Shown here: piece by piece, positions 1 to 64,000 of the stretch | How the letters are laid out: each line of letters starts with the position of its first letter | Position numbering within the stretch: position 1 is the first letter of the stretch | NCBI GenBank assembly: GCA_964594395.1 | Contig: CAZQLW010000001.1 | Location: forward strand, 27,579 to 91,578 | Source: an uncultured Methanosarcinales archaeon | GTDB lineage: Archaea; Nanobdellota; Nanobdellia; Woesearchaeales; GW2011-AR9 | Direction of reading: 5' to 3' | Length of the DNA stretch: 64,000 bases | Translations under genes and position numbers: made by a program | Notes under the pieces: model-generated | What the model saw: the letters and a program-made list of their open reading frames with translations, nothing else | Told to the model about the DNA's origin: nothing | Database searches by the model: none

Positions 1-59
1 TTAAAAATACGTTATAGTTTTTTTTAAATTAAAATTATAATATTTTTTTTAAATTTTAT

Positions 60-284
60 TTATTTTATTGGTTTGTTAATACATAATGAGTAGTCTGTGC
101 CTGGATTTTTACAAATGTCTTCTGTTTTTTCAATGTGGTCGTTACAATCAGTATTCTCAAAACAATCAACACTAGCAATAACTGTACTTCCAGAGATTCC
201 ATCATTGTTTGAAACTAATAAACCAACGGTGGCGATAACAACAATTAGAAGTACTAGTCCAATAACCGGTTTTAGTCTGTACAT
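60..284 (-). CDS. small secreted/membrane-anchored Cys-containing protein (hypothetical)
   Basis: 74-aa ORF with N-terminal hydrophobic segment (VIGLVLLIVVIATVGLLV) followed by a Cys-containing hydrophilic tail; no recognisable domain. Confidence 0.3.
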   Translation of the reverse strand: MYRLKPVIGLVLLIVVIATVGLLVSNNDGISGSTVIASVDCFENTDCNDHIEKTEDICKNPGTDYSLCINKPIK

Positions 285-342
285 AATTACACCTCTCTTT
301 TCTTAATAAATGATGAAAAGTAGAATAGAAATAAATACTTTT

Positions 343-795
343 CTATTCTACGTACATCTTAAGTCTGTTTGGATCAAATTTCCAATTATCAGGTAATTTT
401 TTAGTTTTCTGATAATATTTAACTAACCTTCTAATTTTTGAGTTAGTAAGTTCTAATCCTCTTTTAGCAACTTGATCATGGTTATTCTTATCTTTATGTT
501 GCTTAATAGCGATCATTTTCTTGATTAAGTTCAATAAATCTTCAGGTAATTCTTTACTCAAATTATTTTCTTCTAATATTGTACTAATCTTCTTATTAGT
601 TATACTTTTAACGCTATGGATACCATAAGCGTCCCTTAATATTGAACCAATTTCTGAACTACTTTTGTCCATTTTTCTATATTTGACAATAAGCTTTTCT
701 ACTTCCTTACTCTTATAAGGTGCCCAGGAAGGGTTTTTTTTAATTGGTTTATTACTTCTACTTTTTCCTTTATCTCTTGAATGCATCCTAGCCAT
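343..795 (-). CDS. rps15: 30S ribosomal protein S15 (uS15, archaeal S13e-type)
   Basis: N-terminus MARMHSRDKGKSRSNKP and overall 150-aa basic protein typical of archaeal/eukaryotic uS15 (S13e). Confidence 0.85.
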   Translation of the reverse strand: MARMHSRDKGKSRSNKPIKKNPSWAPYKSKEVEKLIVKYRKMDKSSSEIGSILRDAYGIHSVKSITNKKISTILEENNLSKELPEDLLNLIKKMIAIKQHKDKNNHDQVAKRGLELTNSKIRRLVKYYQKTKKLPDNWKFDPNRLKMYVE

Positions 796-932
796 TTTAT
801 TTTCTACCTTCTATGTTATTTTTTTAAGGAAATAAAGAATTATCTCTATCTCCAGTATACGTAAGCCGTAACCGACGTATCTCTCGATTTATGGTTAAAA
901 TATGACTTTGATTTATAAATTTAACGGGAAAT

Positions 933-2084
933 TTGTTTATTTCTTTCCCAGTTTCCAATAAATATTTAAACTTAAACAACTCTTATCTGTTAATGGCAAG
1001 TGTACTTGACTATTTCACGCAAGGAAGTCGAATTTTCTTAACTAGCTGGAAAAACAGGTTCATCAAAAAAAAGTATGAAGGGAACGCTGATTCTGTCTGT
1101 CAACAAATTGTTAAAGATTGCTGGAACGGACGCTATTTTCAAACTTCAACAGGAAATTTTCCTCAGTTTTGGACCAGAGATTTTGGTTGGTGTACTCAGG
1201 CTTTGATTAAACTTAAGTACGAAAATGAAGTTCATCAGACTTTAAGGTACGCTCTTAATAGATTCAAAAAGTATAATAAAATTACTACTTCTATCACTCC
1301 GGGAGGTAAACCCTTTGATTTCCCGGTTTTTGCAGTAGATTCATTACCTTGGCTTATTCACAGCATAAAAATATCCAAATTTCCTTACCATGAACATAAA
1401 GCTTTCTTAAACAGAGAAATTAAGAAGTTTTTTTTTGAAGTTATTGATTCACAAACTGGACTTGTCAACCCGGAAAAACAGTTCTCTTCAATTAAAGATT
1501 TTGCAATCAGGAAGAGTTCTTGTTACGATAATTGTTTAGTGGCAATGCTTGCTAACGACCTTAAAAATATGAAATTGTTTAACCCCTTTAGAAAGTATGA
1601 TTATCCTTCATTAATCAGAAGACATTTTTGGAACGGATTATACTTTTATGATGATTTGTCTAAACAGGAATATGTTGCTGGTGATGCTAACTTGTTTCCG
1701 TTCATTTTTGGAATTATTAATGATCAGCAAATGCTTAAATCAGTTTTAAGAAAAGTTCAACAAGTTGAACTTGATCAGCCTTTACCGTTAAAGTACACTC
1801 AAAGTAGGGATAAAATTAATTTTATTTGGGAAGAATTTTTTCTAAAGAATTATGAAAGTGATTCTATCTGGACCCATATGGGGCCGCTTTACATTAAAAT
1901 GGTAAAAACAGTTAACAAAGATTTAGCTCATGAAATGAAAGATAAATATAAAGAAATGATTGAAAAACACGGAAATTATCTTGAAGTATTAAAATTAAAG
2001 GAAGGTCAAGCTAAACCTTACAGTACATTTTTCTATTATTGTGATTCTGGAATGCTTTGGGCAGCTAATTATTTAACTTTGTAA
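933..2084 (+). CDS. six-hairpin (alpha/alpha-toroid) glycoside hydrolase-like protein (GH15/GH63/debranching-enzyme-like)
   Basis: Motif GNFPQFWTRDFGW resembles the WTRD/WxRD motif of glucoamylase/GH63/GDE-type six-hairpin glycosidases. The true start may be the internal Met at about 993. Confidence 0.45.
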   Translation: MFISFPVSNKYLNLNNSYLLMASVLDYFTQGSRIFLTSWKNRFIKKKYEGNADSVCQQIVKDCWNGRYFQTSTGNFPQFWTRDFGWCTQALIKLKYENEVHQTLRYALNRFKKYNKITTSITPGGKPFDFPVFAVDSLPWLIHSIKISKFPYHEHKAFLNREIKKFFFEVIDSQTGLVNPEKQFSSIKDFAIRKSSCYDNCLVAMLANDLKNMKLFNPFRKYDYPSLIRRHFWNGLYFYDDLSKQEYVAGDANLFPFIFGIINDQQMLKSVLRKVQQVELDQPLPLKYTQSRDKINFIWEEFFLKNYESDSIWTHMGPLYIKMVKTVNKDLAHEMKDKYKEMIEKHGNYLEVLKLKEGQAKPYSTFFYYCDSGMLWAANYLTL

Positions 2085-2122
2085 TTAATTCTTTGTTTGT
2101 AAAGATTATAAAAGAAAAAAAT

Positions 2123-2180
2123 AAATCTTGCCCTGGGGGTTTTTACCAGGGGTGGTGGTTAGAACGAAAGGGCAAGATTT
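2123..2180. terminator. 12-bp perfect-stem hairpin (AAATCTTGCCCT...AGGGCAAGATTT) in convergent intergenic region
   Basis: Perfect inverted repeat 2123-2134 / 2169-2180 with a G-rich 34-nt loop. A competing inner stem CCCTGG/CCAGGG exists. It lies between the stops of the convergent glycosidase and ftsZ genes. Confidence 0.3.
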
Positions 2181-2206
2181 TGAATGTGAATGTAAAAATT
2201 GAAGAG

Positions 2207-2234
2207 TACAGCTTGCAAATCTCTACAAGCTGTA
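2207..2234. terminator. 9-bp stem hairpin (TACAGCTTG...CAAGCTGTA)
   Basis: Perfect inverted repeat 2207-2215 / 2226-2234 with a 10-nt loop. It is the second hairpin in the same convergent gap and could be a bidirectional terminator or part of a small RNA. Confidence 0.3.
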
Positions 2235-2287
2235 GATTCTATCAACCTCTTTTTCCCACTGAAAGTCAATGGGTACTTGACTTGTTC

Positions 2288-3391
2288 TTATACTAACTCA
2301 ATCCCTAACTCCTTACTTAGAGTTTGAGCCCGTTTCTCAGCATGTTGCTGGTTAATTTTTCCTAAGATCCAAGGAGAGTTAACGCCTGTAATGATTGTCA
2401 TCACAGTTAGTTTACCTTTCATCTCATCAGTTACTCGAGCTCCCCAAATTACATTAGCATCATCATCTAATGATTCTGTTACTAATTCTCCAATTCGGGA
2501 TACTTCATCAAGAGTCATGTCTGTTCCGCCGGTTACATGAATTAAAGCTCCTGTAGCTCCTTCATAGCTAATATCTAATAAAGGATTGCTTAACGCACCT
2601 TTTACAGCTTCTTCAACTCTATTGTTAGTATCTGAGCTACCAACTCCAATTGCTGCAACTCCGCCGTTAGTCATGATTGCTTTAACATCTGCATAGTCTA
2701 AGTTAACTAAACTTGGTACAGCAATAGTTTCAACAATACCCTTAATCATTGTTGCAATTAACTCATTAGCAACTGAGAAAGCTTGTTGAATTGGTAAGTT
2801 ACCAGCAATTTGTACTAATCTATTGTTATCAATCACAATAACTGTATCACAAACTTGTCTTAACTGTTGTAATCCAAATTCTGCTTTGTCACATCTTGCT
2901 CGTTCAATATTAAAAGGCATCGTAACTGTTCCAATTACAATTGATCCGGTATCTTTAGCAACCTGTGCTACTACTGGACTAGCTCCTGTTCCGGTTCCGC
3001 CACCCATTCCAGCGCAAACAAAAACCATATCTGAACTTTTCAAAGAATCCTTAACTTGATTAAGGGATTCCTGTGCTGCTTCTGCTCCTCTGTTTGGAAA
3101 TCCTCCGCATCCAAGTCCACGGGTACAATCTTTACCAATTAAAAATTTTCGATCAGAACCGGTAATGTTAAGATGTTGTTGATCGGTATTAGTGGCAATT
3201 ATTTCTGCTCCTTTAATTCCTTTCTTGTAAAGCCAGCCAACCATATTGTTTCCTGCTCCACCAACGCCAATAACTTTAATATTAGCTTGCATATCATTTA
3301 CGCCCGCCTCGGGCATGTTCTGCATGTTCTCAAACGCTTTTTCCACGATAAAATCCATTTTTTCCACCACCTCAGTGTTTTTCACCCTCAT
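2288..3391 (-). CDS. ftsZ: cell division GTPase FtsZ
   Basis: Tubulin/FtsZ signature GGGTGTGASPVVA and GVGGAGNN glycine loop. Start placed at MRVKN; the six-frame ORF extends to 3430. Confidence 0.9.
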   Translation of the reverse strand: MRVKNTEVVEKMDFIVEKAFENMQNMPEAGVNDMQANIKVIGVGGAGNNMVGWLYKKGIKGAEIIATNTDQQHLNITGSDRKFLIGKDCTRGLGCGGFPNRGAEAAQESLNQVKDSLKSSDMVFVCAGMGGGTGTGASPVVAQVAKDTGSIVIGTVTMPFNIERARCDKAEFGLQQLRQVCDTVIVIDNNRLVQIAGNLPIQQAFSVANELIATMIKGIVETIAVPSLVNLDYADVKAIMTNGGVAAIGVGSSDTNNRVEEAVKGALSNPLLDISYEGATGALIHVTGGTDMTLDEVSRIGELVTESLDDDANVIWGARVTDEMKGKLTVMTIITGVNSPWILGKINQQHAEKRAQTLSKELGIELV

Positions 3392-3663
3392 GTGTGTTGT
3401 TTTTTGGAATATATATATTCCAGCACACAAAAGATTATATATATGTTTGTATTACTTTCTCTTAGAATTAACGTTACCAAAACACCATACCAATACCTAA
3501 TTTAAACGAAGAGAATTAACTTTTGTACATACCAAACAATCAATTTCGTTGCGAGGTTACCAAGCTCTCAACAAAAACACCCTAATTTAGTTTCTTAGAA
3601 AGTTACGTTACTATATAAAGTTTTCTATTTTTCAGAACTTACTTTTTTGATTGCATTTAACGC

Positions 3664-4335
3664 TTATTTTTTATCTTCACTAATTTTTTCTTTCACTTTG
3701 TCGACGACAAAATTAGTTGTTTGTTCTAAAGAAGTTTTTACTGCACTAGCTTTCCTAGCAAGAATTGTTGCAATATCATTAACATATTTTGCTGGATCTC
3801 TGATTCTATTTCTCCACTTATGAAAGTAAACTAAAGTTTCTAAAGGATATTTTGGAGGTTTATCAGGAATTTCTTTAGGATAACCTAAAGCAATGATCGC
3901 TTGTGGCCTTATTTCTTCGGGAATCCCTAATAAAGATTTAACTGCCTCCTCATCAAACCCACCTATCCATCTTGTCCCTAGGCCTAAAGAATGGGCTTCT
4001 AAGAGCATATTTTGGATTGCTGCGGCACAATTTTGAACGGTATAAAGCCGTTCTCCTCTCAAACCATAGTAGCGTTCACCTTTATCTGGTTCAGCACAAA
4101 TTAAGATTAAAGCACCTGCTTGAATAATTTCATATTGTTCGTAAGAAGATTGAGCAATTTGTTGTTTTAAGTCTGATTCTAAGATAACTACAAATTTCCA
4201 GTTTTGAATATTTCCGCAACTTGGAGCGTGTCTTCCTGCTTCTATAACCCGAGAAATCTTTTCCCAAGATACAAATTTAGGAAGGAAATACTTAATTGTT
4301 CTTCTTGATTTGATTAAATTTAATATATCTGTCAT
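3664..4335 (-). CDS. nitroreductase-family flavoprotein
   Basis: N-terminal RRTIKYF...AGRHAPSCGNIQNWKFVV pattern is typical of the NfnB/NADH-oxidase nitroreductase fold. Confidence 0.75.
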   Translation of the reverse strand: MTDILNLIKSRRTIKYFLPKFVSWEKISRVIEAGRHAPSCGNIQNWKFVVILESDLKQQIAQSSYEQYEIIQAGALILICAEPDKGERYYGLRGERLYTVQNCAAAIQNMLLEAHSLGLGTRWIGGFDEEAVKSLLGIPEEIRPQAIIALGYPKEIPDKPPKYPLETLVYFHKWRNRIRDPAKYVNDIATILARKASAVKTSLEQTTNFVVDKVKEKISEDKK

Positions 4336-4440
4336 AAAAGCACCACTTTTTTAAAAGTAAGTATTCTTTTTAACTATATATATTTAACGTTTTCATCTTA
4401 ATTTAAACCAAGATTCCAGATTTGAAAACCAATTTCATTT

Positions 4441-5016
4441 TTGAAAAGACATTCCAAAATAGAAAACAATATAAATCAAAAGAAAATCTTACTGAGTATG
4501 GTAAAGAGGGGTGTACTGATTAAACTTATTGATCAAAAGAAAGCAGCAATTCTTCAAGTGATTACTAATTCAAAAGAAGAAATGTATTTGAAAGAAATTG
4601 CTGAAAAAAGTAATGTTTCTATTACTTCAACTTTTAGAATTCTTAAAGAACTAGTTGAATTAGACATTCTGGGAAAGAAAGAATGGAAAACCAGTAAAGT
4701 TTACTATTGTCAAAAAAATGCAAAAGTGGATTTTCTGAAAGACATTTTTACTGAAACATATGACGGATTAAATGAATTTGTTAATTTGGTTAAAGATTTT
4801 CCTGAAATTGAAAATATTATCTTACATGGGGTTAAGAAGAAAAGTAAAGCTAACTTGCTTTTGATTGGCCAGGATATTGATGGAAATAAAGTTGAAGATG
4901 CTTGCCAACAAGTAAGGGATAAAGGTTTTGATTTAAGTTACCTTACTTTAACTAAAAGCCAATATGCTCAAATGGCTAAAATGGGCTTATATTCTGGAGA
5001 AAAGAAAGTTCTATAA
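4441..5016 (+). CDS. winged-helix transcriptional regulator (hypothetical)
   Basis: Helix-turn-helix-like segment LKEIAEKSNVSITSTFRILKELVELDIL near the N-terminus. Confidence 0.45.
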   Translation: MKRHSKIENNINQKKILLSMVKRGVLIKLIDQKKAAILQVITNSKEEMYLKEIAEKSNVSITSTFRILKELVELDILGKKEWKTSKVYYCQKNAKVDFLKDIFTETYDGLNEFVNLVKDFPEIENIILHGVKKKSKANLLLIGQDIDGNKVEDACQQVRDKGFDLSYLTLTKSQYAQMAKMGLYSGEKKVL

Positions 5017-5078
5017 TTTTGTTTAAATTGTTGATAAGTAAAAAAATAAAGAAAAAAAGTTAAAAATTTGTTATTTAC

Positions 5079-6020
5079 TTATTTACTACTTATATCTACT
5101 GTTTTTTTATGTGTAGCCATTAGTTTATTATCCGCATCATACAATGTTAAGATAATTTCTACATTAGTTAAATCACCAGCACTTAATTCACTATAAGCGA
5201 AACCTTTTGGGACAATAGCACTAGATGATGCTAAAGATTTTGCTGGAATCTTCTTTGAAGTTGCGGGTAAAGGAACATTTTTTTCGATATCAGAATAACC
5301 TTCAACAGTCATGATAAAATAATCTGGTTTAATTATTCCTTCTTCACTATTTTTAATAGTATACCCAACATTTGTTATTTTTCCCCATGTACCTTTCCAA
5401 TCAAACTTAACATCTTTAATTGCTAGTCCAACTTTACTATATTTAGTGATGATCACTTCTTCTGCTTGAACATCTTCTTCAACTGTAGCGGTTTCTTCTT
5501 CACTAACTTCTTCTGTAGTTTTAGTAGTATTATTTGTTATTGCTGCTGTTATTTCATCACTTTCAGTAGTTATTGGATCTGATTTATCTACTGTTTCAGG
5601 ACTACTTTCTTCAGAACCAGAAAATAAACTTGTAAAAAATCCACTTACTTTAGTTGAAAACGATGGGTTTGTACCTTCTGTAGCAAGGTTATCTACGACC
5701 TCTGCAGTAGTACTTTGTTCAATAGTACAATCTCCTACGCTGAACCTTCCTACAAAGAATATCACTGTAAAAAGTAAAATGATTATTAAATATTTTAATA
5801 TTTGTCTAGGTTTGAATTTAATATCAAACTCTTCATCTAATACTGATTGATGATGTTTTTTATGACTTTTTACCGGTATTTGTACTTTTTTTACTTTACG
5901 TTTAATCGGTTTAACGTTTTCTTCTTCAATTTCTTGGTTAGAAATTGGGCTTTCTTCTTCTTCCATCTCTTCTGATAAAGGTTCATTTTCTCTTTGAAAT
6001 TCTTCTTTTTTAAACTCCAT
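5079..6020 (-). CDS. membrane protein with acidic N-terminal tail and Thr/Glu-rich extracellular region (hypothetical)
   Basis: Highly acidic N-terminus, single TM (YLIIILLFTVIFFVGRF), low-complexity Thr/Glu-rich segment. Confidence 0.4.
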   Translation of the reverse strand: MEFKKEEFQRENEPLSEEMEEEESPISNQEIEEENVKPIKRKVKKVQIPVKSHKKHHQSVLDEEFDIKFKPRQILKYLIIILLFTVIFFVGRFSVGDCTIEQSTTAEVVDNLATEGTNPSFSTKVSGFFTSLFSGSEESSPETVDKSDPITTESDEITAAITNNTTKTTEEVSEEETATVEEDVQAEEVIITKYSKVGLAIKDVKFDWKGTWGKITNVGYTIKNSEEGIIKPDYFIMTVEGYSDIEKNVPLPATSKKIPAKSLASSSAIVPKGFAYSELSAGDLTNVEIILTLYDADNKLMATHKKTVDISSK

Positions 6021-6042
6021 TTTTATTTTTATCCTCCTTTTG

Positions 6043-6237
6043 TTAAATTATAAAAAATATTATTGATAAAATGATTAGAAATAATCCTCCTCCCATGGAA
6101 CCAAAAGCAATTTGTTCACCTAAAGTTAAATTTTTAAAATTTTTAAGCTTATTAATTAGAAAATTTGTCCCATCAGTTATTTTTTGATTAAAAACTGCTA
6201 ACTGTTGGTTTAATTTGCTGGTATCTATTCCACTCAT
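6043..6237 (-). CDS. small C-terminally anchored membrane protein (hypothetical)
   Basis: 64-aa ORF with C-terminal TM (GGGLFLIILSIIFFII). Confidence 0.3.
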   Translation of the reverse strand: MSGIDTSKLNQQLAVFNQKITDGTNFLINKLKNFKNLTLGEQIAFGSMGGGLFLIILSIIFFII

Positions 6238-6309
6238 TTTTAAGTTAACTAATATTAAGTAATATAAAAATTTATTGTTTTGAAGCTTTTAATAAAACTA
6301 CTATGAAAA

Positions 6310-7773
6310 TTATTTTAAAGCTTTATTAACATCTTTCTCTTTCCAGCCAGAACTTAACAAAGTTTCTTTAATTTTTTGGCCAGAAATTCCTTTCTTCATT
6401 TCTTTTTCAATATAATCTTTAATCTTGGAAGGTTTATTTTTTTGAGGTTGAATTACTAAGAAATAAACTAATACGCCGATAATAATTAACAAAATTAATG
6501 ATCCAATTATGATTAACGGCATTTTTATTCCATCCCAAATACTAACAGAGCCAGCCCATTCAGACGTTGTTGATTCTTCAACTTTAACTTCTGATTCTAA
6601 ATCAGTTTCATACTCTTGACCTTCAGATCCTAAATCTAACTGATTTTCGTCTTTTAAGATGGTTGAATCTTCTTCATCACATGATTTCTCAAGATCTGGT
6701 TTTAATTTAGTTGTTTCACAAAAATGTTGATCAGCACAAGTTCTTGTTTGTTTATCATTCTGGCAGTCATTCCATTTACCACAAACCCAATCTTCAACAC
6801 ATTTTTGACAATCTTGGGTTTCTGTCTTTGTTGCTAGGCAATCATTTTTATCTGTACAGGTTTTGGTTTGTTTAAGTTCTTTATTACAATATGACCAGCT
6901 TGTACAGATTAAATTTGGTTTACAGCTGGAAGTTTTAGAAGTTGTACTTTTAACAACTTTTTTATTTTCGTCCAAAAAGTCTGTTACTTCTGTCCTGATT
7001 TTAGTAACATCATCTATTAAATTTTCAAGGTCCTCAATTAAAGTTTCATTTTTTGGAGATTCCTGTTTAAGCAAATTTGTGTAATCTTTAGCTTGATTTT
7101 TAAGAGATTTCAAATCTCTTCTTAATTCTTGCAAGCCATCTTTATAATCTTCGAAAGTTTTCTCTTCTTCTTCTTCTTCTTCTAAGTCTTCATCTTCTAA
7201 GTCTTCATCTTCCTCTTTTAAGTCATCATCTTCATCTTCATCTTCATCTTCATCACTGGTTACATTTACATTTTCTTCAACTTTAACACCTTTCAGTTCC
7301 AAATAGCCTTCTTTATATTCATCATAAAATTCTGAATAGTTATCCAATTGTTCTTCAAACCATTCATAACTATAATTTATTGGTTCGGTAGTAACTGTTG
7401 TTACTATTTCTTCTTCAACTTCTACTACTTCTGTTGAACAACCTGGGGAATTAATACAGATTTTTACTGTTTTTGAAGTACCATCAGCACATTTAACTTC
7501 AAGATTATAAGAACCTGAATAAGGGTCAGAATTTGTATTATAATAAGTATCCCAGCTACCGTAACCCTGCTCAACAACAATTAAGTCAGTATAAATGTTA
7601 GACATTAAAAATAATGAAGTCCTTGCACAATCAGAAATGGATATCTCTACTATTTTATTAGAAGAATATTCGTCCTTATCAGTTTCAATTTCAACCGCGT
7701 TAACTAAACTTACAAGGATTAAAATTGTCAAGATCAAGAAAAGTATATTTTTAAGAGTCTTCATCATATTCAA
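6310..7773 (-). CDS. secreted surface protein with poly-acidic tract, Cys-rich repeats and C-terminal TM anchor
   Basis: N-terminal signal peptide. (D/E)n tract encoded by a GAA/GAT microsatellite-like run. Repeated C-x-W-x-C...C-x-D-x-x-C modules. C-terminal TM followed by basic tail. Confidence 0.5.
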   Translation of the reverse strand: MNMMKTLKNILFLILTILILVSLVNAVEIETDKDEYSSNKIVEISISDCARTSLFLMSNIYTDLIVVEQGYGSWDTYYNTNSDPYSGSYNLEVKCADGTSKTVKICINSPGCSTEVVEVEEEIVTTVTTEPINYSYEWFEEQLDNYSEFYDEYKEGYLELKGVKVEENVNVTSDEDEDEDEDDDLKEEDEDLEDEDLEEEEEEEKTFEDYKDGLQELRRDLKSLKNQAKDYTNLLKQESPKNETLIEDLENLIDDVTKIRTEVTDFLDENKKVVKSTTSKTSSCKPNLICTSWSYCNKELKQTKTCTDKNDCLATKTETQDCQKCVEDWVCGKWNDCQNDKQTRTCADQHFCETTKLKPDLEKSCDEEDSTILKDENQLDLGSEGQEYETDLESEVKVEESTTSEWAGSVSIWDGIKMPLIIIGSLILLIIIGVLVYFLVIQPQKNKPSKIKDYIEKEMKKGISGQKIKETLLSSGWKEKDVNKALK

Positions 7774-9220
7774 TTACATAAGTTTCGTTAAGGTATACTG
7801 TCCATTTACTGGGATCAGGAATATCGTAAACTTCAACAGTCTTTTTAGAGATTTGATCAGAGTTTGGTACATCTGCACTAAGATACACGTTCTCGTATTT
7901 TTCTAAAGCTAAAGATTTTGTTCTACTTATAGATAAGATAGAATTATCTTTGTCATAAGTTGTTATAATTACCCAAAATGGTTTTTTAGTATCTGCTTTT
8001 GCTTTAATTGTAATTCCTTCTTTATTCCATTCTGATGCACTGACTAAAGCTGGATTTTCAATACAAGCACCTTTAACGCAAGTCATTTTCTCTGGGCAAG
8101 TTATTTCTTCTTTTACGATTCGTCCATTTTCTGCACAAGTATGTTCAATCACTTTTGTACCGCTACAACCATCTTCATAAGTAGTAATAGAATCATAATA
8201 ATTTTTACCTTGCTTTTTTAGTTCTAATCCGGTAATGTTACCGGTAACATGGATATTATCACTATCTGAATCAGTACAACCATTAAAACAGTCAGGGTAA
8301 TGATGATAACCATAATAATAACAACCATTAGAACAAGTAGTTTCTTTAACACTTAATCCTGTTTCAGAACAAGAAAAATCTACAAATGTTTGATTATCTT
8401 TACAAAAATCATGGACCTTTTTATTAATAATGTCGGTTTTATCATTGAATAAAGAAAAATTAACCATTCCTTTCATCCAATTAAATTCTGAATTTTGGTT
8501 ATCAACACATTGAAAACATGCACCTTTAGTACAAGAATAATCTTCTGGACATTCAATAATTTCAGAAGTTAAATTATTTTCTGTACAGGAATACTTTTTA
8601 ATTGAATCTTTTGATTCACAACTGTTCTCATGAAGTGTTTTACCTTTTTGGACAAAAGCAGGTTCAAAATTAATATTAATTGTAGAATATTTATCTTCAT
8701 GGTTTTTAAAATTTGGATTATTGAAAAAAGATAAAATTTTGTTTTTTGAATTTGGTCCGTAAAGTTGACTACATTGTGAACCAATAATATCTTCCAACAT
8801 TAAGTTTCCCCAATAAAAAGAATAATCTTCTCCAACGATTAAAGCCTGTTCATCTTCAAACTCGTCATTATATTCCCAATTGTATTGAAAAATACAAGTT
8901 CCACCATCTTCACCAGTAATATCATTAACCTTAATGTTAATTATATCGTCATTAAAATTAATCATTCCCATTTTATTTTTTGGAATAAACAATTCACTTT
9001 TTTGACCATTCTCGGAATTAAACTTAAAAACACATACTGGTGAAGTATCAGTTGCGTTTTCGGTGTAATAACCTTTACCAACGAACGTATCAGTAAAAAA
9101 TAGTAAAGAAACAAGAACAATAATTGCTACTAACGAGATTGCTAAAATGAGATATGGTTTCTGCTTGTTAGTTTTAGAAACAGTTTTAACTACCCTTTTC
9201 TTCACTCTCTTTTTTACCAT
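7751..9220 (-). CDS. membrane-anchored Cys-rich extracellular protein
   Basis: Basic N-terminus plus TM, then many Cys including repeated CPEDYSCTKGACFQC / CPEKMTCVKGACIE modules. Confidence 0.5.
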   Translation of the reverse strand: MVKKRVKKRVVKTVSKTNKQKPYLILAISLVAIIVLVSLLFFTDTFVGKGYYTENATDTSPVCVFKFNSENGQKSELFIPKNKMGMINFNDDIINIKVNDITGEDGGTCIFQYNWEYNDEFEDEQALIVGEDYSFYWGNLMLEDIIGSQCSQLYGPNSKNKILSFFNNPNFKNHEDKYSTININFEPAFVQKGKTLHENSCESKDSIKKYSCTENNLTSEIIECPEDYSCTKGACFQCVDNQNSEFNWMKGMVNFSLFNDKTDIINKKVHDFCKDNQTFVDFSCSETGLSVKETTCSNGCYYYGYHHYPDCFNGCTDSDSDNIHVTGNITGLELKKQGKNYYDSITTYEDGCSGTKVIEHTCAENGRIVKEEITCPEKMTCVKGACIENPALVSASEWNKEGITIKAKADTKKPFWVIITTYDKDNSILSISRTKSLALEKYENVYLSADVPNSDQISKKTVEVYDIPDPSKWTVYLNETYVIEYDEDS

Positions 9221-9276
9221 ATCATAAAATGAATATTTTATCGTTTATATAATTTTTCTTTTATAAGAAAGTAATT

Positions 9277-9372
9277 TGTCCGCTTTGCCAAATGAGGCAC
9301 ATGGTACACTAATCAAAAATAATTAATTGGTACCATAATCGTGCCGTGCAAGCTGACAGATTACTTTTTTTT
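9277..9372 (+). repeat. structured roughly 95-nt element, copy A (nested stems GGCAC/GTGCC and ATGGTAC/GTACCAT) followed by T8 run
   Basis: Homologous to 10255-10350 in inverted orientation. Nested hairpin predicted. Ends in TTTTTTTT (9365-9372). Confidence 0.5.
9365..9372 (+). terminator. oligo-T tract (archaeal-type terminator signal) following structured element copy A
   Basis: Eight consecutive T residues immediately 3' of the hairpin element. Confidence 0.3.
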
Positions 9373-9409
9373 GTTAAAATTAAATTAAAATAATAAGAAA
9401 AAGAACAGT

Positions 9410-9841
9410 TTACTTTTTATCTTCTGCTGGCTTTTCTTCAGCTTTTTCAGGAGCAGCTTCTTCACCTAATGATTTAGCTCCCTCTTTAACAATTTTAAGG
9501 TTAACTTGTCTGATGATTTTAGTAACTCTTTCACCGCAAACAGTTTTCCTTTTTAGAATTCCACCCTGGGTTTTCTTGTCTCTTTTCTTACCACTAGAGC
9601 CGACACCTTTACCTTTGATTAAAATTCGTTTTCTTGGAATTTGAATTCCGCTTCTCATTGGAAATCCACACTTATCTGAACCGCCAGTGATTATAAATTC
9701 ATAACCGTCAAATCCTAAATCTTTACCAGAAATTGTTTCTCCAATCCTTTTTTTCAAAAGATTATCCGCTTCCGGACTTTTAATTTCTTTTTGATGTGTT
9801 TTACCATCTTTTGCGCCAATTACGCATTTAAAGTCTACCAT
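9410..9841 (-). CDS. rps6e: 30S ribosomal protein S6e (eS6)
   Basis: ITGGSDKCGFPMRSGI matches the conserved S6e core (I-x-GG-x-DKQGFPMKQG). Confidence 0.8.
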   Translation of the reverse strand: MVDFKCVIGAKDGKTHQKEIKSPEADNLLKKRIGETISGKDLGFDGYEFIITGGSDKCGFPMRSGIQIPRKRILIKGKGVGSSGKKRDKKTQGGILKRKTVCGERVTKIIRQVNLKIVKEGAKSLGEEAAPEKAEEKPAEDKK

Positions 9842-10020
9842 TTTAGTTTATCTCCCGAGACTCAAGAACCTAACGATTCACGCCCAAATAGGGTTATCTC
9901 AGCTATGTTTAAAGTGTATTTTGATGGTGGTTTATAAATTATTTGTTAATTTTTTTAAATTCAGTAAAAACAGCTAAAGCTAGCAATACCTAGAAGAAAT
10001 TGTTTATTTTTTTACTATGT

Positions 10021-10206
10021 TCATTGTGGTTGTTCAAGTCCATTTAATTCTTCTGAGAGCGTGGAATGCTCTTCTCTTAGTTTACCTAGTTGAATTTTTT
10101 TGAACTCATTGATTTGGTTCCTACCCGCGTCCCACTCTAGCGGTTTTATCTTTTTGTCTAGGTTAAACAACTGTTCTTTTATTTCTGAAATACGTTCTTG
10201 GGACAT
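10021..10206 (-). CDS. small coiled-coil protein (hypothetical)
   Basis: The six-frame ORF runs to 10293, but its first 29 codons overlap repeat copy B. Likely start is MSQERISEIKEQLFNL at 10206. Confidence 0.35.
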   Translation of the reverse strand: MSQERISEIKEQLFNLDKKIKPLEWDAGRNQINEFKKIQLGKLREEHSTLSEELNGLEQPQ

Positions 10207-10254
10207 AAATATATACTTAGATAAGGAAATATATAAATGTTTGTGCTTATTATC

Positions 10255-10350
10255 TGTAATATGTCTGCTTGCACGGCACCTATTATAACGCATAAAAAAT
10301 TTATTAATTTGATTCTAGTGCGTTATGTGCCTCCATTGGCAAAGCCGACA
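10255..10350 (-). repeat. structured roughly 95-nt element, copy B (inverted relative to copy A; inner stem ATAACGCA/TGCGTTAT)
   Basis: Reverse complement aligns with 9277-9364 over about 90 nt. The outer GGCAC/GTGCC stem is conserved and the inner stem differs by compensatory changes. Confidence 0.5.
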
Positions 10351-10366
10351 TATTATATGCAGTTTA

Positions 10367-10693
10367 TTATTCAATTAAGTCTGCTTCAAACATTAAATAG
10401 AAATTAGCTTTCTCATCCAACCCTAATTTATACTCGTTACTTTCTATTTTTTTTAAAAAATGATTATAATCTTTTAGTTTTCCTTTACAAAGAAATTGTT
10501 CACCTATAATCACTGCAGAAATATCGACATCATGTTCAAACATATGGTTCCAAATTTGGACCACTTTGAGACTTAAAGATTTATCAACATCTAATCCAGC
10601 AATCTTGACTGGAAATGCTCTAGCAGTACCCGGTTTCTCTTTCAAATACTGATTACCAAAATTTTCTTTGTAAAACTGATAATCAAGAGTCAT
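10367..10693 (-). CDS. hypothetical protein
   Basis: 108-aa ORF with good coding appearance and no recognised motif. Confidence 0.35.
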   Translation of the reverse strand: MTLDYQFYKENFGNQYLKEKPGTARAFPVKIAGLDVDKSLSLKVVQIWNHMFEHDVDISAVIIGEQFLCKGKLKDYNHFLKKIESNEYKLGLDEKANFYLMFEADLIE

Positions 10694-10785
10694 GAATTAT
10701 TGTGTAAAGCATATAGAATATAAATATTTAGGGTATGGAGTGGTAATAACAAAAGTTTTATATTCTTCTTTAAATTGATTTACCC

Positions 10786-11526
10786 ATGGCTGATTATGAT
10801 AAAATTGCAAAACAATATCTTGAAAGGAGAGCTGATAAATCTCGTTTTGATTATAATCGTGACATAGAAGTTCCAGCAATGATAAAAATGGTTGGTAACG
10901 TGAAAAATAAAATTATCCTCAACATGGGTTGTGGTTTTGGTGATCATTCTCAGAAATTGTTTCAAAAAGGTGCTAAGAAAATCATCGGTTTGGATTTAAG
11001 TAAAGAATTAATTAAGTTTGCTAATGAACAGAATATTCCTAACTGTGAATTTGAAGTTGGAAATATGGATCGGAAACTAAAATATAAAAGTAATCATTTT
11101 GATTTAGTTATTTCAGGGCTTGCTTTACATTATGTAAAAAATGTTAATCAATTATTTTCTGAAGTTAACAGGATTTTAAAGAAAAACGGAACTTTTGTTA
11201 TTTCTACCGGTCATCCCATTTTTGATTTGTTATGTGAAAGTCCAAAATTTAGGATTCAAATTAAAAGAATTGGCAATAAAAGAATAGTTGAAGGAGATTA
11301 TTTTGATCAAACTCCAAAATTAGCTAATTTAGGTTCTCTTGGAAAAATTAAAACATATAGTTATACTTTTGAAACCCTAATAAAATTAGGTTTAAATCAT
11401 GGGTTTGAATTAATTGATTATGTTGATGCTAAACCAGTTCCCGGTTCTAAGAAGTACGATTCTGAGAAATATAAATTAACTACAACTTTGCCAACATTTA
11501 TTTTTTTTAAATGGAAGAAGAAATAA
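10786..11526 (+). CDS. class I SAM-dependent methyltransferase
   Basis: Motif I ILNMGCGFGDHS and motif-II-like DLVISGLALHY. Confidence 0.7.
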   Translation: MADYDKIAKQYLERRADKSRFDYNRDIEVPAMIKMVGNVKNKIILNMGCGFGDHSQKLFQKGAKKIIGLDLSKELIKFANEQNIPNCEFEVGNMDRKLKYKSNHFDLVISGLALHYVKNVNQLFSEVNRILKKNGTFVISTGHPIFDLLCESPKFRIQIKRIGNKRIVEGDYFDQTPKLANLGSLGKIKTYSYTFETLIKLGLNHGFELIDYVDAKPVPGSKKYDSEKYKLTTTLPTFIFFKWKKK

Positions 11527-11536
11527 GGGAGTAACC

Positions 11537-11544
11537 TTTAAAAA
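11537..11544 (+). promoter_or_regulatory. TATA-box-like element (TTTAAAAA) about 25-32 nt upstream of leuS start
   Basis: A/T box at the position expected for an archaeal promoter of a leaderless transcript. Confidence 0.25.
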
Positions 11545-11568
11545 CATTCTATCATTCTCATCTATATT

Positions 11569-14382
11569 ATGGACTGGAATAAAATCCAAGATAAATGGCA
11601 AAAGAAGTGGGCGAAAGCAGAGTTAGGTAAAGCTACTTTTCAAAAAGATAAAGAAAAGTTTATGATGATTTTTGCATATCCAGGAGTTTCGGGATATTTA
11701 CATGTTGGGCATATGCGCGGTTTTTCTTACACTGACGCTATTTGCCGGTACCAAAGGTTATTAGGTAAAGAAGTTTTGTATCCAGTAGGGACGCACGCTT
11801 CCGGGAATCAAGCGTTAGGATTTGCAAACAAAGTTAAAAATAATGATGAAACTTGGATTAATTACTTGAAAAATAACGGCTGTCCAGAAGAAAAAATTAA
11901 AGAACTTACTGATCCTAACAAAGTTGTTGAATATTTTAACCAAGTTTATATTAACGATTATTGGAAAAAGTTCGGTTTCATTTGCGATTGGGACAGGTTT
12001 ACATCTACTGTTAACCCTGATTACCAAAAGTTTATCCAATGGCAGTTCAAAAAGTTACAACAAAAAGATTTACTTATCCAGAAACCATACTTTGCTACGG
12101 CCTGTCCAAATTGTGGGCCAGTAGCTGTTGACCCAAGTGAAACCGACATTTCTAAAGGTGGTAACGCTGAAAAGAACGAGTACACTTTATTAAAGTTCAA
12201 GTATGGCGAAGATTATTTAGTTGCCGCTACTTTAAGACCAGAAACTGTTTACGGTCAAACTAATTTATGGATTAATCCTGAAGCAGAATATGTTCGAGTA
12301 GAAGTTGAAGGAGAAAACTGGATCATGAGCCGGGAAGCTGCAGATAAATTAAAGTATCAAAAAGATGACGTTATTTTGAAAGAAGATGTTGATCCAGAAC
12401 AGTTCATTGGCAGAAAAGTTTTAGCACCAGCGATTGATCGAGAAATAATTATTCTCCCAGCAGAATTCTGTAATCCAAAAGTTGGGTCAGGGATAGTAAC
12501 TTCTGTCCCAAGTGATGCTCCGTATGATTATGTTGCTTTAAGAAGTTTACAAGCAGACTTTGAAACTATCAGAAAATATAAACTTGACCCTGAAGAAATT
12601 AAAAACATTAAATTTATTCCGATAATTAAATCTAAAGGTTACGGCGATTTTCCGGCAAAGGAAATTGTTGAAAAGTTAAACATTAAATTTTTAGATGATC
12701 CAAAGTTAGAAGATGCTACTAAAGAAATCTATAAAGCTGGTTTTCATACCGGAATAATGGTCGACAGTTGCGGTAAGTATGCTGGCAAGAGAGTTGAAGA
12801 AGCTAAAGAACTGATGAAAGCAGAAATGCTTGAAAAGAATAAAGCAGACATTTTTTACGATTTATCTGAAGAAGTTGTTTGTAGGTGTGGTGGAATAGTT
12901 GTTATCAAACGGATTGATGACCAGTGGTTCATTAAATATTCTGATCCGGAACTTACTGAAAGAAGTAAAGAACAAGCTAAAGAGATGAAAATTTATCCAA
13001 ATGAATATCACGATAATATGCCAAACGTCTTAGATTGGTTTTCAGACCGTGCTTGTGCCAGACTTGGAAATTGGTTAGGCAGTAAATTACCTTTTGATGA
13101 CCGTTGGACCGTTGAACCAATTAGTGATTCAACTTTGTACCCAGCATATTATATTGTTGCAAAATGGATTGAAAACAAAACACTTCAAGTTGAAGATTTA
13201 ACTGAAGAATTTTTTGATTATGTCTTTTTAGGAATTGGTGAGGGTAAAGATTCCTGGCAAGAAATAAAAGAAGAGTTTGATTACTTCTATCCTTTAGATA
13301 TTAACCTTGGCGGTAAAGAACATAAAACTGTTCACTTTCCTGTTTTTATAATGAACCATGTTGCTATTCTTCCGGAAGATAAATGGCCACGCGGAATTTT
13401 TGTTAATTGGTGGGTTACTGGCAAAGGTAGTAAGATTTCTAAAAGTAAAGGTGGCGCTGTACCTATCCCTGAAGCTGTAGAAAAGTATGGTGTGGACGCA
13501 ATGCGGTTATATTATGCTCATATTGGTAGTCCACATATTGATGTTGTCTGGACAGAAGAAATTGTTATGAATTATAAAAATGCGTTGGAAAGGGTTTACA
13601 GTTTGGTTGAAAATCTTAAATCTCTTGAAAGAACAAAAAGTCAAACTATTGATTCATGGTTATTATCAAGAGCTAATGAACATATTAAAAAGATTAACCA
13701 GGAAATGAAAAGTTATAATCTTCGAGAACTTGCTTCAATAGTTTACTTTACTTTTTATGACGATTTACGTTGGTACTTACGTCGTGGCGGAGATAATAAG
13801 AAAACTGTTAAAGAAGTTTTAGACGTTTGGATTAAATTAATGAATCCGATAACCCCTCATTTAAGTGAGGAACTTAATAGTACTAAAGAATTAGTTTCTG
13901 TCAGTTCCTGGCCAAAAATTGATGAAGAAAAAGTTAGTTTGAAATCTAGTGCTGGTGAGGATTTAGTGAGGACTGCGATTGAAGGGATGAGAAATGTTCT
14001 TAAATTGGCTAAGTTAGAGAAAGCTAGTAAGTATACCTTATTCGTTTCAGAACAATGGAAATACGAATTGTTTAATCTAGTTTCTCAAGAAATTAACGTT
14101 ACTCGTAATGTTGGTGAGGTTATGAAAAAGGTTCTTGCAGAAGAGGGAATGAAAATTAAAGGTAAAGAAATTGGTAAACTTGTTCCTGCTTTGATTAAAG
14201 ATGTTTCTAAATTGCCTAAGATGGTAACTTCTCAAGAAGATGAACTAAAAATTATGGGAGAAGCTCAACAGTTTTTAGAGAAAGAATTCTCTTGTACTAT
14301 AGAAATTGTTAATGCTGATCAGAGTGAAGAAGTGAAAGCTAAATCTGCAACGCCTGGTAAAGTTGGAATATTGGTTGAGTAA
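11569..14382 (+). CDS. leuS: leucyl-tRNA synthetase (archaeal/eukaryal type)
   Basis: Class I HIGH-type motif (YLHVGHMRG) and KMSKS motif (KISKSKGG). 937 aa. Confidence 0.9.
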   Translation: MDWNKIQDKWQKKWAKAELGKATFQKDKEKFMMIFAYPGVSGYLHVGHMRGFSYTDAICRYQRLLGKEVLYPVGTHASGNQALGFANKVKNNDETWINYLKNNGCPEEKIKELTDPNKVVEYFNQVYINDYWKKFGFICDWDRFTSTVNPDYQKFIQWQFKKLQQKDLLIQKPYFATACPNCGPVAVDPSETDISKGGNAEKNEYTLLKFKYGEDYLVAATLRPETVYGQTNLWINPEAEYVRVEVEGENWIMSREAADKLKYQKDDVILKEDVDPEQFIGRKVLAPAIDREIIILPAEFCNPKVGSGIVTSVPSDAPYDYVALRSLQADFETIRKYKLDPEEIKNIKFIPIIKSKGYGDFPAKEIVEKLNIKFLDDPKLEDATKEIYKAGFHTGIMVDSCGKYAGKRVEEAKELMKAEMLEKNKADIFYDLSEEVVCRCGGIVVIKRIDDQWFIKYSDPELTERSKEQAKEMKIYPNEYHDNMPNVLDWFSDRACARLGNWLGSKLPFDDRWTVEPISDSTLYPAYYIVAKWIENKTLQVEDLTEEFFDYVFLGIGEGKDSWQEIKEEFDYFYPLDINLGGKEHKTVHFPVFIMNHVAILPEDKWPRGIFVNWWVTGKGSKISKSKGGAVPIPEAVEKYGVDAMRLYYAHIGSPHIDVVWTEEIVMNYKNALERVYSLVENLKSLERTKSQTIDSWLLSRANEHIKKINQEMKSYNLRELASIVYFTFYDDLRWYLRRGGDNKKTVKEVLDVWIKLMNPITPHLSEELNSTKELVSVSSWPKIDEEKVSLKSSAGEDLVRTAIEGMRNVLKLAKLEKASKYTLFVSEQWKYELFNLVSQEINVTRNVGEVMKKVLAEEGMKIKGKEIGKLVPALIKDVSKLPKMVTSQEDELKIMGEAQQFLEKEFSCTIEIVNADQSEEVKAKSATPGKVGILVE

Positions 14383-14414
14383 AGTTTATTAATACTAATT
14401 ATTTAACAGTTCTT

Positions 14415-14927
14415 ATGAAAAAGAAAGAGATTATTATTGCGATTACAATTGCGATCATTTTTGCATTATTTATTGGTTATGGGATAGAAGTTTTTGATCC
14501 CAGTCCAGACCGAGATGACTTTTGTCCTGAAAAATTATATGACATTGATAATGAAGAAGAATGTTTAGATTCTAAAGGTAATTGGGGTAGTAATTCTAAT
14601 CAGCCCAGAGTTCCAGAAAAAGAAACAGTAGTTGAAAAAGAATTCTGTTCACCAATAAAGGAGTGTTATGATGATTACGATACAGCAAGAACTCAACACG
14701 ATAAAATAGTTTTTATTGTTGGTATCATTGTCGGACTATTAGCAATATTTACTGGAGTACTTCTTAAGAAAGATGCAGTAAGTACTGGAATACTTAGTGG
14801 TGGGATTTTATTAATCATTTATGGTACAGTAAGATACTGGGAACATGCTAATGATACTTTGAAATTTGTTCTTCTTGGAATTGTTTTAGCAGTACTAATT
14901 TGGATTGGTTACAAGAAACTAAAATGA
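14415..14927 (+). CDS. membrane protein with extracellular Cys-containing loop (hypothetical)
   Basis: N-terminal TM, acidic Cys-containing segment, two C-terminal TMs. Confidence 0.4.
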   Translation: MKKKEIIIAITIAIIFALFIGYGIEVFDPSPDRDDFCPEKLYDIDNEEECLDSKGNWGSNSNQPRVPEKETVVEKEFCSPIKECYDDYDTARTQHDKIVFIVGIIVGLLAIFTGVLLKKDAVSTGILSGGILLIIYGTVRYWEHANDTLKFVLLGIVLAVLIWIGYKKLK

Positions 14928-15376
14928 AAAAAGTACCGTTAAAAGTAAAAGATTTTAACAGGGATATTGAACATTACGGGATAAGTTATCATAAGAAAGA
15001 TTTAGCAATTTTGGTTGAAGATGATAAATATAAATTTGTCTTGATTAACAAAGAACTAGCATTCTTTTATTATGAAAATAAAATCGTACCAACATTGAAA
15101 TTGTTACAACAGAAAATAATTCTTAAAAAAATTGTTGTGGATATGGGAGCAATAAAATTTGTGGTTAACGGTGCAGACATTATGCGGCCAGGAATTGTTG
15201 AAATTGAAGAGGGAATTGCCAAAGATGATTTTATTGTTATTGTTGATGTAAACAATAATAAACCTCTTGCAGTAGGAATCGCTTTGTTAAACTCAGAAGA
15301 TATGCGTTCTGCTACTGCTGGGAAAGTTATCAAGAATATCCATCATGTTGGAGATGAACTTTGGAGATGGGAATGA
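14924..15376 (+). CDS. PUA-domain protein (Nip7-like)
   Basis: C-terminal DMGAIKFVVNGADIMRPGI is PUA-domain-like. Start at the ATGA overlap with the upstream stop. Size is consistent with archaeal Nip7 homologues. Confidence 0.55.
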   Translation: MKKVPLKVKDFNRDIEHYGISYHKKDLAILVEDDKYKFVLINKELAFFYYENKIVPTLKLLQQKIILKKIVVDMGAIKFVVNGADIMRPGIVEIEEGIAKDDFIVIVDVNNNKPLAVGIALLNSEDMRSATAGKVIKNIHHVGDELWRWE

Positions 15377-15714
15377 TAACTAACAAAACAACCAATCAAA
15401 TAATCTCCAACAAAGAAATTATTTGTAACAACGTTTTCTCACAATCTCTCGGGTTAATGTTTTCCAAAAGAAAAAATTTGATTATGGTCTTCAATAAAGA
15501 AAGAAAAATATCTTTGCACAACTTTTTTGTCTTCTATCCCATTGATGTTTTAATTCTAGATGAAAATAAAAAAATTATCGAAATTAAAGAAAATTTCAAA
15601 CCGTTTACATTCTGGAATTCTAAAAATAAAGGGAAATATTTGATTGAGTTAGGTAAAGAAGAAAGTAAAAAGATGGTTGATTTCGGAAATAAATTGAGTT
15701 TTTATTCTAAATGA
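15373..15714 (+). CDS. DUF192-family protein
   Basis: SLGLMFSKR matches the GLM(F/G)R core motif of DUF192 (COG1430). ATGA overlap with the upstream gene. Confidence 0.5.
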   Translation: MITNKTTNQIISNKEIICNNVFSQSLGLMFSKRKNLIMVFNKERKISLHNFFVFYPIDVLILDENKKIIEIKENFKPFTFWNSKNKGKYLIELGKEESKKMVDFGNKLSFYSK

Positions 15715-15941
15715 GTGGTAAGAAAACATTATATATTTGCTCTATTCTATAATGATACTGCCAGTCAAAGATAAATTTAGGGGGAGTTGAGCTTAGAAAA
15801 TCCATATGGTTCGCTTAAATGCTATAAAACTACCCCAAGCATCAGATTTGTCTGGTGGTTATTTTTCTTCTCAAAAAACAATAAATTACTTAAATCAAAA
15901 AATAATTCTTCTTAAAAAAGATGAAAAAAAAGAGGGCTTGA

Positions 15942-16589
15942 ATGAAAAAAGAAACAATTTTAGTTTTCGGTGCACATACTGACGATTTTGTTATTGGTGC
16001 TGGTGGAACAATTGCTAATTATATTAATGAAGGTAAAAAAGTTTATTCAGTAATATTTTCTTTTGGTGAACTTTCTCACCCTTGGATGAAAGAGAAGATT
16101 ATCAAAACTATGCGGGGCAAAGAAACTTTAGATGCTGGTTCTTTGTTAGGTGTGAAAACTATTTTTTTAGGACTTGCTGACCAAAAAATATCTGAAGATT
16201 ATATTAAGAACAATACAGAAGCTGATTTATTAAAATTAATAAGAAGGATCAAACCAGTAAAAATATTTACTCACAGTATTGAAGACCCTCACCCTGACCA
16301 CCGTACTGTTAACAAAATCACGATGGAACTTTATAATAAAGTTGGATTTAATCCTAAACCAGAACTTTACGTTTATTCTGTCTGGAATCCGGTTTCTTTT
16401 AAAACTAATTGGCCATCATTATATGTTAATATTACTAAAACGTTTAAACTTAAATTAAGAGCATTAAAAATTTTCAAAAGTCAAAAAATTCATGTGGCTT
16501 ATCCTTTATTCCTGTTAATTTTTAAAGCAATCAAGAACGGGTTGAAAATCAAAACATTGTTTGGAGAGCAATTTTACAGAATAAAATGA
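15942..16589 (+). CDS. PIG-L/LmbE-family N-acetylglucosaminyl deacetylase
   Basis: N-terminal VFGAHTDDFVIGAGGT corresponds to the AHPDDE metal-binding motif of LmbE/PIG-L deacetylases. Confidence 0.7.
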   Translation: MKKETILVFGAHTDDFVIGAGGTIANYINEGKKVYSVIFSFGELSHPWMKEKIIKTMRGKETLDAGSLLGVKTIFLGLADQKISEDYIKNNTEADLLKLIRRIKPVKIFTHSIEDPHPDHRTVNKITMELYNKVGFNPKPELYVYSVWNPVSFKTNWPSLYVNITKTFKLKLRALKIFKSQKIHVAYPLFLLIFKAIKNGLKIKTLFGEQFYRIK

Positions 16590-16708
16590 TTAATATAACA
16601 AATGTCGTGGGGTTAAACATAGTGAAGCCCCACTTGAATGAATTTGGTATCAAACGTTTGGCTTGCCCAAAGGTTTGTTTTGGGAACAATTTTATCGAAT
16701 AAAATAAA

Positions 16709-17872
16709 ATGACTGAAAAAATAAAATTATTATTAGTAGCGGACACATATTATCCAAAAGTAGATGGTACACTTAGATTTTTGGAAGAGTTCATTAAACG
16801 TGCTCATTCTAATTTTGAAATTTCTTTACTTGTTCCTGATTTTGGTAAAAAATCTCACCGGTTAAAGAAAAGTTGGCTTAAAGAAATAATTTTTGTTGAA
16901 CCTTCAAAATATATTCAAGTCTCTGGTTATCCAAACATGAAGCTTTCTTTAAAAAATTTAAAAAAAATAAAAAATGCTTTACAAAATGCGGACTTAGTTT
17001 TTGTTCAAGGGCCAGCTTTAATCAGTTATTTAAGTTTATATTTAAGTCGTAGGTATGAGAAAAAAACTTTATTTTATACTCACACTATTTCCTGGGACCT
17101 TTTTGCTAAATTTTTCCCTCCGATATTGAACAAGTTATTTTTGAATTTTATCAAAAAGATTTCAATTTACCTTTACAACCGTTGTGACGAAATTATTGTC
17201 CCTTACCAAGATTTAAAAACAGAACTGGTTGAGAAAGGTGTTAATACTAAAATGGCTGTTGCCCGTTTAGGTGTTGATATAGATCTCCTTTCTCCTTCTC
17301 ATAATAAAAAAGCAAGTAAGGAAAAAATTCATATTGGTAAAAATAAAACTGTAATTGGTTACATGGGAAGAATTTCTAAAGAAAAAAATGCAAAAATTTT
17401 ATTAGAAGCTTTCCGTAAATTGCCTAACCAAGAAAAACTTTTACTTTTAATGGTCGGTGATGGCCCTGAAGAACAGTTGAAAGAATTTAAAGAAACTAAA
17501 AATTGTAAAATTACTGGTTTTGTTGACGATGTCCATAAGTACCTTAAAGCGATGGACATTTTTGTTATGCCCAGTTTAACAGAAACTACTTCTTTAGCAA
17601 CTTTAGAAGCTATGTCTACGGGATTACCGGTAATTGTTACCAAAGTAGGTTTTATGAAAAAGTATGTTGTTAAAAATCATAATGGGATATTTTTTCCACG
17701 TAATAGTGCAACATTACTAACTATTAAGATTGAACAGTTGCTTAAAAATGAAAATTTGAAATTGAATTTAGGTAAAAATGCACGTAAAACTATTGCTTAT
17801 TCATTTTCTTGGGAGCGTTCAATCAACAAAATTAAAAGGATTTTATTGGAAGAATTTTATCGTGAACAATAA
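16709..17872 (+). CDS. GT4-family glycosyltransferase
   Basis: GT-B C-terminal motif region (GYMGRISKEK ... MPSLTETTSLATLEAMSTGLPVIVT) typical of GT1/GT4 enzymes. Confidence 0.75.
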   Translation: MTEKIKLLLVADTYYPKVDGTLRFLEEFIKRAHSNFEISLLVPDFGKKSHRLKKSWLKEIIFVEPSKYIQVSGYPNMKLSLKNLKKIKNALQNADLVFVQGPALISYLSLYLSRRYEKKTLFYTHTISWDLFAKFFPPILNKLFLNFIKKISIYLYNRCDEIIVPYQDLKTELVEKGVNTKMAVARLGVDIDLLSPSHNKKASKEKIHIGKNKTVIGYMGRISKEKNAKILLEAFRKLPNQEKLLLLMVGDGPEEQLKEFKETKNCKITGFVDDVHKYLKAMDIFVMPSLTETTSLATLEAMSTGLPVIVTKVGFMKKYVVKNHNGIFFPRNSATLLTIKIEQLLKNENLKLNLGKNARKTIAYSFSWERSINKIKRILLEEFYREQ

Positions 17873-17932
17873 CAGAGCATATACTTTATATGGGTAAATC
17901 TTAAAAAGAAACATTGAAAAACTTAAATTAAA

Positions 17933-18166
17933 ATGGAAAACATTGTATTTACTGGGGAAAAGAATTCAAATGGCGAAGAGCTTGATCCTGAACAAGAAGC
18001 TTTCATGAGTGGTTACACTGAAGATGAAAAGGTTGAAGAATGTGCAGAATGTGGAGCAGCGATTCGTCCAGACAAAAAAGTTGTTAAAGAAATTAATGGT
18101 GAAAACTTAGTTTTCTGTTCAGAAGAATGTGCTGCTGAATTTGCAGAAAGTGCTTCTGAAGAATAA
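17933..18166 (+). CDS. small acidic TRASH/L24e-like zinc-ribbon protein
   Basis: C-x2-C-x21-C-x3-C (CAECGAAI...FCSEEC) matches the TRASH/L24e ribbon pattern. The protein is strongly acidic. Confidence 0.45.
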   Translation: MENIVFTGEKNSNGEELDPEQEAFMSGYTEDEKVEECAECGAAIRPDKKVVKEINGENLVFCSEECAAEFAESASEE

Positions 18167-18190
18167 ACTTTTTTTGTCTTTTTTATTAAT
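18167..18190 (+). terminator. T-rich tract downstream of small Zn-ribbon gene
   Basis: TAAACTTTTTTTGTCTTTTTTATT immediately after the stop codon. Confidence 0.3.
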
Positions 18191-18203
18191 TGTATTCTTA
18201 CAT

Positions 18204-19913
18204 TTACTTCTGCAAAGCTTTCTCAATTTTCGGTAAGCTCCAACAGTTCAGGATGTTTTTCTTTTCTGCCCAACCACGTCGAGCACAAAGTACTGCTAAA
18301 GGATAATGTTCTAAACCGCTAAAATTATGAGCATCAGTACTAATCGCAACTTTACAACCATGACCAAGAGCGGATTTAACATTTTCACCATTAAGGTCCA
18401 TCCGTTTAATTGAAGAATTGATTTCTAAAAAAACATTTTGTTCTTTAGCAACAGAAAATACCTTATTTAAATTTATTTTAAGTTCAGGCCTTTCGTTAAG
18501 TAAACGATGAGTTGGATGGCCAAGAATATTTATCGGATAATTCTCTAATGCAGAACAAACCCTTTTAGTCATTTTCTCTTCAGACATTTTTGTTGCCATA
18601 TGGATAGAAGCTATTACCACATCCAACTCTTTCAACTTTTTTACTGGTAAACCTAAACTTCCATTTTTAAGAATATCGATTTCAACTCCCGAAAATACTT
18701 TAATTCCTACTTTCTTCCTTACCTTTTCAATTTCTTTCAAATAACCAACCAATCTTTTTTCATTTAATGGATGAGCAATAGTAATATCTCCAAAATGGTC
18801 GTTAAAAGAAATAAATTTAATTCCCATCTGTTCAGCTTTCTGGGCCATCTCCAAAATTGTTTTTGTACCATCACTCCAGTTACTATGATTATGAAACAGT
18901 CCTTTAACATTTTTGTTAACAATTAACTTCGGCAATTCTTTAACTAAAGCTGCTTTAATCTCACCAGTATTTTCTCTTAATTCTGGTGCAATATATTGCA
19001 TTCCTAACTTTTGATAAATGTTTTCTTCTGTTCTTCCAGCAATCCATTTCTTTGATTTTAATTTAAACAAACCGTATTCACTAAGTGTATAACCTTTCGA
19101 TAAAGCAATTTTTCTTAATTCAATATTATGTTGCTTGTTACCAATAAAATATAATAAAGCAGAACCAAACTCTTTTTCTTTAACAACTCGAAGATCTACT
19201 TGCAGGCCATTACTTAACCTGATTGAACTTCTTGTAGTTCCCTGAGAAATAACTTTCTTTACATCTGGTAGAGATACAAAAGTTTCAATAACCTTATTGG
19301 GTTTTGAAGAAGTTACCAAAAAATCTAAATCGCCAATAGTTTCTTTTCCCCTTCTAAAAGAACCAGCAACTTCAATATTTTTAACATAACTTAACTTTTT
19401 AAAATCGTTTACAATCTCGTTAACAATTGGTTGAAGATGAGCATAAAGAAACCGTTTTGGTTTAGATTTTACAAAATTTATCCCTTCAACAAAGTTGTGT
19501 TCAGTTTCTTCTCCAAACCCTTTCAGTTTGACAAGTTTTTTTTGTTTAATTGCTTTCTGAAGGTCTTTAACATTTTTAATTTTTAATTTTTTGTAAAGGT
19601 ACTTGATTTTTTTTGGTCCTAGTCCAGGAATTCTACCTAATCCCTCAATATCAATTTTAGTTTTTTTCTTTAACTTTTGGTAATACTTTAATTTTCCCGT
19701 TTCAATAATTTCTTTAATCTTTTCGGCGATATGTTTACCTACTCCGGGAATGTTTTCTAATTCGCCACGATTATAAATATCTTTAATATCTTCTGATAAT
19801 GATTCAATTGCTCTGGCAGCGTTCCGATATGCCCGAGGTTTAAATTGTACTTCTTCAAGCTCAAGAATGTTGGCAATATTGTTCAGGATTTGTGCTATCT
19901 CTAAGTTTTTCAT
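18204..19913 (-). CDS. polX: family X DNA polymerase with C-terminal PHP domain
   Basis: N-terminal Pol-beta-like 8-kDa/HhH region (IAQILNNIANILELEE...AYRNAARAIE). Nucleotidyltransferase motif GSFRRGKETIGDLDFLV. C-terminal PHP His-rich segment (HNHSNWSDG). Confidence 0.85.
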   Translation of the reverse strand: MKNLEIAQILNNIANILELEEVQFKPRAYRNAARAIESLSEDIKDIYNRGELENIPGVGKHIAEKIKEIIETGKLKYYQKLKKKTKIDIEGLGRIPGLGPKKIKYLYKKLKIKNVKDLQKAIKQKKLVKLKGFGEETEHNFVEGINFVKSKPKRFLYAHLQPIVNEIVNDFKKLSYVKNIEVAGSFRRGKETIGDLDFLVTSSKPNKVIETFVSLPDVKKVISQGTTRSSIRLSNGLQVDLRVVKEKEFGSALLYFIGNKQHNIELRKIALSKGYTLSEYGLFKLKSKKWIAGRTEENIYQKLGMQYIAPELRENTGEIKAALVKELPKLIVNKNVKGLFHNHSNWSDGTKTILEMAQKAEQMGIKFISFNDHFGDITIAHPLNEKRLVGYLKEIEKVRKKVGIKVFSGVEIDILKNGSLGLPVKKLKELDVVIASIHMATKMSEEKMTKRVCSALENYPINILGHPTHRLLNERPELKINLNKVFSVAKEQNVFLEINSSIKRMDLNGENVKSALGHGCKVAISTDAHNFSGLEHYPLAVLCARRGWAEKKNILNCWSLPKIEKALQK

Positions 19914-19963
19914 CTTACCTCTTTTAACAAATAGAAGTAAGTTTTGCTATATAAAATCTTCTG

Positions 19964-20527
19964 CTAATGATACTTCTTAGCTTCTTCACAACGTTCCTCG
20001 GCAACTTTTGCTAAACTTTCATACTTCTTTTTAACTCTGTTTTCATCTGAACTAGAAGCCATAAATTCAAAATATTCTTTGATAACATTTTCTGTCTCTG
20101 CTTCAGACTTATACCCCGCAGCATGAGCAAATTCGTGTGCTAAAACATATTCAGTAGTATCTTCATGATTTAAATTGTACTTGTTAGCTAGTTCACCAAT
20201 TCTTTCAGTAAAATCTTTTCCGTTATAATTGCTCAGGATAATCCCTTCAATCCCGTCATGTAAAACTGCTGCCACCACATTTTCCCCTAAATCTCCTGCT
20301 CCGTAACCTTTAATTTCAATCGGTTTTTTACTTCTTGTTCCCAGATATTGAACTAAACTTTTCCCTTCATCAGAAGAAAGATAATTTTCTACTATGCTTT
20401 CCATTTGTTTAGCTTGACTAAGATGTTGATTTGGTTGATCACTAGAATAGAGATTAACATTTTTATTGTTATCAATAACTGCCATCCCCATAGCATAAAG
20501 TTCCGGTTGAGACGTTTTTGTATTCAT
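19964..20527 (-). CDS. hypothetical protein with HExxH motif (possible zincin-like metallopeptidase)
   Basis: LAHEFAHAAG motif. Otherwise unrecognised. Confidence 0.3.
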   Translation of the reverse strand: MNTKTSQPELYAMGMAVIDNNKNVNLYSSDQPNQHLSQAKQMESIVENYLSSDEGKSLVQYLGTRSKKPIEIKGYGAGDLGENVVAAVLHDGIEGIILSNYNGKDFTERIGELANKYNLNHEDTTEYVLAHEFAHAAGYKSEAETENVIKEYFEFMASSSDENRVKKKYESLAKVAEERCEEAKKYH

Positions 20528-20648
20528 AGCAGTATAGAAGGCAAAGAGGTTTATATCTCTTACTAACGAAAGTGCGACAAAAATATCAAAAAGATAGATA
20601 TCATTAAGAAAGGAAATATTTAAATATCCCTCTACTTTACCAGAGGCT

Positions 20649-21317
20649 ATGGCAAAAAAAGAGAAAGAAGTTCCAGAAGCGGTTAAAGAGTTTTATGATC
20701 GGCATGACAAAATGGAAAAACTTTTGGCTAATACCAAAAAAGTTCATTCTGATGCTTATAGTGTTGCTGCAGATGTACTAAAGAAAGATGATGATGCAGA
20801 GTTTGACCCTAAGTTATTAGATGATGTTAAATTTCAAGATAAATTTTTAGACAAAATGATGGACCATTACATTAATTTTGCTATGGCTAAATTGAATATT
20901 AAAGAAAAACCTAAAAATGAATTTGAAGAAGATGTTATCTTACAAAAATATATTGGTGTTACTAAAGCAGAGATGCGTAAAATTTTAAGACAAAATAAAA
21001 GTGGTTATACTCAAGAAACACATGAAAAGAAAAGAGATGAGTTGATAAAAAAACAACAAAAAGAATTAATTCCTCTACGTCATGGTCACATGGACAAATC
21101 TAACATTGAGGATATTTTGAATCATACTAAATCCGGAAAGTATTTTGTTAAAGATAATGTTGAAACTGTTGATTCTGTTGTAGATTTATTAGACTTGTAT
21201 CGTGGAAAAGGTGAAATTGCTTTATCTGATCTTGTAAAAATGGTTCCAGACTTATACTTAACTGAGGGAGCTAAAAAAGAAGCAAAAGCTTTGAAAGATC
21301 AATACAAAAAAGCATAA
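20649..21317 (+). CDS. hypothetical Lys/Glu-rich protein
   Basis: 222-aa ORF with no recognised motif. Confidence 0.35.
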   Translation: MAKKEKEVPEAVKEFYDRHDKMEKLLANTKKVHSDAYSVAADVLKKDDDAEFDPKLLDDVKFQDKFLDKMMDHYINFAMAKLNIKEKPKNEFEEDVILQKYIGVTKAEMRKILRQNKSGYTQETHEKKRDELIKKQQKELIPLRHGHMDKSNIEDILNHTKSGKYFVKDNVETVDSVVDLLDLYRGKGEIALSDLVKMVPDLYLTEGAKKEAKALKDQYKKA

Positions 21318-21326
21318 TTTTTTCTT

Positions 21327-22463
21327 TTATTTTAAGAATTCTACTTCAATTTCTAACTGGTCAGCAGTAGGATATTCAACCACAATTGCTGGAAGTAAGC
21401 CAAAACTAGCAAATTTGTTCCTATTTTTTTTAAGATTCTTTTTAGATAATAAAATTCTTGGCTTATCTGAATCTAATAAAATTTCATTATCTTTCAGTTT
21501 CAGTTTCTTTTTAACCTTTTCAAATAAAGGTTCTAATTTTTTAACAAACATTTCTTTATCAATCTCTGCTAACTTCTCTCGGTAACCAAACCCTGGCTTT
21601 AATTCTTCTAAATATAAAGCACCTCGGGTTAACATTCCCTCTTTATCAACAATATCAAATTTGTGGTGAGAATGTTTAGCTTCCCGTTTAATTCTTTCAG
21701 CAAGTTGAGTTGCATCTTTAAGTTTAGCAGTACACAAATGAACATTAAGTTTGTAATTTTTCTCTTTAACATATTCAATCAATTTTAAGCCAAGTTCTAC
21801 ACTACCTGCAACTCCGTAACTTAGTTGATCTTTAACTTTAAAGTTCATCTCTAACAACTTTGATTGTTTATTATCAGCAACTTCTAATTCGTTTAAGTTT
21901 AGAAAATCTACTTTATCAACAACGAAATCAATCATCTTTTTAGAAATTTTATCCTTGCCAGGAATGAGTGGAACTTCTACACCTACTTGCCAGGGAAATT
22001 TTCTTGCTAACTCTAACTTGTTCCATGCTTGTTCAGAGTTTAAGTCTAAATGAAACCTGATTTCGTCTAACCCTGCTTGGGATAATTTTTGTAAATTATC
22101 TTCAGAAACTAATCTTAAAGAAGTGTAAAGGTGAATATGGAACTGGTTTCCGAACTTACTTTTTAACTTTTTAATGTAACGGACAGTTCGATCAATCTTA
22201 ACTAAAGGATCGCCACCAGTTATTCCTGCCCCTTGAGCTTTCATTAATTCTGCTTCTTTAATCAAATCTTCAGAATTGTTAATTTGCCTTTCATTAGCAA
22301 AAGTTACATCTTTTTGAAATTTTTGTTCAGATACTGGACAAAAATAACAGTTTCTGGGACACAAACCCGTAATGAAAATTACTAATTTTTCTCCTTTTAC
22401 ACAATATTGGCATCCTTTAGCTAATTCTCCAATATTGTACGAAAAATACTTGTTTTCTTGCAT
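21327..22463 (-). CDS. radical SAM domain protein
   Basis: CxxxCxxC cluster motif (GLCPRNCYFCPVS) near the N-terminus. Confidence 0.7.
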   Translation of the reverse strand: MQENKYFSYNIGELAKGCQYCVKGEKLVIFITGLCPRNCYFCPVSEQKFQKDVTFANERQINNSEDLIKEAELMKAQGAGITGGDPLVKIDRTVRYIKKLKSKFGNQFHIHLYTSLRLVSEDNLQKLSQAGLDEIRFHLDLNSEQAWNKLELARKFPWQVGVEVPLIPGKDKISKKMIDFVVDKVDFLNLNELEVADNKQSKLLEMNFKVKDQLSYGVAGSVELGLKLIEYVKEKNYKLNVHLCTAKLKDATQLAERIKREAKHSHHKFDIVDKEGMLTRGALYLEELKPGFGYREKLAEIDKEMFVKKLEPLFEKVKKKLKLKDNEILLDSDKPRILLSKKNLKKNRNKFASFGLLPAIVVEYPTADQLEIEVEFLK

Positions 22464-22519
22464 TAACCTATTTTTTTTGAGAAATCTTTATAAAACTATT
22501 CCCTCATCGGCTAGTTAAA

Positions 22520-22807
22520 ATGGACTTATACAAAACTGTAAAATTTTCTGATCTTGAAAGTTGGATCAATTCTGGAGTTATTCCACCACAACAAGAATTT
22601 GTTAATAATCCTATCGATGCAGTAACTGTTTGTGAAAGAGCTGTTAATTTTGATGAAGATATTTCTTTAGTGTTAAAAGTTGGTTATGAAGAACATCTTT
22701 TTGATAAACAAACTTCAGAGTGTTATAACAATTGGAGATTGGTCAGTTTAAGTGAAGTTGATTATGATATTTTAACACCAAGAGAAGCACTTAAAATTAA
22801 TAAATAA
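22520..22807 (+). CDS. hypothetical protein
   Basis: 95-aa ORF, no motif. Confidence 0.3.
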   Translation: MDLYKTVKFSDLESWINSGVIPPQQEFVNNPIDAVTVCERAVNFDEDISLVLKVGYEEHLFDKQTSECYNNWRLVSLSEVDYDILTPREALKINK

Positions 22808-23273
22808 CTGCTACCACAACACCTTTAACTTGTGGAAACCTAATTTTGAAAGGATCTTTGAAGCGGTTATTATCACCTTTAACAGTGTAATAAGTTCCTT
22901 TACTATCTTTTCCTTTTTCAATTACTCTATGAATAAGAATACCGTAACTTGTTTGGTATGATATTACATCTCCTACGTTAATTGCTTCTGGACCTTGAGG
23001 CATGATTTCAATTGCGTTAGATTCTTTATCAATGAACGGGTCCATAGAATTAGTATCAGTGAAACCTGACCAGCTCGCATTTTTTATATCGAGAATTATT
23101 CGATCTTTGTAAACTTTAATTTGTTCTTCTTTAATCCAGTCACCGGGAGAATAAATTTCCTGCCCACCGAAAAAACTTGCTGGGATTTGTTTATCTGAGA
23201 ATGATATAACTGCTAAAGATGAAAGTATAAATAGTACAAAAGATAAGACTAAAATCCTCTTTGGCCACCCCAT
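22797..23273 (-). CDS. type I signal peptidase (S26/Sec11-like)
   Basis: N-terminal TM anchor. TNSMDP resembles the catalytic Ser box (SGSMxP). C-terminal IHRVIE...TVKGDNN matches the archaeal/eukaryal SPase box E (TKGDNN). Confidence 0.55.
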   Translation of the reverse strand: MGWPKRILVLSFVLFILSSLAVISFSDKQIPASFFGGQEIYSPGDWIKEEQIKVYKDRIILDIKNASWSGFTDTNSMDPFIDKESNAIEIMPQGPEAINVGDVISYQTSYGILIHRVIEKGKDSKGTYYTVKGDNNRFKDPFKIRFPQVKGVVVAVIY

Positions 23274-23370
23274 GAGTAACTATTTTAGAGTAGTTGGTTA
23301 TTTAAAGATATAGCAAGTTGGAAGGTTATATTAAATTAATCATTTTTGAATGGCTGTTCTAAAAATAAAT

Positions 23371-23841
23371 TCACATAAAACTTTCTAAACTTAAATTAAT
23401 AATCCCTTCTTTTGCTTGAATTTCTTTAAAAGATGGATCAATCTTGATAAAAAGTTGGTTGTTACAGAAATTTCTGGTTAATGGGATTCCTTTACTTACT
23501 AAACTTGAAACGCAGTCAGGAATTACAGATAATGGTAATTTAGATTTGTTAGCAATTTCTTCAAATGATAAAGCTGATTCTTCAGTATAAAGTGTTAAGA
23601 ACATTTTCTTTTCAGTATGATCTAATGGAGAAATTATTGGTTTTGGTAATGGCATGCCGAGACCTAATTGAACATTATCCATCCTTTGATTAATTTTTTC
23701 AATCTTTAAATCTAACTCTTGTAAATAATCAAACATTGATTGGATTTCAGAAGTGTTTTCGTTAATGCCTTGAAGATGTTCTTCTAAAGCTTGCTTAATA
23801 CGTTGAAATTCTCCGCGAATGTTTCTAACTAAATTTGTCAT
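23371..23841 (-). CDS. coiled-coil protein with C-terminal wHTH-like segment (hypothetical regulator)
   Basis: Heptad-rich N-terminus. C-terminal SFEEIANKSKLPLSVIPDCVSSLVSKGI resembles an HTH. Confidence 0.4.
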   Translation of the reverse strand: MTNLVRNIRGEFQRIKQALEEHLQGINENTSEIQSMFDYLQELDLKIEKINQRMDNVQLGLGMPLPKPIISPLDHTEKKMFLTLYTEESALSFEEIANKSKLPLSVIPDCVSSLVSKGIPLTRNFCNNQLFIKIDPSFKEIQAKEGIINLSLESFM

Positions 23842-24078
23842 TTTAAATGAAATATGGCAGATTCTAAAATCTACCTTTTATTTCTACCACCCACCGAAAA
23901 TTAACAAATCTTTAAGGTTTAAATATGTTTCTATTTTGGAAAGTATATCATTTTTGAGTGGTCAGAAAAGGTTATTAAAGAAATTAATTTTCTGAATGGT
24001 TCAACTTGAAAAATAATTATTAATTGTTTTTAAAAACTGATAAGCTTTTTAAACAACTCCATCTTCTTCTTATTATTT

Positions 24079-24699
24079 ATGGTCAGATCAAAGAAAGATT
24101 TAGAAGTACAGTTAAGTAAATTGAAGAACTTTGAAGAGCCATCTTTAGAACTGGAACAGTATCCAACCCCGGACAAAATTGCAGCAGATTGGGTCTGGCA
24201 AATGGCTTTACGCGGAGAAGTTGCGGGAAAGACTTTCTTAGATGCAGCTTCCGGTCCCGGTATTTTAGGAATTGCTTTATTGTTAATGGGTGCAAAGAAA
24301 GTTTATTTTATTGATTTGGATGATAAAGCAATGAAATTATGTATAGATAATTATAATCAAATAAAAGAAGAGTATGAAATTGGTGAAGCAGAATTTATTA
24401 TTGAAGACATTTCTTTGTTTGATCAGGAAGTAGATATAACTGTTCAGAATCCACCGTTTGGAACTAAAACTGAACATGCAGATAAAAAGTTTTTAGAGAA
24501 AGCGTTCGAAGTATCTAAAATAGTTTACAGTATGCATAAGTATACAACTAAATCTTTTGTTGAAGCTATTTCTAAAGATTTCGGTTTTGAGATAACTAAC
24601 TTGGTAAGGTACGATTTTCCGATTAAAGCTACGTTCATGCACCATCAGAAACCAGTACAGTTAATAGACGTAGGACTGTGGAGAATGGAGAAAAAATAA
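24079..24699 (+). CDS. predicted N6-adenine RNA methyltransferase (COG2263/METTL5-like)
   Basis: SAM-binding motif DAASGPGILGIA...FIDLD and catalytic VQNPPFG (NPPF) motif. Confidence 0.65.
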   Translation: MVRSKKDLEVQLSKLKNFEEPSLELEQYPTPDKIAADWVWQMALRGEVAGKTFLDAASGPGILGIALLLMGAKKVYFIDLDDKAMKLCIDNYNQIKEEYEIGEAEFIIEDISLFDQEVDITVQNPPFGTKTEHADKKFLEKAFEVSKIVYSMHKYTTKSFVEAISKDFGFEITNLVRYDFPIKATFMHHQKPVQLIDVGLWRMEKK

Positions 24700-24700
24700 A

Positions 24701-25012
24701 ATGTTTAAAGAAATTATTAAATGGGACATTTATGAAATTAGAACTATTTCTACACCCATAAATGGAGTTATGCTTCGAGGAAGAATAAGAAAATTTTGTT
24801 TAGAGAAAAACAGAAATGTTCTTGCAGAAAACACTGAAGATATTGAAAAGTCTGTCAGATTTGCAGTTCCTACAGGAGAGGATTCTCTTGAAATTGAAAA
24901 TTTATTAAAAAGTTTCTTACCAGACGTAACTATTGAATTAGTTAGGAAAAATGTTCCTAATCCGGTCTTATCTAAGTTAAAAGTAAACATTGAAAGTAGG
25001 TATACTTTGTGA
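24701..25012 (+). CDS. hypothetical protein (weak acylphosphatase-like pattern)
   Basis: 103-aa ORF translationally coupled to the methyltransferase. Weak resemblance to acylphosphatase-like folds only. Confidence 0.3.
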   Translation: MFKEIIKWDIYEIRTISTPINGVMLRGRIRKFCLEKNRNVLAENTEDIEKSVRFAVPTGEDSLEIENLLKSFLPDVTIELVRKNVPNPVLSKLKVNIESRYTL

Positions 25013-25079
25013 TCTTTAACTTCTACTATCCTTAAAATCACCATCAACTTTATAAATAAAATAAATTCTTTAGCTTATT

Positions 25080-26108
25080 ATGATCTGTTTTATTGCTTTA
25101 ATCGTCTTTGGTATCCTGGGAATTTTCTCAGCTACACATAGAAAAATCGCTATTGAAGCTTTTGACTGTGTATTTCGTAGAATTACGTTAAGAAAATGTA
25201 CCACTGGATTAGATGTCAGGTTAAAAAGTAAAATTGCTGGTAAACTCTTACTTAAAACTCCAAAATTAGGAAAATTAATCTATAAAAATTTTGAAATATT
25301 TTCCTGGCTATTTACAGTTTTATTAATCCTGAGCATAGTTTGGACTGGGATTTCAGGTTACAATTATTACGTTTACGGAAATTGTAACGGCCCTAGTGTA
25401 GAAGACCAGGGCGGATTATGTTTATTTGATCCTACCGGAAGTAATGCAGAAATTTCCACTTGTGGTAATGAAGATATTGCTCAACAAACTATCGGTTTTG
25501 AACCTACTTTGAATAATGTTGATTTATCATTATTTCCAACATATAAACCTCAAGAAAGTAAAGATAAATTAGTTTATGTGGGCTGTTACACTTGTGTTAA
25601 TACTAGAAAAGTTAATCCCACGATTAACAAACTTGTCTCTGAGAATAAAGAAACTTTAGAGTTTACTTTTATCCACCTTCTTTTAACTAAAGAACAGGAA
25701 CATATCTCTAAAATTGAAAATTGTTTATGGGAAAAGAGTGAAGGTGACTTTTGGCGGTTCCATAATGCTTTAATGCAATTTTCTATTGATAAAGTTAAAG
25801 ATAAAAATAATGTTGTAAAACTTTTAGATGTTATCAAAGAAACAGATAAAGAAGATATTTTATCATGTTCAGAATCAAAAGAAGCTGATGAATTGTTAAA
25901 TTTACAATTGAACGAAATTAAAAAGATGAACCTGGAAGGCACACCAACAATTTTTGTTAATGATCAAGTATTCATTGGACCAAAACCGTTACGTGTTTAT
26001 GAGAAACAATTAAGTACAGATATTGATTGGTTCGGCATGGGGTTAATAGGTTTAGGCGTTCTTATTGTATTAGTTATGATTTATTTTGCTGTATTTAAGA
26101 GGGATTAA
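25080..26108 (+). CDS. membrane-anchored thioredoxin-fold (DsbA-like) thiol:disulfide oxidoreductase
   Basis: Two N-terminal TMs with Cys pairs, a CxxC-like CYTC active-site candidate, a DsbA-like GTPTIFVND cis-Pro loop, and a C-terminal TM. Confidence 0.5.
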   Translation: MICFIALIVFGILGIFSATHRKIAIEAFDCVFRRITLRKCTTGLDVRLKSKIAGKLLLKTPKLGKLIYKNFEIFSWLFTVLLILSIVWTGISGYNYYVYGNCNGPSVEDQGGLCLFDPTGSNAEISTCGNEDIAQQTIGFEPTLNNVDLSLFPTYKPQESKDKLVYVGCYTCVNTRKVNPTINKLVSENKETLEFTFIHLLLTKEQEHISKIENCLWEKSEGDFWRFHNALMQFSIDKVKDKNNVVKLLDVIKETDKEDILSCSESKEADELLNLQLNEIKKMNLEGTPTIFVNDQVFIGPKPLRVYEKQLSTDIDWFGMGLIGLGVLIVLVMIYFAVFKRD

Positions 26109-26109
26109 A

Positions 26110-27369
26110 ATGTTAGAATCAATCTTCGGAAAGAAAATAGATTTCAATGAACTAAGAAAAGATTTTACTATTCTAAATAGAACTATTAACGAGAAACCAA
26201 TAATCTATTTCGATAATGCTTGCATGTCATTAAGGCCGAAACAAGTTTTGAAAGTAATGAACGAGTATTATAACAAGTTTCCCGGCTGTGCTGGAAGAAG
26301 TAACCACACAATCAGCGAGGAAGTTAATAAAGCGGTTAATAATGCTAGAGAGAAAGTTGCTAAATTTTTCGGTGCAAAACCAGAAACTGTTGTTTTTACT
26401 AAAAATTGTACAGAAGCAATTAATTTGGTTGCAAATGCTTTTCCGTTTGATAATGGTGATGTTGTTTTAACTTCAGATAAAGAGCACAATTCAAACTTGC
26501 TACCTTGGTTAAAATTACAAAAAGAATGGAAAATTAAACATGACATTATTGAATCAGGACCAAAGAACGAGTTTTCTATTGATAATTTGATTACTAAACT
26601 AAACGAACATAAAGGTAAAGTTAAATTGGTAAGTATTGTTTATACCTCTAATTTGGATGGCGTTACTAATCCGGTGAAAGATATTATTAGAATCTGTCAT
26701 AAACATAAAGTTAAAGTCTTGCTGGACTGTGCACAAGCTGCATTACATCACGAGATTAATGTTAAAAAAATTGATGCAGACTTTATCGCTGTATCTGCTC
26801 ATAAAATCCTGGGTCCGAACGGTGTTGGGGCTTTGATCAGCACAAAAGAAAATTTGGAAACGCTTAAACAGTTCTTGGTTGGCGGTGAAACAGTATCTGA
26901 TTCAACTTATGAAGACTATACTCCGGAAAAGATTCCTGAAAAGTTTGAAGCTGGATTACAAAATTATCCGGGAATAATTGGCTTTGGTGAAGCAGTAAAA
27001 TATTTAGAAAATATTACCATGAAAAATGTTCAGAAACATCTTTTGCATTTGAACGAGATTGCTACTACAGGACTGTCTGAAATTGAAAATGTTCAAATTC
27101 TTGGTCCGAAAGAAGCAAGTAAACGGTCAGGTATAGTATCGTTCATTATTAAAGACAAAAATATTCATGAAATGTCATTATTGCTTAACAACACTTACAA
27201 TATTATGGTTAGGTCAGGAGCACATTGTGTTCATTCTTGGTTTAACCGGGAAGAGAATGAAAAGTCTGTTTTCAAAGATGGAACTGTTAGGGCAAGTTTT
27301 TCTTTCTACAATACCGAAGAAGAAGTTAACGAGTTTGTTAAAGCGGTAAAAGAAATTAGTGAGTTATGA
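26110..27369 (+). CDS. cysteine desulfurase / class V aminotransferase (SufS/CsdA-like)
   Basis: PLP-lysine motif SAHKILGPNGVGAL and fold-type I arrangement. Start at the Met following the upstream stop. Confidence 0.8.
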   Translation: MLESIFGKKIDFNELRKDFTILNRTINEKPIIYFDNACMSLRPKQVLKVMNEYYNKFPGCAGRSNHTISEEVNKAVNNAREKVAKFFGAKPETVVFTKNCTEAINLVANAFPFDNGDVVLTSDKEHNSNLLPWLKLQKEWKIKHDIIESGPKNEFSIDNLITKLNEHKGKVKLVSIVYTSNLDGVTNPVKDIIRICHKHKVKVLLDCAQAALHHEINVKKIDADFIAVSAHKILGPNGVGALISTKENLETLKQFLVGGETVSDSTYEDYTPEKIPEKFEAGLQNYPGIIGFGEAVKYLENITMKNVQKHLLHLNEIATTGLSEIENVQILGPKEASKRSGIVSFIIKDKNIHEMSLLLNNTYNIMVRSGAHCVHSWFNREENEKSVFKDGTVRASFSFYNTEEEVNEFVKAVKEISEL

Positions 27370-27423
27370 ATCGCTATGTTTATGGGGAAAGTTTAAATAT
27401 TATTATGCTCATCTACTCTTAAA

Positions 27424-27612
27424 ATGGCAGTTACACTAGAAAAACTTGATAAGGATATTAAAGAGATTAAATTAGAATTAAATAGAATATCTCATCTTCT
27501 CAAAGAAGATTTTGAGTTGAGTAAAGAAGTAAAAGAAGAGTTAAAGAAGGCCAGAGAAGAACCTTTGTCTGAGTATGTTGACCACAAAGAAGTTTTAAAA
27601 GAATTCACATGA
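27424..27612 (+). CDS. putative antitoxin (small coiled-coil protein)
   Basis: 62-aa ORF whose stop overlaps the RelE-like start (ATGA). Confidence 0.45.
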   Translation: MAVTLEKLDKDIKEIKLELNRISHLLKEDFELSKEVKEELKKAREEPLSEYVDHKEVLKEFT

Positions 27613-27872
27613 TGCCATACTCAATTAAATGGCGTAAGAAATCTCTTGATCAATTAAGGAAATTACCTAAATCTGTTTCTAAAAGAATTGTTATTAAGAT
27701 TAATTTAGCAAGAGATAATCCTAAACGTTTTTTTGAAAAACTTGTTAATGATCCAGGATATAAGATTAGGGCTGGAGATTATCGGGCAGTGGTTGATATT
27801 ATTGAAGAAAAAAAAATAATTGCAATAAGGTTTGTAGGGCATCGCAGGAATATTTATCAACGCCATTTATAA
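27609..27872 (+). CDS. RelE/ParE-family toxin
   Basis: 87-aa basic protein. C-terminal YKIRAGDYRAVVDIIEEKKIIAIRFVGHRRNIY matches the RelE/StbE pattern (R.GDYR.I..I.......I..I.HR...Y). Confidence 0.7.
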   Translation: MMPYSIKWRKKSLDQLRKLPKSVSKRIVIKINLARDNPKRFFEKLVNDPGYKIRAGDYRAVVDIIEEKKIIAIRFVGHRRNIYQRHL

Positions 27873-27940
27873 TAAACCGTTTAACTATAAGTTTTTTATT
27901 ACACAATTATTATAATCTTTAACCATTTCTAATTAAAATA

Positions 27941-28456
27941 ATGAATTTCTATGATACTTTAGTAAACCCAGAATCACGTTTCCCTTATTTAGAAAATATT
28001 AGTTCACAAATAAATAATGAGTATGTTTCAAAAATAAAGTATATTAACAAAGTAACAGATTATTGTATGGATATTGATTGTCATCCAAGTTGTAGGAATT
28101 TTCTGGTTTCAGGTTTGAAATCAAAAGTTAATGTTTATCCGTTCACATTCGAGAACGATTTTGTTCAAACAGAAACTGATTTTTTATCAATATTAATTGA
28201 TCATGAATGTTTTCATGCTTTGGAATATTATAATAATCCTCGAATGATCGTTCCTACAAAAAACTTAAGCCTTTTTGACAAAGCAAATTTCATTATTGAT
28301 TTAGAGTTACGGGCATATAATAACCAGATCCAAGCAATAAATAATGGGAGAAATGTTTCTAAGAAATTTTTAAGCAATTTAGAATCAAGAATTCTAAGAA
28401 AAAAAAAATTGAAAAATTCATTTAAGCAGGAAAACATAATCTTCTCAATTGCTTAA
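27941..28456 (+). CDS. hypothetical protein (HExxH present)
   Basis: 171-aa ORF with HECFH. No other recognisable features. Confidence 0.3.
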   Translation: MNFYDTLVNPESRFPYLENISSQINNEYVSKIKYINKVTDYCMDIDCHPSCRNFLVSGLKSKVNVYPFTFENDFVQTETDFLSILIDHECFHALEYYNNPRMIVPTKNLSLFDKANFIIDLELRAYNNQIQAINNGRNVSKKFLSNLESRILRKKKLKNSFKQENIIFSIA

Positions 28457-28514
28457 TTCTTAAATTTCTAACTATAAATTTATATACAACATATACATTT
28501 TAGGTAAAACGACA

Positions 28515-29393
28515 ATGGAAAATAGTTTATTTACATTAATTTCGACTAAAGGCAAATACTATTCGTTAGATGATTATATTAACGGCGGGAGGCATTCTTC
28601 AGTTTTTAAGGGTTATTGTTCAAATGATGAAAAGAAAGAACACCCTTTAGCAATAAAAGTTCTTCAACCAGAAATGGAAACTAAAAAAGCTGCAAATATG
28701 ATTGCTAGGGAAGTATACTTTTTACAGAAAACTGAAAGTGATAGTGTTGTTAAGTACATTGACCATTCTTTAACAATCGAAGAACCATATTTAGTGATGG
28801 AATTTGTTCCTAACACCCTTAATGATTTGGTAAAAAAAAATTCTATCACTCAGGAAGTGGTGACTGATTATTTACAACAAATTCCAGAAATCTTGATGAA
28901 TTTAAAAAAATCTAAAGTTTTACACTGTGATTTAAAATGTTCTAATTTAGGTTATAATGATAGAAAAATTAAACTTCTTGATTTTGGGGTTGCAATACTT
29001 TTTGAACATTCATTTTTTAGAAGAGTTAAAGAAGTACCTAACTACAATTCACCGGAATTAAGAGATGATTCATGGGTGACTTCAACTTCTGATATTTATA
29101 GTGCTGGAAAAGTATTAGAGTTTATGCTTACTGGGAAACTGGAAGAATCAGCAGAAGATTCACTTGATAATATTGAATTAATTTATAATAAAAATTTACC
29201 TGATTCATTTAAAACTATCTTTTCTTCAATGGTTGATGAAGATTTTGCTGTTCGACCTAACCCGCAACAATTAAAAGAGATGGCAAATGTTGCTGTTGAA
29301 GATTTAAAAAAAGATACTTATTTTACTCCAGAAGTTTTCACTTTTATTAATAAAGAAAAATTATCATCTTACCCTGCTGACTTATTTTTTTAG
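28515..29393 (+). CDS. eukaryotic-like Ser/Thr protein kinase
   Basis: VAIK-like LAIKVL, catalytic loop HCDLKCSN, DFG (LLDFGVA), APE-like SPE, and DIYSAG (DxWSxG) motifs in canonical order. Confidence 0.7.
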   Translation: MENSLFTLISTKGKYYSLDDYINGGRHSSVFKGYCSNDEKKEHPLAIKVLQPEMETKKAANMIAREVYFLQKTESDSVVKYIDHSLTIEEPYLVMEFVPNTLNDLVKKNSITQEVVTDYLQQIPEILMNLKKSKVLHCDLKCSNLGYNDRKIKLLDFGVAILFEHSFFRRVKEVPNYNSPELRDDSWVTSTSDIYSAGKVLEFMLTGKLEESAEDSLDNIELIYNKNLPDSFKTIFSSMVDEDFAVRPNPQQLKEMANVAVEDLKKDTYFTPEVFTFINKEKLSSYPADLFF

Positions 29394-29629
29394 TTCTTAC
29401 TTAAAATTCTGACCATTTTATAACCAGCAACAACTAACCAGATTATGTTCAATGCTAAGAAGGGCCAGGCAACTAATGTATAGGCGTAATATGATAACAA
29501 TCCTGCTCCAAAGAGGTTAAATAAATTGTATTTAATTGTGTTTTGGTTAAAACTTTTTACAAACTCGTCAAGAATGAAAGCTGTGAGAATAAAAATCATT
29601 CCTACAATTCCAATGGTTAGGTTTAGCAT
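29390..29629 (-). CDS. small 2-TM membrane protein
   Basis: 79-aa ORF made mostly of two hydrophobic helices. Confidence 0.35.
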   Translation of the reverse strand: MLNLTIGIVGMIFILTAFILDEFVKSFNQNTIKYNLFNLFGAGLLSYYAYTLVAWPFLALNIIWLVVAGYKMVRILSKN

Positions 29630-29644
29630 TTTTTATTTTTATTT

Positions 29645-30244
29645 TTATTTTGACGGGGTTTTTCTTAATTGTGTCTGTTTGGTTAAAGCTACAAAGTGTC
29701 TTCCAATTTGTCGAACAATTTTTTGCTGTTTCTCAGAAGTTTTTAATAAACTTTTCAAATATTTTTTGTGCGGTAAATCCATAAAAAATATTATTTGGTC
29801 AAGTGATAAGTTTTGATGTAACAACTCGCTTACCTCCTCATATTGTTGTTGAAGGTCGTTAACCTTTTCAGAGAATGATTTTACTTCATTAATAGTGCTT
29901 TTAATGCTCATAAAATCATCGTTAAGCATTTGATTAGAAAGTACTTCAGACCTCATCTCATCACCGTTAAACGTTGACAATTTCATCTCAATTAAATAAC
30001 GTGAATAATGTTGAAGTTTATTGTTAATAACTTGACTTTCTTCAATATCTTTAAACGTGCTTTGTAATTGTAACAGTTTTTGATTAAGTTCTTTTTTTGT
30101 ACCCTTATCTAATTTTTTTAGAAACGATAAATGTAAATTAGTATTTTTTCTAAAAGGTTTGATCCAACTGTCTTTAAAGTTTTTAAGATCCTTTTCAATA
30201 TTTGGCAAACTGTGTACCTCTTTTCTAATTTCTCTTAAATCCAT
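29645..30244 (-). CDS. coiled-coil protein (hypothetical)
   Basis: 199 aa, heptad-rich and K/E/Q-rich. Confidence 0.4.
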   Translation of the reverse strand: MDLREIRKEVHSLPNIEKDLKNFKDSWIKPFRKNTNLHLSFLKKLDKGTKKELNQKLLQLQSTFKDIEESQVINNKLQHYSRYLIEMKLSTFNGDEMRSEVLSNQMLNDDFMSIKSTINEVKSFSEKVNDLQQQYEEVSELLHQNLSLDQIIFFMDLPHKKYLKSLLKTSEKQQKIVRQIGRHFVALTKQTQLRKTPSK

Positions 30245-30275
30245 TGTTAATCGTATCCTCTATAATTATAAAAAA

Positions 30276-30893
30276 TTATTGTTGTACTTGATCTTTTTTT
30301 GAATTTTTATTGATATGTTTAAGTTCTTTAACATTTTCAACAAATTCTGGAATGACGTCCTTGAAAACTTTACCTACTGCCTTTAATTCTGTACCAACAT
30401 CTTTCATTTGAGTATCATAATCTTCCAACTTTCCAAGAACTCCCTGATGTAATATTTTGAAATCTTCTTTAAGTTTGCCTAGTTCACTTTCTAACTTTTT
30501 GTTTTTATCTTCAAATTCTTCTTTCCAAGCAACAATCTTTTTCACTTCAGCAATTAGTTCATCCCACTTTTCGTCAATCATTCCTTCAGTAATTTCTTCA
30601 ATTCGTTCATAGATGTTACCTTCCTGATCGGCTGTTGGGGCTGCAGGTTGTGGTTCTCCTTCTACTCCTGGTTGTGCTGGGGGCATAGCCATTCCTGGCT
30701 CGTTAGAAGTATTAACTTGTGATGGAGAAGCTGAAGCGTCTGCTTGAGCAATCGCTGCTTGAATTTGATCAGGGGCAATTTTTTCCTTTTTAAGTTCTTC
30801 AATGATTAAATTATCTGTTAAACCGCTTTTTCTTAATTCTAATACCTTGTTAACTGGAGGGCCAGCTTGTTGAAATAATGCCATTATTATCAC
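30276..30893 (-). CDS. coiled-coil protein with Pro/Ala/Gln-rich linker (hypothetical)
   Basis: 205 aa with low-complexity PAQPGVEGEPQPAAP linker and an acidic coiled-coil C-terminus. Confidence 0.4.
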   Translation of the reverse strand: MIIMALFQQAGPPVNKVLELRKSGLTDNLIIEELKKEKIAPDQIQAAIAQADASASPSQVNTSNEPGMAMPPAQPGVEGEPQPAAPTADQEGNIYERIEEITEGMIDEKWDELIAEVKKIVAWKEEFEDKNKKLESELGKLKEDFKILHQGVLGKLEDYDTQMKDVGTELKAVGKVFKDVIPEFVENVKELKHINKNSKKDQVQQ

Positions 30894-30920
30894 CTGCGTT
30901 TTTGTTTTTTTTATTTATTG

Positions 30921-31388
30921 TTAATTAAACGGAACATGCTTTTCGTTTTTTGGATCGTTTTTAATTTTACTTTTTTCACCTTTCTGAATATCTTCTTTAA
31001 TTAATAAAATTTTTGTTTCTACTGCTCGGTCTAAATCTTTCTGAGTTACAAAATTTAATGGACTCCACAAGTCTAAATATTTTTTTAAAGTTTCTACCTC
31101 TTCCATTCCTGCAGTTTTTTTCAACTCTTTAATGATGAGGTCCATTTTTTCTAAGGTTTTTTCATGTTTATGTTTAATTTCTAAAACATCTTCATTAATT
31201 GTTTTAACTTCTTTTGTTAAACTATTTGACCTTTTGATAAAGTCAGTTTTTAATGAATCTACTTCTCTTAAAAGGTTGTTAACTTTACTTTCTAACGCTT
31301 TTACCCAGATGTAAAGTTTAGAGTTGTCAAATCCAGACTTTTCTTCAACTTTTACCGGCTTAGGTTTCCCACCAAGATTTAAGTCCAT
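30921..31388 (-). CDS. coiled-coil protein (hypothetical)
   Basis: 155 aa, heptad-rich. Confidence 0.4.
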   Translation of the reverse strand: MDLNLGGKPKPVKVEEKSGFDNSKLYIWVKALESKVNNLLREVDSLKTDFIKRSNSLTKEVKTINEDVLEIKHKHEKTLEKMDLIIKELKKTAGMEEVETLKKYLDLWSPLNFVTQKDLDRAVETKILLIKEDIQKGEKSKIKNDPKNEKHVPFN

Positions 31389-31466
31389 ATTTACTTAAAT
31401 AAAGAATACAATATAATAAAGTTATGTGAGTACTTCTGAGGAGTATTTGTATTTTGAAGAAGATAA

Positions 31467-31790
31467 ATGTTTATTAACGGAATAAATTTAACCATTAAAA
31501 TGACAAAAGATTACTTAACTGTGATTATTGATTATACAGTAAATGGTCCATTTAAAATTAGTGGAGATTGCAATGATACGGGTAAAATTGAAGTTCTAGA
31601 AACCTTTCTGAGAAACCAAATTGGTGCCGGACCAGACCCCCGTAAACCAGATTATAAAGAAACTTATCAAATCTCTCTTCAATGGCATCCAAGTAATGAT
31701 AAAATTGTAGCTAGCTGTAACACTGGTAATTATGGATTAAGGGATGGAATTCTACAAGATGTTTTGAGAAAAACTTTAAGAGAGACATAA
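31467..31790 (+). CDS. hypothetical protein
   Basis: 107-aa ORF, no motif. Confidence 0.3.
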   Translation: MFINGINLTIKMTKDYLTVIIDYTVNGPFKISGDCNDTGKIEVLETFLRNQIGAGPDPRKPDYKETYQISLQWHPSNDKIVASCNTGNYGLRDGILQDVLRKTLRET

Positions 31791-31807
31791 TCAGAGCAAA
31801 TTACTGC

Positions 31808-31916
31808 CTATATTACATAAATGTCGCACACATTACAAAAATGTAACATCTCTTTAATCAAAACATTTATATACTTATATTACATAAATGTCAGATATGT
31901 TACAAAAATGTAGTAT
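31808..31916 (+). repeat. tandem direct duplication (about 42 nt x2, 66-nt period) of the promoter/5'-end region of the MNT gene
   Basis: CTATATTACATAAATGTCGCACACATTACAAAAATGTAACAT versus CTTATATTACATAAATGTCAGATATGTTACAAAAATGTAGTAT. The second copy contains the MNT start codon. The first copy opens a short 30-codon ORF. Confidence 0.5.
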
Positions 31917-32433
31917 TTTGCAAGTTGCAGGTGTTTTCTTTAATGAGCCGACTAAAGACCATTATTTGACAGAAATCAGCCAGAAAGCTAATCTGGCCCA
32001 TACTGCGGTTAAGAAACATCTTTCAGAACTTAAAAAATTATCTATCATAACAGAACATCATGAAAAAAAAGGCAAAAGAACTTTTCCGATTTACAAAGCA
32101 AACATTAACGATAAAGAATACAAAAAACAAAAGAGAACTTCTAATTTAATCCAGTTACAAGAATCGAAATTAATTGAGTTTCTAAAAGACAATTTAATGC
32201 CAAATTCAATTGTTCTTTTTGGAAGTTATCAAAAAGGAGAAGATATTGAAGATAGTGACATAGATTTATTTATTGAATGTAAAAAAGAAGAAATAAACCT
32301 CAATAAATTTAAAAAGTTACTAAACAGAAACATTCAATTGCATTTTAAAGATAATTTTAAGACATATCCTCAAGATTTAAAGAATAATATTATTAATGGT
32401 TTAATTTTAGTAGGCTATTTGGAGGGTTATTAA
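31888..32433 (+). CDS. minimal nucleotidyltransferase (MNT) with N-terminal wHTH
   Basis: Pol-beta-superfamily NTase motif LFGSYQKGEDIEDSDIDLFIE (GS...DxD) preceded by an HTH-like segment. Confidence 0.7.
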   Translation: MSDMLQKCSILQVAGVFFNEPTKDHYLTEISQKANLAHTAVKKHLSELKKLSIITEHHEKKGKRTFPIYKANINDKEYKKQKRTSNLIQLQESKLIEFLKDNLMPNSIVLFGSYQKGEDIEDSDIDLFIECKKEEINLNKFKKLLNRNIQLHFKDNFKTYPQDLKNNIINGLILVGYLEGY

Positions 32434-32834
32434 TGATTATTAACACGCAACCAGATAAAGCAAAAGCAAAGTCTTTAACTGAGATGGCTAAAATCACATT
32501 AGAACGTTTAAAAGAAACTAATAAAGAAAAATATCCCTCTAATACTTTAACAGATTATTATGATATTATTAGAAAATTAATGGAGGCTTTAAATGCCTTA
32601 GATGGTGTTAAAATAAAAGGGGAAGGGGCACATTTTCAAATAATTGATTATGTTTGTGATAAATACAAACTTCATATTTCTACTAAAGAGTTTATTCAAG
32701 ATTTAAGAGATTATAGGAACAGAATCTCTTACGAGGGATTTAACGTTAAAGATAGTTTTATTGAATCTAATGCCTCTAAGATAGAAAAGATTATTAGTTT
32801 GTTATTAAAATTAATAGATGAAAAAATAAATTAA
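32433..32834 (+). CDS. HEPN-domain protein, partner of MNT
   Basis: All-helical 133-aa ORF immediately downstream with TAATG overlap, in typical HEPN/MNT operon architecture. An R-rich segment (RDYRNRISYEG) sits at the expected position of the HEPN motif, but the conserved His is not evident. Confidence 0.5.
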   Translation: MIINTQPDKAKAKSLTEMAKITLERLKETNKEKYPSNTLTDYYDIIRKLMEALNALDGVKIKGEGAHFQIIDYVCDKYKLHISTKEFIQDLRDYRNRISYEGFNVKDSFIESNASKIEKIISLLLKLIDEKIN

Positions 32835-32849
32835 ACTTTTAAAATAAAA

Positions 32850-35147
32850 ATGATGGTGTTGACAGATAAAAAGTGTTTTGAGTACGAAACTTTCCATGAA
32901 GGAGAGAATAAGATCCTTAAGGTTTCTTTAGAAAAATGTACTTTCCCTCCATCGATTGAGTATAGTGAATTATGTATGGCCAAAATAATCGATGCCTTAT
33001 TAGAAGTTACGGGAGTAACAATCATTACACTTTCACAATTAAGAGAATATGAATACGATTATCCGCAGGTTAAACTTCTTCTTGAACTGGCTTTACTTTA
33101 CAAGAAAATCAATAAAGATGAACGGTACGCTTATTCTGCTTTAGTTACTGACCCTTTACATGAACGGTACATCCGAGGAAGTTATGCAGAATTTCAACGT
33201 ATAATTTCTAAAAGGTTAAAAGAAGATCCGTTCGCAGCTTTTGTTGAACTGAAACGTCTTGAACGGAGAGAAAAAACTAAACTTAACAATCTTATTGATC
33301 AACGGCACGCCACTTCTCAACAAAAGTTTGTTCAAATCATGGTTGACGTTATCCATACAATTGAACAGTTAACAATTATTAAGTTTTTAATGCCGCACAC
33401 TAAAGATTATAAGTTAGGGGAGAGAACAATTTATGGGATAGTTTTACACCCGACAACTAAGCCCGACTTTATGTATACCAAGCTAGTCATCGCTTACCCA
33501 GAAGGTAATTTGAAAGAAAGTTATAATTTCGGGTCTGATAGTGATAAGTGTGAAGTTAACATTTTTGATTTTAATGATAACATTAAAACCCTTTACCATC
33601 TTACTCCGCCAGAATTTAAGTATGACGAAGAAGTGTACGAACTTCTTGATGATGCTAAACGAATCATGTCTGAACATAAGCCAACACGTGAAGAATTTGT
33701 TGACCCTGAACGGATGAGAGAAGTTTTTTTTAACATTGGTAAGGATTTGCTTAACGATTTACTTGAACATAAAAAAATGAAACTTTCTGATGATAAAGTT
33801 GAAGATCTGGCCAGAGCATTATTACGTTACACTGTTGGATTTGGATTAATTGAACTTCTCCTTTCCGATCCGAAAGTTCAGGACGTTAACATTAACGCGC
33901 CTAACGGAGAATTGCCAATTTTTATTGTTCACCAGGATTATGGTGATTGTTACACTAACATTTATCCTACTCGGGAAGAAGTTGATAGTTGGGCAACAAA
34001 ACTGAGATTAATTAGTGGTAGACCTTTAGACGAAGCTAATCCCATCTTGGATACAGAACTTAAAGTTGAAGGGTTCAGTTCAAGGGTTTCAGCAATTACT
34101 GCACCGTTAAGTCCGAACGGTCTTGGATATTCGTTCAGGCGACATAGAGATCACCCTTGGACTTTTCCGTTATATATGCAACCAAAAATCAGGTACATGA
34201 ATGCACTTGGTGCTGGTTTGATAAATTTCCTGATTGATAATAATGCAACTATCCTTGTTGCTGGTACTCGTTCCTCTGGGAAAAGTAGTCTACTTGGCAG
34301 TTTTCTTGTAGAAATGTCCAGGCGGTCAAGGATTATTACAATTGAAGATACTTTTGAACTTCCACAAGAATCGTTACGTATTTTAGGCTATAACATTGAA
34401 TCTTTAAAAGTTGCTTCTGCTTTATCATCTCCGGGAAGTGAAGTTGATCCTTCTATAGGAATTAGAAGTACCCTGCGTTTAGGCGATTCAGCAATTTACG
34501 TGGGTGAAGTTAGAAGTACTGAAGCTATTGCCCTTTTTGAAGCAATGCGGGTCGGTGCTGCTGCAAACGTTGTTGCGGGAACGATTCATGCAGATTCGCC
34601 TTATGGGGTTTATGACCGGGTTGTTAACGATATTGGTGTTCCAAAAACCAGTTTTAAAGCGATTGACATTATTGTTGTTACTAATCCAGTAATTTCGGGA
34701 CTGAAAAAGTATAAACGAATCCTTAAAATTACTGAAGTTAGAAAACTCTGGGATGAAGATCCGTTGAAAGAGAACGCTTTCGTAGATTTAATGGTTTATG
34801 ATCCAAAAACTGACCAGTTGGAAATTACTGACGATTTGATTAACGGCAATTCTGACATCTTGAAACGGATGGCCGGTAAAGTTAAAGAGTTTGCTGGTGA
34901 TTGGGATGCTGTCTGGAATAATATCTTGTTAAGGGGCGACTGTAAAATGGCAGTGGTAGAGTTATTTAACGAGACTAAAGACGAATCTATTTTGGAAGCA
35001 GAGTTTGTTACTAAAGCTAACGATATGTTTCATTTAATTTCTAACCGGATTAGAGAACAAACAGGTAAAATGGATAATAAACGAATCCTGTTTGAGTATA
35101 AAGAATGGTTAAATAAGGAAGTTAAGAAGAAAGACGAGTTTGAGTGA
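32850..35147 (+). CDS. FlaI/VirB11/GspE-family secretion ATPase with long N-terminal extension
   Basis: Walker A VAGTRSSGKSSLLGS followed by IEDTFEL, Asp/His boxes, and FlaI-type N-terminal domain (DPKVQDVNINAPNG). Confidence 0.8.
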   Translation: MMVLTDKKCFEYETFHEGENKILKVSLEKCTFPPSIEYSELCMAKIIDALLEVTGVTIITLSQLREYEYDYPQVKLLLELALLYKKINKDERYAYSALVTDPLHERYIRGSYAEFQRIISKRLKEDPFAAFVELKRLERREKTKLNNLIDQRHATSQQKFVQIMVDVIHTIEQLTIIKFLMPHTKDYKLGERTIYGIVLHPTTKPDFMYTKLVIAYPEGNLKESYNFGSDSDKCEVNIFDFNDNIKTLYHLTPPEFKYDEEVYELLDDAKRIMSEHKPTREEFVDPERMREVFFNIGKDLLNDLLEHKKMKLSDDKVEDLARALLRYTVGFGLIELLLSDPKVQDVNINAPNGELPIFIVHQDYGDCYTNIYPTREEVDSWATKLRLISGRPLDEANPILDTELKVEGFSSRVSAITAPLSPNGLGYSFRRHRDHPWTFPLYMQPKIRYMNALGAGLINFLIDNNATILVAGTRSSGKSSLLGSFLVEMSRRSRIITIEDTFELPQESLRILGYNIESLKVASALSSPGSEVDPSIGIRSTLRLGDSAIYVGEVRSTEAIALFEAMRVGAAANVVAGTIHADSPYGVYDRVVNDIGVPKTSFKAIDIIVVTNPVISGLKKYKRILKITEVRKLWDEDPLKENAFVDLMVYDPKTDQLEITDDLINGNSDILKRMAGKVKEFAGDWDAVWNNILLRGDCKMAVVELFNETKDESILEAEFVTKANDMFHLISNRIREQTGKMDNKRILFEYKEWLNKEVKKKDEFE

Positions 35148-35223
35148 TAATTTTTGATAAATATTTAACATTATCTTTTTAGTTACAAAAATAATTTAAA
35201 CCAGCACATTCTCAAATTAAATA

Positions 35224-36816
35224 ATGGTAGATAAAGGTACTTGTTTAAGGTATTATAAACGTGAAGATGTCCAGAAAGCGATGGTTGAACATGCTCAAAA
35301 TAAAGAGCTTGGTGTTCGTTATGGCGATGGTTTTGGTAAACGGCCAGACGTTTTAATGTATCCTCAGGATGTTTTAGAGTTAGCTAAACAGGGGGTAACT
35401 TCTTTTCATGTTAGTGAAGAAGTTTGGGAAAATCCGTTAATTTTAAACAGTGATATGAACAGAAGAGAACAAGACGAGTTACGTATTGGTTGGGATTTAG
35501 TTCTTGACATTGATTGTCCTGATTGGGAAATATCTAAGTTAACTACCTATTTGTTTATCAAAGCTTTAAAAGAAAATGGGATTAAAGAAATTTCTTGCAA
35601 GTTTTCTGGAAATAAGGGGTTCCATATCGGTGTTCCGTTTGAAGTGTTTCCTAATGAAGTTGTTGGAAAAAAAACAAAAGACATTTTTCCTGAAGGACCA
35701 AAAAAAGTTGCTCAATATTTGTTAAACACTATCACTACTCGTTATGTTCAAGTAAAAGATAACAAAATATTTTTTGATAATGATTATTCTTTTAGTTTAT
35801 CTGAATTGAAAGAAAAGTTTGGTGAACAGCAATTTTTAATTAACCAGTGTGCTAGTTGTCAAAAAGAAATAAAAAAAATTAAAGAAGAAGTGATAGAATT
35901 TATTTGTCCTAAATGTGAGGAGAGGGTAGTTGCTGACCAGGAATTTCTTAAATGTAAAAAATGTAATATCTTGATGAACAAAATGGAACAAACAAAATCT
36001 TTATGTCCCTGCGGTTCAAATGAATACAATTCTATTTTTGACCCTTTATCTATTATTGAAGTTGATACTATTTTAATTTCATCACGTCATTTGTATCGGA
36101 TGCCATACTCGTTACACGAAAAATCTGGATTGGCAAGTTTACCAATAATTCCTAAACAAGTGATGGATTTTGAAAAAAGTATGGCTCACCCTGATAAAAT
36201 TGTAGTTTCTGGAATTAAGTTTCTTGATAGGAACGTTTTGAAAGAATCTGCAAGGATGTTGTTAGTTAACGCTCTTGATTTTGAAGTCAAGATTGAAGAG
36301 GATCGAGATTTTGGTAAAGAAGTTAAGTTTGAAGAACTAAAAATTGAAAGTCCGATTAATGAAGAGTTTTTTCCACCATGTATTAAAAAAGTTCTTGATT
36401 CTGGCTTGGAAGATGGTAAGAAACGGGCAATTTTCATTTTAACAAATTTTCTTGGCAAGATTGGTTGGAACAAGAAAGAGATTGAAAATTATCTTTTAAA
36501 ATGGAACAAAGAAAAGAATTCTGGGAATTTACGTGACAATTATATTGTTAGTCAGATGAAAAGTTTTACTGCTGGTGCAAAATTACCGCCGAACTGTGAT
36601 AATGAAGCTTATTATACGGGAATTGGTATCTGTTTACCTGATACTTTATGTAAAAAAATTAAAAATCCAGTAAATTATACCATTATCAGATGGAAAAGAC
36701 ATTTAAGGGATAGAGAAGAAGATAATCGTCAAAGCAGTAAAAGTAAAACTAAAGAAAATAAAAGTGAAGATAATAAGAATTCTGAAAAAAATAAAAAAGA
36801 AGAAAAATTTGAGTAA
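35224..36816 (+). CDS. priS: DNA primase small subunit PriS fused to a PriL-CTD-like FeS domain
   Basis: PriS catalytic motifs DLVLDIDCPD and SGNKGFHIGVPF, and a Zn-ribbon (CxxC...CxxC). The C-terminal FFPPCIKKVL...PNC...ICLPDTLC resembles the PriL C-terminal 4Fe-4S domain. Confidence 0.75.
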   Translation: MVDKGTCLRYYKREDVQKAMVEHAQNKELGVRYGDGFGKRPDVLMYPQDVLELAKQGVTSFHVSEEVWENPLILNSDMNRREQDELRIGWDLVLDIDCPDWEISKLTTYLFIKALKENGIKEISCKFSGNKGFHIGVPFEVFPNEVVGKKTKDIFPEGPKKVAQYLLNTITTRYVQVKDNKIFFDNDYSFSLSELKEKFGEQQFLINQCASCQKEIKKIKEEVIEFICPKCEERVVADQEFLKCKKCNILMNKMEQTKSLCPCGSNEYNSIFDPLSIIEVDTILISSRHLYRMPYSLHEKSGLASLPIIPKQVMDFEKSMAHPDKIVVSGIKFLDRNVLKESARMLLVNALDFEVKIEEDRDFGKEVKFEELKIESPINEEFFPPCIKKVLDSGLEDGKKRAIFILTNFLGKIGWNKKEIENYLLKWNKEKNSGNLRDNYIVSQMKSFTAGAKLPPNCDNEAYYTGIGICLPDTLCKKIKNPVNYTIIRWKRHLRDREEDNRQSSKSKTKENKSEDNKNSEKNKKEEKFE

Positions 36817-36949
36817 ATTTTATATAATCTGACTTCTTTGAATCTAGAATTATGACTAAAACGTCTATGAACAATTATCATTGGCATTATTAATTCTTAT
36901 TACATTAGTCATTAAACTATAACATTACAATTTTTTTGGAGGTTAAAAA

Positions 36950-37609
36950 ATGAAAGATAAATATTTGATATTTGATATGGACGGTACGTTATACCAATTT
37001 GATAAAGGTAGGAACAAAGATTTTGGTAGTTCTATCTTTTATTCTGATTTAAGACAAAACATTTACCAATTGTTTGTTAAAGAGTTTGGATTTACAGAAT
37101 CTGGTGCAATCAATGAATATAAAAGAATAAAAGAAACATATTCTCATATTAGTTTGGGTGTTGAAAAAGAGCATGGTTTTAATAGATACCAATTCTTTGA
37201 AAACACCTGGAATTTAAATCCAGAAAACTATATCGGTAAAAATATGGCGCTTAAAGATATTTTTAAAATTTTAGATGGAAGAGTAGCAGTCTTAACAGCT
37301 GCACCAAGAATATGGGCAGAAGCTGCTTTGAAATATTTAGGTATTTATGAATTTGTTAAAGATAAACTATTTACTGGCGAACCAGATTTAAGAAAACCTA
37401 ATCCGGAAATTTTTGTTAAAGTAGCAAAATCTTTAGGTACAGCTCCAGAAAATGTTTATTCAATCGGTGACCAGGAACATTCCGATATAATTCCTGCAAA
37501 ACAGATTGGAATGAAAACTATCATTGTTGGTTCAAAGAGCGAACATGCAGATTATCAGATTAATACTATTAATGAACTTATTCCAATAATTGGAGGTAAC
37601 TTAAAATGA
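36950..37609 (+). CDS. HAD-superfamily hydrolase
   Basis: Motif I LIFDMDGTLY. GGAGGT Shine-Dalgarno-like sequence upstream. Confidence 0.7.
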   Translation: MKDKYLIFDMDGTLYQFDKGRNKDFGSSIFYSDLRQNIYQLFVKEFGFTESGAINEYKRIKETYSHISLGVEKEHGFNRYQFFENTWNLNPENYIGKNMALKDIFKILDGRVAVLTAAPRIWAEAALKYLGIYEFVKDKLFTGEPDLRKPNPEIFVKVAKSLGTAPENVYSIGDQEHSDIIPAKQIGMKTIIVGSKSEHADYQINTINELIPIIGGNLK

Positions 37610-38670
37610 ATCCTTTAGTAAAATTATGTCAGGATTTAATAAAAATAAATTCTGTTACAGGTAATGAAAAAGAAATCCTTCTTTTTATTGAAGAAATGTT
37701 AAATAAGGAAAAGATTGAATTTCAAAGGATTACCTTGTCTGAAAATCGTTGGAACATATTTGCGGTTAAAGGTAACAAAAGGCCGGGAACACTTTTCTGT
37801 GGACACTGTGATACTGTTCCTTTCAATGATTTGTGGACTAGAGAACCATTTCATGCAGAAATTGAAGGAGACAAATTGTTCGGCCTAGGCTCTTCGGACA
37901 TGAAATCCGGATTAGCAGCAATCATTTACGCTTTCATAAATACCGATTCAGATAATCTTAACGGTTTATTAATTACTGTTGGTGAAGAATCAGGTAATTT
38001 TGACGGGATGAAAGCTGCTACCAAAACAGATTTGTTAGAAGATTTTAGTGAAGCTATTGTTGCCGATACTTCTGGAATGGAAATAGTAGTTGAACAATCA
38101 GGAGTATTTGAAGTTGAAGTTACAATTACTTCTCCCGCTAGACATACTCGTGACTTTTATGACAATATTAATCCTATCCATGAAGCTGCGAAATTAATCA
38201 CAATGATAAATGATAACTTTTCAAAGATTAATTTAGTTTCAAAATTGGGTAATAGACCAATTTTATCTATTAATCAGATTAAGGGTGGTTTCGCTAATAA
38301 TATTGTTCCCTCACAAGTATCTTTTTTTATTGACCGTCGTGTGTCTCCTTTAGAAAAATTGGAAGATGTAGAACGGTTTTTTATTCAATGTTTTAAAGAA
38401 GTGCCAAACCTAAAATGGGAACTAGTTGAAAAGTTACCTTCAGTAAATAACGTTGATTCAAAACTTGCAAAAAAGTTAGTTTCACTTTCAAAATTAGAAG
38501 TCACGTCCTCTGCAGGAGTTTCAGAAATAGTTTTTTTGATTGAAAAAGGTATTGATGCGGTATTTTTCGGCCCTGGTACTAAAGGTGAAGCACATAAATC
38601 TAATGAATCAATTTTTGTTAAAGATATCATCAGATACAACGAAATTATAAAAAAAATAATGGAGCGATAA
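37606..38670 (+). CDS. M20-family metallopeptidase/deacylase (ArgE/DapE-like)
   Basis: CGHCDTVP (GHxDVVP) metal-binding motif. Translationally coupled to the HAD gene. Confidence 0.75.
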   Translation: MNPLVKLCQDLIKINSVTGNEKEILLFIEEMLNKEKIEFQRITLSENRWNIFAVKGNKRPGTLFCGHCDTVPFNDLWTREPFHAEIEGDKLFGLGSSDMKSGLAAIIYAFINTDSDNLNGLLITVGEESGNFDGMKAATKTDLLEDFSEAIVADTSGMEIVVEQSGVFEVEVTITSPARHTRDFYDNINPIHEAAKLITMINDNFSKINLVSKLGNRPILSINQIKGGFANNIVPSQVSFFIDRRVSPLEKLEDVERFFIQCFKEVPNLKWELVEKLPSVNNVDSKLAKKLVSLSKLEVTSSAGVSEIVFLIEKGIDAVFFGPGTKGEAHKSNESIFVKDIIRYNEIIKKIMER

Positions 38671-38672
38671 AA

Positions 38673-39590
38673 ATGAAACAGAAAATAATAATTGATACTG
38701 ACCCCGGACATGATGATGCATTAGCAATCATGTTAGCAGTAAAATCAAACTTGTTTAATATTGAAGCAATAACTACCGTAGCAGGAAACTCTACCATTGA
38801 AAATACTACTAGGAATGCTAGATATGTCATGAAACTTTTGAATAAAGAAGATATTCCTGTTTATTCAGGTGCAGATAAACCTTTGAAAAGAGATTTAGTT
38901 CAAGCAGTAGTGCACGGCAAGTCCGGATTAGACGGAATTGATCCTATAAACGAAGCCAAAATAACTGGTAATGCAGTAGAAAAGATAATTGAAATCGTTA
39001 AAAATAATCCTAATGAAATTACGTTAGTGACGTTAGGACCGTTAACTAACGTTTCTCAAGCAATAATTGAAGCACCAGAAGTGATGAAACTTGTTAAAGA
39101 GATTGTTATTATGGGTGGTGCAATAAAAGTTCCAGGAAACAAAAATAGAGTAGCAGAATTTAATATCTTTGTGGACCCTGATGCTGCAGACATTATTTTT
39201 AAATTTTCGATTAAGAAAACTCTTGTCCCTTTAGATGCTTGTAACCATGTTAAATTATTTTTGGAAGATTTTGAAAAAATTGAAAATGTAACTTTGCGTG
39301 AACCAATTATTAAGATGATAAAGCCTTACATTGACAATATTGAAAAAGATGTTGGTGTTAAAGCTGCATTAATGTATGACCCTTTAACAGTTTATGCATT
39401 AATTAATCCCGGTGCTTGTAAAAAGAAGGGTTACAATCTTGTTGTTGAAACTAAAGGTGAGCATACTTTTGGGATGACTGTAGCAGAATTAAGGAAAGTA
39501 AATGATAGTTTTCCAAACATTACAGTAATAGAAATGATTAGTGAAAAAGAATTTAAAAAAGATTTTGTTAAATATTTATCCGCCGCTTAG
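38673..39590 (+). CDS. inosine-uridine-preferring nucleoside hydrolase
   Basis: N-terminal IIIDTDPGHDDALAI matches the DxDxxxDD signature of IU-NH. Confidence 0.85.
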   Translation: MKQKIIIDTDPGHDDALAIMLAVKSNLFNIEAITTVAGNSTIENTTRNARYVMKLLNKEDIPVYSGADKPLKRDLVQAVVHGKSGLDGIDPINEAKITGNAVEKIIEIVKNNPNEITLVTLGPLTNVSQAIIEAPEVMKLVKEIVIMGGAIKVPGNKNRVAEFNIFVDPDAADIIFKFSIKKTLVPLDACNHVKLFLEDFEKIENVTLREPIIKMIKPYIDNIEKDVGVKAALMYDPLTVYALINPGACKKKGYNLVVETKGEHTFGMTVAELRKVNDSFPNITVIEMISEKEFKKDFVKYLSAA

Positions 39591-40133
39591 GAATGCTACA
39601 GCAAAAATGGCGATCAGGAAAATTATTACTAAACCCATCACTTTTGGATGGAATAATGTTGCTCTGGCACTGCCCATGAAGTCTTTCTGAGCAACTCCTC
39701 CTTCATCAGTAATGGTAACATTACCATCTCCGTCAAAAGCGGCATCTGTAAATGATTGGCCTAAAACTGTACCTAAAGATGCAACCAGAAGAACTATACC
39801 TACACCGATAAGTGTCCATTGTAATGTTTTATCGCCAAGTGCACCCCTGATATCTGATTCTTGGGCACCAAAAATTTGGAAAATCAGTAAGATCAATATA
39901 AAGAAAATAATAATTACTGTAAACCAAGGGACCATGAAATTTAGGACGCTAACTAATGTATCAGATAATAAGACCATAAATGCTATTACTACTGCAACGA
40001 TAGCATTAATTTGTAATGATTCACCTAACGCTTTAGTTTTTTGTAACACTGCAAAGACGAGTGCAAAAACTAATAATACTGGAAAAATAACGTCAAACGA
40101 TTTCAATAAACTTAAATCTAATACAGTCGCCAT
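39576..40133 (-). CDS. 4-TM membrane protein, paralog 1 of a tandem triplet
   Basis: Shares the FLLVFxIVFAVLQKTxxLG N-terminal helix with the two genes downstream. Confidence 0.45.
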   Translation of the reverse strand: MATVLDLSLLKSFDVIFPVLLVFALVFAVLQKTKALGESLQINAIVAVVIAFMVLLSDTLVSVLNFMVPWFTVIIIFFILILLIFQIFGAQESDIRGALGDKTLQWTLIGVGIVLLVASLGTVLGQSFTDAAFDGDGNVTITDEGGVAQKDFMGSARATLFHPKVMGLVIIFLIAIFAVAFLSGG

Positions 40134-40136
40134 TAT

Positions 40137-40718
40137 TTATTTTTTCTCCACTAGTTTACCTAGTCCTTTTCCTAAATCTTTTAATGCATCAATACCTTTC
40201 CCTTCTCCTGGTTCTTTAGTAATGAACCAGACAATGACTCCAAAGACAAGGATGATAATCATTAATTCAGTAACCTCGGCCGACCACCAATAAAATATGT
40301 TAGATGGACCTACCCAAAGGTTTAATGCTGAGCCGAAAATGTAAACTACAAAAACTATTGCTATTAAAGCAATGATTGGTGATGCGGATGCTGCAAAATC
40401 AGCTCCAAAAATACCCATTAATAATAATAACATGATTGCTGCTACTGCAACTAAAGAAATGCTTGGTAAAGTTTCGTTAAGAACCATTACGGGATCATAA
40501 CCGAGCGGATAATAACCAATCATGTGAGGGACAACAAACATTAATCCTAGCACAAGTGCTACCACCACATTAAAATTCTTTTTTCCATCACCTAAAATAT
40601 TTGTTTTTTGTAGAACTGCAAAAACAATTACGAATACTAACAGAAATGGTAATAAAAAATCCATCACCCCATAAGTTTGAAAATAACCTGCCAGATTAGC
40701 AAAACTTGTACCTACCAT
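40137..40718 (-). CDS. 4-TM membrane protein, paralog 2
   Basis: DFLLPFLLVFVIVFAVLQKTNILG, paralogous to the neighbours. Confidence 0.45.
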   Translation of the reverse strand: MVGTSFANLAGYFQTYGVMDFLLPFLLVFVIVFAVLQKTNILGDGKKNFNVVVALVLGLMFVVPHMIGYYPLGYDPVMVLNETLPSISLVAVAAIMLLLLMGIFGADFAASASPIIALIAIVFVVYIFGSALNLWVGPSNIFYWWSAEVTELMIIILVFGVIVWFITKEPGEGKGIDALKDLGKGLGKLVEKK

Positions 40719-40768
40719 TTTAAATTAACCTCCAATTGAAAATTTTAATTTTATCCATTTTAATTTTT

Positions 40769-41362
40769 TTATTCTTCTTTCTTTTTTTCTTTTTTTGTGT
40801 TTGGATCCTTAATAATGTAAAACATAAATCCACTAATAACTAAAAGGAAAATGATTGATGTTGCCCATTGAGCATCCCAATTTTGAAATACTGAAAAGAT
40901 AATTTCTAAAACTGAATAAGATTCTCCGGGATTAGTTTCTATTTTAATAGCGTTCATAAAAATTGCGACAACACCGATGAACATAAAAATGATGAATGCT
41001 TTTGTCCATCCAGGAATTTTATCTATTCCTACAAATTCTTGATCACTGAAAAACACTCCTACTAACATTAAGAAACAAATTGCCAATATTAATAGTAAAA
41101 CTACGTTTGCCATTACTTCGTTAATAACTGATACTAGTTGTGTTGAAGCAATAACAAGGAACGACATGATAAACGCAACCATAGAATTAAGGTTTTTCTT
41201 GGTTAACTCTCTCCCATCAATTTTTTCTACCCCTAAAATTTTAGTCTTTTCAAGGATAGCAAAAACAATTGTAAATACTAATAAGAAAGGTAAGATTATG
41301 TCATAGACTCCTAAATCACCTAAAAATTCTATCACTCCACGAAATCCGCTTGCTTCTACCAT
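40769..41362 (-). CDS. 4-TM membrane protein, paralog 3
   Basis: DIILPFLLVFTIVFAILEKTKILG, paralogous to the neighbours. Confidence 0.45.
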   Translation of the reverse strand: MVEASGFRGVIEFLGDLGVYDIILPFLLVFTIVFAILEKTKILGVEKIDGRELTKKNLNSMVAFIMSFLVIASTQLVSVINEVMANVVLLLILAICFLMLVGVFFSDQEFVGIDKIPGWTKAFIIFMFIGVVAIFMNAIKIETNPGESYSVLEIIFSVFQNWDAQWATSIIFLLVISGFMFYIIKDPNTKKEKKKEE

Positions 41363-41512
41363 CTAATTTATCCTCTTTTTATTGTATTAAATTAAAAGAT
41401 TATAGTATATAAATGTTTCTAAACGTTTCTTCTTTAACTGTTTTTTTTGAACCTAAAAAAACGAAGTCTTTAAATATTAGTTTATTTTGTCTAAATTTCG
41501 AGGTGGAAAAAG

Positions 41513-42943
41513 TTGAGGTGTAAATTATTTATTTTAATATTATTGATGTTTTCATTACTTTCTATTACTGTTTTAGCTGCAGATACGGAGGTAACAGTAA
41601 CTCCATTAGAGAATCATATTACTACGGCTGAACAAGCTACATTTAAAGTTACAGTTAAAAGTACAGGTAACGAGTTTCAAAGTTATACTGTTTATGCTCT
41701 GGAATTAGGTTGGATTATTGATCCACTTCCCCAGGATAGAACTTTTGATTTAAACCCGGGAGAATCAAAAACTACTATTGTTACAGTTAAACCTACTGAA
41801 GACTTTAAGCCTGGTGCTTATGCTCCAACGTTATATGTTGATAGTTATCGGGGAAATAATTATAAAACTTATACTAAAAGTTTAAAATTGTACCTTAGTC
41901 CAGAAGGACAAATTGAATATTTTCCTTCTTTAACAGTTACAGTTGATATGGACGAAAAAATTAACCCCCAAGAACCAGTTCCTATCAAACTTTTCATTAA
42001 TAGTCGAAATCCTTTAAATTTAACCAATTTAAAATTAAAAATTCAAAGTGATATGTCTGAATTTCAAAAAGATGTTATTATAGATATTCCACCGTTAGAA
42101 AAGAAAACCGTAGAATTCACTATTGTTCCTAGCGAATTTCAGCAACCAAAAGATTACACACTTTTCTTTGTCTTTGAACATAAAGGTCAGACAGTTAAAG
42201 TTGTTGAGAAAAAAATTGAAGTAGTTTCATTATTACCTGAATTTTCAGTTAATATTGTTGAAGATATAATCTTTTTTAAACAATTTAAACAAGTTTCAAT
42301 AACTAATCCTGGTAATGTTTTGAATAAGCAAGAAGTTAAAATCCCCGTTTCTTTTTGGTCGTCTTTGTTTATTAAAAGTCCTGGTAGTGAGTATAAAACT
42401 ATTGAGGGTAGTAAATTTTTGGTCTGGAAACTTTCTCTAACTCCTAACGAAACTATTAGTGTAAATTATGTAGTGAATTATAGGATATTATTTTATTTGT
42501 TACTGGTTATTCTCATTTTTGGCAGTTTTTATTGGTATGTTCAAACTCCGATTGTTGCTAAGAAGTCAGCAATTACTACTAAAAGTGATGAAGAGGGTGC
42601 TTTATCAGAGATTAAAGTTACTTTAGAAGTTAATAATAAGTCTGGTAAACCACTTAAAGGCGTAAAAATTACCGATCTTGTTCCCGGAATTGCTAATGTT
42701 GAAAAAAGTTTAGAATTGGGAACGTTAAAACCTCAAGAAGTGAGACATGTTAAACAGGGTACAAAAGTAATTTGGTCTTTAGCAGAGATTGATTCACATG
42801 AACATCGTTTAATTACGTACAAAGTTAAAGCTAAACTTAACATTGTGGGAACTTTTAGTTTACCACGAGCTATTGTTGAGTTTGAGAAAGGTAAAGGAAA
42901 GAAAGGTAAATCCTATTCAAATATATTTCGTTTGAGTAGTTAA
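41513..42943 (+). CDS. secreted/surface protein with signal peptide and internal TM (hypothetical; TTG start in the supplied ORF)
   Basis: Signal peptide ending AADTEV with a GAGGTGG Shine-Dalgarno-like sequence upstream. Beta-rich repetitive body. A TM around residue 330 splits two extracellular-looking parts. Confidence 0.5.
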   Translation: MRCKLFILILLMFSLLSITVLAADTEVTVTPLENHITTAEQATFKVTVKSTGNEFQSYTVYALELGWIIDPLPQDRTFDLNPGESKTTIVTVKPTEDFKPGAYAPTLYVDSYRGNNYKTYTKSLKLYLSPEGQIEYFPSLTVTVDMDEKINPQEPVPIKLFINSRNPLNLTNLKLKIQSDMSEFQKDVIIDIPPLEKKTVEFTIVPSEFQQPKDYTLFFVFEHKGQTVKVVEKKIEVVSLLPEFSVNIVEDIIFFKQFKQVSITNPGNVLNKQEVKIPVSFWSSLFIKSPGSEYKTIEGSKFLVWKLSLTPNETISVNYVVNYRILFYLLLVILIFGSFYWYVQTPIVAKKSAITTKSDEEGALSEIKVTLEVNNKSGKPLKGVKITDLVPGIANVEKSLELGTLKPQEVRHVKQGTKVIWSLAEIDSHEHRLITYKVKAKLNIVGTFSLPRAIVEFEKGKGKKGKSYSNIFRLSS

Positions 42944-43045
42944 GTGATATACTCACTGGACTATAAAAACATTTATATAGAAGTGGCAGTCTTTATAGAG
43001 TTAAAAAAGAACAAGTTATAATCAAATATAAGAGAGGGTGTGAAA

Positions 43046-43438
43046 ATGAAAGATTTTTTATTACAATTAAAGGATAAATTTGCAAAACCAATTGAGGACG
43101 ATGAAATAATTGAGGAACAATCTGAGGAATATCTTGAGTTAGGTTCATCTCCAACTAAAGAAGAACAGGCTAAGATTATTGTTCGTCCGTTCGTAATTGA
43201 AGAGTTTGAAGATATTAAAGAAATTTTGGACGTTCTTAGAGAAGGTTCAACAATTGCTTTAGTTAACATTCGACCTTTAAAAGAAAAGGACTTAATTGAG
43301 TTAAAAAGGGCGATTTCTAAATTACGAAAAACTTGTGAAGCTATTGATGGTGACATTGCCGGTTTTGGTGAAGATTATGTTGTAGCAGTACCTTACTTTG
43401 CCCAAATTTTTCGGAACAAGCCAGTTAATATTGAATAA
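43046..43438 (+). CDS. sepF: cell division protein SepF (FtsZ-anchoring)
   Basis: IIVRPFVIEEFEDIKEILDVLREGSTIALVNIRPL...GDIAGFGEDYVVAVP matches the SepF domain. The ATG at 43046 is preferred over the GTG at 43040. Confidence 0.7.
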   Translation: MKDFLLQLKDKFAKPIEDDEIIEEQSEEYLELGSSPTKEEQAKIIVRPFVIEEFEDIKEILDVLREGSTIALVNIRPLKEKDLIELKRAISKLRKTCEAIDGDIAGFGEDYVVAVPYFAQIFRNKPVNIE

Positions 43439-43484
43439 TTTTTTTAATTTTCTTTTTCTTTTCGCTTTTTTTAATAGAAAAACA

Positions 43485-43492
43485 TTTAAATG
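43485..43492 (+). promoter_or_regulatory. TATA-like box (TTTAAATG) about 27-33 nt upstream of the first GCCGAGG acceptor copy
   Basis: Position is appropriate for an archaeal promoter driving the tRNA-Ser region from 43518. Confidence 0.3.
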
Positions 43493-43586
43493 ACATTCTT
43501 TTGATAGATTTGTTCATGCCGAGGTCGCATACTCTAAAGCAATTGCATCGCTTTTGGTCGCGCCCTCTCTGTTCATAAACATTCAC

Positions 43587-43704
43587 GCCGAGGTCGCATA
43601 ATCTGGTACATTTTTGCTTAATCATGGCACAAATGCAGAAAATTGCGCTAGCCTGCTAAGCTGGTTTCCTCACGGATATCTGGGTTCAAATCCCAGCCTC
43701 GGCG
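43587..43704 (+). tRNA. tRNA-Ser(GCU) candidate with roughly 33-nt insertion (putative non-canonical intron) in the D-arm region
   Basis: Acceptor GCCGAGG/CCTCGGC plus discriminator G. T-arm CTGGG-TTCAAAT-CCCAG. Anticodon arm CTAGC-CUGCUAA-GCTGG. Long variable arm (15 nt). D-loop-like AATCTGGTA. Total 118 nt implies an insert between the D-loop and anticodon stem. Confidence 0.45.
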
Positions 43705-43789
43705 TTGTGAAACTAGCCGGGGATGGTTCCAGAAACTTTGTTTCTGATATCAGCCTCGGCGTTTCTTTTTTAATTTTTTTTAAATAGAA

Positions 43790-44248
43790 TTAACAATTTC
43801 TTATATTTTCAACAATTAACGCCTTTTCAACACAAATCTGTTCTTTATCATAAAGTTTAATTTTTGGCGTTATTTTTACCTGCCTAATCGCTCCGCCAGA
43901 AGCGAAATTGTAAGCAACACTACCCATATAAGTTCCTGCTTTACCGATCTTAGCGTTGTTCAATTCTGTTGATTCAGCTTTTAATGTTCCGATAACGTTA
44001 ATAATTAAACCTTCAATATTAATGTTCACTCCATTTTCTATTGTAAACATAATTTGTTGCGTTGCAACGTTATAACATGCAACTTTTTGTCCGCCAATTT
44101 CAGATAAATGTAACCCGATTTCTATCGGGCATTGTGCTTCTAATTCGACTTGAGCTTGTCCAAAGTTCATGATTACTATTCCTAGAGCTACTGCGAAAGA
44201 AATTAAAAGTAATGTTGCTACTAATGGTGCTATCCCTCTTTTGTTCAT
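43790..44248 (-). CDS. archaeal type IV pilin-like protein (class III signal peptide)
   Basis: N-terminus MNKRG|IAPLVATLLLISFAVALGIVIM shows the basic-Gly cleavage context followed by a hydrophobic helix, typical of archaeal prepilins. Confidence 0.55.
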   Translation of the reverse strand: MNKRGIAPLVATLLLISFAVALGIVIMNFGQAQVELEAQCPIEIGLHLSEIGGQKVACYNVATQQIMFTIENGVNINIEGLIINVIGTLKAESTELNNAKIGKAGTYMGSVAYNFASGGAIRQVKITPKIKLYDKEQICVEKALIVENIRNC

Positions 44249-44296
44249 AATTTAATTATGAAAGAGAAAGGAATATATAAGTTTTTGGATGGTAGC

Positions 44297-44875
44297 TTAC
44301 CAATTATTATCTAGAACTCTTTGCCAAACTTCTTCAGTTGATTTTGTCCATTCAACGTTTAACCTTTCAAATTCAATTGGTGACCAAATTACTAATTGTG
44401 GGGCTGAATAACTGTCATCATATTCAAAAAAAGGAACTTTGGATTCCCAATACTTTTTATAAGCTCGATTCAGGGATCCTGCTATTGGTCCTTTTCGAAG
44501 TTCTCTTTCAACATGGGCCCTATCAACAACATAAGCTTTATCTTTTGGCTCTAATTCAAAACTTAGAAGTATAGTTTCTTCTTCTCTACAGATATCGTGC
44601 ATTAATAATTTCCATAAATGGGGGAATTCTGAATTTTCTAACCATGAATTTGGTTCTGATTCAAGTAAACTTTCAACGACTTTATTATATGCTTCATTTG
44701 GAAATCCTTTTAAATTTGGATGAACAAACATTTTACTTGGAATCAATCCTCGGAAATCATTAAAAGGAGTCCTGAAATTTCTATCTACTCCATTCGTATG
44801 CATAGATTGATATGCTTTTTGATTAGTGTAATGGTATCCAATCATTTTATTTTTGTTATTCATTTTTATCTTCAT
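44297..44875 (-). CDS. hypothetical protein (no recognised domain), first of two overlapping genes
   Basis: 192-aa ORF rich in W/Y/H. ATGA overlap with the upstream gene. Confidence 0.4.
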   Translation of the reverse strand: MKIKMNNKNKMIGYHYTNQKAYQSMHTNGVDRNFRTPFNDFRGLIPSKMFVHPNLKGFPNEAYNKVVESLLESEPNSWLENSEFPHLWKLLMHDICREEETILLSFELEPKDKAYVVDRAHVERELRKGPIAGSLNRAYKKYWESKVPFFEYDDSYSAPQLVIWSPIEFERLNVEWTKSTEEVWQRVLDNNW

Positions 44876-45480
44876 TCTTTAACAATGTCATCTAATGATT
44901 GTTTATCTGCTTCTTGTTCTGGGGTTTTTGATCCAAAGAATCTTCTGAATCCATCCATTGAAAATTTTCCTGCAGGTGCTAACCACCAACTATTTTTAAA
45001 AAATTCCCATCCTGCTTTACCCACAGTTTCAATTTCAAAATCAACTTCTGTGTCTAAAGCTGCTCTGATACCTAATGCACCTGCAATTTGTAACCAATAT
45101 AATTGAGTTTGAACTAAGTTATGCGCGACTAATTCTGCAGTATAACGTTTAGGAAGAGAACTTTCAGGAGTAACATTTCCTTTTTTATAAGTCCAATCTC
45201 GAACTACAGTAAAAATGGGTGAAGTTACAGAATGTACAGCTAAACTTAATCCTCTTGCCATTAATGAAGTTCCTGGAAGCATCCCCACTTGAGAATCCAT
45301 ATACATTCCTAACACAACTTTATTAGCGGCTAATCCTGTCCAATCACCAACAAACTTGTAAGTCTTGTTATCTTTCATCCGTTCGTATCGTTTAGTTCCC
45401 ACAATATCTTCCATAGTAATATCATATGTAAGAATTTCATATGCACGTGAATTACGAACTTTATCTGGAATTAGCTTCAT
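44872..45480 (-). CDS. hypothetical protein (no recognised domain)
   Basis: 202-aa ORF co-oriented and translationally coupled with 44297-44875 and followed by the pilin gene. Confidence 0.4.
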   Translation of the reverse strand: MKLIPDKVRNSRAYEILTYDITMEDIVGTKRYERMKDNKTYKFVGDWTGLAANKVVLGMYMDSQVGMLPGTSLMARGLSLAVHSVTSPIFTVVRDWTYKKGNVTPESSLPKRYTAELVAHNLVQTQLYWLQIAGALGIRAALDTEVDFEIETVGKAGWEFFKNSWWLAPAGKFSMDGFRRFFGSKTPEQEADKQSLDDIVKE

Positions 45481-45589
45481 AGTCTAAAAAATCAAACTTT
45501 CTTTATAAACATTTCTCTTAAAACACCACTCAAAAGTAACAAAACATTTATAAAGCAGTTCTATTCTTGACTTTATATTATTCAAAAGG

Positions 45590-46234
45590 GTGAACATATT
45601 GGACACATTTGAACTAAAACGAGAGCAATCAAGGCTAGCACAGAAAATTATTCTTAGAGATGATTTTAGTAGAATTAAAACTATTGGCGGGATTGATTGT
45701 GCTGTTATTGGTGATAAAATTTTAGCTTACGTAGTAGTTTGTGAATTTCCTTCCATGGAAGTAATTGAAAAAAAGAAATATTTTCTTACTAATCCTCTTC
45801 CATACAAGCCAGGATTTCAAGCATACCGAGAAATGCCGGCAATGATTGAAGCGTTTAACAGTTTAGAAAACGAACCTGATTTGATTTTGGTTAGTGGCAC
45901 AGGTATTGCCCACCCCAGAAAAATTGGAATTGCATCACATTTGGGATTGGCACTAAACAAACCTACTATCGGCGTTACTCAGAAATTAGTTTTCGGTAAA
46001 GTTGATAAAAGTAAAATTATACTTTATAATGATATTGTTGGTTTTGAAATTAAGACCAGAGAACACGCCAACCCAGTTTATGTTTCTCCTGGTCATTTAG
46101 TTTCTTTAGGGTCGACGTTAGATACAGTTTCTAAGGTTATTAAGTTTCCACATAAGATGCCGGAACCTTTACATCTTGCCCACAAATTTGCTAGAAAGAA
46201 AGCAAAGAAGTTAATGGCAGAAGTTAGTGAATAA
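45590..46234 (+). CDS. nfi: endonuclease V
   Basis: IGGIDCAV..., YKPGFQAYREMP and GTGIAHPRKIGIASHLG match the conserved EndoV motifs. Confidence 0.8.
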   Translation: MNILDTFELKREQSRLAQKIILRDDFSRIKTIGGIDCAVIGDKILAYVVVCEFPSMEVIEKKKYFLTNPLPYKPGFQAYREMPAMIEAFNSLENEPDLILVSGTGIAHPRKIGIASHLGLALNKPTIGVTQKLVFGKVDKSKIILYNDIVGFEIKTREHANPVYVSPGHLVSLGSTLDTVSKVIKFPHKMPEPLHLAHKFARKKAKKLMAEVSE

Positions 46235-46296
46235 AAATTAATAATCTCATTTCTTTATCAAAATATTTAAATAACCTTGCCTATTAGTTCTCGTCT

Positions 46297-47820
46297 ATGG
46301 CAAAAAAATTAAAGTTGGATGAAAGTAAACTAAACAAACTTAAAGATTTATTAGAAAAAGGGATCAATCCGTACCCTTACACTTACAATCAAGCAAATCA
46401 TGCTAATGATATTAATGTAAAATATTCTAGCTTAAAAAAAGAAGAACATACTAAAGATGTAGTTTCTGTTGCTGGAAGAGTAATGTTAAAAAGAGTTATG
46501 GGTAAAGCTAGCTTTTTTCATCTTCAAGATCAGTCTGGAAGAGTGCAACTTTACTTATCTAAAGACCTTCTAGAAAATTATAAAATTTTTGCTAAAAAAG
46601 TTGATATCGGCGATATTATTGGTGTGGAAGGAAAAATTTTCAAAACGAGAATGGGCGAAGTTACTATTGAAGTTAGTTCTGCAGAAATATTATGCAAGTC
46701 AGTAATGATGTTGCCTGAAAAGTACCACGGTTTGAAAGATATTGAATTAAGATACAGACAAAGGTACGTTGATTTGTTCATGAGTCCAGATACAAAAAAA
46801 GTTTTTTTAAACAGAACAAAGATGATTAAAGTTATCCGTGAATATTTTGACCAGAAAGATTTTTTAGAAGCAGAAACTCCACTTTTACAAACAGTTTATG
46901 GTGGTGCAAACGCTCGTCCGTTTGAAACGCATATTAATGCTTGGGACATGAAAATGTTTTTATCAATCTCGCCAGAACTTTATCTTAAACGATTACTTGT
47001 TGGCGGTTTTGAAAAAGTTTACACTATCTGTAAAAATTTTAGGAACGAAGATGTTGACCCTACTCATAACCCAGAATTTACGATGTTAGAAGTTTATGAA
47101 GCTTACGTTGATTATCGGACGATGATGCAATATTTAGAAGAAGTGATTGAAAAATGTTGTTTAGCAATTAATGGATCAACAAAAGTCAATCAAACATATC
47201 GTGGTGAAAAAGTTGTAGTTGACTTTAAAGCACCTTGGAAAAGGTTATCGATGATTGATGCAATTAAAAAGTATGCTAAGATTGATGTTTCCAAAATGAC
47301 TGAGAAACATATTAAAGAAGTTGTTGACAGTCATAAGATCGATTATGAAGGTAAATTTAATTGGGGTCTGGGAGTGCAATTATTATTTGAAGAATTGGTA
47401 GAAGATAAACTTGTCCAGCCAGTACATATCATTGACCACCCTAAAGAATCAACTCCACTTTGTAAACCTCATCCTAAAGATGATCGGTTAATTGAAAGGT
47501 TTGAATCGTTTTGTTTAGGGATGGAACTTAGTAACGCTTATTCAGAATTGAATGATCCTGTTTTACAAAGGAAATTGTTAGAAGATCAAGCGGAACAATT
47601 AAGGGCCGGTGCTGATGAAGCTCATCCGATGGATGAAGATTTTGTTAATGCGATGGAATATGGAATGCCACCTGCTGGCGGGTTAGGGTTTGGCGTTGAT
47701 CGAATTGTAGTTATTCTTACTAGTCAGGATTCTATTCGAGATGTAATCTTTTTTCCTACAGTAAAACCTATTTTAGACGACGAAGATAAAGATAAAAAAA
47801 AGAAAAGTAAGAAAAAATAG
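46297..47820 (+). CDS. lysS: lysyl-tRNA synthetase, class II
   Basis: N-terminal OB anticodon-binding domain. Class II motif 2 region FESFCLGMELSNAYSELNDP. Motif 3 GMPPAGGLGFGVDRIVVILT. Confidence 0.85.
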   Translation: MAKKLKLDESKLNKLKDLLEKGINPYPYTYNQANHANDINVKYSSLKKEEHTKDVVSVAGRVMLKRVMGKASFFHLQDQSGRVQLYLSKDLLENYKIFAKKVDIGDIIGVEGKIFKTRMGEVTIEVSSAEILCKSVMMLPEKYHGLKDIELRYRQRYVDLFMSPDTKKVFLNRTKMIKVIREYFDQKDFLEAETPLLQTVYGGANARPFETHINAWDMKMFLSISPELYLKRLLVGGFEKVYTICKNFRNEDVDPTHNPEFTMLEVYEAYVDYRTMMQYLEEVIEKCCLAINGSTKVNQTYRGEKVVVDFKAPWKRLSMIDAIKKYAKIDVSKMTEKHIKEVVDSHKIDYEGKFNWGLGVQLLFEELVEDKLVQPVHIIDHPKESTPLCKPHPKDDRLIERFESFCLGMELSNAYSELNDPVLQRKLLEDQAEQLRAGADEAHPMDEDFVNAMEYGMPPAGGLGFGVDRIVVILTSQDSIRDVIFFPTVKPILDDEDKDKKKKSKKK

Positions 47821-47828
47821 GTTTTTAA

Positions 47829-48257
47829 TTAGTCATCTAGATAATGAAAAACTTTTTTAAGTTCTTCTTCAATTTCGCCATCGTAAAAAATGTTATAAGT
47901 CCATTCATGCATTCTAAATTCAACAATTGAACTTTTATTTTTTAAATTAATAATGAAATGTTTTGATTCTTTTATAAAATCTAGACAAGACTCTGGATCT
48001 AAATCATTTAATATAATTCTATCTTTTAATATTTCAAGATTATTTCCATATTTCTCTTTAAGTTCATGAGCAAATTTCAAGAAAAAATGATCAGAACTAA
48101 TCATTGGGCTTTTTACATCGTCAAATTTTGGTTTAAATAAAGTTAATTTTACTTTAAGATTGTTATCACTAATAAAATTAATGATTTTTTCCATCTCTTC
48201 AATGTTACTTCCGCCAGTATAATCTAATATTTTCATTTTTACTTTTAAAAAAATCAC
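47829..48257 (-). CDS. hypothetical protein
   Basis: 142-aa ORF, no motif. Confidence 0.35.
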   Translation of the reverse strand: MIFLKVKMKILDYTGGSNIEEMEKIINFISDNNLKVKLTLFKPKFDDVKSPMISSDHFFLKFAHELKEKYGNNLEILKDRIILNDLDPESCLDFIKESKHFIINLKNKSSIVEFRMHEWTYNIFYDGEIEEELKKVFHYLDD

Positions 48258-48343
48258 CTGTTTATAAATTTAAAAAAAATGTGGACGGCAGATAAGCAGA
48301 AATCTTTGGATTTCTTTACCTGCCTTCATTATTTTAAAAAAAA

Positions 48344-48480
48344 TGTGGACGGCAGGGTTCGAACCTGCGTAGACACTAAGTCACAGGGTGTCTTTTAATC
48401 ATAGCAGTTAAGCTCATTACACCCGTGAACGGCTAGGATTACCCTAAGCCCTGCCCGTTTGACCACTCCGGCACGTCCAC
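48344..48480 (-). tRNA. tRNA-Leu(UAG) with 53-nt canonical-position intron
   Basis: Minus-strand acceptor GTGGACG/CGTCCAC plus A73. D-stem CCG/CGG with 11-nt loop. Anticodon stem CAGGG/CCCTG with loop CUUAGG|intron|A. Long variable arm. T-arm GCAGG-TTCGAAC-CCTGC. Confidence 0.7.
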
Positions 48481-48504
48481 TTAATATTGGGTAAATTAGG
48501 GTTT

Positions 48505-48517
48505 TGTTTTATATATC
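48505..48517 (-). promoter_or_regulatory. TATA box (ATATATAAAA on minus strand) about 27-36 nt upstream of tRNA-Leu 5' end
   Basis: A/T box at canonical archaeal distance from the mature 5' end. Confidence 0.4.
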
Positions 48518-48603
48518 TTACGGTGATTTATATCATTTAAGAAAAGAAAACTTTAATAATGATTAATGTTCGAAACAATAAAAACAAAAATGGGGGATTA
48601 AAA

Positions 48604-49155
48604 ATGTCTAAAACTGTTGAAAATTTAAAAACTGCTTTTGCTGGCGAATCACAAGCAAGAAACAAATATACTTATTTTGCTAAAGTTGCTAGGAAAGAGG
48701 GGTTCCATTACATTGCAAAAATCTTTGAAGAAACTGCAATGAATGAAATGCAACACGCAAAGGATGAATTTAAACTTCTTAACGGAATCGGGGATACAGA
48801 AGCTAACTTGAAAACTGCAATTGAAGGTGAGCATTACGAAACAACAGAAATGTATCCCCAGTTTGCTAAAGAAGCTGAAGAAGAAGGTAACGAAAAAGCG
48901 GCAAAGCTATTCCGAGAGATTGCTAAAGTTGAGAAAGAACACGAAGATCGTTACAAACAATTATTGAAAATGGTTGAAGCTGGTAATGTTTTCAAAAGAG
49001 ATAAACCGATTAGATGGAAGTGTAGCAAGTGCGGTTATATTCATAGTGGTGAGGAACCTTTAGAAAGGTGTCCAAGCTGTAAACATCCACGAGAATATTA
49101 CGAACCTGAATGTTTGTGTTTCAGCAAAGACTGTGAAGTTTGTTGTGGAAAATAA
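48604..49155 (+). CDS. rbr: rubrerythrin
   Basis: N-terminal MSKTVENLKTAFAGESQARNKYTYFA ferritin-like diiron domain and C-terminal rubredoxin-like CxxC...CxxC. Confidence 0.8.
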   Translation: MSKTVENLKTAFAGESQARNKYTYFAKVARKEGFHYIAKIFEETAMNEMQHAKDEFKLLNGIGDTEANLKTAIEGEHYETTEMYPQFAKEAEEEGNEKAAKLFREIAKVEKEHEDRYKQLLKMVEAGNVFKRDKPIRWKCSKCGYIHSGEEPLERCPSCKHPREYYEPECLCFSKDCEVCCGK

Positions 49156-49161
49156 ATAAAG

Positions 49162-49845
49162 TTAATTTTCTTTTTTTAATTTCTTTATTATTTCAGGGCA
49201 CAATTTTTCTGCATCATTGTACATTTTACTGTACATAATGACATTATCTCGTGCATAATTTCCATTTCCTACGTTTGCTAAAACGAATCCTTTTAATTCT
49301 GCTTCTTTTTTAAATCCTAAACCTGTAAATATTTTTTGAGTTGCTGTATGGAATGTTGCACAGTAAACAGAAGCATGTTCAGTACCAGAATTTTTCACTA
49401 TTTCTTCAACATAATTTGTTAATAATCTACAATAACCTTTTCCTCTTTTTTTAGGGGATGTTACTGTTAGTGAAAATTCAGTGCTCATATTTTTTTCAGA
49501 TGTAATCAAAGCCCATGCTGAAACCACTTGATCTTTTTCTTTTAGTAAAAATAATTTCATTTCTTCAAGAAGGGCTTTATATCTTCCTGGAAATAAGATG
49601 TCTTCGTAAACTCCTCCAAAAAGTTCTGGAAACCCTATCCTGTATAACTTTGCTGTTTGTTCAATCTCATCATAATTTGTTGTTGCTAAATTTTTAATTA
49701 CTAAATTTTCATCTATTGTTTTTTCTTCAGTTGTCCAAACTATTTTTCTATCATTTAATTTTCTAATTTTTAAAGATGGTGAAATATTTTTCCTATCATT
49801 AATTTTTAACATTTCTGAAATAATCTTTTCATCTAAAGTTAACAT
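49162..49845 (-). CDS. GNAT-family N-acetyltransferase
   Basis: Motif A-like VTSPKKRGKGYCRLL (R/Q-x-x-G-x-G/A). Confidence 0.55.
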   Translation of the reverse strand: MLTLDEKIISEMLKINDRKNISPSLKIRKLNDRKIVWTTEEKTIDENLVIKNLATTNYDEIEQTAKLYRIGFPELFGGVYEDILFPGRYKALLEEMKLFLLKEKDQVVSAWALITSEKNMSTEFSLTVTSPKKRGKGYCRLLTNYVEEIVKNSGTEHASVYCATFHTATQKIFTGLGFKKEAELKGFVLANVGNGNYARDNVIMYSKMYNDAEKLCPEIIKKLKKEN

Positions 49846-49883
49846 TTTTATTTCCTCCTAATCAAAATGTAAAAATAAAAAAA

Positions 49884-50150
49884 TTATTTTTTGTATAGTT
49901 CAAATATTTTTTCTAACTGTCCTACGCTAAGATCTTCCAATTTGAACCCCACTCCAGTCAGTTCATCAACTAGTTCTGCTTTTTTTTCAAGTTCTGATCC
50001 AGTTTCTTCTGCTGTTTTTGGTTTTACATCTTCTGGTTTTTTGTCTCTCGTATAGCCACTTGGAACAGACCCACCACAAAAACTTGGCATAAAATACTTA
50101 TGTGCAAACACTGCGGTCATTACTATTCCCATTACTACTATTTCTATCAT
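49884..50150 (-). CDS. small membrane-anchored acidic protein
   Basis: 88 aa with N-terminal TM and an acidic C-terminus. Confidence 0.3.
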   Translation of the reverse strand: MIEIVVMGIVMTAVFAHKYFMPSFCGGSVPSGYTRDKKPEDVKPKTAEETGSELEKKAELVDELTGVGFKLEDLSVGQLEKIFELYKK

Positions 50151-50281
50151 TTTATTTTACCTCCATTTTATTTTTGTTCGTTTCATAACTTAAGGGGGGT
50201 AAATGGCTATATAAGTATTACGGGATAATATTCGGAAAATAAGCGAAATATTTATAAATAATTGAATATTCTACGAAAATA

Positions 50282-50731
50282 ATGAAAAACATTCAACCAA
50301 AATTAATTAACCTCTTTAAAGAAGGTTATTGTACCCCTCAAATAGCGAGGGTAGCAAAAAAATTGAAAGAACCATCTACTACCATCCATTACAATATCAA
50401 AAAATTAGAGAAAGAGAAAGCTATTCGCACTTACAAAGCAGTATTTGATTATAAGAAAATTGGCGAAGGTTTTTGTGCTTATGTTCTGATTAACTTATCT
50501 CCTGATGAATATGGCGACCCTGAAAGGATTGGTAAAGATTTAGCTAAACATTCAGAAATAGAGAGTGTTGATGTTATTACTGGTGATTGGGAGATTATTC
50601 TTAAAGTAAGAGTAAAAGATCAAGAAGAATATTATCAATTTATGAAAAATGTAATCTCTCGGAAAGGAGTTACAAAAATAAAAAGTTTAACCTCTTTAAA
50701 GCAGGTTAAAACTGAATTTGTGGTGTTATAA
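50282..50731 (+). CDS. Lrp/AsnC-family transcriptional regulator
   Basis: N-terminal HTH followed by a RAM-like C-terminal domain (CAYVLINLS...). Confidence 0.7.
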   Translation: MKNIQPKLINLFKEGYCTPQIARVAKKLKEPSTTIHYNIKKLEKEKAIRTYKAVFDYKKIGEGFCAYVLINLSPDEYGDPERIGKDLAKHSEIESVDVITGDWEIILKVRVKDQEEYYQFMKNVISRKGVTKIKSLTSLKQVKTEFVVL

Positions 50732-50734
50732 AAA

Positions 50735-51004
50735 ATGAGAAAATTAAGCAATATGGAATTAGAAATTAAAAAGATTAAACAAAGGAATAAACGAGTAGAA
50801 GCAGATAAAGCTTGGGAAATAAGTTTTTTTCGTCGGATAGTTATTGCTTTAATGACATATTTTTTAGTCGTCTTATTTTTATGGACAATTGATATTGAGA
50901 ATTGTTGGCTTAACGCTATTGTGCCAACGCTTGGTTTTGTTTTATCAACGTTAAGTTTACCTTTTATCAAAAAATGGTGGACTAACCAAAGGTACAATAA
51001 TTAG
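50735..51004 (+). CDS. small 2-TM membrane protein
   Basis: 89 aa, coiled N-terminus plus two TMs. Confidence 0.3.
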   Translation: MRKLSNMELEIKKIKQRNKRVEADKAWEISFFRRIVIALMTYFLVVLFLWTIDIENCWLNAIVPTLGFVLSTLSLPFIKKWWTNQRYNN

Positions 51005-51076
51005 CTTTTAAATTTAAAACAATAGTTTACTTTACAATTAATTTAATAAACAACAAATTTTTCTTTAGTATAAATT

Positions 51077-52330
51077 ATGATTAGTAACAATAATAATTTT
51101 ATTCGTGTAAATGCAGATTTGCATATGCATGGTCTTTATTCTTCTGCAGTTAGTAAACAGATGATTCCTAAAGTTATAGCGCAACAAGCCCCTAGAAAAG
51201 GGTTACATCTTGTTGGAACTGCAGACATTCTTCATAGTAAATGGCAGCAACTGATTAAAGAGCAATTAAAACCGACGGAGCAGGAAGCAATTTTTGCACA
51301 TGAAAACAAAACAAAGTTTATTCTCCAAACAGAAGTTGAAGATAACAATCGTGTTCATCAAATAATTTTCTTTCCCTCAATGTCTAAAGTAAACGAAGTT
51401 AGAGAAGCGTTTCAAAATAAATGTAAAAATTTGGATTCTGACGGAAGGCCAAATATTTTATTAAACGGTACAGAGATTGCCCAAATTTGTTTAGATGCTG
51501 GTTGTTTAATTGGTCCTGCTCATGCTTTTACGCCATACTTTGGAATTTACAGTAAATTTAATTCTTATAAAGAATGTTACGGAGATTTATGGAGAAAGAT
51601 TAATTTTATGGAATTGGGTTTAAGTGCAGATACAAATATGGCTGATCGGATTTCTGAATTGCACAATTTAACTTTTTTAAGTAATTCAGATTGTCATAGT
51701 CCTTGGCCAAACAAATTAGGACGAGAATTTAACACTTTTTTGATGCAAGAAATATCTTTTAATGAACTGGAAAAAGTTTTCAAACGTGAACAGGGCAGAA
51801 AATCTGTACTTAATGTTGGTTTAAATCCTTTAGAGGGCAGGTACCATAAAACACGTTGTCGAGGTTGTTTAACTTTTTTTGAACCAAAAGATGCTCTTTC
51901 TTTAAATTGGAAATGTCCCGGTTGTAAAAATTTTATTAAAAAAGGCGTAGATTTTGGGGTTTCGGAATTAGCCTCTCTAGAAACGGGAGTACATCCTGGT
52001 CATCGTCCTGAATATAAGCACATTATTCCTTTAAGTGAAATTATTGCTCTAGCTATGGGGATAAAAGATGCTTGGTCTGTAAAAGTACAAAATGAATGGA
52101 AACGGTTTGTTTCTCGGTTTGGAAATGAAGTTAGAGTTTTACTTTACGCTCAATATGAAAAAATGGAAGGGCTTAACCCTAAAGTTGCTGAGTTTGTGCA
52201 ATATTTTCGTGAAGGGAAGATTAAGTATGTTCCTGGCGGTGGCGGAGTTTACGGTAAACTTGTTCCGCCTGGAGAAGCAGTAGAGATTAAAGAGTTTAAA
52301 GAGAAACAGAAAACGCTTGGAGAATTTTAA
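51077..52330 (+). CDS. endonuclease Q-like protein (PHP-type N-terminal domain plus Zn-ribbon)
   Basis: DLHMHGLYS and GPAHAFTP motifs, LSNSDCHSP, CxxC...CxxC (CRGC...CPGC), and C-terminal PGGGG, as in archaeal EndoQ (TIGR00375-like). Confidence 0.55.
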   Translation: MISNNNNFIRVNADLHMHGLYSSAVSKQMIPKVIAQQAPRKGLHLVGTADILHSKWQQLIKEQLKPTEQEAIFAHENKTKFILQTEVEDNNRVHQIIFFPSMSKVNEVREAFQNKCKNLDSDGRPNILLNGTEIAQICLDAGCLIGPAHAFTPYFGIYSKFNSYKECYGDLWRKINFMELGLSADTNMADRISELHNLTFLSNSDCHSPWPNKLGREFNTFLMQEISFNELEKVFKREQGRKSVLNVGLNPLEGRYHKTRCRGCLTFFEPKDALSLNWKCPGCKNFIKKGVDFGVSELASLETGVHPGHRPEYKHIIPLSEIIALAMGIKDAWSVKVQNEWKRFVSRFGNEVRVLLYAQYEKMEGLNPKVAEFVQYFREGKIKYVPGGGGVYGKLVPPGEAVEIKEFKEKQKTLGEF

Positions 52331-52339
52331 TTTGTTTGA

Positions 52340-53551
52340 TTAATTCTTATCTTTTTTTATGGGTTTAAAAATAGTGGAAATTTTTTCTAAAAATCTTCTC
52401 TTTTTGGTTTTCTTTTCTTTTAGAACATTTGTCCTTGTTTCTTTAACAATTTCCTCAGAATTTTGATTTTCTAAACTTTCAACGTTATTAAGGTTGTTTT
52501 TGTACTCTGCTAATCTTAATTTTTCAGCAGCAACTTTCTCTTTTCCGTATCCTAAATTGTTAGCAATTTGAATCCTTGCTAATAAGTAATTCTCATCAAT
52601 TTTATCTAAAGCATAATGGCAAATGAAAGTTGTTTCTTTCATAAAATCGTTTAACATTTCTTTGGTTCTTTCTTTTTTGTAAGGGTTTTCCATTTTAATG
52701 AAAAGTTTTGTTACTAATTCATTAATGTTCAGACCATGGTCTACAGCCTTTGAAAACATTTTTTCGGGTAAATAATCTGCTCCCAGTGTAATTGCTGTAT
52801 TTTTGTTCGATCTTAATGCAAAACCATAAATTTTTTCTTTACGCCCGATAACAACTTTTGCTTTTTCAATGTCTTCATCACCTAACCTTTTTTCTGCAAC
52901 TTTCAATGCATGATAAGGATTTTTTTGTAATGAATCATTAAACTCTGTCATTACCTGTTGATAATTTAATTCTTTCTGTTTGTTAATATATTCTTTTAAT
53001 TCTAAACTTTTTTGTTTATTTTCTTTTGAATAAACTTTTTTTCTTTTTTCTTTCTCTTTAGTTTCAAAATTAAGTTTAACTCTAGGGTTGTGGGTGATAT
53101 CGACTTGACGTAAATAAGTGTCTTCAATCTTATTTTCTAGATCTGGTGAGACTCTATTAAAAAATAATTTTCTTGATTTTTCAACTTCTTCATAACTTGA
53201 ATCTGGTTGATTAATTGTCTGAAGTGAAGATAATAATCTTTCAACATTATTTTTTGAAATGAATCGATGACCTACTCCTTCAAGTATTTCAGAAAATCTT
53301 AAACATTCTTTACCATTACTAACGTATTTTATTGTTTTAATGCCCATTTCTTTAAGTTGATGTTGATAAGTTTGAGCAAGCTGGTTATATTGGTTATAAG
53401 TTGGACTTTTTTCTAGTTCTTCGACTTTTGTCCCTAGGTTATAATTTGAATTTGTTCTTAAATTATGTGTTGATTCCATCATTTTATTATATTTTATGAG
53501 TAGGTATATAAACCTTTTGGTTATTTTGTAACTCAGTAGTGGTATCAACAA
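52340..53551 (-). CDS. hypothetical protein (403 aa, K/E/N-rich)
   Basis: Long ORF with no recognised motif. Confidence 0.35.
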   Translation of the reverse strand: MLIPLLSYKITKRFIYLLIKYNKMMESTHNLRTNSNYNLGTKVEELEKSPTYNQYNQLAQTYQHQLKEMGIKTIKYVSNGKECLRFSEILEGVGHRFISKNNVERLLSSLQTINQPDSSYEEVEKSRKLFFNRVSPDLENKIEDTYLRQVDITHNPRVKLNFETKEKEKRKKVYSKENKQKSLELKEYINKQKELNYQQVMTEFNDSLQKNPYHALKVAEKRLGDEDIEKAKVVIGRKEKIYGFALRSNKNTAITLGADYLPEKMFSKAVDHGLNINELVTKLFIKMENPYKKERTKEMLNDFMKETTFICHYALDKIDENYLLARIQIANNLGYGKEKVAAEKLRLAEYKNNLNNVESLENQNSEEIVKETRTNVLKEKKTKKRRFLEKISTIFKPIKKDKN

Positions 53552-53737
53552 TGAAAAAGTTATTACATAGAAAGGAATTACTTCTTATTGAAAAAATGAG
53601 GCGAAAGACAGTTTTGAGTTTATTTGTTTTTTTATTTTTTCTAAACTTTAACTTGAATTAAACTTTTCGTAACATATATAAACTACAAAATATTCATTTT
53701 ACTAAATAATCATAAATTAAATAGAGGTATAAATAAA

Positions 53738-56700
53738 ATGAAAAAAATCATTGTTGTAAGTTTAATTGTGTTCTGCTTGTTGTTAAGCAATATTGCTTTG
53801 GCTGAAGAAGTAGCTGAAGAAAGTTCTTGTACTGGATTCTGGGGAAAAGTAAGTTGTGTGCTTTTCGGAGACCCGGTTAAGAAAGATCAAGCTAAACAAG
53901 CTCTTGCTGGTCAAGCAGGAAGAATGAGAGATGTTCAAACTCGTGATTCTGCTCCTGAAGTTGAAGAGCTTGAAGATGTAAAAGAAGTACCTGATGCAAA
54001 AATAATAACTTTACCTGAAAAAGAAGAAATTAAATGTGTCGATACTGACGGTGGAAGAAATTTTGAAGTTAAAGGTCGGATAAAAGGCGCAGATCCAAAA
54101 AATCCTGATCAAGAAATGAATGAAGAAGACAGATGTTCTTCTGATACCAGAATTATTGAATTTGAATGTAAAGATGATTCTTTAATTACTTGGAACGGTT
54201 ACGATTGTCCTAATGATGGTGTTTGTCGTGATGGTGCTTGTGTTGAACGTGAAGTTGAAATTCTTCCAGCAACTAATGAAGAAGAAAAAGAAATGCTTCC
54301 TGCAACTAATGATGAAGAAAGTGTTCGAGAAGTAGAAGAAAAAGTTGTTGTTGAAGAGAAAAAAGTAATCTGTAGAGATACTGATGGTGGTTATAATGTT
54401 GACAAAAAAGGGACTATTACTGGCCTGAACATTGATAATAATGAAGTGACTTATACCGATTTTTGCCGAACTTCTCAAAGTGAAACAAGGCTTGATTCCT
54501 GTAGCGGTGCTCGTTGTAGAATTAAAGAATGGGGTTGTACAAACAATATTGTTGGTTCAAACGTTTTATCATGTAAATATGGTTGTGGGGATGGTGCTTG
54601 TTTAGCTGCTAGTAGAAGTACTGGTAGTGCTGTTGAAGAACCAGTTGTTGAACCTATTGAAGAAAAAACGTTAGACTGTACAGATTCTGACCGGGGCCAA
54701 AATATTTATTTGAAAGGTGAAACTTTTAAGCCTGGTGAAGGAACTTTAAAAAATACAAAGGGATTATATTTTGTTGATACTGCACGCGGAAGAACTTGGT
54801 CTGATGCTTGTCAATTAAAAACTGAAACTGGTTATTCAAGCATTGATGAGGGTAGGTGTAGTGCCGGTGTTGATTGTTATGTAATAGAATTTTCTTGTAA
54901 CGCTGACAGTATTAGAAAAGCTTGTCCTAACGGTTGTGTTGATGGTGCTTGTTTAAAAACTTCTCGAACTGTTGTTGTTGAGAAAGAAGCTGAAGAAGTT
55001 GAAACCGTTTTTGAAGCGAAAGAAACTAGATGTGCTGACGGTAAAGATAATGATAATGATAACAAGATTGACTGTTTTGATGCTGATTGTTCTCCTGCTG
55101 CTGGAGAAATTTATCAAGCCGGTGATGATTGTACTTTAACTAATGATGTACCTACTTGCTGTTTATATCATAGTAGAAAAGCAGGAACTTTTGTTGAATC
55201 TTTCGATACTGAATCAATGTGTCTTGGTGCTGGAAGATTCCCAGTAATTAATGAACGAGTTTGTGAAAGAATGCTTGAACAGAAAGGATATGTTTACATT
55301 GAAGATGAGGAATTAGAATTAGAAGTTGTTGAAGTAGAAGTGTCTGAAACCAGTGGTAGTAATTATGAAAAGTATAAAGAAGTTTTATCTTCTTGTGAAA
55401 GAGAAGGAAATATTTTTGATCACGTAACCGATACTTGTTTAGAATCTTGTCCGCGAGGAACAAAACGTGTTGCATGGGGTCCTGGAAAAGCACTTTTTAG
55501 TTGTCTCCCTGAAGAATCTCCTGGCTGTACTGATACCGATGAAGTAGAAAGAGAGTATCAAAAATATTTCCATGTTAATTATGAAGTTAAAGGCACAACT
55601 ACTGGTATTAATGTAAAAACTGGTGAATTTGGCAGTACGACCGATTTCTGTTCTGATGAAAATACCATTAGAGAATTCTTTTGTTCATATCACGGCCCTG
55701 ATAAATATTTAACCAGTACTGGTCATGGTCATACCTGTCCAAATGGTGGTGTTTGTGAGGATGGTGCTTGTCTTCCTGGAACTGAAGTTGAAGATTCTGA
55801 TTTACCTCCTGGATTAGAAGAATTACCTCCTGGATTGGCTAAAAAAGATAAAACTCCTCCGGGCTGGGAAAAAGGCGAAAAATCTGGTTGGGAAGAAGTT
55901 ACTGAAGTAACTGAAGAAGCAGCAGAACCTTACGCTGATGACTGTAACGGTTGTGAAAGTAATGGTAAATGTTTACCTTTTGGAACTCGGAAAGTTGTTG
56001 ACGAAGTTGCTAGTTTTTGTGATTTAGAAGGGAGATGGGCTAGCCAAGCTTCTTTAAGTGCATCATGTCAAAACGATTACGAATGTCAAACTAACGAGTG
56101 TAGTAACGGTCAGTGTGAAGATCTTGCTAAGAAGTTAGAAGAAACTGAGAACGCTTTGAATAAGTTGTTAGATTTTGTAAAGAAATTCTTTGGCGTTGAA
56201 GAAGAAACTTTTGTCATTGAAGAAGATTTCGGGATTATTGAGTATGGCGCAACTAAAGAAGATTCCACTGGTGATTTTAAGATGTTGAATAATCCTAGTG
56301 TTGGTTATGAAGGGTATTACAATAATCTTTACGTACTTGTTCAGGATCATGAAAAAGATATTAACGAAAAAGTTTTTATTGGACAACTTTTAGAAGACTT
56401 GGATGAACTCGAACTTCAAGATATGAACGAGTTTGGTCAACATTTCTATTGTACTGATGATAATTATGATCAGTATGTATGTACTTGGTTCAGTGGAGAC
56501 ATTTTTGTAGCTCTAATCATCAATAATTTTGAAGAATTTATTGATTTGGAAGGCATGGAACAATCTTTTGAAGATATGTTATTAGCTTACTTGGAGAAAT
56601 TCCCTTCTTCAATAACTTTAAACATTGAAGATTTCAGTGATGTTGAAAAGGAAGAGATTATGCCTGAAGTAGAAGTTGAGGAAGAAGAGGAAGTGATGAG

Positions 56701-57301
56701 CCTTCTAAATGCTATTAAGTATCGGTTGTTTGAAGGAGATAAAGCAAAAATAGGTTATCATCTTCAATTTTATAATGAAAATGGTGTAGTTGCTGCTTTC
56801 GGAATAAATAAAGTAATTGATGAAGAAACTTTAGAAGTTGAATTGTCTGGGAAAGATTATGGTGATTCATTTAAAACCGTTAATGTGGGAGACGTTGTGG
56901 AATTGGTTACTGATGATGAAAGTGAAACTTATTCTATTTATGTTGATACCATCTCTTCATATAATCCCGGTAATGCTGTTGTTGATGTTGCAATTAATTC
57001 AGATTCTGGCGTGGTGAAAAATAGATTATTTGTGGATGATCAGAAGAAAATTGGCTATCATTTACAATTTTATGATCAGTCAGCAGCAGTTGCTGCATTT
57101 GGGGCTAATAATATTCTTGATGCAGAAACCTTAGAGATTGAATTAAGTGGTAAAGAATACGATGATAAAATCATGGATGTTGAAATGGGAGATACAGTAG
57201 AACTAATGACTAGTAATGAAAATGAAAACTATTTTTTATCAATTGAGCGGTTTGGTGATAATATTGTTGATTTAGCAATTCGTAAAGAAACTATTGAATA
57301 A
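53738..57301 (+). CDS. giant secreted Cys-rich surface protein with repeated CxDxDGGxN...C-P-N-G-x-C-x-DGAC modules and C-terminal tandem roughly 100-aa repeats
   Basis: Signal peptide. At least five repeats of the ...CPNDGVCRDGACV / CPNGCVDGACL / CPNGGVCEDGACL module. Two near-identical C-terminal repeats (KIGYHLQFY...). Confidence 0.6.
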   Translation: MKKIIVVSLIVFCLLLSNIALAEEVAEESSCTGFWGKVSCVLFGDPVKKDQAKQALAGQAGRMRDVQTRDSAPEVEELEDVKEVPDAKIITLPEKEEIKCVDTDGGRNFEVKGRIKGADPKNPDQEMNEEDRCSSDTRIIEFECKDDSLITWNGYDCPNDGVCRDGACVEREVEILPATNEEEKEMLPATNDEESVREVEEKVVVEEKKVICRDTDGGYNVDKKGTITGLNIDNNEVTYTDFCRTSQSETRLDSCSGARCRIKEWGCTNNIVGSNVLSCKYGCGDGACLAASRSTGSAVEEPVVEPIEEKTLDCTDSDRGQNIYLKGETFKPGEGTLKNTKGLYFVDTARGRTWSDACQLKTETGYSSIDEGRCSAGVDCYVIEFSCNADSIRKACPNGCVDGACLKTSRTVVVEKEAEEVETVFEAKETRCADGKDNDNDNKIDCFDADCSPAAGEIYQAGDDCTLTNDVPTCCLYHSRKAGTFVESFDTESMCLGAGRFPVINERVCERMLEQKGYVYIEDEELELEVVEVEVSETSGSNYEKYKEVLSSCEREGNIFDHVTDTCLESCPRGTKRVAWGPGKALFSCLPEESPGCTDTDEVEREYQKYFHVNYEVKGTTTGINVKTGEFGSTTDFCSDENTIREFFCSYHGPDKYLTSTGHGHTCPNGGVCEDGACLPGTEVEDSDLPPGLEELPPGLAKKDKTPPGWEKGEKSGWEEVTEVTEEAAEPYADDCNGCESNGKCLPFGTRKVVDEVASFCDLEGRWASQASLSASCQNDYECQTNECSNGQCEDLAKKLEETENALNKLLDFVKKFFGVEEETFVIEEDFGIIEYGATKEDSTGDFKMLNNPSVGYEGYYNNLYVLVQDHEKDINEKVFIGQLLEDLDELELQDMNEFGQHFYCTDDNYDQYVCTWFSGDIFVALIINNFEEFIDLEGMEQSFEDMLLAYLEKFPSSITLNIEDFSDVEKEEIMPEVEVEEEEEVMSLLNAIKYRLFEGDKAKIGYHLQFYNENGVVAAFGINKVIDEETLEVELSGKDYGDSFKTVNVGDVVELVTDDESETYSIYVDTISSYNPGNAVVDVAINSDSGVVKNRLFVDDQKKIGYHLQFYDQSAAVAAFGANNILDAETLEIELSGKEYDDKIMDVEMGDTVELMTSNENENYFLSIERFGDNIVDLAIRKETIE

Positions 57302-57374
57302 TCTTTTTTTCTTTTTCTTTTTTTCTCTTTAAAAAACATACATTTATATAACTAAAAATATTACTTTAACCCTC

Positions 57375-58568
57375 ATGAAAGGGTCGATGAAGCTGTTTAA
57401 GGTGTTTGGGATAGATATCAAGTTACATTTTAGTTGGTGGTTCGTATTTATTCTTATTGCTTGGATGTTATCAGGTTCATTTTTTCCACAATTTTTTCCA
57501 GGTCACACTCTGATAATGTATTGGACAATGGGGATTACTGCTTCTTTACTACTATTTGTTTCAGTATTATTACACGAACTCTCACATTCTTTAGTTGCTA
57601 AAACTAAACATATTGGGGTAGAGTCAATAACTTTATTCTTTTTCGGCGGTGTTGCAGGAATTACTCGAGAAGATATGAAACCAAGTTCAGAGTTTCAGAT
57701 GGCCATTGCCGGACCTTTATTTTCGTTCTTACTTGCCGGAATTTTTTTTTTAATTCACAAATATGATGTTCATTTTTTCATTACTGCGATAACTGATTAT
57801 TTATTCAAATTGAACTTAATTTTAGCTATTTTCAACATGATCCCTGCATTCCCATTAGACGGTGGAAGAGCATTAAGAGCAATTTTGCATGCTTACTATA
57901 AAGATTTGAAAAAAGCTACCCATATTGCTGCTACTGGCGGTAAATTTTTTGCTGGTTTTCTTGTTTTCCTAGGAATATTTTCGTTAATCAGCGGTGCCGG
58001 TAACGGGTTATGGTTCATTTTCTTAGGAGCATTCTTATATTTCATTGCTGGGATGAGTAATGAACAAGTTGTTATCAAAGATGTTCTGCGAGATATCAAA
58101 ATTAAAGAACTGATTCATAAGAAAGTTATTAAACTTAAACCAAAAATGTTATTTTCAGATTTTGTTAAAAAGTATTCTAACACTGAACATGAAACTTTTT
58201 TAGTTAAGGATAAACATTTTTCTGGTATCTTAGACACTAAACGAATTGAAAAAATGCCGTTTAAAATGCAGGGGATGTTAAAACTTGAACAGGTATCATT
58301 ACCATTTTCACAAGTAAAAACATTAAAAGCTGATGATAATGCTTATACAGCATTTCGTAGTTTCATGGAACAGAATTTGGAAATTTTACCTGTGATGAAC
58401 CAAGGTAAATTTTTAGGTATTGTTACAAGGAAAAGTGTTCTTCACAGAATGGTTTGGGGTTTAAAGTATGGGATTCCTGGAAAAGTTGGTAATAAAATAG
58501 CTTCAAGGATTGAGAAGAAAATTTCTAAAAAGAAAAAAGTTAAGAAGAAAGTAAAGAAGAAAAAGTAA
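57375..58568 (+). CDS. site-2 protease (M50 family) with tandem CBS domains
   Basis: HELSHSLVA (HExxH) in a TM helix. FNMIPAFPLDGGR (LDG motif). C-terminal CBS pair. Confidence 0.8.
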   Translation: MKGSMKLFKVFGIDIKLHFSWWFVFILIAWMLSGSFFPQFFPGHTLIMYWTMGITASLLLFVSVLLHELSHSLVAKTKHIGVESITLFFFGGVAGITREDMKPSSEFQMAIAGPLFSFLLAGIFFLIHKYDVHFFITAITDYLFKLNLILAIFNMIPAFPLDGGRALRAILHAYYKDLKKATHIAATGGKFFAGFLVFLGIFSLISGAGNGLWFIFLGAFLYFIAGMSNEQVVIKDVLRDIKIKELIHKKVIKLKPKMLFSDFVKKYSNTEHETFLVKDKHFSGILDTKRIEKMPFKMQGMLKLEQVSLPFSQVKTLKADDNAYTAFRSFMEQNLEILPVMNQGKFLGIVTRKSVLHRMVWGLKYGIPGKVGNKIASRIEKKISKKKKVKKKVKKKK

Positions 58569-58636
58569 AAAATATAAATGATTGCATTATTTTGTAATAA
58601 GTTATTGTCTAAATTTAAAATGAGGTGTAAGATACG

Positions 58637-60202
58637 ATGAAAAAAAAATTAATTATTGTTGGATTGTTAATAGTATCATTATTTTTGGTAAGTTGTGCTA
58701 GTGAAGAGATTTCTGAAGAAGAAATTAATGAAGATTTGAACGGATTGTCTGATCAAGATTTTGTTGAAGTTCTTGCTGATGATGATTCTGCTCTGGCTGG
58801 TCAAGCTACTAGAAGAGTTTCTACTACAGCTTCTCGTGTAAAAAAGAAAATTGAGAGAGTAAAAGTATCTTGGACATGTGAACAAGATCAAGGTGTAGTA
58901 ACAATGACTTCTTCATTAGGTTACAAGCGTGTACTTAACGTTAAACATTGTGTTGGTGATAAACTTTACAAGTTTTTCTGTGACAGTAACGATTTAAGTT
59001 GGAAAACTCCTGTAGAAGTTTGTGAAAATGGTTGTGAGGACAATAAATGTGTTGTTAAAGAAAAGCCAGTAGTAATAAAAGAAGAACTGGTAATGTGTAA
59101 CGTTGATTGTAAAACTAAACCCTTATCAGAATGTACAGAACTTGGCGGTGCAGAAGTTGCTGTTGATGAGTACGATTTATGGTGCAGTCCTGGCTGTTGT
59201 AAAATTGAAAGCGATGATTTTTGTAGTTTTGGGTTGAAAAAGTTTGAATGTAAACAGAAAGTAAAAAACGTTTTAGGTAATGTTCGTGAAGAAGATTACA
59301 TTTTTGACCATTTGAACATGAACTCAGCATCTTGCGATTCTCAATATTGTAATCCTGTAGAGGAACCAGAAGTTGAAGATGAATCTACTGTACCTACTAA
59401 ACCAACAAACACTTCTGCTGTTTCATTCGGTGGCGGCGGTGGTGGTAGTGTATCTACCTGGTGCGATTCAATTGAAGTTGAACTTGTTGATGGAGAAACT
59501 TTAGCAGACGCTAACTCTTTAGTTGATGGTGGTGAATTAACAACACTTTTTGCTCCTGGCGAGTTTGAAAATAGTAAAGGGACTTTCCTTTACCGACAAA
59601 ATCTTAATTTTGATAATAGTTCAAAATCTGTTACTTACGTTGAAAATGATGATGATGAACTTGATAACCATTTTTTAGTTGATAGTGGTGATCTTATTGC
59701 TACCTACAAATTAACTTTTGATACTGCTGTTCAAAGTGATATCGCTAGTAGTGTTTACAGTAATTTGGTTGAAAGTGAAATTACACTTTTTGCTGAAGAG
59801 TATACCATAACTAATGCTGTAAAAATGGATGGAGACAATAGTATTGAATTAACTTTAATTGGTGATGATGACCAGATAATGGTTTTAAACGACAATGATT
59901 TTACTGATAATTCTGTTTCCGGTACAATGTTTATCAACGAAGAACAAATTGACGGAAATGATGTTCAAATTGACGGTAGTATTGGTGGCGGAGCATTTAA
60001 CTTAGCATCAATTAAAGTAGATATTGTTGCTCAAGATAGTTTTTATGTTGCTGCTGAAAAAACATTAACTGACGCAATACTTAGCCAAGGAGAAGAAACT
60101 GAAGCTTTAATCAGCGATAATTGGAACATAAGATTTAACAGTTACAATTCTGATTCTGGAACTTCGGTGATTGAAATTGGTAAATTGTGTGCATTAGAAT
60201 AA
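58637..60202 (+). CDS. lipoprotein-like secreted Cys-rich protein
   Basis: Signal peptide with lipobox-like LVSC. CENGCEDNKCV module similar to the giant protein. Gly6 linker. Confidence 0.5.
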   Translation: MKKKLIIVGLLIVSLFLVSCASEEISEEEINEDLNGLSDQDFVEVLADDDSALAGQATRRVSTTASRVKKKIERVKVSWTCEQDQGVVTMTSSLGYKRVLNVKHCVGDKLYKFFCDSNDLSWKTPVEVCENGCEDNKCVVKEKPVVIKEELVMCNVDCKTKPLSECTELGGAEVAVDEYDLWCSPGCCKIESDDFCSFGLKKFECKQKVKNVLGNVREEDYIFDHLNMNSASCDSQYCNPVEEPEVEDESTVPTKPTNTSAVSFGGGGGGSVSTWCDSIEVELVDGETLADANSLVDGGELTTLFAPGEFENSKGTFLYRQNLNFDNSSKSVTYVENDDDELDNHFLVDSGDLIATYKLTFDTAVQSDIASSVYSNLVESEITLFAEEYTITNAVKMDGDNSIELTLIGDDDQIMVLNDNDFTDNSVSGTMFINEEQIDGNDVQIDGSIGGGAFNLASIKVDIVAQDSFYVAAEKTLTDAILSQGEETEALISDNWNIRFNSYNSDSGTSVIEIGKLCALE

Positions 60203-60220
60203 AACTTTATTTTTTTTCTT

Positions 60221-61003
60221 TTAATTTTTTTTAACCATTCCGCCACCAGCCGGTAAGAATTTAATAATGTCATCTAAATCTCCACCTTTAAGTTTTGATT
60301 TGATTTTTTTAGCAAGACTACTTTTCTTTTCTTTTCCAGAAATAACTTTTACAAAATTTTTTGTTCTCTTTTTAATCGCGTTTATTGGACCACCAATTAT
60401 TTCTTCATTAAGCAATCCAATTGCATATTCTAATTTTGGATGTAAATAAGTTGTTTTTCCTCTCACCATAAAACTTCCTTTACTCATATACTCGCCAGAT
60501 TGTGCTTCTTTACTAACCTGTTCTGGTTTAACATAAAAAACGTCTGCGGTTGTATGGCCAAGTTTCCATGCTTTTGAATATACTGCTACTGCTTGTGCAG
60601 TTTCTTCAATAGTTATCTCAGAAGCTTCTTGACCGTTTTTAATAACAAAGAATGGGCTTCCTGCCATATCTGTATGGAATACTAAATCTTCTTTTTCGGT
60701 ATGTTTCTTGATCACAATTTCGTTAGAGGTAGCGTCTTTTCCACCAATGCAAAGAAAATCTTCTGAAGAAATAAACCAGTGAAATTTTTCGTACCATTCT
60801 CGCTTTTTTTCTTTCTTTTCAAGTTTTTTAGTTTCTTCAGCCATAAACTTATCTTCATCTTTTTTTAGTTTTTCAAGTTTCTTTTTACTTTCAATCAAAG
60901 CTTCTTTTGCTCCTGCTAACTTTTTCTTAGCTTTTTTTGCTAGGTTGAAGTAATTGCCAGCATTTTCATCCACCGATTTTGTTAAATCAAACTCAATTTC
61001 CAT
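60221..61003 (-). CDS. NFACT-R (DUF814) domain protein, Rqc2/FbpA-like
   Basis: Coiled-coil N-terminus followed by EWYEKFHWFISSEDFLCIGGKDATSNEIVIKKH...DLVFHTDMAGSPFFVIK, a DUF814 pattern. Confidence 0.55.
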   Translation of the reverse strand: MEIEFDLTKSVDENAGNYFNLAKKAKKKLAGAKEALIESKKKLEKLKKDEDKFMAEETKKLEKKEKKREWYEKFHWFISSEDFLCIGGKDATSNEIVIKKHTEKEDLVFHTDMAGSPFFVIKNGQEASEITIEETAQAVAVYSKAWKLGHTTADVFYVKPEQVSKEAQSGEYMSKGSFMVRGKTTYLHPKLEYAIGLLNEEIIGGPINAIKKRTKNFVKVISGKEKKSSLAKKIKSKLKGGDLDDIIKFLPAGGGMVKKN

Positions 61004-61115
61004 AATAATTTAATATTTTTCGCAATCATTAAAAATGTTTGTTTTTATTGATTATCACTGAGAAGTGATAAAAATATCAAAAAGTTTATAAATATACATA
61101 CGCTTTTGTTATATA

Positions 61116-62918
61116 ATGTCGCTAGATGAACAATTATTAAAAATCATGAGAAAAAGGGAAGGCTCAATTTTAGTAGTTGATGATCGGTGCGATCTTAGAC
61201 ATGGCCAGATTGCTTTAGATCATGTTGATAATGAACGTGCTATAGAAAATTTTGCTAAGCAGGAACTAGGTATTAATCATTTTACTTTTATTCGTGATTT
61301 CTTTCATAATCAAATTAGTGACGATAATGATATTTATCGGATTTATCGGGATCATCTTCCTAATCCTGATGTAATCTTAGTAAATTCTAATTTTGGTAGT
61401 TTTCCTAATATTAAAGATATTCTTACGTCTTATTCTACGGTAAAAAAATTAAAAGACGATTTTCCAGATAGTGAAGTGATACTTTATTTGCCGAAATTTA
61501 ATGATGAAGTTATTAATGGAGCTTTTGATGCTTCATTAAACCTAATTGGTTCAAGTTTAGATTTAGATGATATTATTGTCGAAAAAATTAGAGAAAATGA
61601 CTTTCCTACTTTAATGCATCTCTTATGTTACAAAATGACCGGAAAAATGTATGGGAGCACATCTGAGAGGTCTTTATCTTCATTACAACATGAATATAAA
61701 AATGATATGTGGGATAGTTATTTACCTTTTATTGACCGTTCTCTTAACGCAGGTAACACTCAAACTAGAATGCGCTACAATTTTTTAGTTTTAAGTGATC
61801 GGGAAAAGACTTTGTTAGGGGATTATTTGCCAGCAACTTCGCACAGAGTTTTAGTTCAAGATTTAAATGAAAATTTAGATTTTAAATGTTTAGAATCTTG
61901 TTCAGCAATTTTTGTTGATAATGCTTGGAATCCTGGCTGCTCTGGAACTTTAGGTAAAGGTATTGAAAGATTAAGAAGATTAAAACAAGAATTAGGAGAA
62001 CGAAGAATCCCCATAATTTATCAATCTGGACACCCGTTAAGTGCTTTTAGTCAGACAGAAAAGGAAGAATTAGAAAGTTTAGGTGCAGTTTTGGCTACTA
62101 AAGATTTATTTCCTAAAGTTTGCCAAGGAAAAGATGTAGCAGTTAAAGAACATTTAGTTTCAGAAATTGCTGGAAATAATCCGATTTTAGGGAGGTATTT
62201 ATCTCAAGTTTATAATTTTGGTAATGGTCAAATGATTGGGGATAATGGTCTTTTTGTTGTTTGTTCAAAGATTGTTGATGAAAATAACGAAGTAGATGAT
62301 GATAAAATTACTTTGTTTGAACAATTAAACATAAACGCAGACGATTATAATCATCGGATGTACGTTTTATCGATGTTACATACTGAACTAAAGTCAGAAC
62401 TTAATAATCCTAATTTAAAACCAACTGTAAAACAGTTTTTTTCATATTCAACTTTAGAAAACGTTTTGGGTGATAAAATTAAACATTTTGAAAAAGTTTA
62501 TACTAATATTACTAAGAATAAAGAACATTATCGGAAGAGGACCATTGCTCATAATGATGCTAAAGAAGATAACTGGTTCAAAGGAATGGTTTTAGGGGAT
62601 TTTTCCAATGCTGCTCCGGGAACCGAATATAAAGATTTAGCGAGAGCTTTACTTGACGAGAGTAATAGTTTTGAATTGGCTAAAAATGTTGATTCAGTTA
62701 GTGGATATATTGACAATTATCTTTTGTTAAGAGAAAATGTTGACTCCGAATTTGCTGTTAACAAAGATCAGTTTAAGAAAAGAGTTTACGAATGTATGCT
62801 CACAGAAAGTTTAAGATTAGCTAAGTTTAGAAATGGGTGTTGGAAAAAAGAAAATACTGTTGAAGGCTATTTAGCTGTTGCTAATGTCTATCATGATTTA
62901 CTCCAACAAAATTCCTAA
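61116..62918 (+). CDS. hypothetical protein (600 aa)
   Basis: Long ORF with no recognised motif. Confidence 0.35.
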   Translation: MSLDEQLLKIMRKREGSILVVDDRCDLRHGQIALDHVDNERAIENFAKQELGINHFTFIRDFFHNQISDDNDIYRIYRDHLPNPDVILVNSNFGSFPNIKDILTSYSTVKKLKDDFPDSEVILYLPKFNDEVINGAFDASLNLIGSSLDLDDIIVEKIRENDFPTLMHLLCYKMTGKMYGSTSERSLSSLQHEYKNDMWDSYLPFIDRSLNAGNTQTRMRYNFLVLSDREKTLLGDYLPATSHRVLVQDLNENLDFKCLESCSAIFVDNAWNPGCSGTLGKGIERLRRLKQELGERRIPIIYQSGHPLSAFSQTEKEELESLGAVLATKDLFPKVCQGKDVAVKEHLVSEIAGNNPILGRYLSQVYNFGNGQMIGDNGLFVVCSKIVDENNEVDDDKITLFEQLNINADDYNHRMYVLSMLHTELKSELNNPNLKPTVKQFFSYSTLENVLGDKIKHFEKVYTNITKNKEHYRKRTIAHNDAKEDNWFKGMVLGDFSNAAPGTEYKDLARALLDESNSFELAKNVDSVSGYIDNYLLLRENVDSEFAVNKDQFKKRVYECMLTESLRLAKFRNGCWKKENTVEGYLAVANVYHDLLQQNS

Positions 62919-63818
62919 CATTGGCGAAGTGATTAAATAGATTAATCTGGCCATTTCTCCGAAATAATAGATGGTAATTGATTCTTTCCCTACAACTTTT
63001 TCTAATTGCTTGTAAGTATCTTGATAGAGGAGACTTCGTGCTTGGTCATTAACTTTTTCTAAAGCATCGAGATCTTTTTTGAAAAATCCGTGATAGAGGT
63101 TATCAAATTCAGTTTCTAAATTGTTGAAAATAGAAATACTTTTTTTTGACATTTTTAGTTTTTTTTGTTTATCTAAAAATTGGTATAAATGTAATGAATT
63201 TCCTTGGATTAATAATAAATAGACGTACATGTTCCAATGGAATGGTATTTTCTCTTCTGTAAATTTCTTTTTGGAAATATTTCTCCGACAGAAATTGTTA
63301 TACTGGCCAACTTTAAACGTTAATTGTTTTAATTGTTGAAGGTTGTTAAATTTTCCAGAAATGAAATCGTTTCTAACCAATTCAAACGATTCTTTTATCA
63401 ACAGAAACATTCTCCTGACAAGAGTCTCTTGTTTCTCTCCACTGGGTTCAGCAACATTTTCTAAAATCAAATAATTTTTACCTTTCTCGGTAACTTCTAC
63501 TCCGAGCAGAAAGTTTTCTACTGCACTTTCCACATAATCTGCTTGATCTTTGTTTTCGCAGATAACCTTTACTTTATCGTAACCTAGTCTGTATAAATCA
63601 CTAAGGTTAGTTCGGATAAATGTTTCTCCATTAGAATGGATTTTTAAAGTAGTTTCTTTCTTTTTTGTTTTAGTTTCTGCACTTAAAAGTAAACCCTCTT
63701 CCATTTCTATGATGTCAATTTCATCTCCTGGATGAAGGTTTTTCTCATCAATCCATTTTTTTGGCAGGTAGATGGTTCCTCCACCGCCTCCGCCCTGCTT
63801 AATGATTTTTCTTTTCAT
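62898..63818 (-). CDS. AbrB/SpoVT-like swapped-hairpin N-terminal domain protein with PhoU-like helical C-terminus
   Basis: N-terminal IIKQGGGGGGTIYLPKKWIDEKNLHPGDEIDIIEMEEGLLL matches the AbrB/MazE swapped-hairpin pattern seen at the N-terminus of archaeal PhoU-type regulators. Confidence 0.4.
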   Translation of the reverse strand: MKRKIIKQGGGGGGTIYLPKKWIDEKNLHPGDEIDIIEMEEGLLLSAETKTKKKETTLKIHSNGETFIRTNLSDLYRLGYDKVKVICENKDQADYVESAVENFLLGVEVTEKGKNYLILENVAEPSGEKQETLVRRMFLLIKESFELVRNDFISGKFNNLQQLKQLTFKVGQYNNFCRRNISKKKFTEEKIPFHWNMYVYLLLIQGNSLHLYQFLDKQKKLKMSKKSISIFNNLETEFDNLYHGFFKKDLDALEKVNDQARSLLYQDTYKQLEKVVGKESITIYYFGEMARLIYLITSPMLGILLE

Positions 63819-64000
63819 TTTAGCTTAGATTACTTTTATCTTATTTAAACTTTGCGTTAGTTCATATTCCGGATATGATTAATATGAGAAAGATATTAAT
63901 ATCTACTAGGTTCTTACTATGACGTAATAATTGAAAAGAACTCCTAAATATGAAACTTACAATCTTAAATGTGAGCTTTTAGGAATGAATGGGTTATTGT

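Follow-up and report, generated by a model that had tools for sequence, protein, structure and literature searches.

Two structured repeats flanking rps6e are probably copies of a MITE family of Woesearchaeota and Nanoarchaeota

Results and Discussion

Two copies of one element near rps6e

Each of the two structured repeats that flank rps6e in the window (the whole 64-kb stretch of DNA analyzed here) is very probably a MITE (miniature inverted-repeat transposable element), a DNA transposon that neither codes for protein nor moves autonomously and whose family is found across Woesearchaeota and Nanoarchaeota (DPANN archaea). The elements are small and non-coding, carry terminal inverted repeats, are flanked by a duplication of fixed length, occupy unrelated loci, and can be compared at filled and empty sites. 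A REP/MITE-like palindromic element was among the options listed in the initial annotation of this region, and its mobility, duplications and empty sites now argue for this option.

In the window sequence, the two ~100-nt copies of the element are found at positions 9267-9368 on the plus strand (copy A, 102 nt; covariance model matches of 115 and 106 bits) and 10252-10360 on the minus strand (copy B, 109 nt; 129 and 96 bits). The inverted pair of ~95 nt described earlier is thus present where it had been placed, its true extents being slightly longer. Alignment of 9268-9368 (+) with the reverse complement of 10252-10359 by MAFFT yielded a column identity of 83%. The shared blocks GTGCCGTGCAAGC and GCTTTGCCAAWKGAGGCAC occur nowhere else in the 64 kb, none of 100 shuffled sequences had two matches to them, and the covariance model found only copies A and B within the window.

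Copy A, whose insertion lies 42 nt past the stop codon of rps6e, has the ends GAAAG...CTTTT, a degenerate form of the family consensus GTAAG...CTTAC. Its 8-bp target-site duplications lie at 9259-9266 (TTTTATAA; the offset was fixed from the family consensus) and 9369-9376 (TTTTGTTA), the left and the right one matching at six of eight positions. The ends of copy B are ambiguous by ~2 nt, the alternative being 10254-10362; in the sense of the element, its duplications are located upstream at 10361-10368 (AATAAACT on the minus strand) and downstream at 10244-10251 (AATAAGCA on the minus strand). Copy B is inserted on the stop codon of a gene encoding 108 aa (10367-10693), and the duplication at 10361-10368 overlaps this stop codon. 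In both window copies the ends are degenerate, and the flanking duplications agree at no more than six of eight positions.

A family of elements in DPANN genomes

A genome scan with an 18-base core pattern produced 39 matches, 17 of them being family members that came from Woesearchaeota, Nanoarchaeota and 'archaeon' MAGs and from one MAG labelled Methanosarcinales; up to three contigs per MAG carried such members. The covariance model confirmed the members found by the scan at 45-105 bits and added one adjacent copy, and none of the bacterial and viral matches to the 18-base or core patterns scored with this model. In total, the search for homologues suggested initially yielded 18 copies beyond the window, in at least ten Woesearchaeota and Nanoarchaeota MAGs. 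The family thereby comprises 20 copies and one diverged member from at least 11 genomes, and neither the flanks nor the neighboring genes are related among the copies. The elements are 90-125 bp long, the matches covering 90-123 nt and corresponding to elements of ~91-124 nt, and have no conserved ORF, an ATG following GGAGG being found in only some copies. All 20 copies are intergenic.

In the MAG labelled Methanosarcinales, a 462-aa protein encoded next to the element was closest to named Woesearchaeota relatives, which makes the label doubtful, and a transfer across phyla is not supported.

The consensus of the family ends is 5'-GTAAG TAATATGTC ... GACATATTA CTTAC-3', with terminal inverted repeats of ~14 nt (5'-GTAAGTAATATGTC) and the end sequence GTAAGTAATAKGTC. 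Information content falls 5 nt outside the terminal helix P1 (see below), and both ends read GTAAG-TAATATGTC; some subfamilies start with GTATG or GTACG, and different P1 sequences are present in the copies L265, L261b and L255 and in the diverged L253 member. With the boundaries fixed from the end consensus, the 8-nt flanks had an identity of 63%, compared to 32% in mismatched controls (Mann-Whitney p = 3e-6), and the signal held only at k = 8. Flanking repeats matched at six or more of the eight positions in 12 of the 20 copies, and three copies had perfect duplications (CTTTATTA, CCAAACAG and TCATCTTA).

The T8 run following copy A (9365-9372), which had suggested a small RNA gene with a terminator, is real and consists of the degenerate end of copy A and the right target-site duplication. 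The RNA gene itself does not follow from it: at the 3' side, family members usually have CTTAC and then the duplicated target rather than a T run, and beyond the element boundaries the copies have unrelated sequences.

Across subfamilies, the internal core is better conserved than the extreme ends. Such a pattern is unusual for a simple transposase-end model, but is in part due to ascertainment, since it was the core that served as scan pattern.

The subfamily comparison placed copy A next to L261a (85%) and copy B next to L257 (84%), compared to 73% between A and B. As the nearest copy to either one is thus found in another MAG, the two belong to different subfamilies and go back to two independent insertions, and their inverted arrangement around rps6e is coincidental. 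The spread of the family shows active or recent transposition in very small genomes, and its members are potential markers for strain-level insertion polymorphism. We document here a MITE family that many Woesearchaeota and Nanoarchaeota genomes have in common, giving its boundaries, the length of its duplication and a covariance model.

Conserved fold and covariation

Both copies are predicted to form the same long hairpin, with z = -5.4 and -3.9 for RNA and z = -4.6 and -5.1 for single-stranded DNA; the nested architecture recognized in the initial annotation, with an outer GGCAC/GTGCC and an inner hairpin, was recovered in this computation. The outermost helix P1 has 9 bp (TAATNTGTC/GACANATTA) and is separated by a conserved mismatch (C.T, G.A or T.T) from P2, GCTT-(T)-GC/GCAAGC with a bulged T. 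Then follow an asymmetric internal loop with CAANNGA opposite GT (7 vs 2 nt), the 5-bp helix P3 (GGCAC/GTGCC), a bulge of 4-5 nt on the 3' side, and the 7-bp helix P4, which is capped by a variable loop. In copy A, all on the plus strand, the 5' strand of P1 (9272-9280, TAATTTGTC) pairs with 9355-9363 (GACAGATTA) and forms the core of the terminal inverted repeat; the 5' half of the conserved core (9282-9300) contains P2 (GCTT-T-GC), the internal loop CAAATGA and P3 (GGCAC); the variable inner hairpin (9301-9336) contains P4 (ATGGTAC/GTACCAT) and the apical loop; and the 3' half of the core (9341-9363) contains P3 (GTGCC), GT, P2 (GCAAGC), the mismatch and P1. The variable inner hairpin of copy B, with P4 (ATAACGC(A)/(T)GCGTTAT) and the apical loop, is located at 10285-10326 on the minus strand.

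P4 is in register between copies A and B, with changes of both partners at four of the seven pairs: two G-C pairs become A-U, one U-A pair becomes C-G and one A-U pair becomes G-C (alignment columns 36/73, 37/72, 38/71 and 39/70). In the alignment of 20 copies, 99.1% of the cells were paired, 18 of the 27 pairs had changes on both sides, and none of 500 shuffles reached the observed covariation values. Sliding the 3' partners as a control reduced the pairing to 27-46%, the alignment having been fitted to the model. Covariation was strong in all four helices, so that the covariation of the stem seen in two copies also holds when 20 are aligned.

The compensatory changes in the inner stem had been taken to imply selection on RNA (or ssDNA) structure. 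The changes themselves were confirmed, and with 20 copies the case for them became much stronger, but they are not sufficient as the sole proof of selection on RNA: the two strands fold about equally well (no difference between sense and antisense energies, 11/20, Wilcoxon p = 0.32), and the orientation to the upstream gene is mixed (~6 sense, 4 antisense). The stems covary strongly in 20 copies, but no strand bias was detected in fold energies and G.U counts, leaving an RNA function as a candidate reading.

We read the near-palindrome, with its paired stem changes and its constant asymmetric loop and P3, as co-evolving ends of a transposon. A DDE-type transposase encoded elsewhere would act in trans and bind the ends, and would cut AT-rich intergenic DNA with a stagger of 8 bp, where the element would be inserted. 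The left and the right end would co-evolve under the constraint of staying foldable into a hairpin or cruciform and of keeping a protein-binding core, a constraint that may act on the dsDNA ends, on ssDNA or on RNA.

In a much less probable explanation, which we nevertheless rank first among the alternatives, the element would be a structured mobile module that works as a folded single strand of RNA or ssDNA, with the internal loop and P3 as a putative protein-binding motif. Its role could be in hairpin-dependent transposition or, after insertion, in mRNA stability, termination or processing as a 3'-UTR hairpin; effects of the latter kind on mRNA have been proposed for the Correia and ERIC elements in bacteria. 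The covariation in all four helices and the collapse of pairing upon sliding are in line with such a module, and so are three further observations at the level of single members. First, one compensated pair and one G.U intermediate distinguish L263 from L285, close copies in one MAG. Second, the CAANNGA loop and P3 survive in the diverged member L253:14869-14947 despite different P1 and P2. Third, the subfamily of L263, L268 and L285 shows a difference of ~8 kcal/mol between the strands in favor of the sense fold. In addition, eight of the 20 copies follow a stop codon at a distance of no more than 15 nt. On the other side, sense and antisense fold alike over the 20 copies, the orientation is mixed, Rfam contains no match, and the loop fits neither a K-turn nor a bulge-helix-bulge motif. 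That the covarying stems and the invariant loop (CAANNGA opposite GU, beside GGCAC/GUGCC) represent a protein-recognized single-strand fold spread by transposition therefore seems rather unlikely to us. If true, hairpin-dependent transposition would go together with insertion at DDE-like cuts staggered by 8 bp, or, alternatively, a mobile RNA hairpin would supply compact archaeal genes with signals for 3'-end processing or stability.

The comparison with RNA classes included all 4227 Rfam families, with no match in the window at the gathering score and, at E <= 10 on 9200-10420, only chance-level matches to miRNAs and lncRNAs. ARAGORN detected no tRNA or tmRNA in the window, and a tRNA-like gene was rejected. 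K-turns have tandem sheared G.A/A.G pairs next to a 3-nt bulge; here, the GA required on the non-bulged strand is replaced by GU, and by GC in the L253 variant. Box C/D RNAs have a C box RUGAUGA and a D box CUGA, in place of which copy B has AUGGAGG and CAGA. The archaeal bulge-helix-bulge motif consists of two 3-nt bulges on opposite strands with a 4-bp helix between them; the geometry around P3 is similar, but P3 has 5 bp and the bulges have 7 (opposite 2) and 1-5 nt. H/ACA and hammerhead RNAs were checked at the sequence level and rejected.

Covariation could also be a mutational by-product. Templated correction of quasi-palindromes is an established mechanism, and by copying one arm onto the other during replication it could generate paired changes with no selection on structure. 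The element is a DNA palindrome, itself mobile, and its strands fold equally well, as would be expected under this explanation. Correction of this kind should, however, erase asymmetries, while the mismatch, the bulged T of P2, the 7-vs-2-nt loop and the 4-5-nt 3' bulge are retained in nearly all copies; G.U intermediates, which also speak against it, are seen among the stems of the family. We consider this explanation improbable, somewhat more so than a functional folded strand. The compensated hairpin offers a compact test case for whether the palindromy of MITEs is selected as DNA or as RNA.

Empty sites and the rps6e neighborhood

Four related genomes keep rps6e and its downstream neighbors with no element beside rps6e: L251/L252 (90% S6e identity to the window), L253/L254 (80%), L314 (76%) and L313 (73%). 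L251 and L253 also keep the upstream 61-aa ORF. When the window was compared with L251, the flanks aligned across both sites and the element appeared as a clean insertion, i.e. the sites in L251 are empty; where L251 has its empty site for copy B, it carries the duplicated 8-bp sequence once, and the duplication at 10244-10251 agrees with it at every position.

The initial annotation had placed copy B in the 5' region of a small ORF and had noted its overlap with a longer reading frame. A 90-aa ORF (10021-10293) does start inside copy B; the conserved gene at 10021, however, is the 61-aa ORF 10021-10206. Between copy B and this ORF lies the ORF's conserved promoter region with its TATA sequence, so that copy B is not part of the 5' UTR; it spuriously extends the conserved 61-aa gene to a 90-aa ORF.

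It is very unlikely that the copies belong to a family of small structured ncRNA genes or act as a pair in the cis-regulation or processing of the transcript of the small ORF and rps6e, the leading idea of the initial annotation. They do lie on either side of the 61-aa ORF and rps6e as inverted copies, a read-through transcript of the minus strand would carry complementary ends, the folds are stable, and T8 follows copy A. Yet the notion of a paired element bracketing rps6e fails in the four relatives with the same gene order, none of which has an element at either site; other family members adjoin unrelated genes; conservation among copies does not extend to the flanks or to any promoter or T run in them; and the position of copy B relative to the small ORF does not fit. 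A local inverted duplication of one segment, specific to the rps6e locus, can practically be dismissed: the copies are ~900 bp apart and the only two in 64 kb, but each of them is nearer to a copy in another genome and has its own 8-bp flanking repeat, and 18 more copies exist elsewhere.

With the MITE interpretation being the best supported one, the 'structured RNA pair bracketing rps6e' is most probably mobile DNA and a false lead, and we recommend that annotators of DPANN MAGs mask the element.

Comparison with known mobile elements

Hairpin-folding MITEs of prokaryotes include Correia/NEMIS of Neisseria, ERIC/IRU of enterobacteria, RUP of pneumococci and the Rickettsia palindromic elements; archaeal MITEs are represented, for example, by SM1-4 of Sulfolobus. 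The elements described here resemble them in being ~100 bp long, non-coding and intergenic, in having terminal inverted repeats, a duplication and many copies, in their presence or absence between relatives, and in being near-palindromes. To our knowledge, their sequence is unrelated to the Correia, ERIC, RUP, Rickettsia and SM families. They differ from Correia (TA duplication) and RUP by the 8-bp duplication and the GTAAG ends, and from all of these MITEs in that the most constant part is the internal asymmetric loop with the 5-bp helix and not the tips only.

REP/BIME (RAYT, Y1/HUH) and IS200/IS605-type elements are likewise short intergenic palindromes whose hairpin shape matters, and they often occur in inverted pairs. 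These elements, however, insert with no target-site duplication and have 20-40 nt per unit; given the exact 8-bp duplication and the length of ~100 nt, both a REP/RAYT and an IS200/IS605 element were rejected. Integron attC sites, which are recognized as a folded single strand and have R''/R' boxes (RYYYAAC/GTTRRRY), share with our elements an imperfect palindrome in which extra-helical or asymmetric positions are conserved while the apical part varies. An attC site was rejected as well, there being no R''/R' boxes and no cassette arrays in direct orientation, and target duplications flanking the element.

Bulk surveys of MITEs list Woesearchaeal genomes as MITE-rich, one of them, with 105 per Mb, being among the most MITE-dense archaea (PMC11602168).

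The search for an autonomous partner gave no extra solitary ends in the DPANN loci examined and no transposase Pfam domains among 20 large ORFs of the window. The end sequence was not found in viral contigs, scans of viral contigs with 17-base core patterns gave chance matches or none, and BLASTN of copy B against phage and plasmid collections gave no match. A scan of metagenome and viral contigs with a 14-base pattern was unspecific, with chance matches in GC-rich DNA among the matches listed. We know of no partner IS for the Woesearchaeal element.

The inverted repeats of IS66 elements are 20-30 bp long, compared to an arm-to-arm similarity of ~40 nt with fixed indels in the present family. 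IS66 inverted repeats start with GTAAGCG and are accompanied by 8-bp direct repeats (PMC11946415), one example being ISDge4 with GTAACTG/GTGACTA ends and an 8-bp direct repeat (PMC12898284); all 27 annotated IS families have been reported for the phylum Nanobdellota (PMC13343696). Our elements share with IS66/ISBst12 the 8-bp direct repeats and inverted repeats beginning with GTAAG, though with the consensus start GTAAGTA vs GTAAGCG only the first five of seven bases agree. In their GTAAG ends and 8-bp duplication, the elements resemble IS66/ISBst12, and the mobilizing enzyme may be of this type.

A hairpin-forming element on both sides of rps6e

The two inverted segments reported in the initial annotation are present in the window as copies of one element of approximately 100 nt, copy A (9267-9368, plus strand, 102 nt) and copy B (10252-10360, minus strand, 109 nt), which flank the ribosomal protein S6e gene rps6e. 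Homologues of S6e place the host among Woesearchaeota/Nanoarchaeota, that is, DPANN archaea. The order on the minus strand is a 108-aa gene, copy B, a conserved 61-aa ORF, a conserved leader, rps6e, copy A in antisense and a 489-aa gene, and identical copies of the element were found on ten contigs of the same population.

A repeat search of the window paired 9272-9326 with 10301-10355 and 9341-9364 with 10256-10279 as inverted arms. Neither the 13-mer GTGCCGTGCAAGC nor the 19-mer GCTTTGCCAAWKGAGGCAC has any further site within the 64 kb, and none of 100 shuffled sequences had two matches to either of them. Aligned in the element's own sense, the copies are 83% identical. Both form the long hairpin noted initially (z = -5.4 and -3.9 as RNA, -4.6 and -5.1 as single-stranded DNA), which consists, from the outside inwards, of helix P1 (9 bp) followed by a conserved mismatch; P2 (6 bp with a bulged T); an asymmetric internal loop with CAANNGA opposite GT; P3 (GGCAC/GTGCC) followed by a 3'-side bulge of 4-5 nt; and P4 (7 bp) with a variable closing loop. 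The compensatory changes described for P4 were confirmed: with both copies in register, four of its seven pairs are changed on both sides.

Members of the family in other genomes

A scan of metagenome and viral contigs with a 14-base pattern yielded only chance matches among the matches listed. The 18-base core GCTTTGCCAANNGAGGCACA had 39 matches in 185,579 species genomes, of which 17 belong to the family. MAGs with the label Woesearchaeota, Nanoarchaeota or "archaeon" account for 14 of these and one Methanosarcinales-labelled MAG for three, with up to three element-bearing contigs per MAG. Covariance model R1 recovered all 17 archaeal matches (45-105 bits) and an adjacent extra copy (L261:3322-3422; L numbers denote loci or contigs from other genomes), and none of the bacterial and viral matches to the 18-base pattern. 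Almost all members also carry the 3' block GTGCCGTGCAAG, on which the scan pattern made no demand. Homologues, for which the initial annotation had proposed a covariance-model search, thus exist in other archaeal genomes.

Model R2, built from 20 copies, still found two copies only in the window and added one diverged member (L253:14869-14947 and L254:12207-12285, both minus strand; 33.7 bits). Its P1 and P2 are different, with the outer stems AAACACCAG/CUGGUGUUU, and it has no clear target-site duplication; the loop AAUGGAG is kept and P3 is compensated (GGCGC/GCGCC). This member shows that the internal core outlasts the element ends.

The Methanosarcinales-labelled copies (L271, L278 and L279) belong to the MAG ERP019367_co1_71 ("uncultured Methanosarcinales archaeon"). 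For a 462-aa PEP-utilising protein adjoining one of them, the nearest named relatives are from Woesearchaeota; therefore the label is doubtful, and probably these contigs, or the bin as a whole, come from DPANN and are mislabelled or chimeric.

Two separate insertions of a mobile element

Position-wise information shows that conservation stops 5 nt outside P1, both ends being GTAAG-TAATATGTC, and flanking sequences are unrelated between copies. With the boundaries fixed from this end consensus, the 8 nt just outside the two ends match on average at 63% versus 32% for mismatched flank pairs (Mann-Whitney p = 3e-6). The signal is found at k = 8 only (approximately 35% at k = 6, 7, 9 and 10), and an offset-free search agrees. 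Flanking 8-mers match in at least six of eight positions in 12 of the 20 copies, three duplications being perfect (CTTTATTA in L281, CCAAACAG in L274 and TCATCTTA in L293). The downstream repeat of copy B, AATAAGCA, is exactly the lone copy in the empty site of L251. Copy A is flanked by TTTTATAA and TTTTGTTA; therefore its supposed T8 terminator is a degenerate element end plus a duplicated AT-rich target.

In relatives, rps6e and its downstream neighbours are kept in L251/L252 (S6e 90% identical), L253/L254 (80%), L314 (76%) and L313 (73%), and the upstream 61-aa ORF also in L251 and L253. The element is at neither site in any of them, as established by direct reading of L251 and L253, by searching L251-L254 with R1 and by searching L313 and L314 with R2, filters off. 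The flanks of the window and L251 align well to the left and right of each element, and the element appears as a clean insertion. Given that several nested outgroups are empty, parsimony strongly favours two gains in the lineage of the window over repeated precise loss.

Copy A is closest to the family copy L261a (85%) and copy B to L257 (84%), while A and B share only 73%; the variable inner part alone ranks kinship likewise. Since each copy is closer to a copy from another genome, the pair did not arise by local inverted duplication and is no designed bracket, and two independent insertions have a one-in-two chance of inverted orientation. Judged by kinship, copies A and B are two independent insertions. 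The functional bracket around rps6e, one possibility raised initially, does not hold, the copies being absent in relatives and coming from different subfamilies; their link with rps6e is a coincidence.

Every one of the 20 copies is intergenic, eight of them no more than 15 nt from a stop codon. Copy B itself landed precisely on the stop codon that ends the 108-aa gene (10367-10369, with 10361-10368), where the duplicated target restores a TAA stop. This distribution suggests that the element prefers TAA-rich targets or that only insertions sparing promoters survive. In a Nanoarchaeota MAG, a single intergenic region holds two copies of different subfamilies with 23 nt between them (L261:3322-3422 and 3446-3548, plus strand), echoing the approximately 900-bp spacing of the two different-subfamily copies in the window. 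Such close spacing may result from shared target preference or insertion hot spots.

Structure conservation and relation to known classes

In the 20-copy alignment, fitted to the model but with invariant blocks on either side anchoring the registers, standard pairs fill 99.1% of pair cells and 18 of the 27 pairs have changes on both sides; 500 column shuffles never reached these values. When the 3' partners are shifted by 1-3 columns, pairing falls to 27-46%. The asymmetries (mismatch after P1, bulged T in P2, 7-versus-2-nt loop, 3' bulge) are kept throughout. The initial annotation had taken covariation to imply selection on RNA (or ssDNA) structure. Sense and antisense RNA folds are equal overall (11/20, p = 0.32), the sense strand being favoured in the DPANNHV_H2.bin.83 subfamily only (L263, L268, L285), and orientation relative to neighbouring genes is mixed; therefore selection on RNA structure in particular is no more than possible.

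The proposed Rfam comparison returned no match to the element, and no RNA family was found in the whole 64-kb window at the gathering score. The internal loop does not fit a K-turn, box C/D or canonical bulge-helix-bulge motif, and the element fits neither an attC site nor a REP/RAYT unit. It shows every testable feature of MITEs (small non-coding non-autonomous DNA transposons) and is a mobile element of this known kind.

The 8-bp duplication and GTAAG ends resemble the IS66 family. Among the other families with 8-bp duplications in the ISfinder table, none is known to have GTAA ends. Inverted repeats starting GTAAGCG and 8-bp direct repeats are described for IS66 (PMC11946415), and ISDge4 of the ISBst12 group is cited alongside for features of this family (PMC12898284). 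All 27 annotated IS families have been reported in Nanobdellota (PMC13343696), and in a bulk survey the MITE density of a Woesearchaeal genome was among the highest in archaea (PMC11602168). Searches of the DPANN loci examined, of 20 large window ORFs and of viral contigs found no transposase whose ends match, and the IS66 link therefore remains a lead, quite possible and on balance somewhat doubtful. What remains of interest is the hairpin itself, unusually cleanly compensated and with an asymmetric core that does not vary, together with a model specific to this family for use in DPANN genomes.

Other features of the rps6e locus

The 61-aa ORF upstream of rps6e (10021-10206, minus strand) keeps its position and length in relatives, with counterparts of 61 aa in L251 and L253 and 60 aa in L313. 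The 90-aa version called on some contigs (10021-10293) is an artefact of an in-frame ATG from copy B. ARAGORN found no tRNA genes in window positions 1-64000, at settings that would miss intron-containing or split archaeal tRNAs.

In L251, a relative with 90% identity, a two-gene insertion (9330-9894) separates the 61-aa ORF from rps6e. One gene encodes a 118-aa protein with the motif HVFNDGNKR, which resembles a Fic/Doc toxin motif, and the other a protein of 76 aa that faintly matches RHH in Pfam; they are probably a toxin-antitoxin pair. The rps6e neighbourhood therefore seems to be an insertion hot spot in this lineage.

Five genomes share a GC-rich leader of approximately 60 nt (AGCUGAGAUAACCCUAUUUGGGCGUGAAUCGUUAGGUUCUUGAGUCUCGGGAG), placed directly 5' of the start codon of rps6e (window 9842-9905, minus strand; L251:9937-9995; L253:9937-9992; L313:9937-9995; L314:~9870-9925). 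RNAalifold predicts two hairpins inside an outer stem. Of 17 pairs in this fold, three are compensated, examples being CCC/GGG to CUC/GAG and GAAUC/GGUUC to GAACU/AGUUC. The leader has no Rfam match. It is a candidate ribosomal-protein leader and, in contrast to the MITEs, is genuinely linked with rps6e.

Follow-up and report, generated by a model that had tools for sequence, protein, structure and literature searches.

Among the described systems closest to the gene pair analysed here are the type VII toxin-antitoxin pairs of the HepT/MntA kind, such as Shewanella SO_3165/SO_3166 and the HEPN-MNT pair of Aphanizomenon. In these, the MNT nucleotidyltransferase AMPylates a tyrosine located beside the active site of the HEPN protein (PMC7641770), and in Shewanella the MNT antitoxin is a repressor that binds to its own promoter, a sequence with two palindromes (PMC4621449). 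A second related group is formed by the AF0298-like HEPN-T proteins (UPF0332; PDB 2hsb; within Pfam HEPN PF05168), which keep the arginine of the HEPN motif and have lost its histidine, and in which an alternative histidine, provided by an insert between helices 2 and 3, could rebuild the active site (PMC3710099). Domestication of MNT-HEPN pairs was described in the same work by Anantharaman et al., where fusions of the wHTH-MNT-HEPN type usually mark domesticated, non-toxic HEPN subunits (PMC3710099). Finally, the PADLOC collection contains PDC-M05, which is archaea-enriched and possibly of archaeal origin; it is a candidate system only, defined by its embedding among defence genes (PMC12988326).

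Here we analyse a HEPN/MNT operon and the tandem repeat in front of it in a 64-kb stretch of DNA from an uncultured archaeon, which we refer to as the window. For the control of such an operon a further group of proteins is relevant: archaeal repressors of the MDR1, LrpA, Phr and TrmB type act at palindromes placed beyond the TATA box and across the start site, from where they block the recruitment of RNA polymerase.

Results

The gene pair

The coordinates of the features are collected in Table 1. The first protein of the operon matches Pfam NTP_transf_2 and Polbeta (E ~1e-9 to 1e-10) and, weakly, MntA antitoxins. Its catalytic motif, G109-S110-x10-D121-I-D123, is invariant and intact. Residues 2-68 form a wHTH that resembles the MarR/ArsR type, and the operon thus encodes a DNA-binding domain of its own, as an autoregulated operon should. 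The second gene follows with an overlap, ORFs 31888..32433 and 32433..32834 sharing one base, and the GGAGG that precedes its start is as expected for an operon-internal gene. An MNT with GS-x10-DxD encoded upstream of, and overlapping with, a HEPN gene is the arrangement of type VII-like modules.

Table 1. Positions of the repeat copies, promoter elements, palindromes, genes and motifs in the window.
Feature	Position	Strand	Description
Upstream repeat copy	31788..31849	+	starts at the stop codon of a 107-aa ORF; contains A' and B'
Site A'	31813..31826		TTACATAAATGTCG; distal operator-like palindrome, 84 nt upstream of the ATG
Site B'	31833..31846		TTACAAAAATGTAA; perfect TTACA-N4-TGTAA, 64 nt upstream of the ATG
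Proximal repeat copy	31855..31916	+	includes the BRE/TATA box, site A, the start codon and site B
Archaeal BRE and TATA box	31860..31873	+	AAAACA TTTATATA; consensus kept in 87 loci
Site A	31880..31893		TTACATAAATGTCA; operator-like palindrome between TATA box and start codon, at -17
wHTH-MNT gene, 178 aa	31897..32433	+	most likely start; annotated alternative start at 31888
Site B	31900..31913		TTACAAAAATGTAG; operator-like palindrome over codons 2-6, at +3
GS of the MNT motif	32221-32226	+	wHTH-MNT gene
DxD of the MNT motif	32257-32265	+	wHTH-MNT gene
GGAGG, Shine-Dalgarno-like	32421..32425	+	7 nt upstream of the HEPN start; read from the sequence
AF0298-like HEPN-T partner gene, 133 aa	32433..32834	+	assigned by fold and family comparison
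His67	32631-32633	+	partner gene
Arg95	32715-32717	+	partner gene
Tyr100	32730-32732	+	partner gene

The sequence of the partner yields no meaningful match in Pfam, NCBIfam or the PDB, and a direct scan gives no significant match to PF05168 and none to PF01934. The predicted model (pLDDT 94.9) is all-helical save for a short hairpin. It shows the up-down bundle of four helices known from HEPN proteins, in which an insert separates helices 2 and 3. It superposes on HEPN domains, and its structural matches include TT1696, HEPN toxins, the C-domain of kanamycin nucleotidyltransferase, Csm6, DrrA and MtlR. When 1.84 billion representative proteins were searched with a profile, 372 clusters of the partner family were collected. 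Among 45 diverse, distant members, nine match Pfam HEPN PF05168 and a few match other HEPN families, with a single weak match to PF01934 (DUF86; E 0.012). Judged from the modelled fold and from transitive homology, membership of the partner in HEPN can be regarded as established, and we hold the fold and family assignments of both proteins with high confidence.

The partner family has the invariant residues G58, H67, R95 and Y100 and the motif L-R-x-x-R-N-x-I-x-Y-x-G. An Rx4-6H motif is absent: in the 45 diverse members the corresponding segment reads R95-N96-x3-Y100, with Arg and Tyr invariant and no His there. In the window the segment is RNRISYEG, in which Tyr stands in for the His and Gly for the AMPylated Tyr; Tyr100 is therefore not located where HepT (Rx4HxY) carries the tyrosine that is modified. 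The invariant His67, located where the extra helix between helices 2 and 3 begins, is an alternative histidine; this is the very variation reported for the AF0298-like HEPN-T proteins (PMC3710099). In contrast to the AF0298-like HEPN-T proteins as a group, the partner of the window has no significant match to PF05168, and its family has an invariant Tyr at the His position, which is often Asp in HEPN-T proteins.

An earlier note on this DNA had described a canonical HEPN/MNT pair, with an HTH at the N-terminus of the MNT, a TAATG overlap between the MNT gene and the HEPN gene that follows it, and a HEPN-like 133-aa partner in which it proposed to locate the Rx4-6H motif. The HTH, the overlap, the HEPN fold and the MNT-first bicistronic order are all confirmed. 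The motif is missing, with Tyr100 in the place of its histidine, and the term canonical cannot be kept.

Comparison with the described systems places the pair among known kinds. PADLOC profile PDC-M05A (PDLC04368) matches residues 4-149 of the first protein (profile positions 9-156 of 201; E 1.2e-11), almost the whole protein with the wHTH included, and PDC-M05B (PDLC04375) matches the partner weakly (E 7e-4). Adjacent genes thus match the two profile HMMs of PDC-M05, the M05B match being a weak one. The gene pair is a HEPN/MNT module with an AF0298-like HEPN-T that matches PDC-M05. It is not a HepT/MntA module in the strict sense (DUF86, Rx4HxY): unlike the HepT of Shewanella and Aphanizomenon, the partner is not a DUF86/HepT protein, and a comparison with Rx4HxY found the motif lacking. 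The MNT also differs: a dedicated wHTH forms its N-terminus, while no DNA-binding domain can be recognised in SO_3165 (PMC4621449).

Distribution and genomic context

Both the proteins of the window and the sequences most closely related to them belong to DPANN archaea, under the labels Woesearchaeota, Pacearchaeota and Nanoarchaeota. In six genomic contexts the neighbours are housekeeping genes (MCM/TBP/NifU, Sua5/Orc1, a pilus ATPase, L21e/Rpb4, the CCA enzyme, and Elp3/Lon), and no recognisable defence genes occur in these six. In these contexts the surroundings differ from the embedding among defence genes by which PDC-M05 is defined. No full-length relative was found in 2.9 million IMG/VR viral contigs. 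Among the loci of the clade with shared synteny, the module has diverged in step with the pilus-type ATPase beside it (identities of 75-92% and 76-96%, respectively). The housekeeping neighbours, the lack of viral copies in that collection and the divergence that follows the ATPase are more in keeping with vertical inheritance than with the typical mobile toxin-antitoxin system, and this apparently vertical distribution within DPANN is a further difference from type VII HepT/MntA.

By analogy with type VII, the pair might act as a toxin-antitoxin system based on AMPylation, a reading that we hold only tentatively, and it is uncertain whether the HEPN protein has RNase toxicity, since the canonical catalytic His is absent. 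An alternative reading of the genes is that the pair is neither a toxin-antitoxin nor a defence system. In that case a nucleotidyltransferase of two subunits, or a transcription factor that senses nucleotides, would have been domesticated and passed on vertically, and in it the HEPN protein serves as a non-toxic subunit for substrate binding or regulation, as in kanamycin nucleotidyltransferase. The genomic setting, the lack of copies in the viral contigs searched and the ATPase-like divergence described above agree with this, as do the loss of the HEPN histidine, the high sequence conservation, and the retrieval of one match per genome in 80 species-representative genomes (a count of retrieved matches and not of gene copies). 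The natural wHTH-MNT-HEPN fusion P0220, which argues for a physical partnership of the two proteins, is also of the kind seen in domesticated modules. Against it, His67 and Arg95 are invariant, and the alternative His could rebuild an RNase site as proposed for AF0298-like HEPN-T (PMC3710099). Furthermore, an overlapping operon with the antitoxin gene first and, if our reading of the promoter is correct, tight self-repression are hallmarks of toxin-antitoxin systems, and the family matches a PADLOC defence candidate. On balance we consider domestication unlikely, while giving it real weight.

Promoter, start codon and proximal palindromes

The TATA box, TTTATATA, begins 31 nt upstream of the ATG at 31897, and no GGAGG or other Shine-Dalgarno sequence could be read in front of that codon. 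The spacing is a common one in this DNA: of 16 perfect TTTAWATA boxes that precede long ORFs in the window, eight are located 30-33 nt before the ATG, which suggests that leaderless transcripts at such a spacing are the norm for the organism. Homologues begin at the Met of MLQK, and most are 178 aa long. Because the homologues start there and the TATA box is 31 nt away, 31897 (MLQKCS...) is most likely the start codon. The annotated start at 31888 was rejected, as the TATA box would be only 22 nt away from it and homologues start at MLQK. With the TATA box at this distance and no Shine-Dalgarno sequence, the wHTH-MNT gene is probably leaderless.

We compared 87 non-identical DPANN upstream regions, with 44-100% MNT identity to the window. 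The sources were metagenomes, species-representative genomes, which gave 80 loci, each from a DPANN MAG, and exact look-ups. The 57 nt around the start codon are near-invariant in these regions, and the DNA farther upstream is unalignable. The consensus reads aaAaatTTaTAtA(a), 6 nt, TaTTACAnnnnTGTAAtAT, ATGTTACAAAAAaGTAGTAT. Two copies of a 14-bp palindrome, TTACA-N4-TGTAA, make up sites A and B. Site A is found at -17 in 80/87 loci and site B at +3 in 81/87, against a background of 0.0009 per position for 14-mers with at most two mismatches. Constraints from the 5' end of a leaderless mRNA, or from the N-terminal peptide, could account for part of the invariance of site B.

The coding part of the conserved block is constrained at the level of codons. 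In a survey of 88 genes, a single triplet is used throughout at each of codons 2-5 (TTA 79/79, CAA 82/82, AAA 74/74 and AGT 55/55), and where codon 6 encodes Ser, AGT is chosen in 92% of cases. Elsewhere in the gene, at positions with conserved Leu, Lys, Ser or Ile, the share of the most frequent codon is only 28-88%. The use of single codons at positions 2-6 therefore points to a constraint on the nucleic acid and not on the protein.

The tandem repeat and the distal palindromes

Segments 31808-31849 and 31875-31916 are identical at 34/42 bases, with a period of 67 nt, in DNA that is uniform along the window at ~30% G+C. The similarity stretches further, to 46/62 bases over 31788-31849 and 31855-31916, and a repeat search returned 58 nt with 76% identity, spaced by 67 nt. 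In 500 dinucleotide-preserving shuffles of the 300 nt around it (31700-32000) the best score was 29 (mean 23.1), and 34/42 was never reached. The 67-nt repeat is missing from the output of Tandem Repeats Finder, as it has fewer than two copies and is too diverged. The tandem duplication of a segment of ~42 nt upstream of the operon, reported in the earlier note with a period of 66 nt, is therefore real, and its period has to be corrected by one nucleotide.

The upstream copy contains a second pair of palindromes, A' and B', which are spaced by ~20 nt like A and B and precede the BRE/TATA box. A distal pair is present in 19/87 loci, scattered over 53-100% MNT identity; it always consists of two palindromes ~20 nt apart and always lies before the TATA box. 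In the clade of the window it is found at -84/-64, and elsewhere at approximately -72/-52, the usual position. Its distance from the TATA box is therefore variable, and no single helical phase results. Two sets of close relatives (L007, L008 and L024, with 92% MNT identity, and L010 and L011, with 87%) retain the distal pair at the same distance, and two further loci, L104 and L105, have the same four-site arrangement. The duplication noted in the window is thus kept in its closest relatives. Both sets show substitutions between the half-sites and none within them. Locus L040 carries an upstream block that is a perfect 40/40 copy of its proximal block and hence a recent one, which indicates that duplication of the operator block recurs. 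The element that was duplicated and is maintained by selection is the pair of 14-bp operator-like palindromes.

The repeat could also be a neutral product of replication slippage, recent and without function, that is later lost by drift. L040 demonstrates that such duplications arise de novo, and 47/87 loci are without any upstream site, from which it follows that the distal pair is dispensable. However, a neutral repeat is difficult to reconcile with the persistence of the distal pair in the clade of the window at 87-92% protein identity, with half-sites unchanged, or with its family-wide occurrence in a fixed form in front of the TATA box. We consider this explanation very unlikely.

The palindromes may instead be genuine cis-elements that are read by another conserved DPANN transcription factor, or that act on RNA, as a translation signal at the 5' end of the leaderless mRNA or as a target of the HEPN/MNT proteins themselves. 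Site B would be part of the transcript, and the invariance of its codons would fit a signal at the RNA level as well. Yet sites A, A' and B' are all upstream of the predicted transcription start and share the motif of site B. RNA structure was considered and dropped, as the predicted fold of 31800-31930 is not significant (z -1.73), and a search of 31300-33000 against Rfam returned no family. We looked for a regulon through the paired sites, and neither the 64-kb window nor ~530 kb of related loci (~600 kb in total) contains another convincing pair, while the paired sites accompany the module into every genomic context examined. Paired sites that move with the module and occur at no other promoter are the pattern expected of an autoregulator, and we see only a slim chance for a different reader or an RNA-level role.

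Least credible is the proposal of the earlier note that each copy supplies a promoter together with first codons, so that two transcription starts raise or tune expression and the first copy opens a 30-aa uORF or leader: the duplicated block does reach 5' into the region aligned with the TATA box (TAATCAGAGCAAATTACTGCC versus TAATCAAAACATTTATATACT), from which the original duplication probably took in a promoter, and L010 and L011 retain a weak A/T-rich stretch, ATTATTTAAA, before A', but only the proximal copy has a BRE/TATA at 30-33 nt from the ATG, the equivalent stretch of the upstream copy in the window has decayed to GCAAATTACTGC (three mismatches to TTTAWATA), and a TATA-like box (at most one mismatch) precedes the distal pair in 1/19 loci as against 15/19 for the proximal copy. 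A scan for bacterial sigma-70 promoters and terminators stayed at chance level and is not suited to an archaeon. The 30-aa ORF itself exists, at 31821..31913. Its role as a uORF or leader was discarded, since it is not conserved in the close relatives: the ATG is directly followed by TAA in L007, L008 and L024, and L010 and L011 have no ATG.

Discussion

We think it likely that the repeat is a doubled operator for the module's own wHTH, and that the operon is an autoregulated module with two operators at some loci and four at others. This reading is favoured because the MNT carries a fused wHTH that resembles the MarR/ArsR type, and because the palindromes are private to the module, travel with it and are located where archaeal repressors act. 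Points against it are that the distal pair is dispensable and that its distance from the TATA box varies. Sites that overlap the start region, and that are conserved with an operon and confined to it, are what autoregulation predicts.

We propose the following model. A single archaeal promoter, consisting of the BRE and TATA box at 31860-31873, most likely directs synthesis of a bicistronic, leaderless mRNA whose 5' end coincides with the ATG at 31897 or adjoins it. Dimers of the wHTH, probably joined by an MNT-HEPN complex like those of known HEPN-MNT structures, would bind the palindromes, and occupancy of A and B would block the recruitment of RNA polymerase at the start site. Where present, the distal sites A' and B' may add cooperative binding and make repression tighter or steeper. 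At the protein level, by analogy with the type VII systems, the HEPN partner is probably a target of nucleotidylation by the MNT, at a residue close to the HEPN active site; the invariant Tyr100 is the obvious candidate, and its modification a reasonable guess.

The proposed arrangement resembles that of the MDR1, LrpA, Phr and TrmB-type repressors in that the palindromes occupy the interval from the TATA box to the start site and the stretch immediately after it, and in the MarR/ArsR type of the wHTH. In contrast to these repressors, the candidate regulator of the window shares a polypeptide with an enzyme domain and seems to act on no operon but its own, and its putative operators run into the first six codons. 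The promoter also sets the module apart from type VII HepT/MntA, as it is archaeal, predicted to be leaderless, and equipped with two or four near-identical candidate operators. In the literature searched we found no description of the operator or promoter architecture of PDC-M05, no account of a fused wHTH together with a leaderless promoter-operator that is conserved at the nucleotide level throughout a lineage, and none of operators that reach into the first six codons or of recurrent duplication of an operator block. These features are refinements of the familiar theme of autoregulation and do not constitute a new kind of system, and the gene pair is of an ordinary kind, listed before as PDC-M05, although its control region is conserved unusually well.

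The analysis has consequences for annotation and for experiment. The start of the first gene is corrected, giving a protein of 178 aa instead of the 181 or 205 aa of some records. The recognition sequence, TTACA-N4-TGTAA in two or four copies, can be read straight from the comparative data, and the candidate operator appears to dictate the choice of codons at the start of the gene. The regulatory logic is thereby directly testable, in organisms that cannot be cultured alone.

A DNA-binding domain, an enzyme, its partner and a promoter-operator of 57 nt travel together in at least 80 species-level DPANN genomes. We speculate that the module, instead of being a selfish toxin-antitoxin or defence pair, may be a domesticated and vertically transmitted core regulator of Woese- and Pacearchaeota-type DPANN, an idea that we rate as quite unlikely at present. 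The complex would then sense a nucleotide or RNA signal, or modify RNA or protein, and the promoter-operator and the six codons would have been frozen, nucleotide by nucleotide and throughout the lineage, by co-evolution of the protein with its sites. If this were true, the recurrent doubling of the operator block, seen in L040 and in the clade of the window, would provide these archaea with an evolvable knob for the threshold of repression.

Variation in the control region

The control region of the module holds 14-bp operator-like palindromes around the start codon of the wHTH-MNT gene (sites A and B) and, in the window and some of the related DPANN loci, a distal pair A'/B' upstream of the TATA box. 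In one of these loci, L040, the proximal and upstream operator blocks are identical at 40 of 40 positions, with the ATG included. The block is a very recent tandem duplication, separate in origin from the older one of the window's clade. In two further loci, L023 and L009, the TATA box is split from sites A'/B' by an insert of approximately 103 nt, which in L023 ends in perfect 14-bp terminal inverted repeats (GTACATATTTAGTT ... AACTAAATATGTAC). The element looks like a MITE that landed within the control region.

In the window, the upstream repeat copy, which holds A'/B', starts exactly where a 107-aa ORF without matches in Pfam or NCBIfam ends. A homologue of this ORF (82-83% identity) is present at the equivalent position in L023 and L009 but missing in the closest relatives (L007, L008 and L024), as well as in L010-L012 and L005. 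This distribution marks the ORF as a small gene with an indel polymorphism, which has been inserted between the operator array and the divergent upstream gene.

Half of the 16 perfect TTTAWATA boxes in the window have the ATG of a long ORF 30-33 nt downstream; leaderless transcription appears to be the norm in this genome.

Many MAG records with the DPANN-type module (L024, L025, L026, L030, L034 and others) are TPA assemblies titled 'uncultured Methanosarcinales archaeon'. The closest matches bearing informative names are Woesearchaeota or Nanoarchaeota, so the taxonomy in these titles looks wrong or like a placeholder.

Locations of features in the window and in related loci
Feature	Location	Strand	Remark
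107-aa ORF	window 31467-31790	+	upstream of operator array
FlaI/TadA-type secretion ATPase, 765 aa	window 32850-35147	+	directly downstream of module
Primase-like protein, 530 aa	window 35224-36816	+	NCBIfam matches
Example TATA boxes	window, starts 20619, 46266, 57343	+	several more on - strand
Insert, ~103 nt	L023 1817-1919		same element also in L009
Upstream operator block, 40 nt	L040, from 77 nt upstream of MNT start codon		site A' at -74

Genes downstream of the module

Matches to the core of the secretion ATPase begin at about residue 260-450, and nothing in the databases matches the part that precedes the FlaI-type match. Its position adjoining the module is kept only in relatives with an MNT identity of at least 75%. 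In the 530-aa protein, residues 98-309 match PriS, the catalytic subunit of primase, and residues 375-516 match PriL/PriX, its regulatory subunit; the protein is apparently an archaeal primase fusion.

Natural fusion of the two module proteins

In P0220, a 302-aa family member from the representative protein library, the wHTH-MNT protein and its HEPN partner are naturally fused in a single chain. This fusion supports a physical complex of the two proteins, and possibly a non-toxic, substrate-binding role of the HEPN domain.

Follow-up and report, generated by a model that had tools for sequence, protein, structure and literature searches.

Does the ORF at positions 35224 to 36816 of this DNA encode a primase in which the catalytic subunit PriS and the C-terminal domain (CTD) of PriL are joined in a single polypeptide, and, if so, to which lineage does it point and how is the cysteine-rich segment in its middle to be read? 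An earlier note on the same DNA had proposed such a fusion from a handful of motifs, adding a Zn ribbon and a DPANN affiliation. We addressed these points with homolog searches, domain models, predicted structures and the genomic context in the window, by which we mean the whole 64-kb stretch that was analysed. The gene and its parts, with window positions, strand and basis of assignment, are the following.

35224-36816, plus strand: complete gene from ATG to stop codon, 530 aa, fused PriS-PriL(CTD) primase (ORF list)
35224-35736, plus strand: first part of the PriS/AEP catalytic domain, aa 1-171, with motifs I and II (PF01896, AlphaFold2, Foldseek)
35497-35514, plus strand: motif I (hhhDhD), LVLDID, aa 92-97 (conservation in 80 sequences)
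35605-35625, plus strand: motif II (sxH), SGNKGFH, aa 128-134 (conservation in 80 sequences)
35737-36048, plus strand: lineage-specific insertion, aa 172-275 (alignment of 80 homologs; weak zinc-ribbon similarity)
36049-36288, plus strand: second part of the PriS/AEP catalytic domain, aa 276-355, with motif III (conservation; profile alignment to human Pri1)
36061-36066, plus strand: motif III (hD), V280-D281 (conservation of D281)
36082-36129, plus strand: SRHLYRMPYSLHEKSG, aa 287-302 (invariant residues)
36289-36336, plus strand: inter-domain linker, aa 356-371 (pLDDT and conservation)
36337-36714, plus strand: PriL C-terminal [4Fe-4S]-type domain, aa 372-497
36379-36381, 36595-36597, 36631-36633 and 36649-36651: predicted cluster ligands C386, C458, C470 and C476, respectively
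36715-36813, plus strand: non-conserved C-terminal tail rich in Lys, Glu, Ser and Asn, aa 498-530 (gaps, conservation, pLDDT)

The catalytic and PriL-CTD halves of the chain

A search of 5.8 billion proteins, in which 8000 candidates were scored, returned 4643 homologs of the 530-aa protein at E<=1e-3, with coverage of the query above 90% for most of the top 120. Because homologs number in the thousands and the best of them are near full length, the ORF is not a product of chance. The identical protein (P0001) occurs in public collections on at least 20 contigs with unchanged gene order, and the four occurrences displayed come from four different metagenome samples. The PriS domain and the PriL-CTD share one uninterrupted reading frame, as they do in the full-length homologs; the fusion as an artefact of frameshift or misassembly was discarded, since thousands of homologs show this architecture and independent assemblies contain the identical protein. 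In every architectural feature that we compared, the protein is a member of this family.

The motifs on which the earlier note relied, DIDCPD (aa 95-100, nt 35506-35523), SGNKGFHIGVPF (aa 128-139, nt 35605-35640), FFPPCIKKVL (aa 382-391, nt 36367-36396), PNC (aa 456-458, nt 36589-36597) and ICLPDTLC (aa 469-476, nt 36628-36651), fall on invariant or nearly invariant columns of the family alignment (A1, 80 sequences), from which all conservation figures given here are taken. Its first claim, that the protein carries the PriS catalytic motifs, is borne out, as motifs I to III, defined as hhhDhD/E, sxH and hD/E for NEQ395 of N. equitans and other AEPs (PMC10250227), could all be located. In motif I, D95 and D97 are predicted metal ligands; D97 is invariant, as is the C98 that follows it, and D95 has a conservation of at least 90%. 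Motif II proper is GFH at aa 132-134, inside SGNKGFH. S128, G129, K131, G132 and H134 of motif II are invariant, as are D281 of motif III and residues R288, H289, R292, S296 and K300 of the SRHLYRMPYSLHEKSG stretch. One homolog (P0072) carries an intein of ~440 aa inserted exactly at the motif-II residue S128, and essential active-site motifs are the usual place for intein insertion.

Alignment to PriS and PriL-CTD models, the check that the earlier note had suggested, gave matches for both halves. PF01896 (DNA_primase_S) covers aa 98-308 with 27.6 bits against a gathering cut-off of 26.8 (E=4.3e-6), which is marginal for a single sequence, and TIGR00335 (PriS) matches at E=1.5e-6. Across the family, the PriS NCBIfam models match 61-62 of the 80 members, and the family profile aligns aa 290-320 to residues 317-347 of human Pri1. 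The AlphaFold2 model of the full chain has a mean pLDDT of 84.8, with most of aa 1-171 between 85 and 97.

Foldseek comparison of this whole model returned, at E values of 1e-6 to 1e-3, Prim-PolC, Pyrococcus PriS (1g71, 1v33, 9f26_A), human and yeast Pri1 and the LigD polymerase domains, with Prim-PolC, Pyrococcus PriS and human Pri1 at 1e-6 to 1e-4; the strongest matches are to mycobacterial repair Prim-PolC (M. smegmatis, E 1.3e-6), with LigD polymerase domains also at the top, and not to PriS. This ranking, together with weak matches to LigD_Prim-Pol (PF21686) and TIGR02778 and the presence of a PolX gene in the same window, is what would be seen if the protein were a repair-type or translesion primase-polymerase of the LigD/Prim-PolC kind and not a replicative primase. 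The LigD models, PF21686 among them, nevertheless stay below threshold, whereas PF01896 exceeds its gathering score, and neither a Ku nor a ligase gene is adjacent. The attached PriL-CTD is, moreover, the initiation module of replicative primases, and we know of no NHEJ polymerase that has it as a feature. The experimentally studied ortholog-type protein NEQ395, a monomer with a [4Fe-4S] cluster, is the sole primase of its genome and is highly active in making RNA primers de novo (PMC10250227). With these observations on the other side, a repair-type or translesion enzyme is very improbable, and we retain the reading of a replicative primase.

The second half of the chain had been described as a PriL-CTD with FFPPCIKKVL and three further cysteines, and the models agree. 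Five NCBIfam PriL models match aa 338-516 with E values from 1.3e-10 to 1.1e-6, always with the C-terminal third of the model; NF002588, for example, places aa 375-516 on model positions 220-356 of 360 (E=1.3e-10). Scores far under the full-length cut-offs of these models are expected, because only the CTD is present, and PF04104 likewise scores under its gathering value for the single sequence (20.3 versus 22.4 bits). Since the PriL models align only from position ~180-230 onward, the N-terminal domain (NTD) of PriL is judged absent from the 530-aa chain. Against PDB sequences, phmmer with this one protein as query matched PriL only weakly (E 8e-4); the family profile improved on this, matching P. 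abyssi PriL (9f26_B) at E=1.1e-5, with FPPC and PPNC..C.PD..C..NP as the aligned blocks.

All four cysteines of this domain are conserved, C386 and C458 being invariant and C470 and C476 at least 90% conserved, and K400, R401 and F404 on helix 2, 14-18 residues past the first cysteine, are invariant as well. R355 and K363 of yeast primase are residues comparable to this patch, and the archaeal PriL-CTD has been described as a helical subdomain, a short cysteine-bearing linker and a final helix (PMC2852410). The present CTD agrees with that layout, with two of its cysteines in the helical subdomain and two in the linker. Because Foldseek with the whole model gave catalytic-domain matches only, the CTD was modelled separately (aa 368-500; pLDDT 90.2, pTM 0.85). 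PriX and the yeast Fe-S domain then ranked first, at non-significant E values of 0.2-2. We assign the domain the PriL-CTD fold, of which photolyase/cryptochrome are distant structural neighbours. That the domain is instead a cluster-free helical bundle resembling PriX, or that its cysteines are ligands of zinc and not of a [4Fe-4S] cluster, is scarcely credible, as PriX has no Fe-S cluster (PMC10250227) whereas this CTD has four cysteines, these match the NEQ395 ligands in order and spacing and align with the cysteine motifs of P. abyssi PriL, and the PriL models score far better on the family than the PriX models, matching 78 of 80 aligned homologs individually as against 2 of 80.

Between the two halves, aa 356-371 are predicted to be disordered, and we take this segment to be a flexible tether because its pLDDT in the AlphaFold2 model is below 50 and its sequence conservation is low. 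The tail (aa 498-530) is gapped in 23-68% of homologs, with conservation of ~0.1 and a pLDDT that falls along its length.

A cysteine-rich insertion between motifs II and III

In solved structures, the canonical PriS zinc knuckle/stem lies between motifs I and II. The corresponding stretch of the 530-aa protein, from D97 to S128, contains no Cys/His cluster in the sequence or the AlphaFold2 model, being a single helix with C98 and C125 as its only cysteines, and the canonical knuckle appears to be missing. A review attributes a zinc motif to almost all solved AEPs (PMC4434180). What the protein does have is an insertion of ~100 aa between motifs II and III, consisting of three short strands and a helix followed by a module of eight cysteines in four pairs (C209/C212, C228/C231, C244/C247 and C261/C263). 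The Zn ribbon of the earlier note therefore stands as a real cysteine module, but one that is larger than was supposed (eight cysteines in a ~100-aa insertion), that is not the canonical PriS knuckle and that is found in only part of the family.

The insertion with all eight cysteines is present in 44 of the 80 aligned homologs, and the remaining 36 have in its place a short cysteine-free segment and no Cys-rich element of any kind. In a rough NJ tree built from the non-insertion columns, short forms are nested among long forms in several places; whether the insertion arose once or repeatedly is to be read with care, as this patchy pattern may reflect one gain followed by losses, or tree error. 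Similarity of the insertion to the double Zn-ribbon proteins of the HVO_2753/PRK14890 type is weak and sub-threshold (E 4e-4 to 0.01). With the insertion alone as query, phmmer retrieved 13 proteins from 1.84 billion representatives. One of the 13 (P0037) was already among the primase-family homologs; of the 12 new matches, 11 are members or fragments of the fused-primase family and the remaining one is a repetitive protein judged spurious, so that the search revealed no donor for the Zn module outside this family. Nor did the literature that we searched contain a published description of the eight-Cys insertion.

The insertion probably forms two zinc ribbons, with the binding of two Zn ions predicted, and probably serves as a zinc module that is either structural or in contact with ssDNA. 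It may, more speculatively, touch the template. A stronger proposal, that it is a newly acquired double zinc ribbon for template recognition, making contact with ssDNA and determining or altering the specificity for initiation sites, we consider doubtful. The zinc-binding domain of the bacterial DnaG and T7 primases would be its functional analogue, and, if the proposal were true, the patchily distributed insertion would mark lineages with different priming rules.

Chromosomal context and lineage

The window is chromosomal and housekeeping in content, with a GC content of ~30%. The neighbours and other genes to which we refer are listed with their window positions, and with strand where assigned.

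2288-3430, minus strand: FtsZ
11569-14382: class I aaRS
18204-19913, minus strand: PolX with PHP domain, above the NCBIfam cut-off
31888-32433: MNT-type nucleotidyltransferase, matching the A component of the PADLOC candidate system PDC-M05 (E 1e-11)
32433-32834: 133-aa ORF, HEPN-like (PF05168 faint, E=0.15; PADLOC PDC-M05B, E=7e-4)
32850-35147: T2SSE/FlaI-like ATPase, 765 aa (best model FlaI, E=3e-35, far below the equivalog cut-off)
46297-47820: class II aaRS

A glycosyltransferase, an M50 protease, a Ser/Thr kinase, SepF and endonuclease V are also encoded in the window, as is a cysteine desulfurase (26086-27369), a gene that is not specific evidence for a [4Fe-4S] cluster. Scans of the 64 kb for tRNA genes and Rfam families gave no match. 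The six frames of the window, examined with the family HMM, contain no second PriS- or PriL-like ORF fragment of 40 aa or more.

Immediately upstream of the primase gene are the T2SSE ATPase, the MNT gene and the 133-aa ORF, and downstream of it are genes for a HAD hydrolase, an M20 peptidase and a nucleoside hydrolase. The earlier note had placed the gene directly downstream of a FlaI-like ATPase and a HEPN/MNT module; the ATPase and the MNT gene are indeed there, but the HEPN assignment is only faintly supported. In tblastn comparisons with 20 related loci from other MAGs, none of 10 neighbouring proteins was found beside the primase, so we regard its adjacency to the ATPase and MNT genes as incidental, and a functional link between them was rejected. 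A role in a defence system was also set aside, as PADLOC had no match to the primase itself.

The same surroundings bear on whether the gene might be the replicase of an integrated plasmid or virus, analogous to PolpTN2 of the Thermococcus plasmid pTN2. PriS/PriL-like fusions do occur on archaeal plasmids (PMC3973330), a PHROG 'primase' family matches aa 79-145, and a toxin-antitoxin-like MNT/HEPN-like pair and a ParE-like gene lie nearby. The PHROG match, however, comprises only motifs I and II of a 972-position profile, the annotated flanks are housekeeping genes, and, among the genes scanned within ~10 kb on each side, Pfam shows no integrase, capsid or helicase, a region in which several ORFs have no Pfam match. 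Thousands of family members have the same architecture, and Raymann et al. state that the pTN2 fusion does not resemble the primases of nanosized archaea in sequence (PMC3914693). An origin in a mobile element is thus highly unlikely, and we continue with a chromosomal, cellular primase.

The relatives of the protein indicate the lineage. Named homologs among the best matches belong to Candidatus Woesearchaeota, Nanoarchaeota and Nanoarchaeia MAGs, and the 20 loci drawn from GTDB species genomes, at 40-80% identity, are likewise mostly named Woesearchaeota, Nanoarchaeota or Nanoarchaeia. The PriS-PriL(CTD) fusion of N. equitans was first noted by Iyer et al. (2005), as recounted by Raymann et al. 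in 2014, who extended it to other nanosized archaea (PMC3914693). Dombrowski et al. (2020) subsequently described the fusion as a synapomorphy of Undinarchaeota and DPANN cluster 2, cluster 1 keeping separate genes (PMC7414124). The suggestion that the fusion points to DPANN accordingly holds up against both the relatives and the published range, and, judged by its primase sequence, the organism would be a Woesearchaeota-like member of the Undinarchaeota/DPANN cluster 2 group.

Mechanism, significance and comparison with known primases

Taken as a whole, these data make it very probable that the ORF at 35224-36816 is a DPANN-type fused PriS-PriL(CTD) primase that would work by an NEQ395-like mechanism in an organism of the Woesearchaeota/Nanoarchaeia type. 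Drawing by homology on NEQ395 and the heterodimeric PriS/PriL enzymes, we propose that D95, D97 and D281 of the AEP domain would coordinate two divalent metal ions, with the elongating NTP held by the SGNKGFH and RH...H.K motifs. The PriL-CTD, tethered by the flexible linker of aa 356-371, would, through its helix-2 patch K400/R401/F404, keep both the template and the initiating 5'-triphosphate nucleotide at the active site, where the first dinucleotide would be made. Remaining bound to the primer's 5' end, the CTD would then restrict primer length to ~10 nt. C386, C458, C470 and C476 are predicted to hold a [4Fe-4S] cluster that would stabilise the domain in a structural or regulatory capacity. 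Covalent fusion would take over the docking of PriL onto PriS, normally the task of the PriL-NTD, which would thereby be dispensable and is absent. The eight-Cys insertion occupies the site at which other PriS proteins have unrelated accessory domains.

For annotation, the ORF is most likely the replicative primase on this contig, and, like NEQ395 in its genome, it may be the only primase of the organism. As a lineage marker, the fused priS-priL gene indicates Undinarchaeota or DPANN cluster 2, here a Woesearchaeota-like member. The scientific gain is small, since published work already covers the fusion, its occurrence across lineages and the biochemical behaviour of one member; only the variant with the eight-Cys insertion might repay further work. 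As minimal models of the eukaryotic enzyme, monomeric primases are attractive, and naturally occurring pairs, one member with the zinc module and one lacking it, would offer a clean test of the role of zinc elements in archaeo-eukaryotic primases, whose function in AEPs was called unresolved by a 2015 review (PMC4434180).

Among characterised enzymes, the closest counterpart is NEQ395 (AAR39242.1), a likeness that rests on architecture, cysteine spacing and published statements. Both proteins are single chains with an N-terminal PriS domain, a linker and a four-Cys PriL-CTD, both are without a PriL N-terminal domain, and both have a cellular, chromosomal context. The verified NEQ395 ligands C289/C364/C376/C384 are spaced 75/12/8, against 72/12/6 in the 530-aa primase, and the basic/aromatic patch past the first cysteine is R301/R303/F306 in the former and K400/R401/F404 in the latter. 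NEQ395 favours template triplets whose central base is T and stops at ~9 nt, its domains do not complement each other in trans, and its cluster is dispensable in vitro; a protease cuts it preferentially at the end of the inter-domain linker, and altering linker length changes activity (PMC10250227). The two enzymes differ in size, as NEQ395 has 393 aa, the length of the short, insertion-free forms, and the surplus of the 530-aa protein is made up of the ~100-aa eight-Cys insertion and the ~33-aa K/E-rich tail. They differ also in the linker, which is modelled as a long helix in NEQ395 and predicted to be disordered here, and in their source, N. equitans as opposed to a Woesearchaeota-type lineage of roughly 30% GC. 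The NEQ395 paper does not discuss a zinc motif (PMC10250227).

The PriS-PriL heterodimers of P. abyssi (9f26), S. solfataricus (1zt2/5of3) and human (4rr2) share with the 530-aa primase the catalytic fold with motifs I-III as well as the fold and cysteine pattern of the Fe-S PriL-CTD, and an initiation site supplied by the CTD is probably a mechanism common to them all. In contrast to the heterodimers, the 530-aa primase is one polypeptide that lacks both the PriL NTD and the zinc knuckle/stem between motifs I and II; in place of their PriS accessory domain it has the Cys-rich insertion, and the short variants have a brief helical stretch there. PriX of Sulfolobus (5of3_C, 4wyh) is a separate subunit without Fe-S cysteines, whereas the corresponding domain here has all four and is fused. 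PolpTN2 (PMC3973330) resembles the present protein in joining a PriS-like domain to a PriL-CTD-like domain in a single chain, but it is plasmid-borne and of independent origin, while the 530-aa primase gene is chromosomal. Finally, three of the four consecutive Cys pairs of the insertion align, at sub-threshold similarity, with CxxC pairs of the HVO_2753/PRK14890-type proteins (6skf_Az, 9fny_A1; ~60 aa); these are free-standing small proteins, whereas the eight-Cys module is embedded in a primase.

Cysteine-rich insertion and inteins in the primase family

The fused primase carries an insertion of approximately 100 residues with eight conserved cysteines, located between catalytic motifs II and III of its PriS domain.

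35737-36048: eight-Cys insertion, primase residues 172-275

The same insertion is found in 44 of the 80 close primase homologs aligned, the remainder possessing a short Cys-free segment instead, and by sequence it is restricted to the fused-primase family. The canonical PriS zinc knuckle was not found between motifs I and II of the window primase. Some orthologs, such as P0072 with 920 aa and P0075 with 680 aa, are interrupted by an intein (PF14528/PF14890), and in P0072 the insertion point falls exactly at the motif II serine, which corresponds to Ser128 of the window primase.

Labels and copy number of related loci

Five related loci encoding the DPANN-type fused primase (L003, L004, L006, L017 and L019) have record titles that read "uncultured Methanosarcinales archaeon". 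As these titles conflict with both the primase type and the other records, the taxonomic labelling is probably either wrong or too coarse. A separate observation concerns the MAG SI075_bin52, which contains two primase copies (L001 and L013), one full-length and one partial; the partial copy comprises residues 1-255, is 80% identical and lies at a contig end. Strain heterogeneity, bin contamination or duplication could each account for the second copy.

Other genes of the window

The window further encodes a full-length DNA polymerase, a membrane protein array, a small two-gene cassette and a pair of overlapping ORFs, the first a nucleotidyltransferase.

18204-19913, minus strand: family X DNA polymerase with PHP domain (NF006375, PolX)
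39576-40133, 40137-40718 and 40769-41362, minus strand: three membrane proteins, tandem paralogs of 185-197 aa
about 27424-27872, plus strand (from positions 2201-2649 of locus L021): 62-aa ORF, then 87-aa ParE_toxin-family protein
31888-32433, plus strand: wHTH-nucleotidyltransferase (MNT)
32433-32834, plus strand: 133-aa protein with only a faint Pfam HEPN match

PolX scores 461.8 bits against the NF006375 cut-off of 426 bits. The three membrane paralogs share an N-terminal motif, ..FPVLLVFALVFAVLQKTKALG.., and variants of it, and are assigned no family in the precomputed Pfam table of the contigs that carry an identical primase. Five long ORFs had no Pfam match at E≤1e-4: those of 1187 aa (53738-57301, plus strand), 600 aa (61116-62918), 521 aa (58637-60202), 489 aa (7751-9220, minus strand) and 487 aa (6310-7773, minus strand). 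Neither tRNA genes nor Rfam families at the gathering threshold were found within the whole 64-kb window.

The 62-aa ORF and the ParE_toxin-family protein probably constitute a toxin-antitoxin pair. The MNT and 133-aa ORFs overlap by one base. In PADLOC, the MNT matches component A of the candidate defence system PDC-M05 with E 1e-11, and the 133-aa protein matches component B with E 7e-4.

Follow-up and report, generated by a model that had tools for sequence, protein, structure and literature searches.

The question raised by this locus is what three small, related membrane proteins encoded side by side, next to a divergently transcribed surface protein, might build, and whether they are a tandemly amplified and variable module, as an earlier note on this DNA had proposed, or an older and more constant system.

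Results

Three paralogous genes form one operon

Within the window (the whole 64-kb stretch of DNA that was analysed), three consecutive ORFs were found on the minus strand, namely gene A (40769..41362, 197 aa), gene B (40137..40718, 193 aa) and gene C (39576..40133, 185 aa), which are the first, second and third genes of the operon. Their paralogy, which had been read from the sequence before, is significant in BLASTP (A-B 2e-19, A-C 4e-12, B-C 1e-10; ~30% identity), and no fourth copy was found within the 64 kb. The 3' end of gene C overlaps a convergent nucleoside hydrolase gene by 15 bp.

The N-terminal helix motif that the earlier note ascribed to all three proteins is real and is the best-conserved stretch of the family, but copy C departs from the motif as it was written (DVIFPVLLVF...KALG). 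D20, P24, L27, V28, F29, A34 and K38 are invariant in 23 family sequences, and P24 is invariant across 146 family members. The loops vary from paralogue to paralogue; in A, loop 1 is long and, like the C-terminal tail, rich in K, and C has an acidic loop of ~30-40 aa ahead of TM5 that is predicted to be extracellular.

Five TM helices per paralogue, and not the four described earlier, were predicted by hydropathy (A, B and C) and by AlphaFold2 (AF2; B). The AF2 model of B, which is of only moderate confidence (pLDDT 74.5, pTM 0.50), contains helices at residues 3-15, 18-39, 47-67, 76-104, 106-131, 147-167 and 175-191, that is, an N-terminal amphipathic helix, five TM helices (18-39, 47-67, 76-104, 106-131 and 147-167) and a C-terminal amphipathic helix. 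Search of this model against PDB folds gave no significant match. The conserved polar residues D20, N50, N81 and K38-T39-K40 lie within or at the ends of TM helices, and the positive-inside rule favours an N-out/C-in orientation for A, B and C.

The trio is ancient and strictly conserved

Conservation was analyzed in 80 non-redundant loci from Woesearchaeota/Nanoarchaeia species, and copy number was counted where the flank on each side reached 1.5 kb or more, which left 61 loci. Of these, 60 carry three copies, no more and no fewer, with order and strand unchanged. The gene order across loci is always A-B-C, with A first, and the median intergenic gaps are 36 and 13 bp. In an NJ tree of 225 members, the genes at positions 1, 2 and 3 form exclusive clades (75/75/75), and the paralogues within a genome are not closer to each other than to the genes of other genomes. 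Because each position has its own exclusive clade, the triplication is older than all sampled species.

The median orthologue identity to the window copies is 57% for A, 62% for B and 48% for C, which indicates purifying selection (in the same comparison, the neighbouring genes described below gave 74% for the ATPase, 72% for SepF, 50% for the divergent 476-aa protein and 50-51% for the coiled-coil proteins). B is the most conserved paralogue, with >600 homologues and orthologues that are 64-75% identical; orthologues of A are 60-70% identical across Woesearchaeota, and C is the least conserved. Relatives of the family are encoded by 513 or more species-level genomes, every one of which bears the label Woesearchaeota, Nanoarchaeia or a similar one; they fall into 3017 clusters at 50% identity, nearly all of about 180-210 aa.

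In this way, the trio is an ancient, strictly conserved three-gene operon of an unnamed protein family and not a recent, fast-diverging amplification. The copy-number variation among related genomes that tandem amplification would lead one to look for is absent from all but one of the 61 loci, the fixed copies, fixed order and exclusive clades contradict a variable module, and the proteins are hardly rapidly diverging, with identities below that of the ATPase and about equal to or above that of the 476-aa protein.

No known family accounts for the trio

The three proteins have no significant match in Pfam, NCBIfam, PHROG, PDB sequences or PDB folds. A known housekeeping membrane family, which the earlier note had considered as the contrary case, was not found, as no curated family or solved structure matched. 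The search against PHROG gave nothing below E = 0.03 and no hit annotated as holin, and no relatives were obtained from a collection of 2.9 million viral contigs. Phage_holin_2 gave weak matches in 4 of 146 members (best 0.038), which is consistent with noise. The holin-like identity suggested before was thus rejected, given the lack of PHROG holin matches and of viral relatives and the housekeeping genes that make up the chromosomal context of the trio in the window. Pilins were also ruled out, as A, B and C are polytopic and have no class III signal.

The divergent gene is a subclade-specific neighbour

Gene A is separated from the divergent gene by an AT-rich spacer of 150 bp (41363..41512), in which a TATA-like element (tatataaat) was read from the sequence at about 41406-41415. 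The ribosome-binding sites of both genes also fall in the spacer, with GAGG about 9 nt ahead of the ATG of gene A and GAGGTGG 6 nt ahead of the TTG start at 41513 of the divergent gene. The spacer probably carries promoters, judging from the TATA-like elements.

The divergent gene (41513..42943, plus strand) is an ORF with a TTG start for a 476-aa membrane protein, hereafter Ig476, whose start in public gene calls is placed 11 codons later (465 aa). An N-terminal hydrophobic helix was found, and the internal TM helix noticed earlier was recovered at about residues 324-343. The AF2 model (pLDDT 84.4) has domains at 25-128, 140-237, 245-322 and 347-474 with the TM helix at 324-343, and the predicted layout is a signal/anchor helix, three extracellular beta-sandwich domains, a TM helix and a fourth, DUF11-like beta-sandwich on the opposite face of the membrane. 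Only sub-threshold Pfam matches (DUF11, NPCBM_assoc and CARDB) and, by Foldseek, generic tandem Ig-like folds were obtained. Downstream of Ig476 lies the gene for SepF, the cell-division FtsZ anchor (43040..43438, plus strand; Pfam SepF 1.1e-10, above cutoff). Only 28 of 64 loci carry Ig476 upstream of gene A, and SepF is upstream of the trio in 25 of 60 loci and a neighbour only in the same subclade as Ig476. Ig476 is a subclade-specific neighbour rather than a conserved partner of the trio, and the earlier reading, which built on the adjacency of the two, is not supported in this respect.

Coiled-coil proteins and a secretion ATPase are the constant neighbours

The most constant neighbour of the trio is the protein cc203 (205 aa in the window, 30276..30893, minus strand), which has a small helical domain at its N-terminus, followed by a low-complexity linker and a coiled coil. 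Its gene occurs in 66 of 73 loci (90%), where it directly follows C in convergent orientation, a median of 60 bp away. A soluble coiled-coil protein without TM helices (cc145; 155 aa in the window, 30921..31388, minus strand) also occurs downstream of gene C, in 60 of 68 loci (88%). No significant family match was found for cc203 and no family match in profile searches for cc145, and no FlaC/D/E or FlaX model matched either protein.

The third constant neighbour, a secretion ATPase of 765 aa (32850..35147, plus strand), belongs to the type IV filament superfamily (FlaI/TadA/afGspE-like) and is encoded on the downstream side of C, at a distance of 1.1-6.7 kb, in 49 of 58 loci (84%). It matches Pfam T2SSE (1.3e-13), the NCBIfam models FlaI (3e-35) and TadA (2e-32), both under the equivalog cutoffs, and in the PDB 2OAP (3e-32) as well as CpaF and FlaI; a Walker A motif (GTRSSGKS) was read from the sequence, and the N-terminal extension is ~240 aa. 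Apart from the platform-like protein described below, other flanking families are much rarer (maximum 32 of 81 loci). In the window, the ATPase is 4.4 kb from the trio, its block is inverted, four inserted housekeeping genes lie between, and cc145 is displaced along with it. This inversion and separation show that tight linkage to the trio is dispensable. Furthermore, the trio is convergent with, and not co-transcribed with, the coiled-coil genes or the ATPase, so the link between them is one of adjacency only.

In 22 of 50 loci, the ATPase gene is followed by a gene for a platform-like polytopic protein of ~735 aa, which shows weak T2SSF matches in 6 of 24 members (best E 3.5e-4) and no PDB profile match, has no sequence or profile similarity to the trio and is absent from the 64-kb window. 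No conserved pilins were found near the trio; pilin-like N-termini occur in 11 of 80 loci at inconsistent positions, and one archaeal pilin is present in the window (43790-44248).

Discussion

Possible roles of the trio

A, B and C most likely assemble into a hetero-oligomeric complex, and the set, with one copy of each type, belongs to the core gene content of Woesearchaeales/Nanoarchaeia (DPANN archaea). The gene neighbourhood suggests that the trio is functionally coupled to the ATPase machine, and our leading, still tentative reading is that the complex serves a type-IV-filament-like machine, specific to this lineage, as an accessory part. The three genes would be co-transcribed from one operon, and their products, three fixed and non-interchangeable subunit types, each with five predicted TM helices, the N-terminus outside and a K-rich C-terminus inside, would build one membrane complex. 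Embedded in the membrane, this complex may act as an accessory module, for example a scaffold, stator or conduit, in a machine that would also comprise the FlaI/TadA-type ATPase, the pair of cytoplasmic coiled-coil proteins and the divergent FlaJ/TadC-like platform protein that many of the genomes encode. The conserved Asp-x3-Pro and Lys-Thr-Lys, which lie at the outer and the inner end of TM1, respectively, could then form a shared subunit interface or a site contacting ions or substrates.

A stand-alone heteromeric channel or transporter for ions or small solutes, which would serve a metabolically dependent DPANN cell in a housekeeping capacity and have the ATPase nearby through inherited synteny without coupling, is possible and somewhat more doubtful. 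The near-core distribution, the strong conservation, three fixed paralogous 5-TM subunits and the polar residues in or at the ends of the TM helices would all suit such a function, as would the convergent arrangement and the position of the window trio amid housekeeping genes, apart from the ATPase. However, no Pfam or NCBIfam transporter family and no solved transporter fold was matched, genes for a substrate-binding protein or an ABC ATPase are not found in association with the trio, and cc203, cc145 and the ATPase accompany it (84-90% of loci) far more regularly than other flanking genes do. It is improbable that the trio is a remote, truncated relative of the AT3 (acyltransferase 3, PF01757) membrane domain and/or of DUF2070 (PF09843), acting in surface glycan or lipid modification or export, perhaps on the Ig-like neighbour. 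Among 146 diverse members, sub-threshold Pfam matches at E <= 1 recur for Acyl_transf_3 (31 members, best E 4.8e-8) and for DUF2070 (33 members, best E 6.2e-6), about 22% of members in each case. They keep a constant register that spans all five TM helices, residues about 22-175 being aligned with 128-259 of 326 in AT3 and with 38-171 of 561 in DUF2070, where the matches always fall at positions of about 38-180. AT3 enzymes have a ~10-TM domain with conserved catalytic His and Arg in TM1 and the TM3-4 region. The matched region covers only half of this domain and leaves out the TM1 motifs with the catalytic His and Arg, neither residue is invariant anywhere in the family, and there is no fold support; moreover, inspected members reach 21-28 bits against a gathering threshold of 31 for AT3 and 10-15 bits against 30 for DUF2070, and hydrophobic TM profiles often yield such borderline matches.

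With its five TM helices and the invariant Asp of TM1, the family also recalls the class III signal (prepilin) peptidases of the PibD/FlaK type, and a highly diverged enzyme among A, B and C would supply the peptidase that goes undetected near the ATPase. Some nanoarchaea have no recognisable prepilin peptidase (PMC4858521). Where the window carries precomputed Pfam annotation, no Peptidase_A24 gene was found, and there is a very weak profile match to FlaK (3S0X, E = 1.6). That match is not significant, though, and the trio shows no Peptidase_A24 Pfam match, no second invariant Asp and no GxGD motif. PibD and FlaK cleave prepilins on the cytoplasmic side, whereas the invariant Asp is predicted on the outer face, and we regard this identity as very unlikely. 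Scarcely more than nominal probability, the lowest of all, is left for the view that the trio, working together with the divergent secreted protein, is either a set of holin-like proteins or a recently amplified, fast-diverging and variable module of the cell surface or of host interaction. The 150-bp spacer common to the trio and the multi-Ig-domain protein and the loops that differ among paralogues agree with it, but the paralogues are ancient orthologous groups of 48-62% identity with fixed copy number and order, Ig476 adjoins the trio in a minority of loci, and neither a PHROG holin match nor a viral relative was found.

Comparison with known systems

Archaeal type IV filament (TFF/T4P) loci of the clade 2 / system 2 type combine an ATPase that has an extended N-terminus with just one platform gene (Makarova et al., 2016, PMC4858521; bioRxiv 10.64898/2026.04.22.720090). 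The locus of the trio is similar, as the neighbouring ATPase is nearest to A. fulgidus GspE (2OAP), FlaI and CpaF/TadA, carries the ~240-aa extension and is followed in many relatives by the single ~735-aa polytopic protein with weak T2SSF similarity. The differences are that no described TFF component matches the A/B/C family, that conserved pilin genes are missing from the locus, and that the coiled-coil proteins have no FlaC/D/E or FlaX match. In Thermoproteales, a precedent is offered by subclade 4D, which comprises two-component T4P-like loci without pilins, with an ATPase and a 4-5-TM protein (arCOG05557/arCOG13890) that resembles no other membrane protein and was proposed to be a diverged, short TadC (PMC4858521). 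Compared by description only, both systems place a TFF-family ATPase beside small TM proteins without other likeness; the trio differs in having three paralogous subunits instead of one, alongside a separate platform-like protein, and in belonging to a different phylum. Heteromeric small paralogous membrane subunits such as the FliP/Q/R export gate and the split platform TadB/TadC offer an analogy in concept only, namely fixed-order operon subunits that form one complex attached to a secretion ATPase system; the best Foldseek match to FliQ has E = 1.0, and no sequence similarity was found.

Beyond an accessory role, a bolder reading, which we consider unlikely but a little less so than the acyltransferase relationship, is that the trio is the membrane core of an undescribed Woesearchaeales-specific envelope machine, a hetero-oligomeric conduit or stator gated or driven by the FlaI/TadA-type ATPase via the coiled-coil proteins, for uptake, exchange or host contact in an ultra-small symbiont. 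If this were true, the machine would take up or exchange DNA, lipids or metabolites, or form a host-contact structure, and its architecture, placed inside the type IV filament superfamily or next to it, would be new. The trio is a useful lead into the dark matter of these genomes.

Results

Three minus-strand ORFs are present in the window exactly where the earlier note had placed them: in operon order, gene A (40769-41362, 197 aa), gene B (40137-40718, 193 aa) and gene C (39576-40133, 185 aa), hereafter the trio. The gap between A and B is 50 bp and that between B and C is 3 bp; no fourth copy of the family was detected within the 64-kb window. The proposed paralogy was borne out by BLASTP (A-B, 2e-19; A-C, 4e-12; B-C, 1e-10; identity about 30%), and the N-terminal helix common to the three proteins is real and constitutes the family signature. 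In a balanced 23-sequence alignment, D20, P24, L27, V28, F29, A34 and K38 (B numbering) are invariant; among 146 diverse members P24 is invariant and G17, L23, F25, L27, F29, A34, K38, G43 and N50 are nearly so. The four-TM topology has to be revised, as hydropathy and the AlphaFold2 model of B (pLDDT 74.5, pTM 0.50) give five TM helices plus an N-terminal amphipathic helix; B also carries a C-terminal amphipathic helix. Lys and Arg residues are concentrated in two places, loop 1 and the tail at the C-terminus, and this favours an N-out/C-in orientation.

Two further observations concern the ORFs themselves. A lone 365-aa A-like/B-like fusion with a truncated B part (P0242), from a single 5.3-kb metagenome contig, looks like read-through of the A stop codon into B. 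If real, it would conflict with the N-out/C-in five-TM topology for both halves; being one truncated, read-through-like case, it was not used as a topology constraint. On the plus strand, a 193-aa ORF (39712-40293) lies antisense to genes C and B, and similar antisense ORFs recur across related loci because the sense genes beneath them are conserved; this is a shadow ORF and no gene.

An exhaustive profile search covering 1.84 billion representatives returned 3017 clusters at E <= 1e-3 and 1662 at E <= 1e-10, with a length of 170-215 aa for nearly all among the 150 matches listed. Relatives occur in at least 513 genomes in a scan with one genome per species. For B, more than 600 homologues were found (orthologues 64-75% identical), and orthologues of A are 60-70% identical. 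Every one of the best 80 loci belongs to a Woesearchaeota, Nanoarchaeia or Nanobdellota MAG. Many Woesearchaeota-type locus records (L005, L007, L010-L012 and others) are titled 'uncultured Methanosarcinales archaeon', and one 'Euryarchaeota archaeon SM23-78'; these taxonomic titles look wrong.

Of the 61 loci with sufficient flanking sequence, 60 have exactly three adjacent same-strand copies in the order A-like, B-like, C-like, with median gaps of 36 and 13 bp. A neighbour-joining tree built on 75 loci (225 members) placed all first genes in one clade, all second genes in another and all third genes in a third, with no intruders (75/75/75); the triplication is therefore older than the separation of all the species sampled here, and all three copies have persisted since then. 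Median orthologue identity to the window copies is 57% for A, 62% for B and 48% for C, as against 74% for the neighbouring secretion ATPase, 72% for SepF, 50% for Ig476 (a 476-aa protein encoded divergently from gene A) and about 50% for two coiled-coil proteins. The description of the trio as tandemly amplified, rapidly diverging and variable is rejected on these identities and on the fixed, ancient copies; for annotation, the trio is no variable or mobile element.

To describe the neighbourhood, all ORFs of the loci were clustered and counts were taken over loci with enough flank. Directly downstream of the trio and convergent with it is a soluble coiled-coil protein of about 203 aa (cc203, 66/73 loci), followed by a second coiled-coil protein of about 145 aa (cc145, 60/68 loci). 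A secretion ATPase of about 765 aa lies 1.1-6.7 kb downstream of the trio, divergent from the coiled-coil pair (49/58 loci); its nearest matches are A. fulgidus GspE (2OAP, 3e-32), FlaI and CpaF/TadA, and its N-terminus is extended by about 240 aa. The ATPase is followed in 22 of 50 loci by a polytopic protein of about 735 aa with two helical cytoplasmic domains and about nine hydrophobic segments. Upstream of the trio, only the subclade nearest the window has Ig476 (28/64 loci) and SepF (25/60 loci), and all remaining flanking families are still rarer.

The 735-aa family, of which 6 of 24 members weakly match T2SSF (best 3.5e-4), is probably a strongly diverged FlaJ/TadC-type platform missed by Pfam. 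An example is L011:17244-19445, and 23 other loci also have it directly after the ATPase; no platform-like gene is found within the 64-kb window. The coiled-coil pair, which about 90% of related loci conserve in divergent orientation to the ATPase, is represented in the window by two soluble proteins of 205 and 155 aa (30276-31388, minus strand) with no family match. Neither is detectably related to the other (hhalign 9% probability), and their Pfam, NCBIfam and PDB matches are only generic coiled coils, so that an identity with archaellum FlaC/D/E/X was rejected. The pair may serve the ATPase machine as a scaffold in the cytoplasm.

In the window, the cc203-cc145-ATPase block (30276-35147) is inverted, and genes for a primase, a HAD protein, an M20 peptidase and a nucleoside hydrolase stand between it and gene C. 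The block itself has acquired a 181-aa nucleotidyltransferase (NTP_transf_2/Polbeta) with an overlapping 133-aa partner (31888-32834, plus strand), placed between cc145 and the ATPase. This pair, with HEPN putative for the partner, recalls the MNT-HEPN module, for which Makarova et al. (2019, PMC6393860) report an unusual degree of conservation in DPANN genomes, among housekeeping genes. The primase-like protein (35224-36816, 530 aa) has only a faint DNA_primase_S match and several Cys-rich (zinc-ribbon-like) segments, and could be a DPANN primase of fused or unusual form.

Ig476 (41513-42943, plus strand) starts with TTG behind a GAGGTGG ribosome-binding site and is, as previously described, divergent from the trio, across a 150-bp spacer. 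Its roughly 270 detected homologues are all about 475 aa long, 50-59% identical and confined to Woesearchaeota or Nanoarchaeota. The AlphaFold2 model (pLDDT 84.4) comprises a signal/anchor helix, beta-sandwiches at 25-128, 140-237 and 245-322, a TM helix at 324-343 and a fourth, DUF11-like beta-sandwich at 347-474, which, if the model is right, must lie on the opposite membrane side from the first three. Such predicted domains on both sides of one internal TM are unusual for an envelope protein. Foldseek returned only generic tandem Ig-like proteins (hydin, integrin alpha, alpha-2-macroglobulin domains); no specific family was assigned beyond a generic tandem Ig-like membrane protein. Ig476 is plausibly an envelope protein, though as a neighbour of the trio it is lineage-specific rather than a constant partner.

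The window is AT-rich (GC about 31%), and the best matches of its proteins carry Candidatus Woesearchaeota or Nanoarchaeia labels, which places the source among the DPANN archaea. Housekeeping genes include those for LysRS, IleRS, endonuclease V, primase, ribosomal protein S6e and SepF, and an archaeal pilin is also encoded; ARAGORN, run on the full window (1-64000), detected no tRNA gene. The pilin (152 aa, class III signal peptide, arch_flag_Nterm 5.5e-5) is last in a three-gene minus-strand run (43790-45480) after a 192-aa and a 202-aa protein, both of unknown family and the longer one with a weak AlaE-like match, a run found in the window's closest relatives only. Large ORFs on record without a Pfam family encode 1187 aa (53738-57301), 521 aa (58637-60202), 600 aa (61116-62918) and the adjacent 487 and 489 aa (6310-9220), which are not paralogues of each other (BLASTP E = 1.5).

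The earlier note had found no named domain. Scanning the trio and every neighbour against Pfam and NCBIfam brought no significant match for A, B or C. The cluster-member names of ten representatives read 'hypothetical protein', Woesearchaeota, and nothing else, the label that databases currently give the family. No curated family describing these proteins and no paper on them was found, and they are absent from T4P surveys and archaeal 'dark matter' papers. PDB sequence-profile matches to a poxvirus membrane protein (the best, E 0.036) and FlaK (E 1.6) are noise. The sole recurrent signal, below threshold, is to Acyl_transf_3 (AT3; 21-28 bits in the scores inspected versus 31) in 31 of 146 diverse members (best 4.8e-8) and DUF2070 in 33 of 146 (best 6.2e-6). 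The register is constant and covers all five helices, at AT3 profile positions 128-259 of 326.

Discussion

The trio comprises three ancient paralogues, individually conserved, in fixed order and tight same-strand spacing, with one of each per locus. On this pattern, A, B and C probably form a conserved hetero-oligomeric membrane complex. They would be co-translated subunits, each type with its own place, and the conserved TM1 would serve as a common structural or functional element, with Asp-x3-Pro at its predicted outer end and Lys-Thr-Lys at the inner. The complex might act with the ATPase of the type IV filament superfamily (TFF), the coiled-coil proteins and the platform, e.g. as a membrane scaffold, stator or conduit. 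We class the locus as TFF-type with a novel three-paralogue membrane module, the TFF link being one of neighbourhood only; the full statement, complex plus link, is put forward tentatively, as somewhat short of probable. Thermoproteales TFF ATPases pair with otherwise unrelated 4-5-TM proteins (PMC4858521), and 'system 2' loci contain unnamed membrane proteins (bioRxiv 2026.04.22.720090); for the trio, both are analogies only.

The main alternative, which we consider rather unlikely, is that the trio is an independent channel or transporter placed by inherited synteny. The window's own rearrangement of the ATPase block and the convergent orientation of trio and block speak for it, whereas the block is conserved beside the trio far more strongly than any other neighbours. 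A truncated AT3/DUF2070-like membrane domain is improbable: the resemblance is a lead at the profile level rather than an assignment, and the matched half of AT3 is without the AT3 catalytic residues, while the trio family has no invariant His or Arg. A diverged prepilin peptidase is highly improbable, given a single invariant Asp, on the predicted outer face, and no GxGD motif. Scarcely credible is the variable or holin-like module of the earlier note, a holin or phage origin having been rejected. Two other identities were discarded: a split or diverged platform (FlaJ/TadC), since these loci also encode a separate platform-like protein and the two profiles align with an hhalign probability of 0.2%, and pilins, since the trio proteins are polytopic and without a class III signal, and pilin-like ORFs near the trio are not conserved across loci.

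Woesearchaeota, like related DPANN archaea, are abundant, ultra-small and uncultured, and probably host-dependent, attaching to partners and importing what the cells do not make themselves. As an uncharacterised lineage-wide membrane-protein family the trio is ordinary DPANN 'dark matter'; what stands out is how strictly its three subunits are organised and that it is associated with a pilus-type ATPase block. Nearly all genomes sampled from the lineage keep it, with its order fixed and that ATPase beside it, which makes it a concrete candidate component of envelope machinery; that it is the core of a new envelope machine of ultra-small archaea is distinctly unlikely. If the ATPase link is true, the trio would be a new kind of membrane module for type IV filament systems; if false, it would still be among the better-defined lineage-specific core membrane complexes, e.g. 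a channel candidate.
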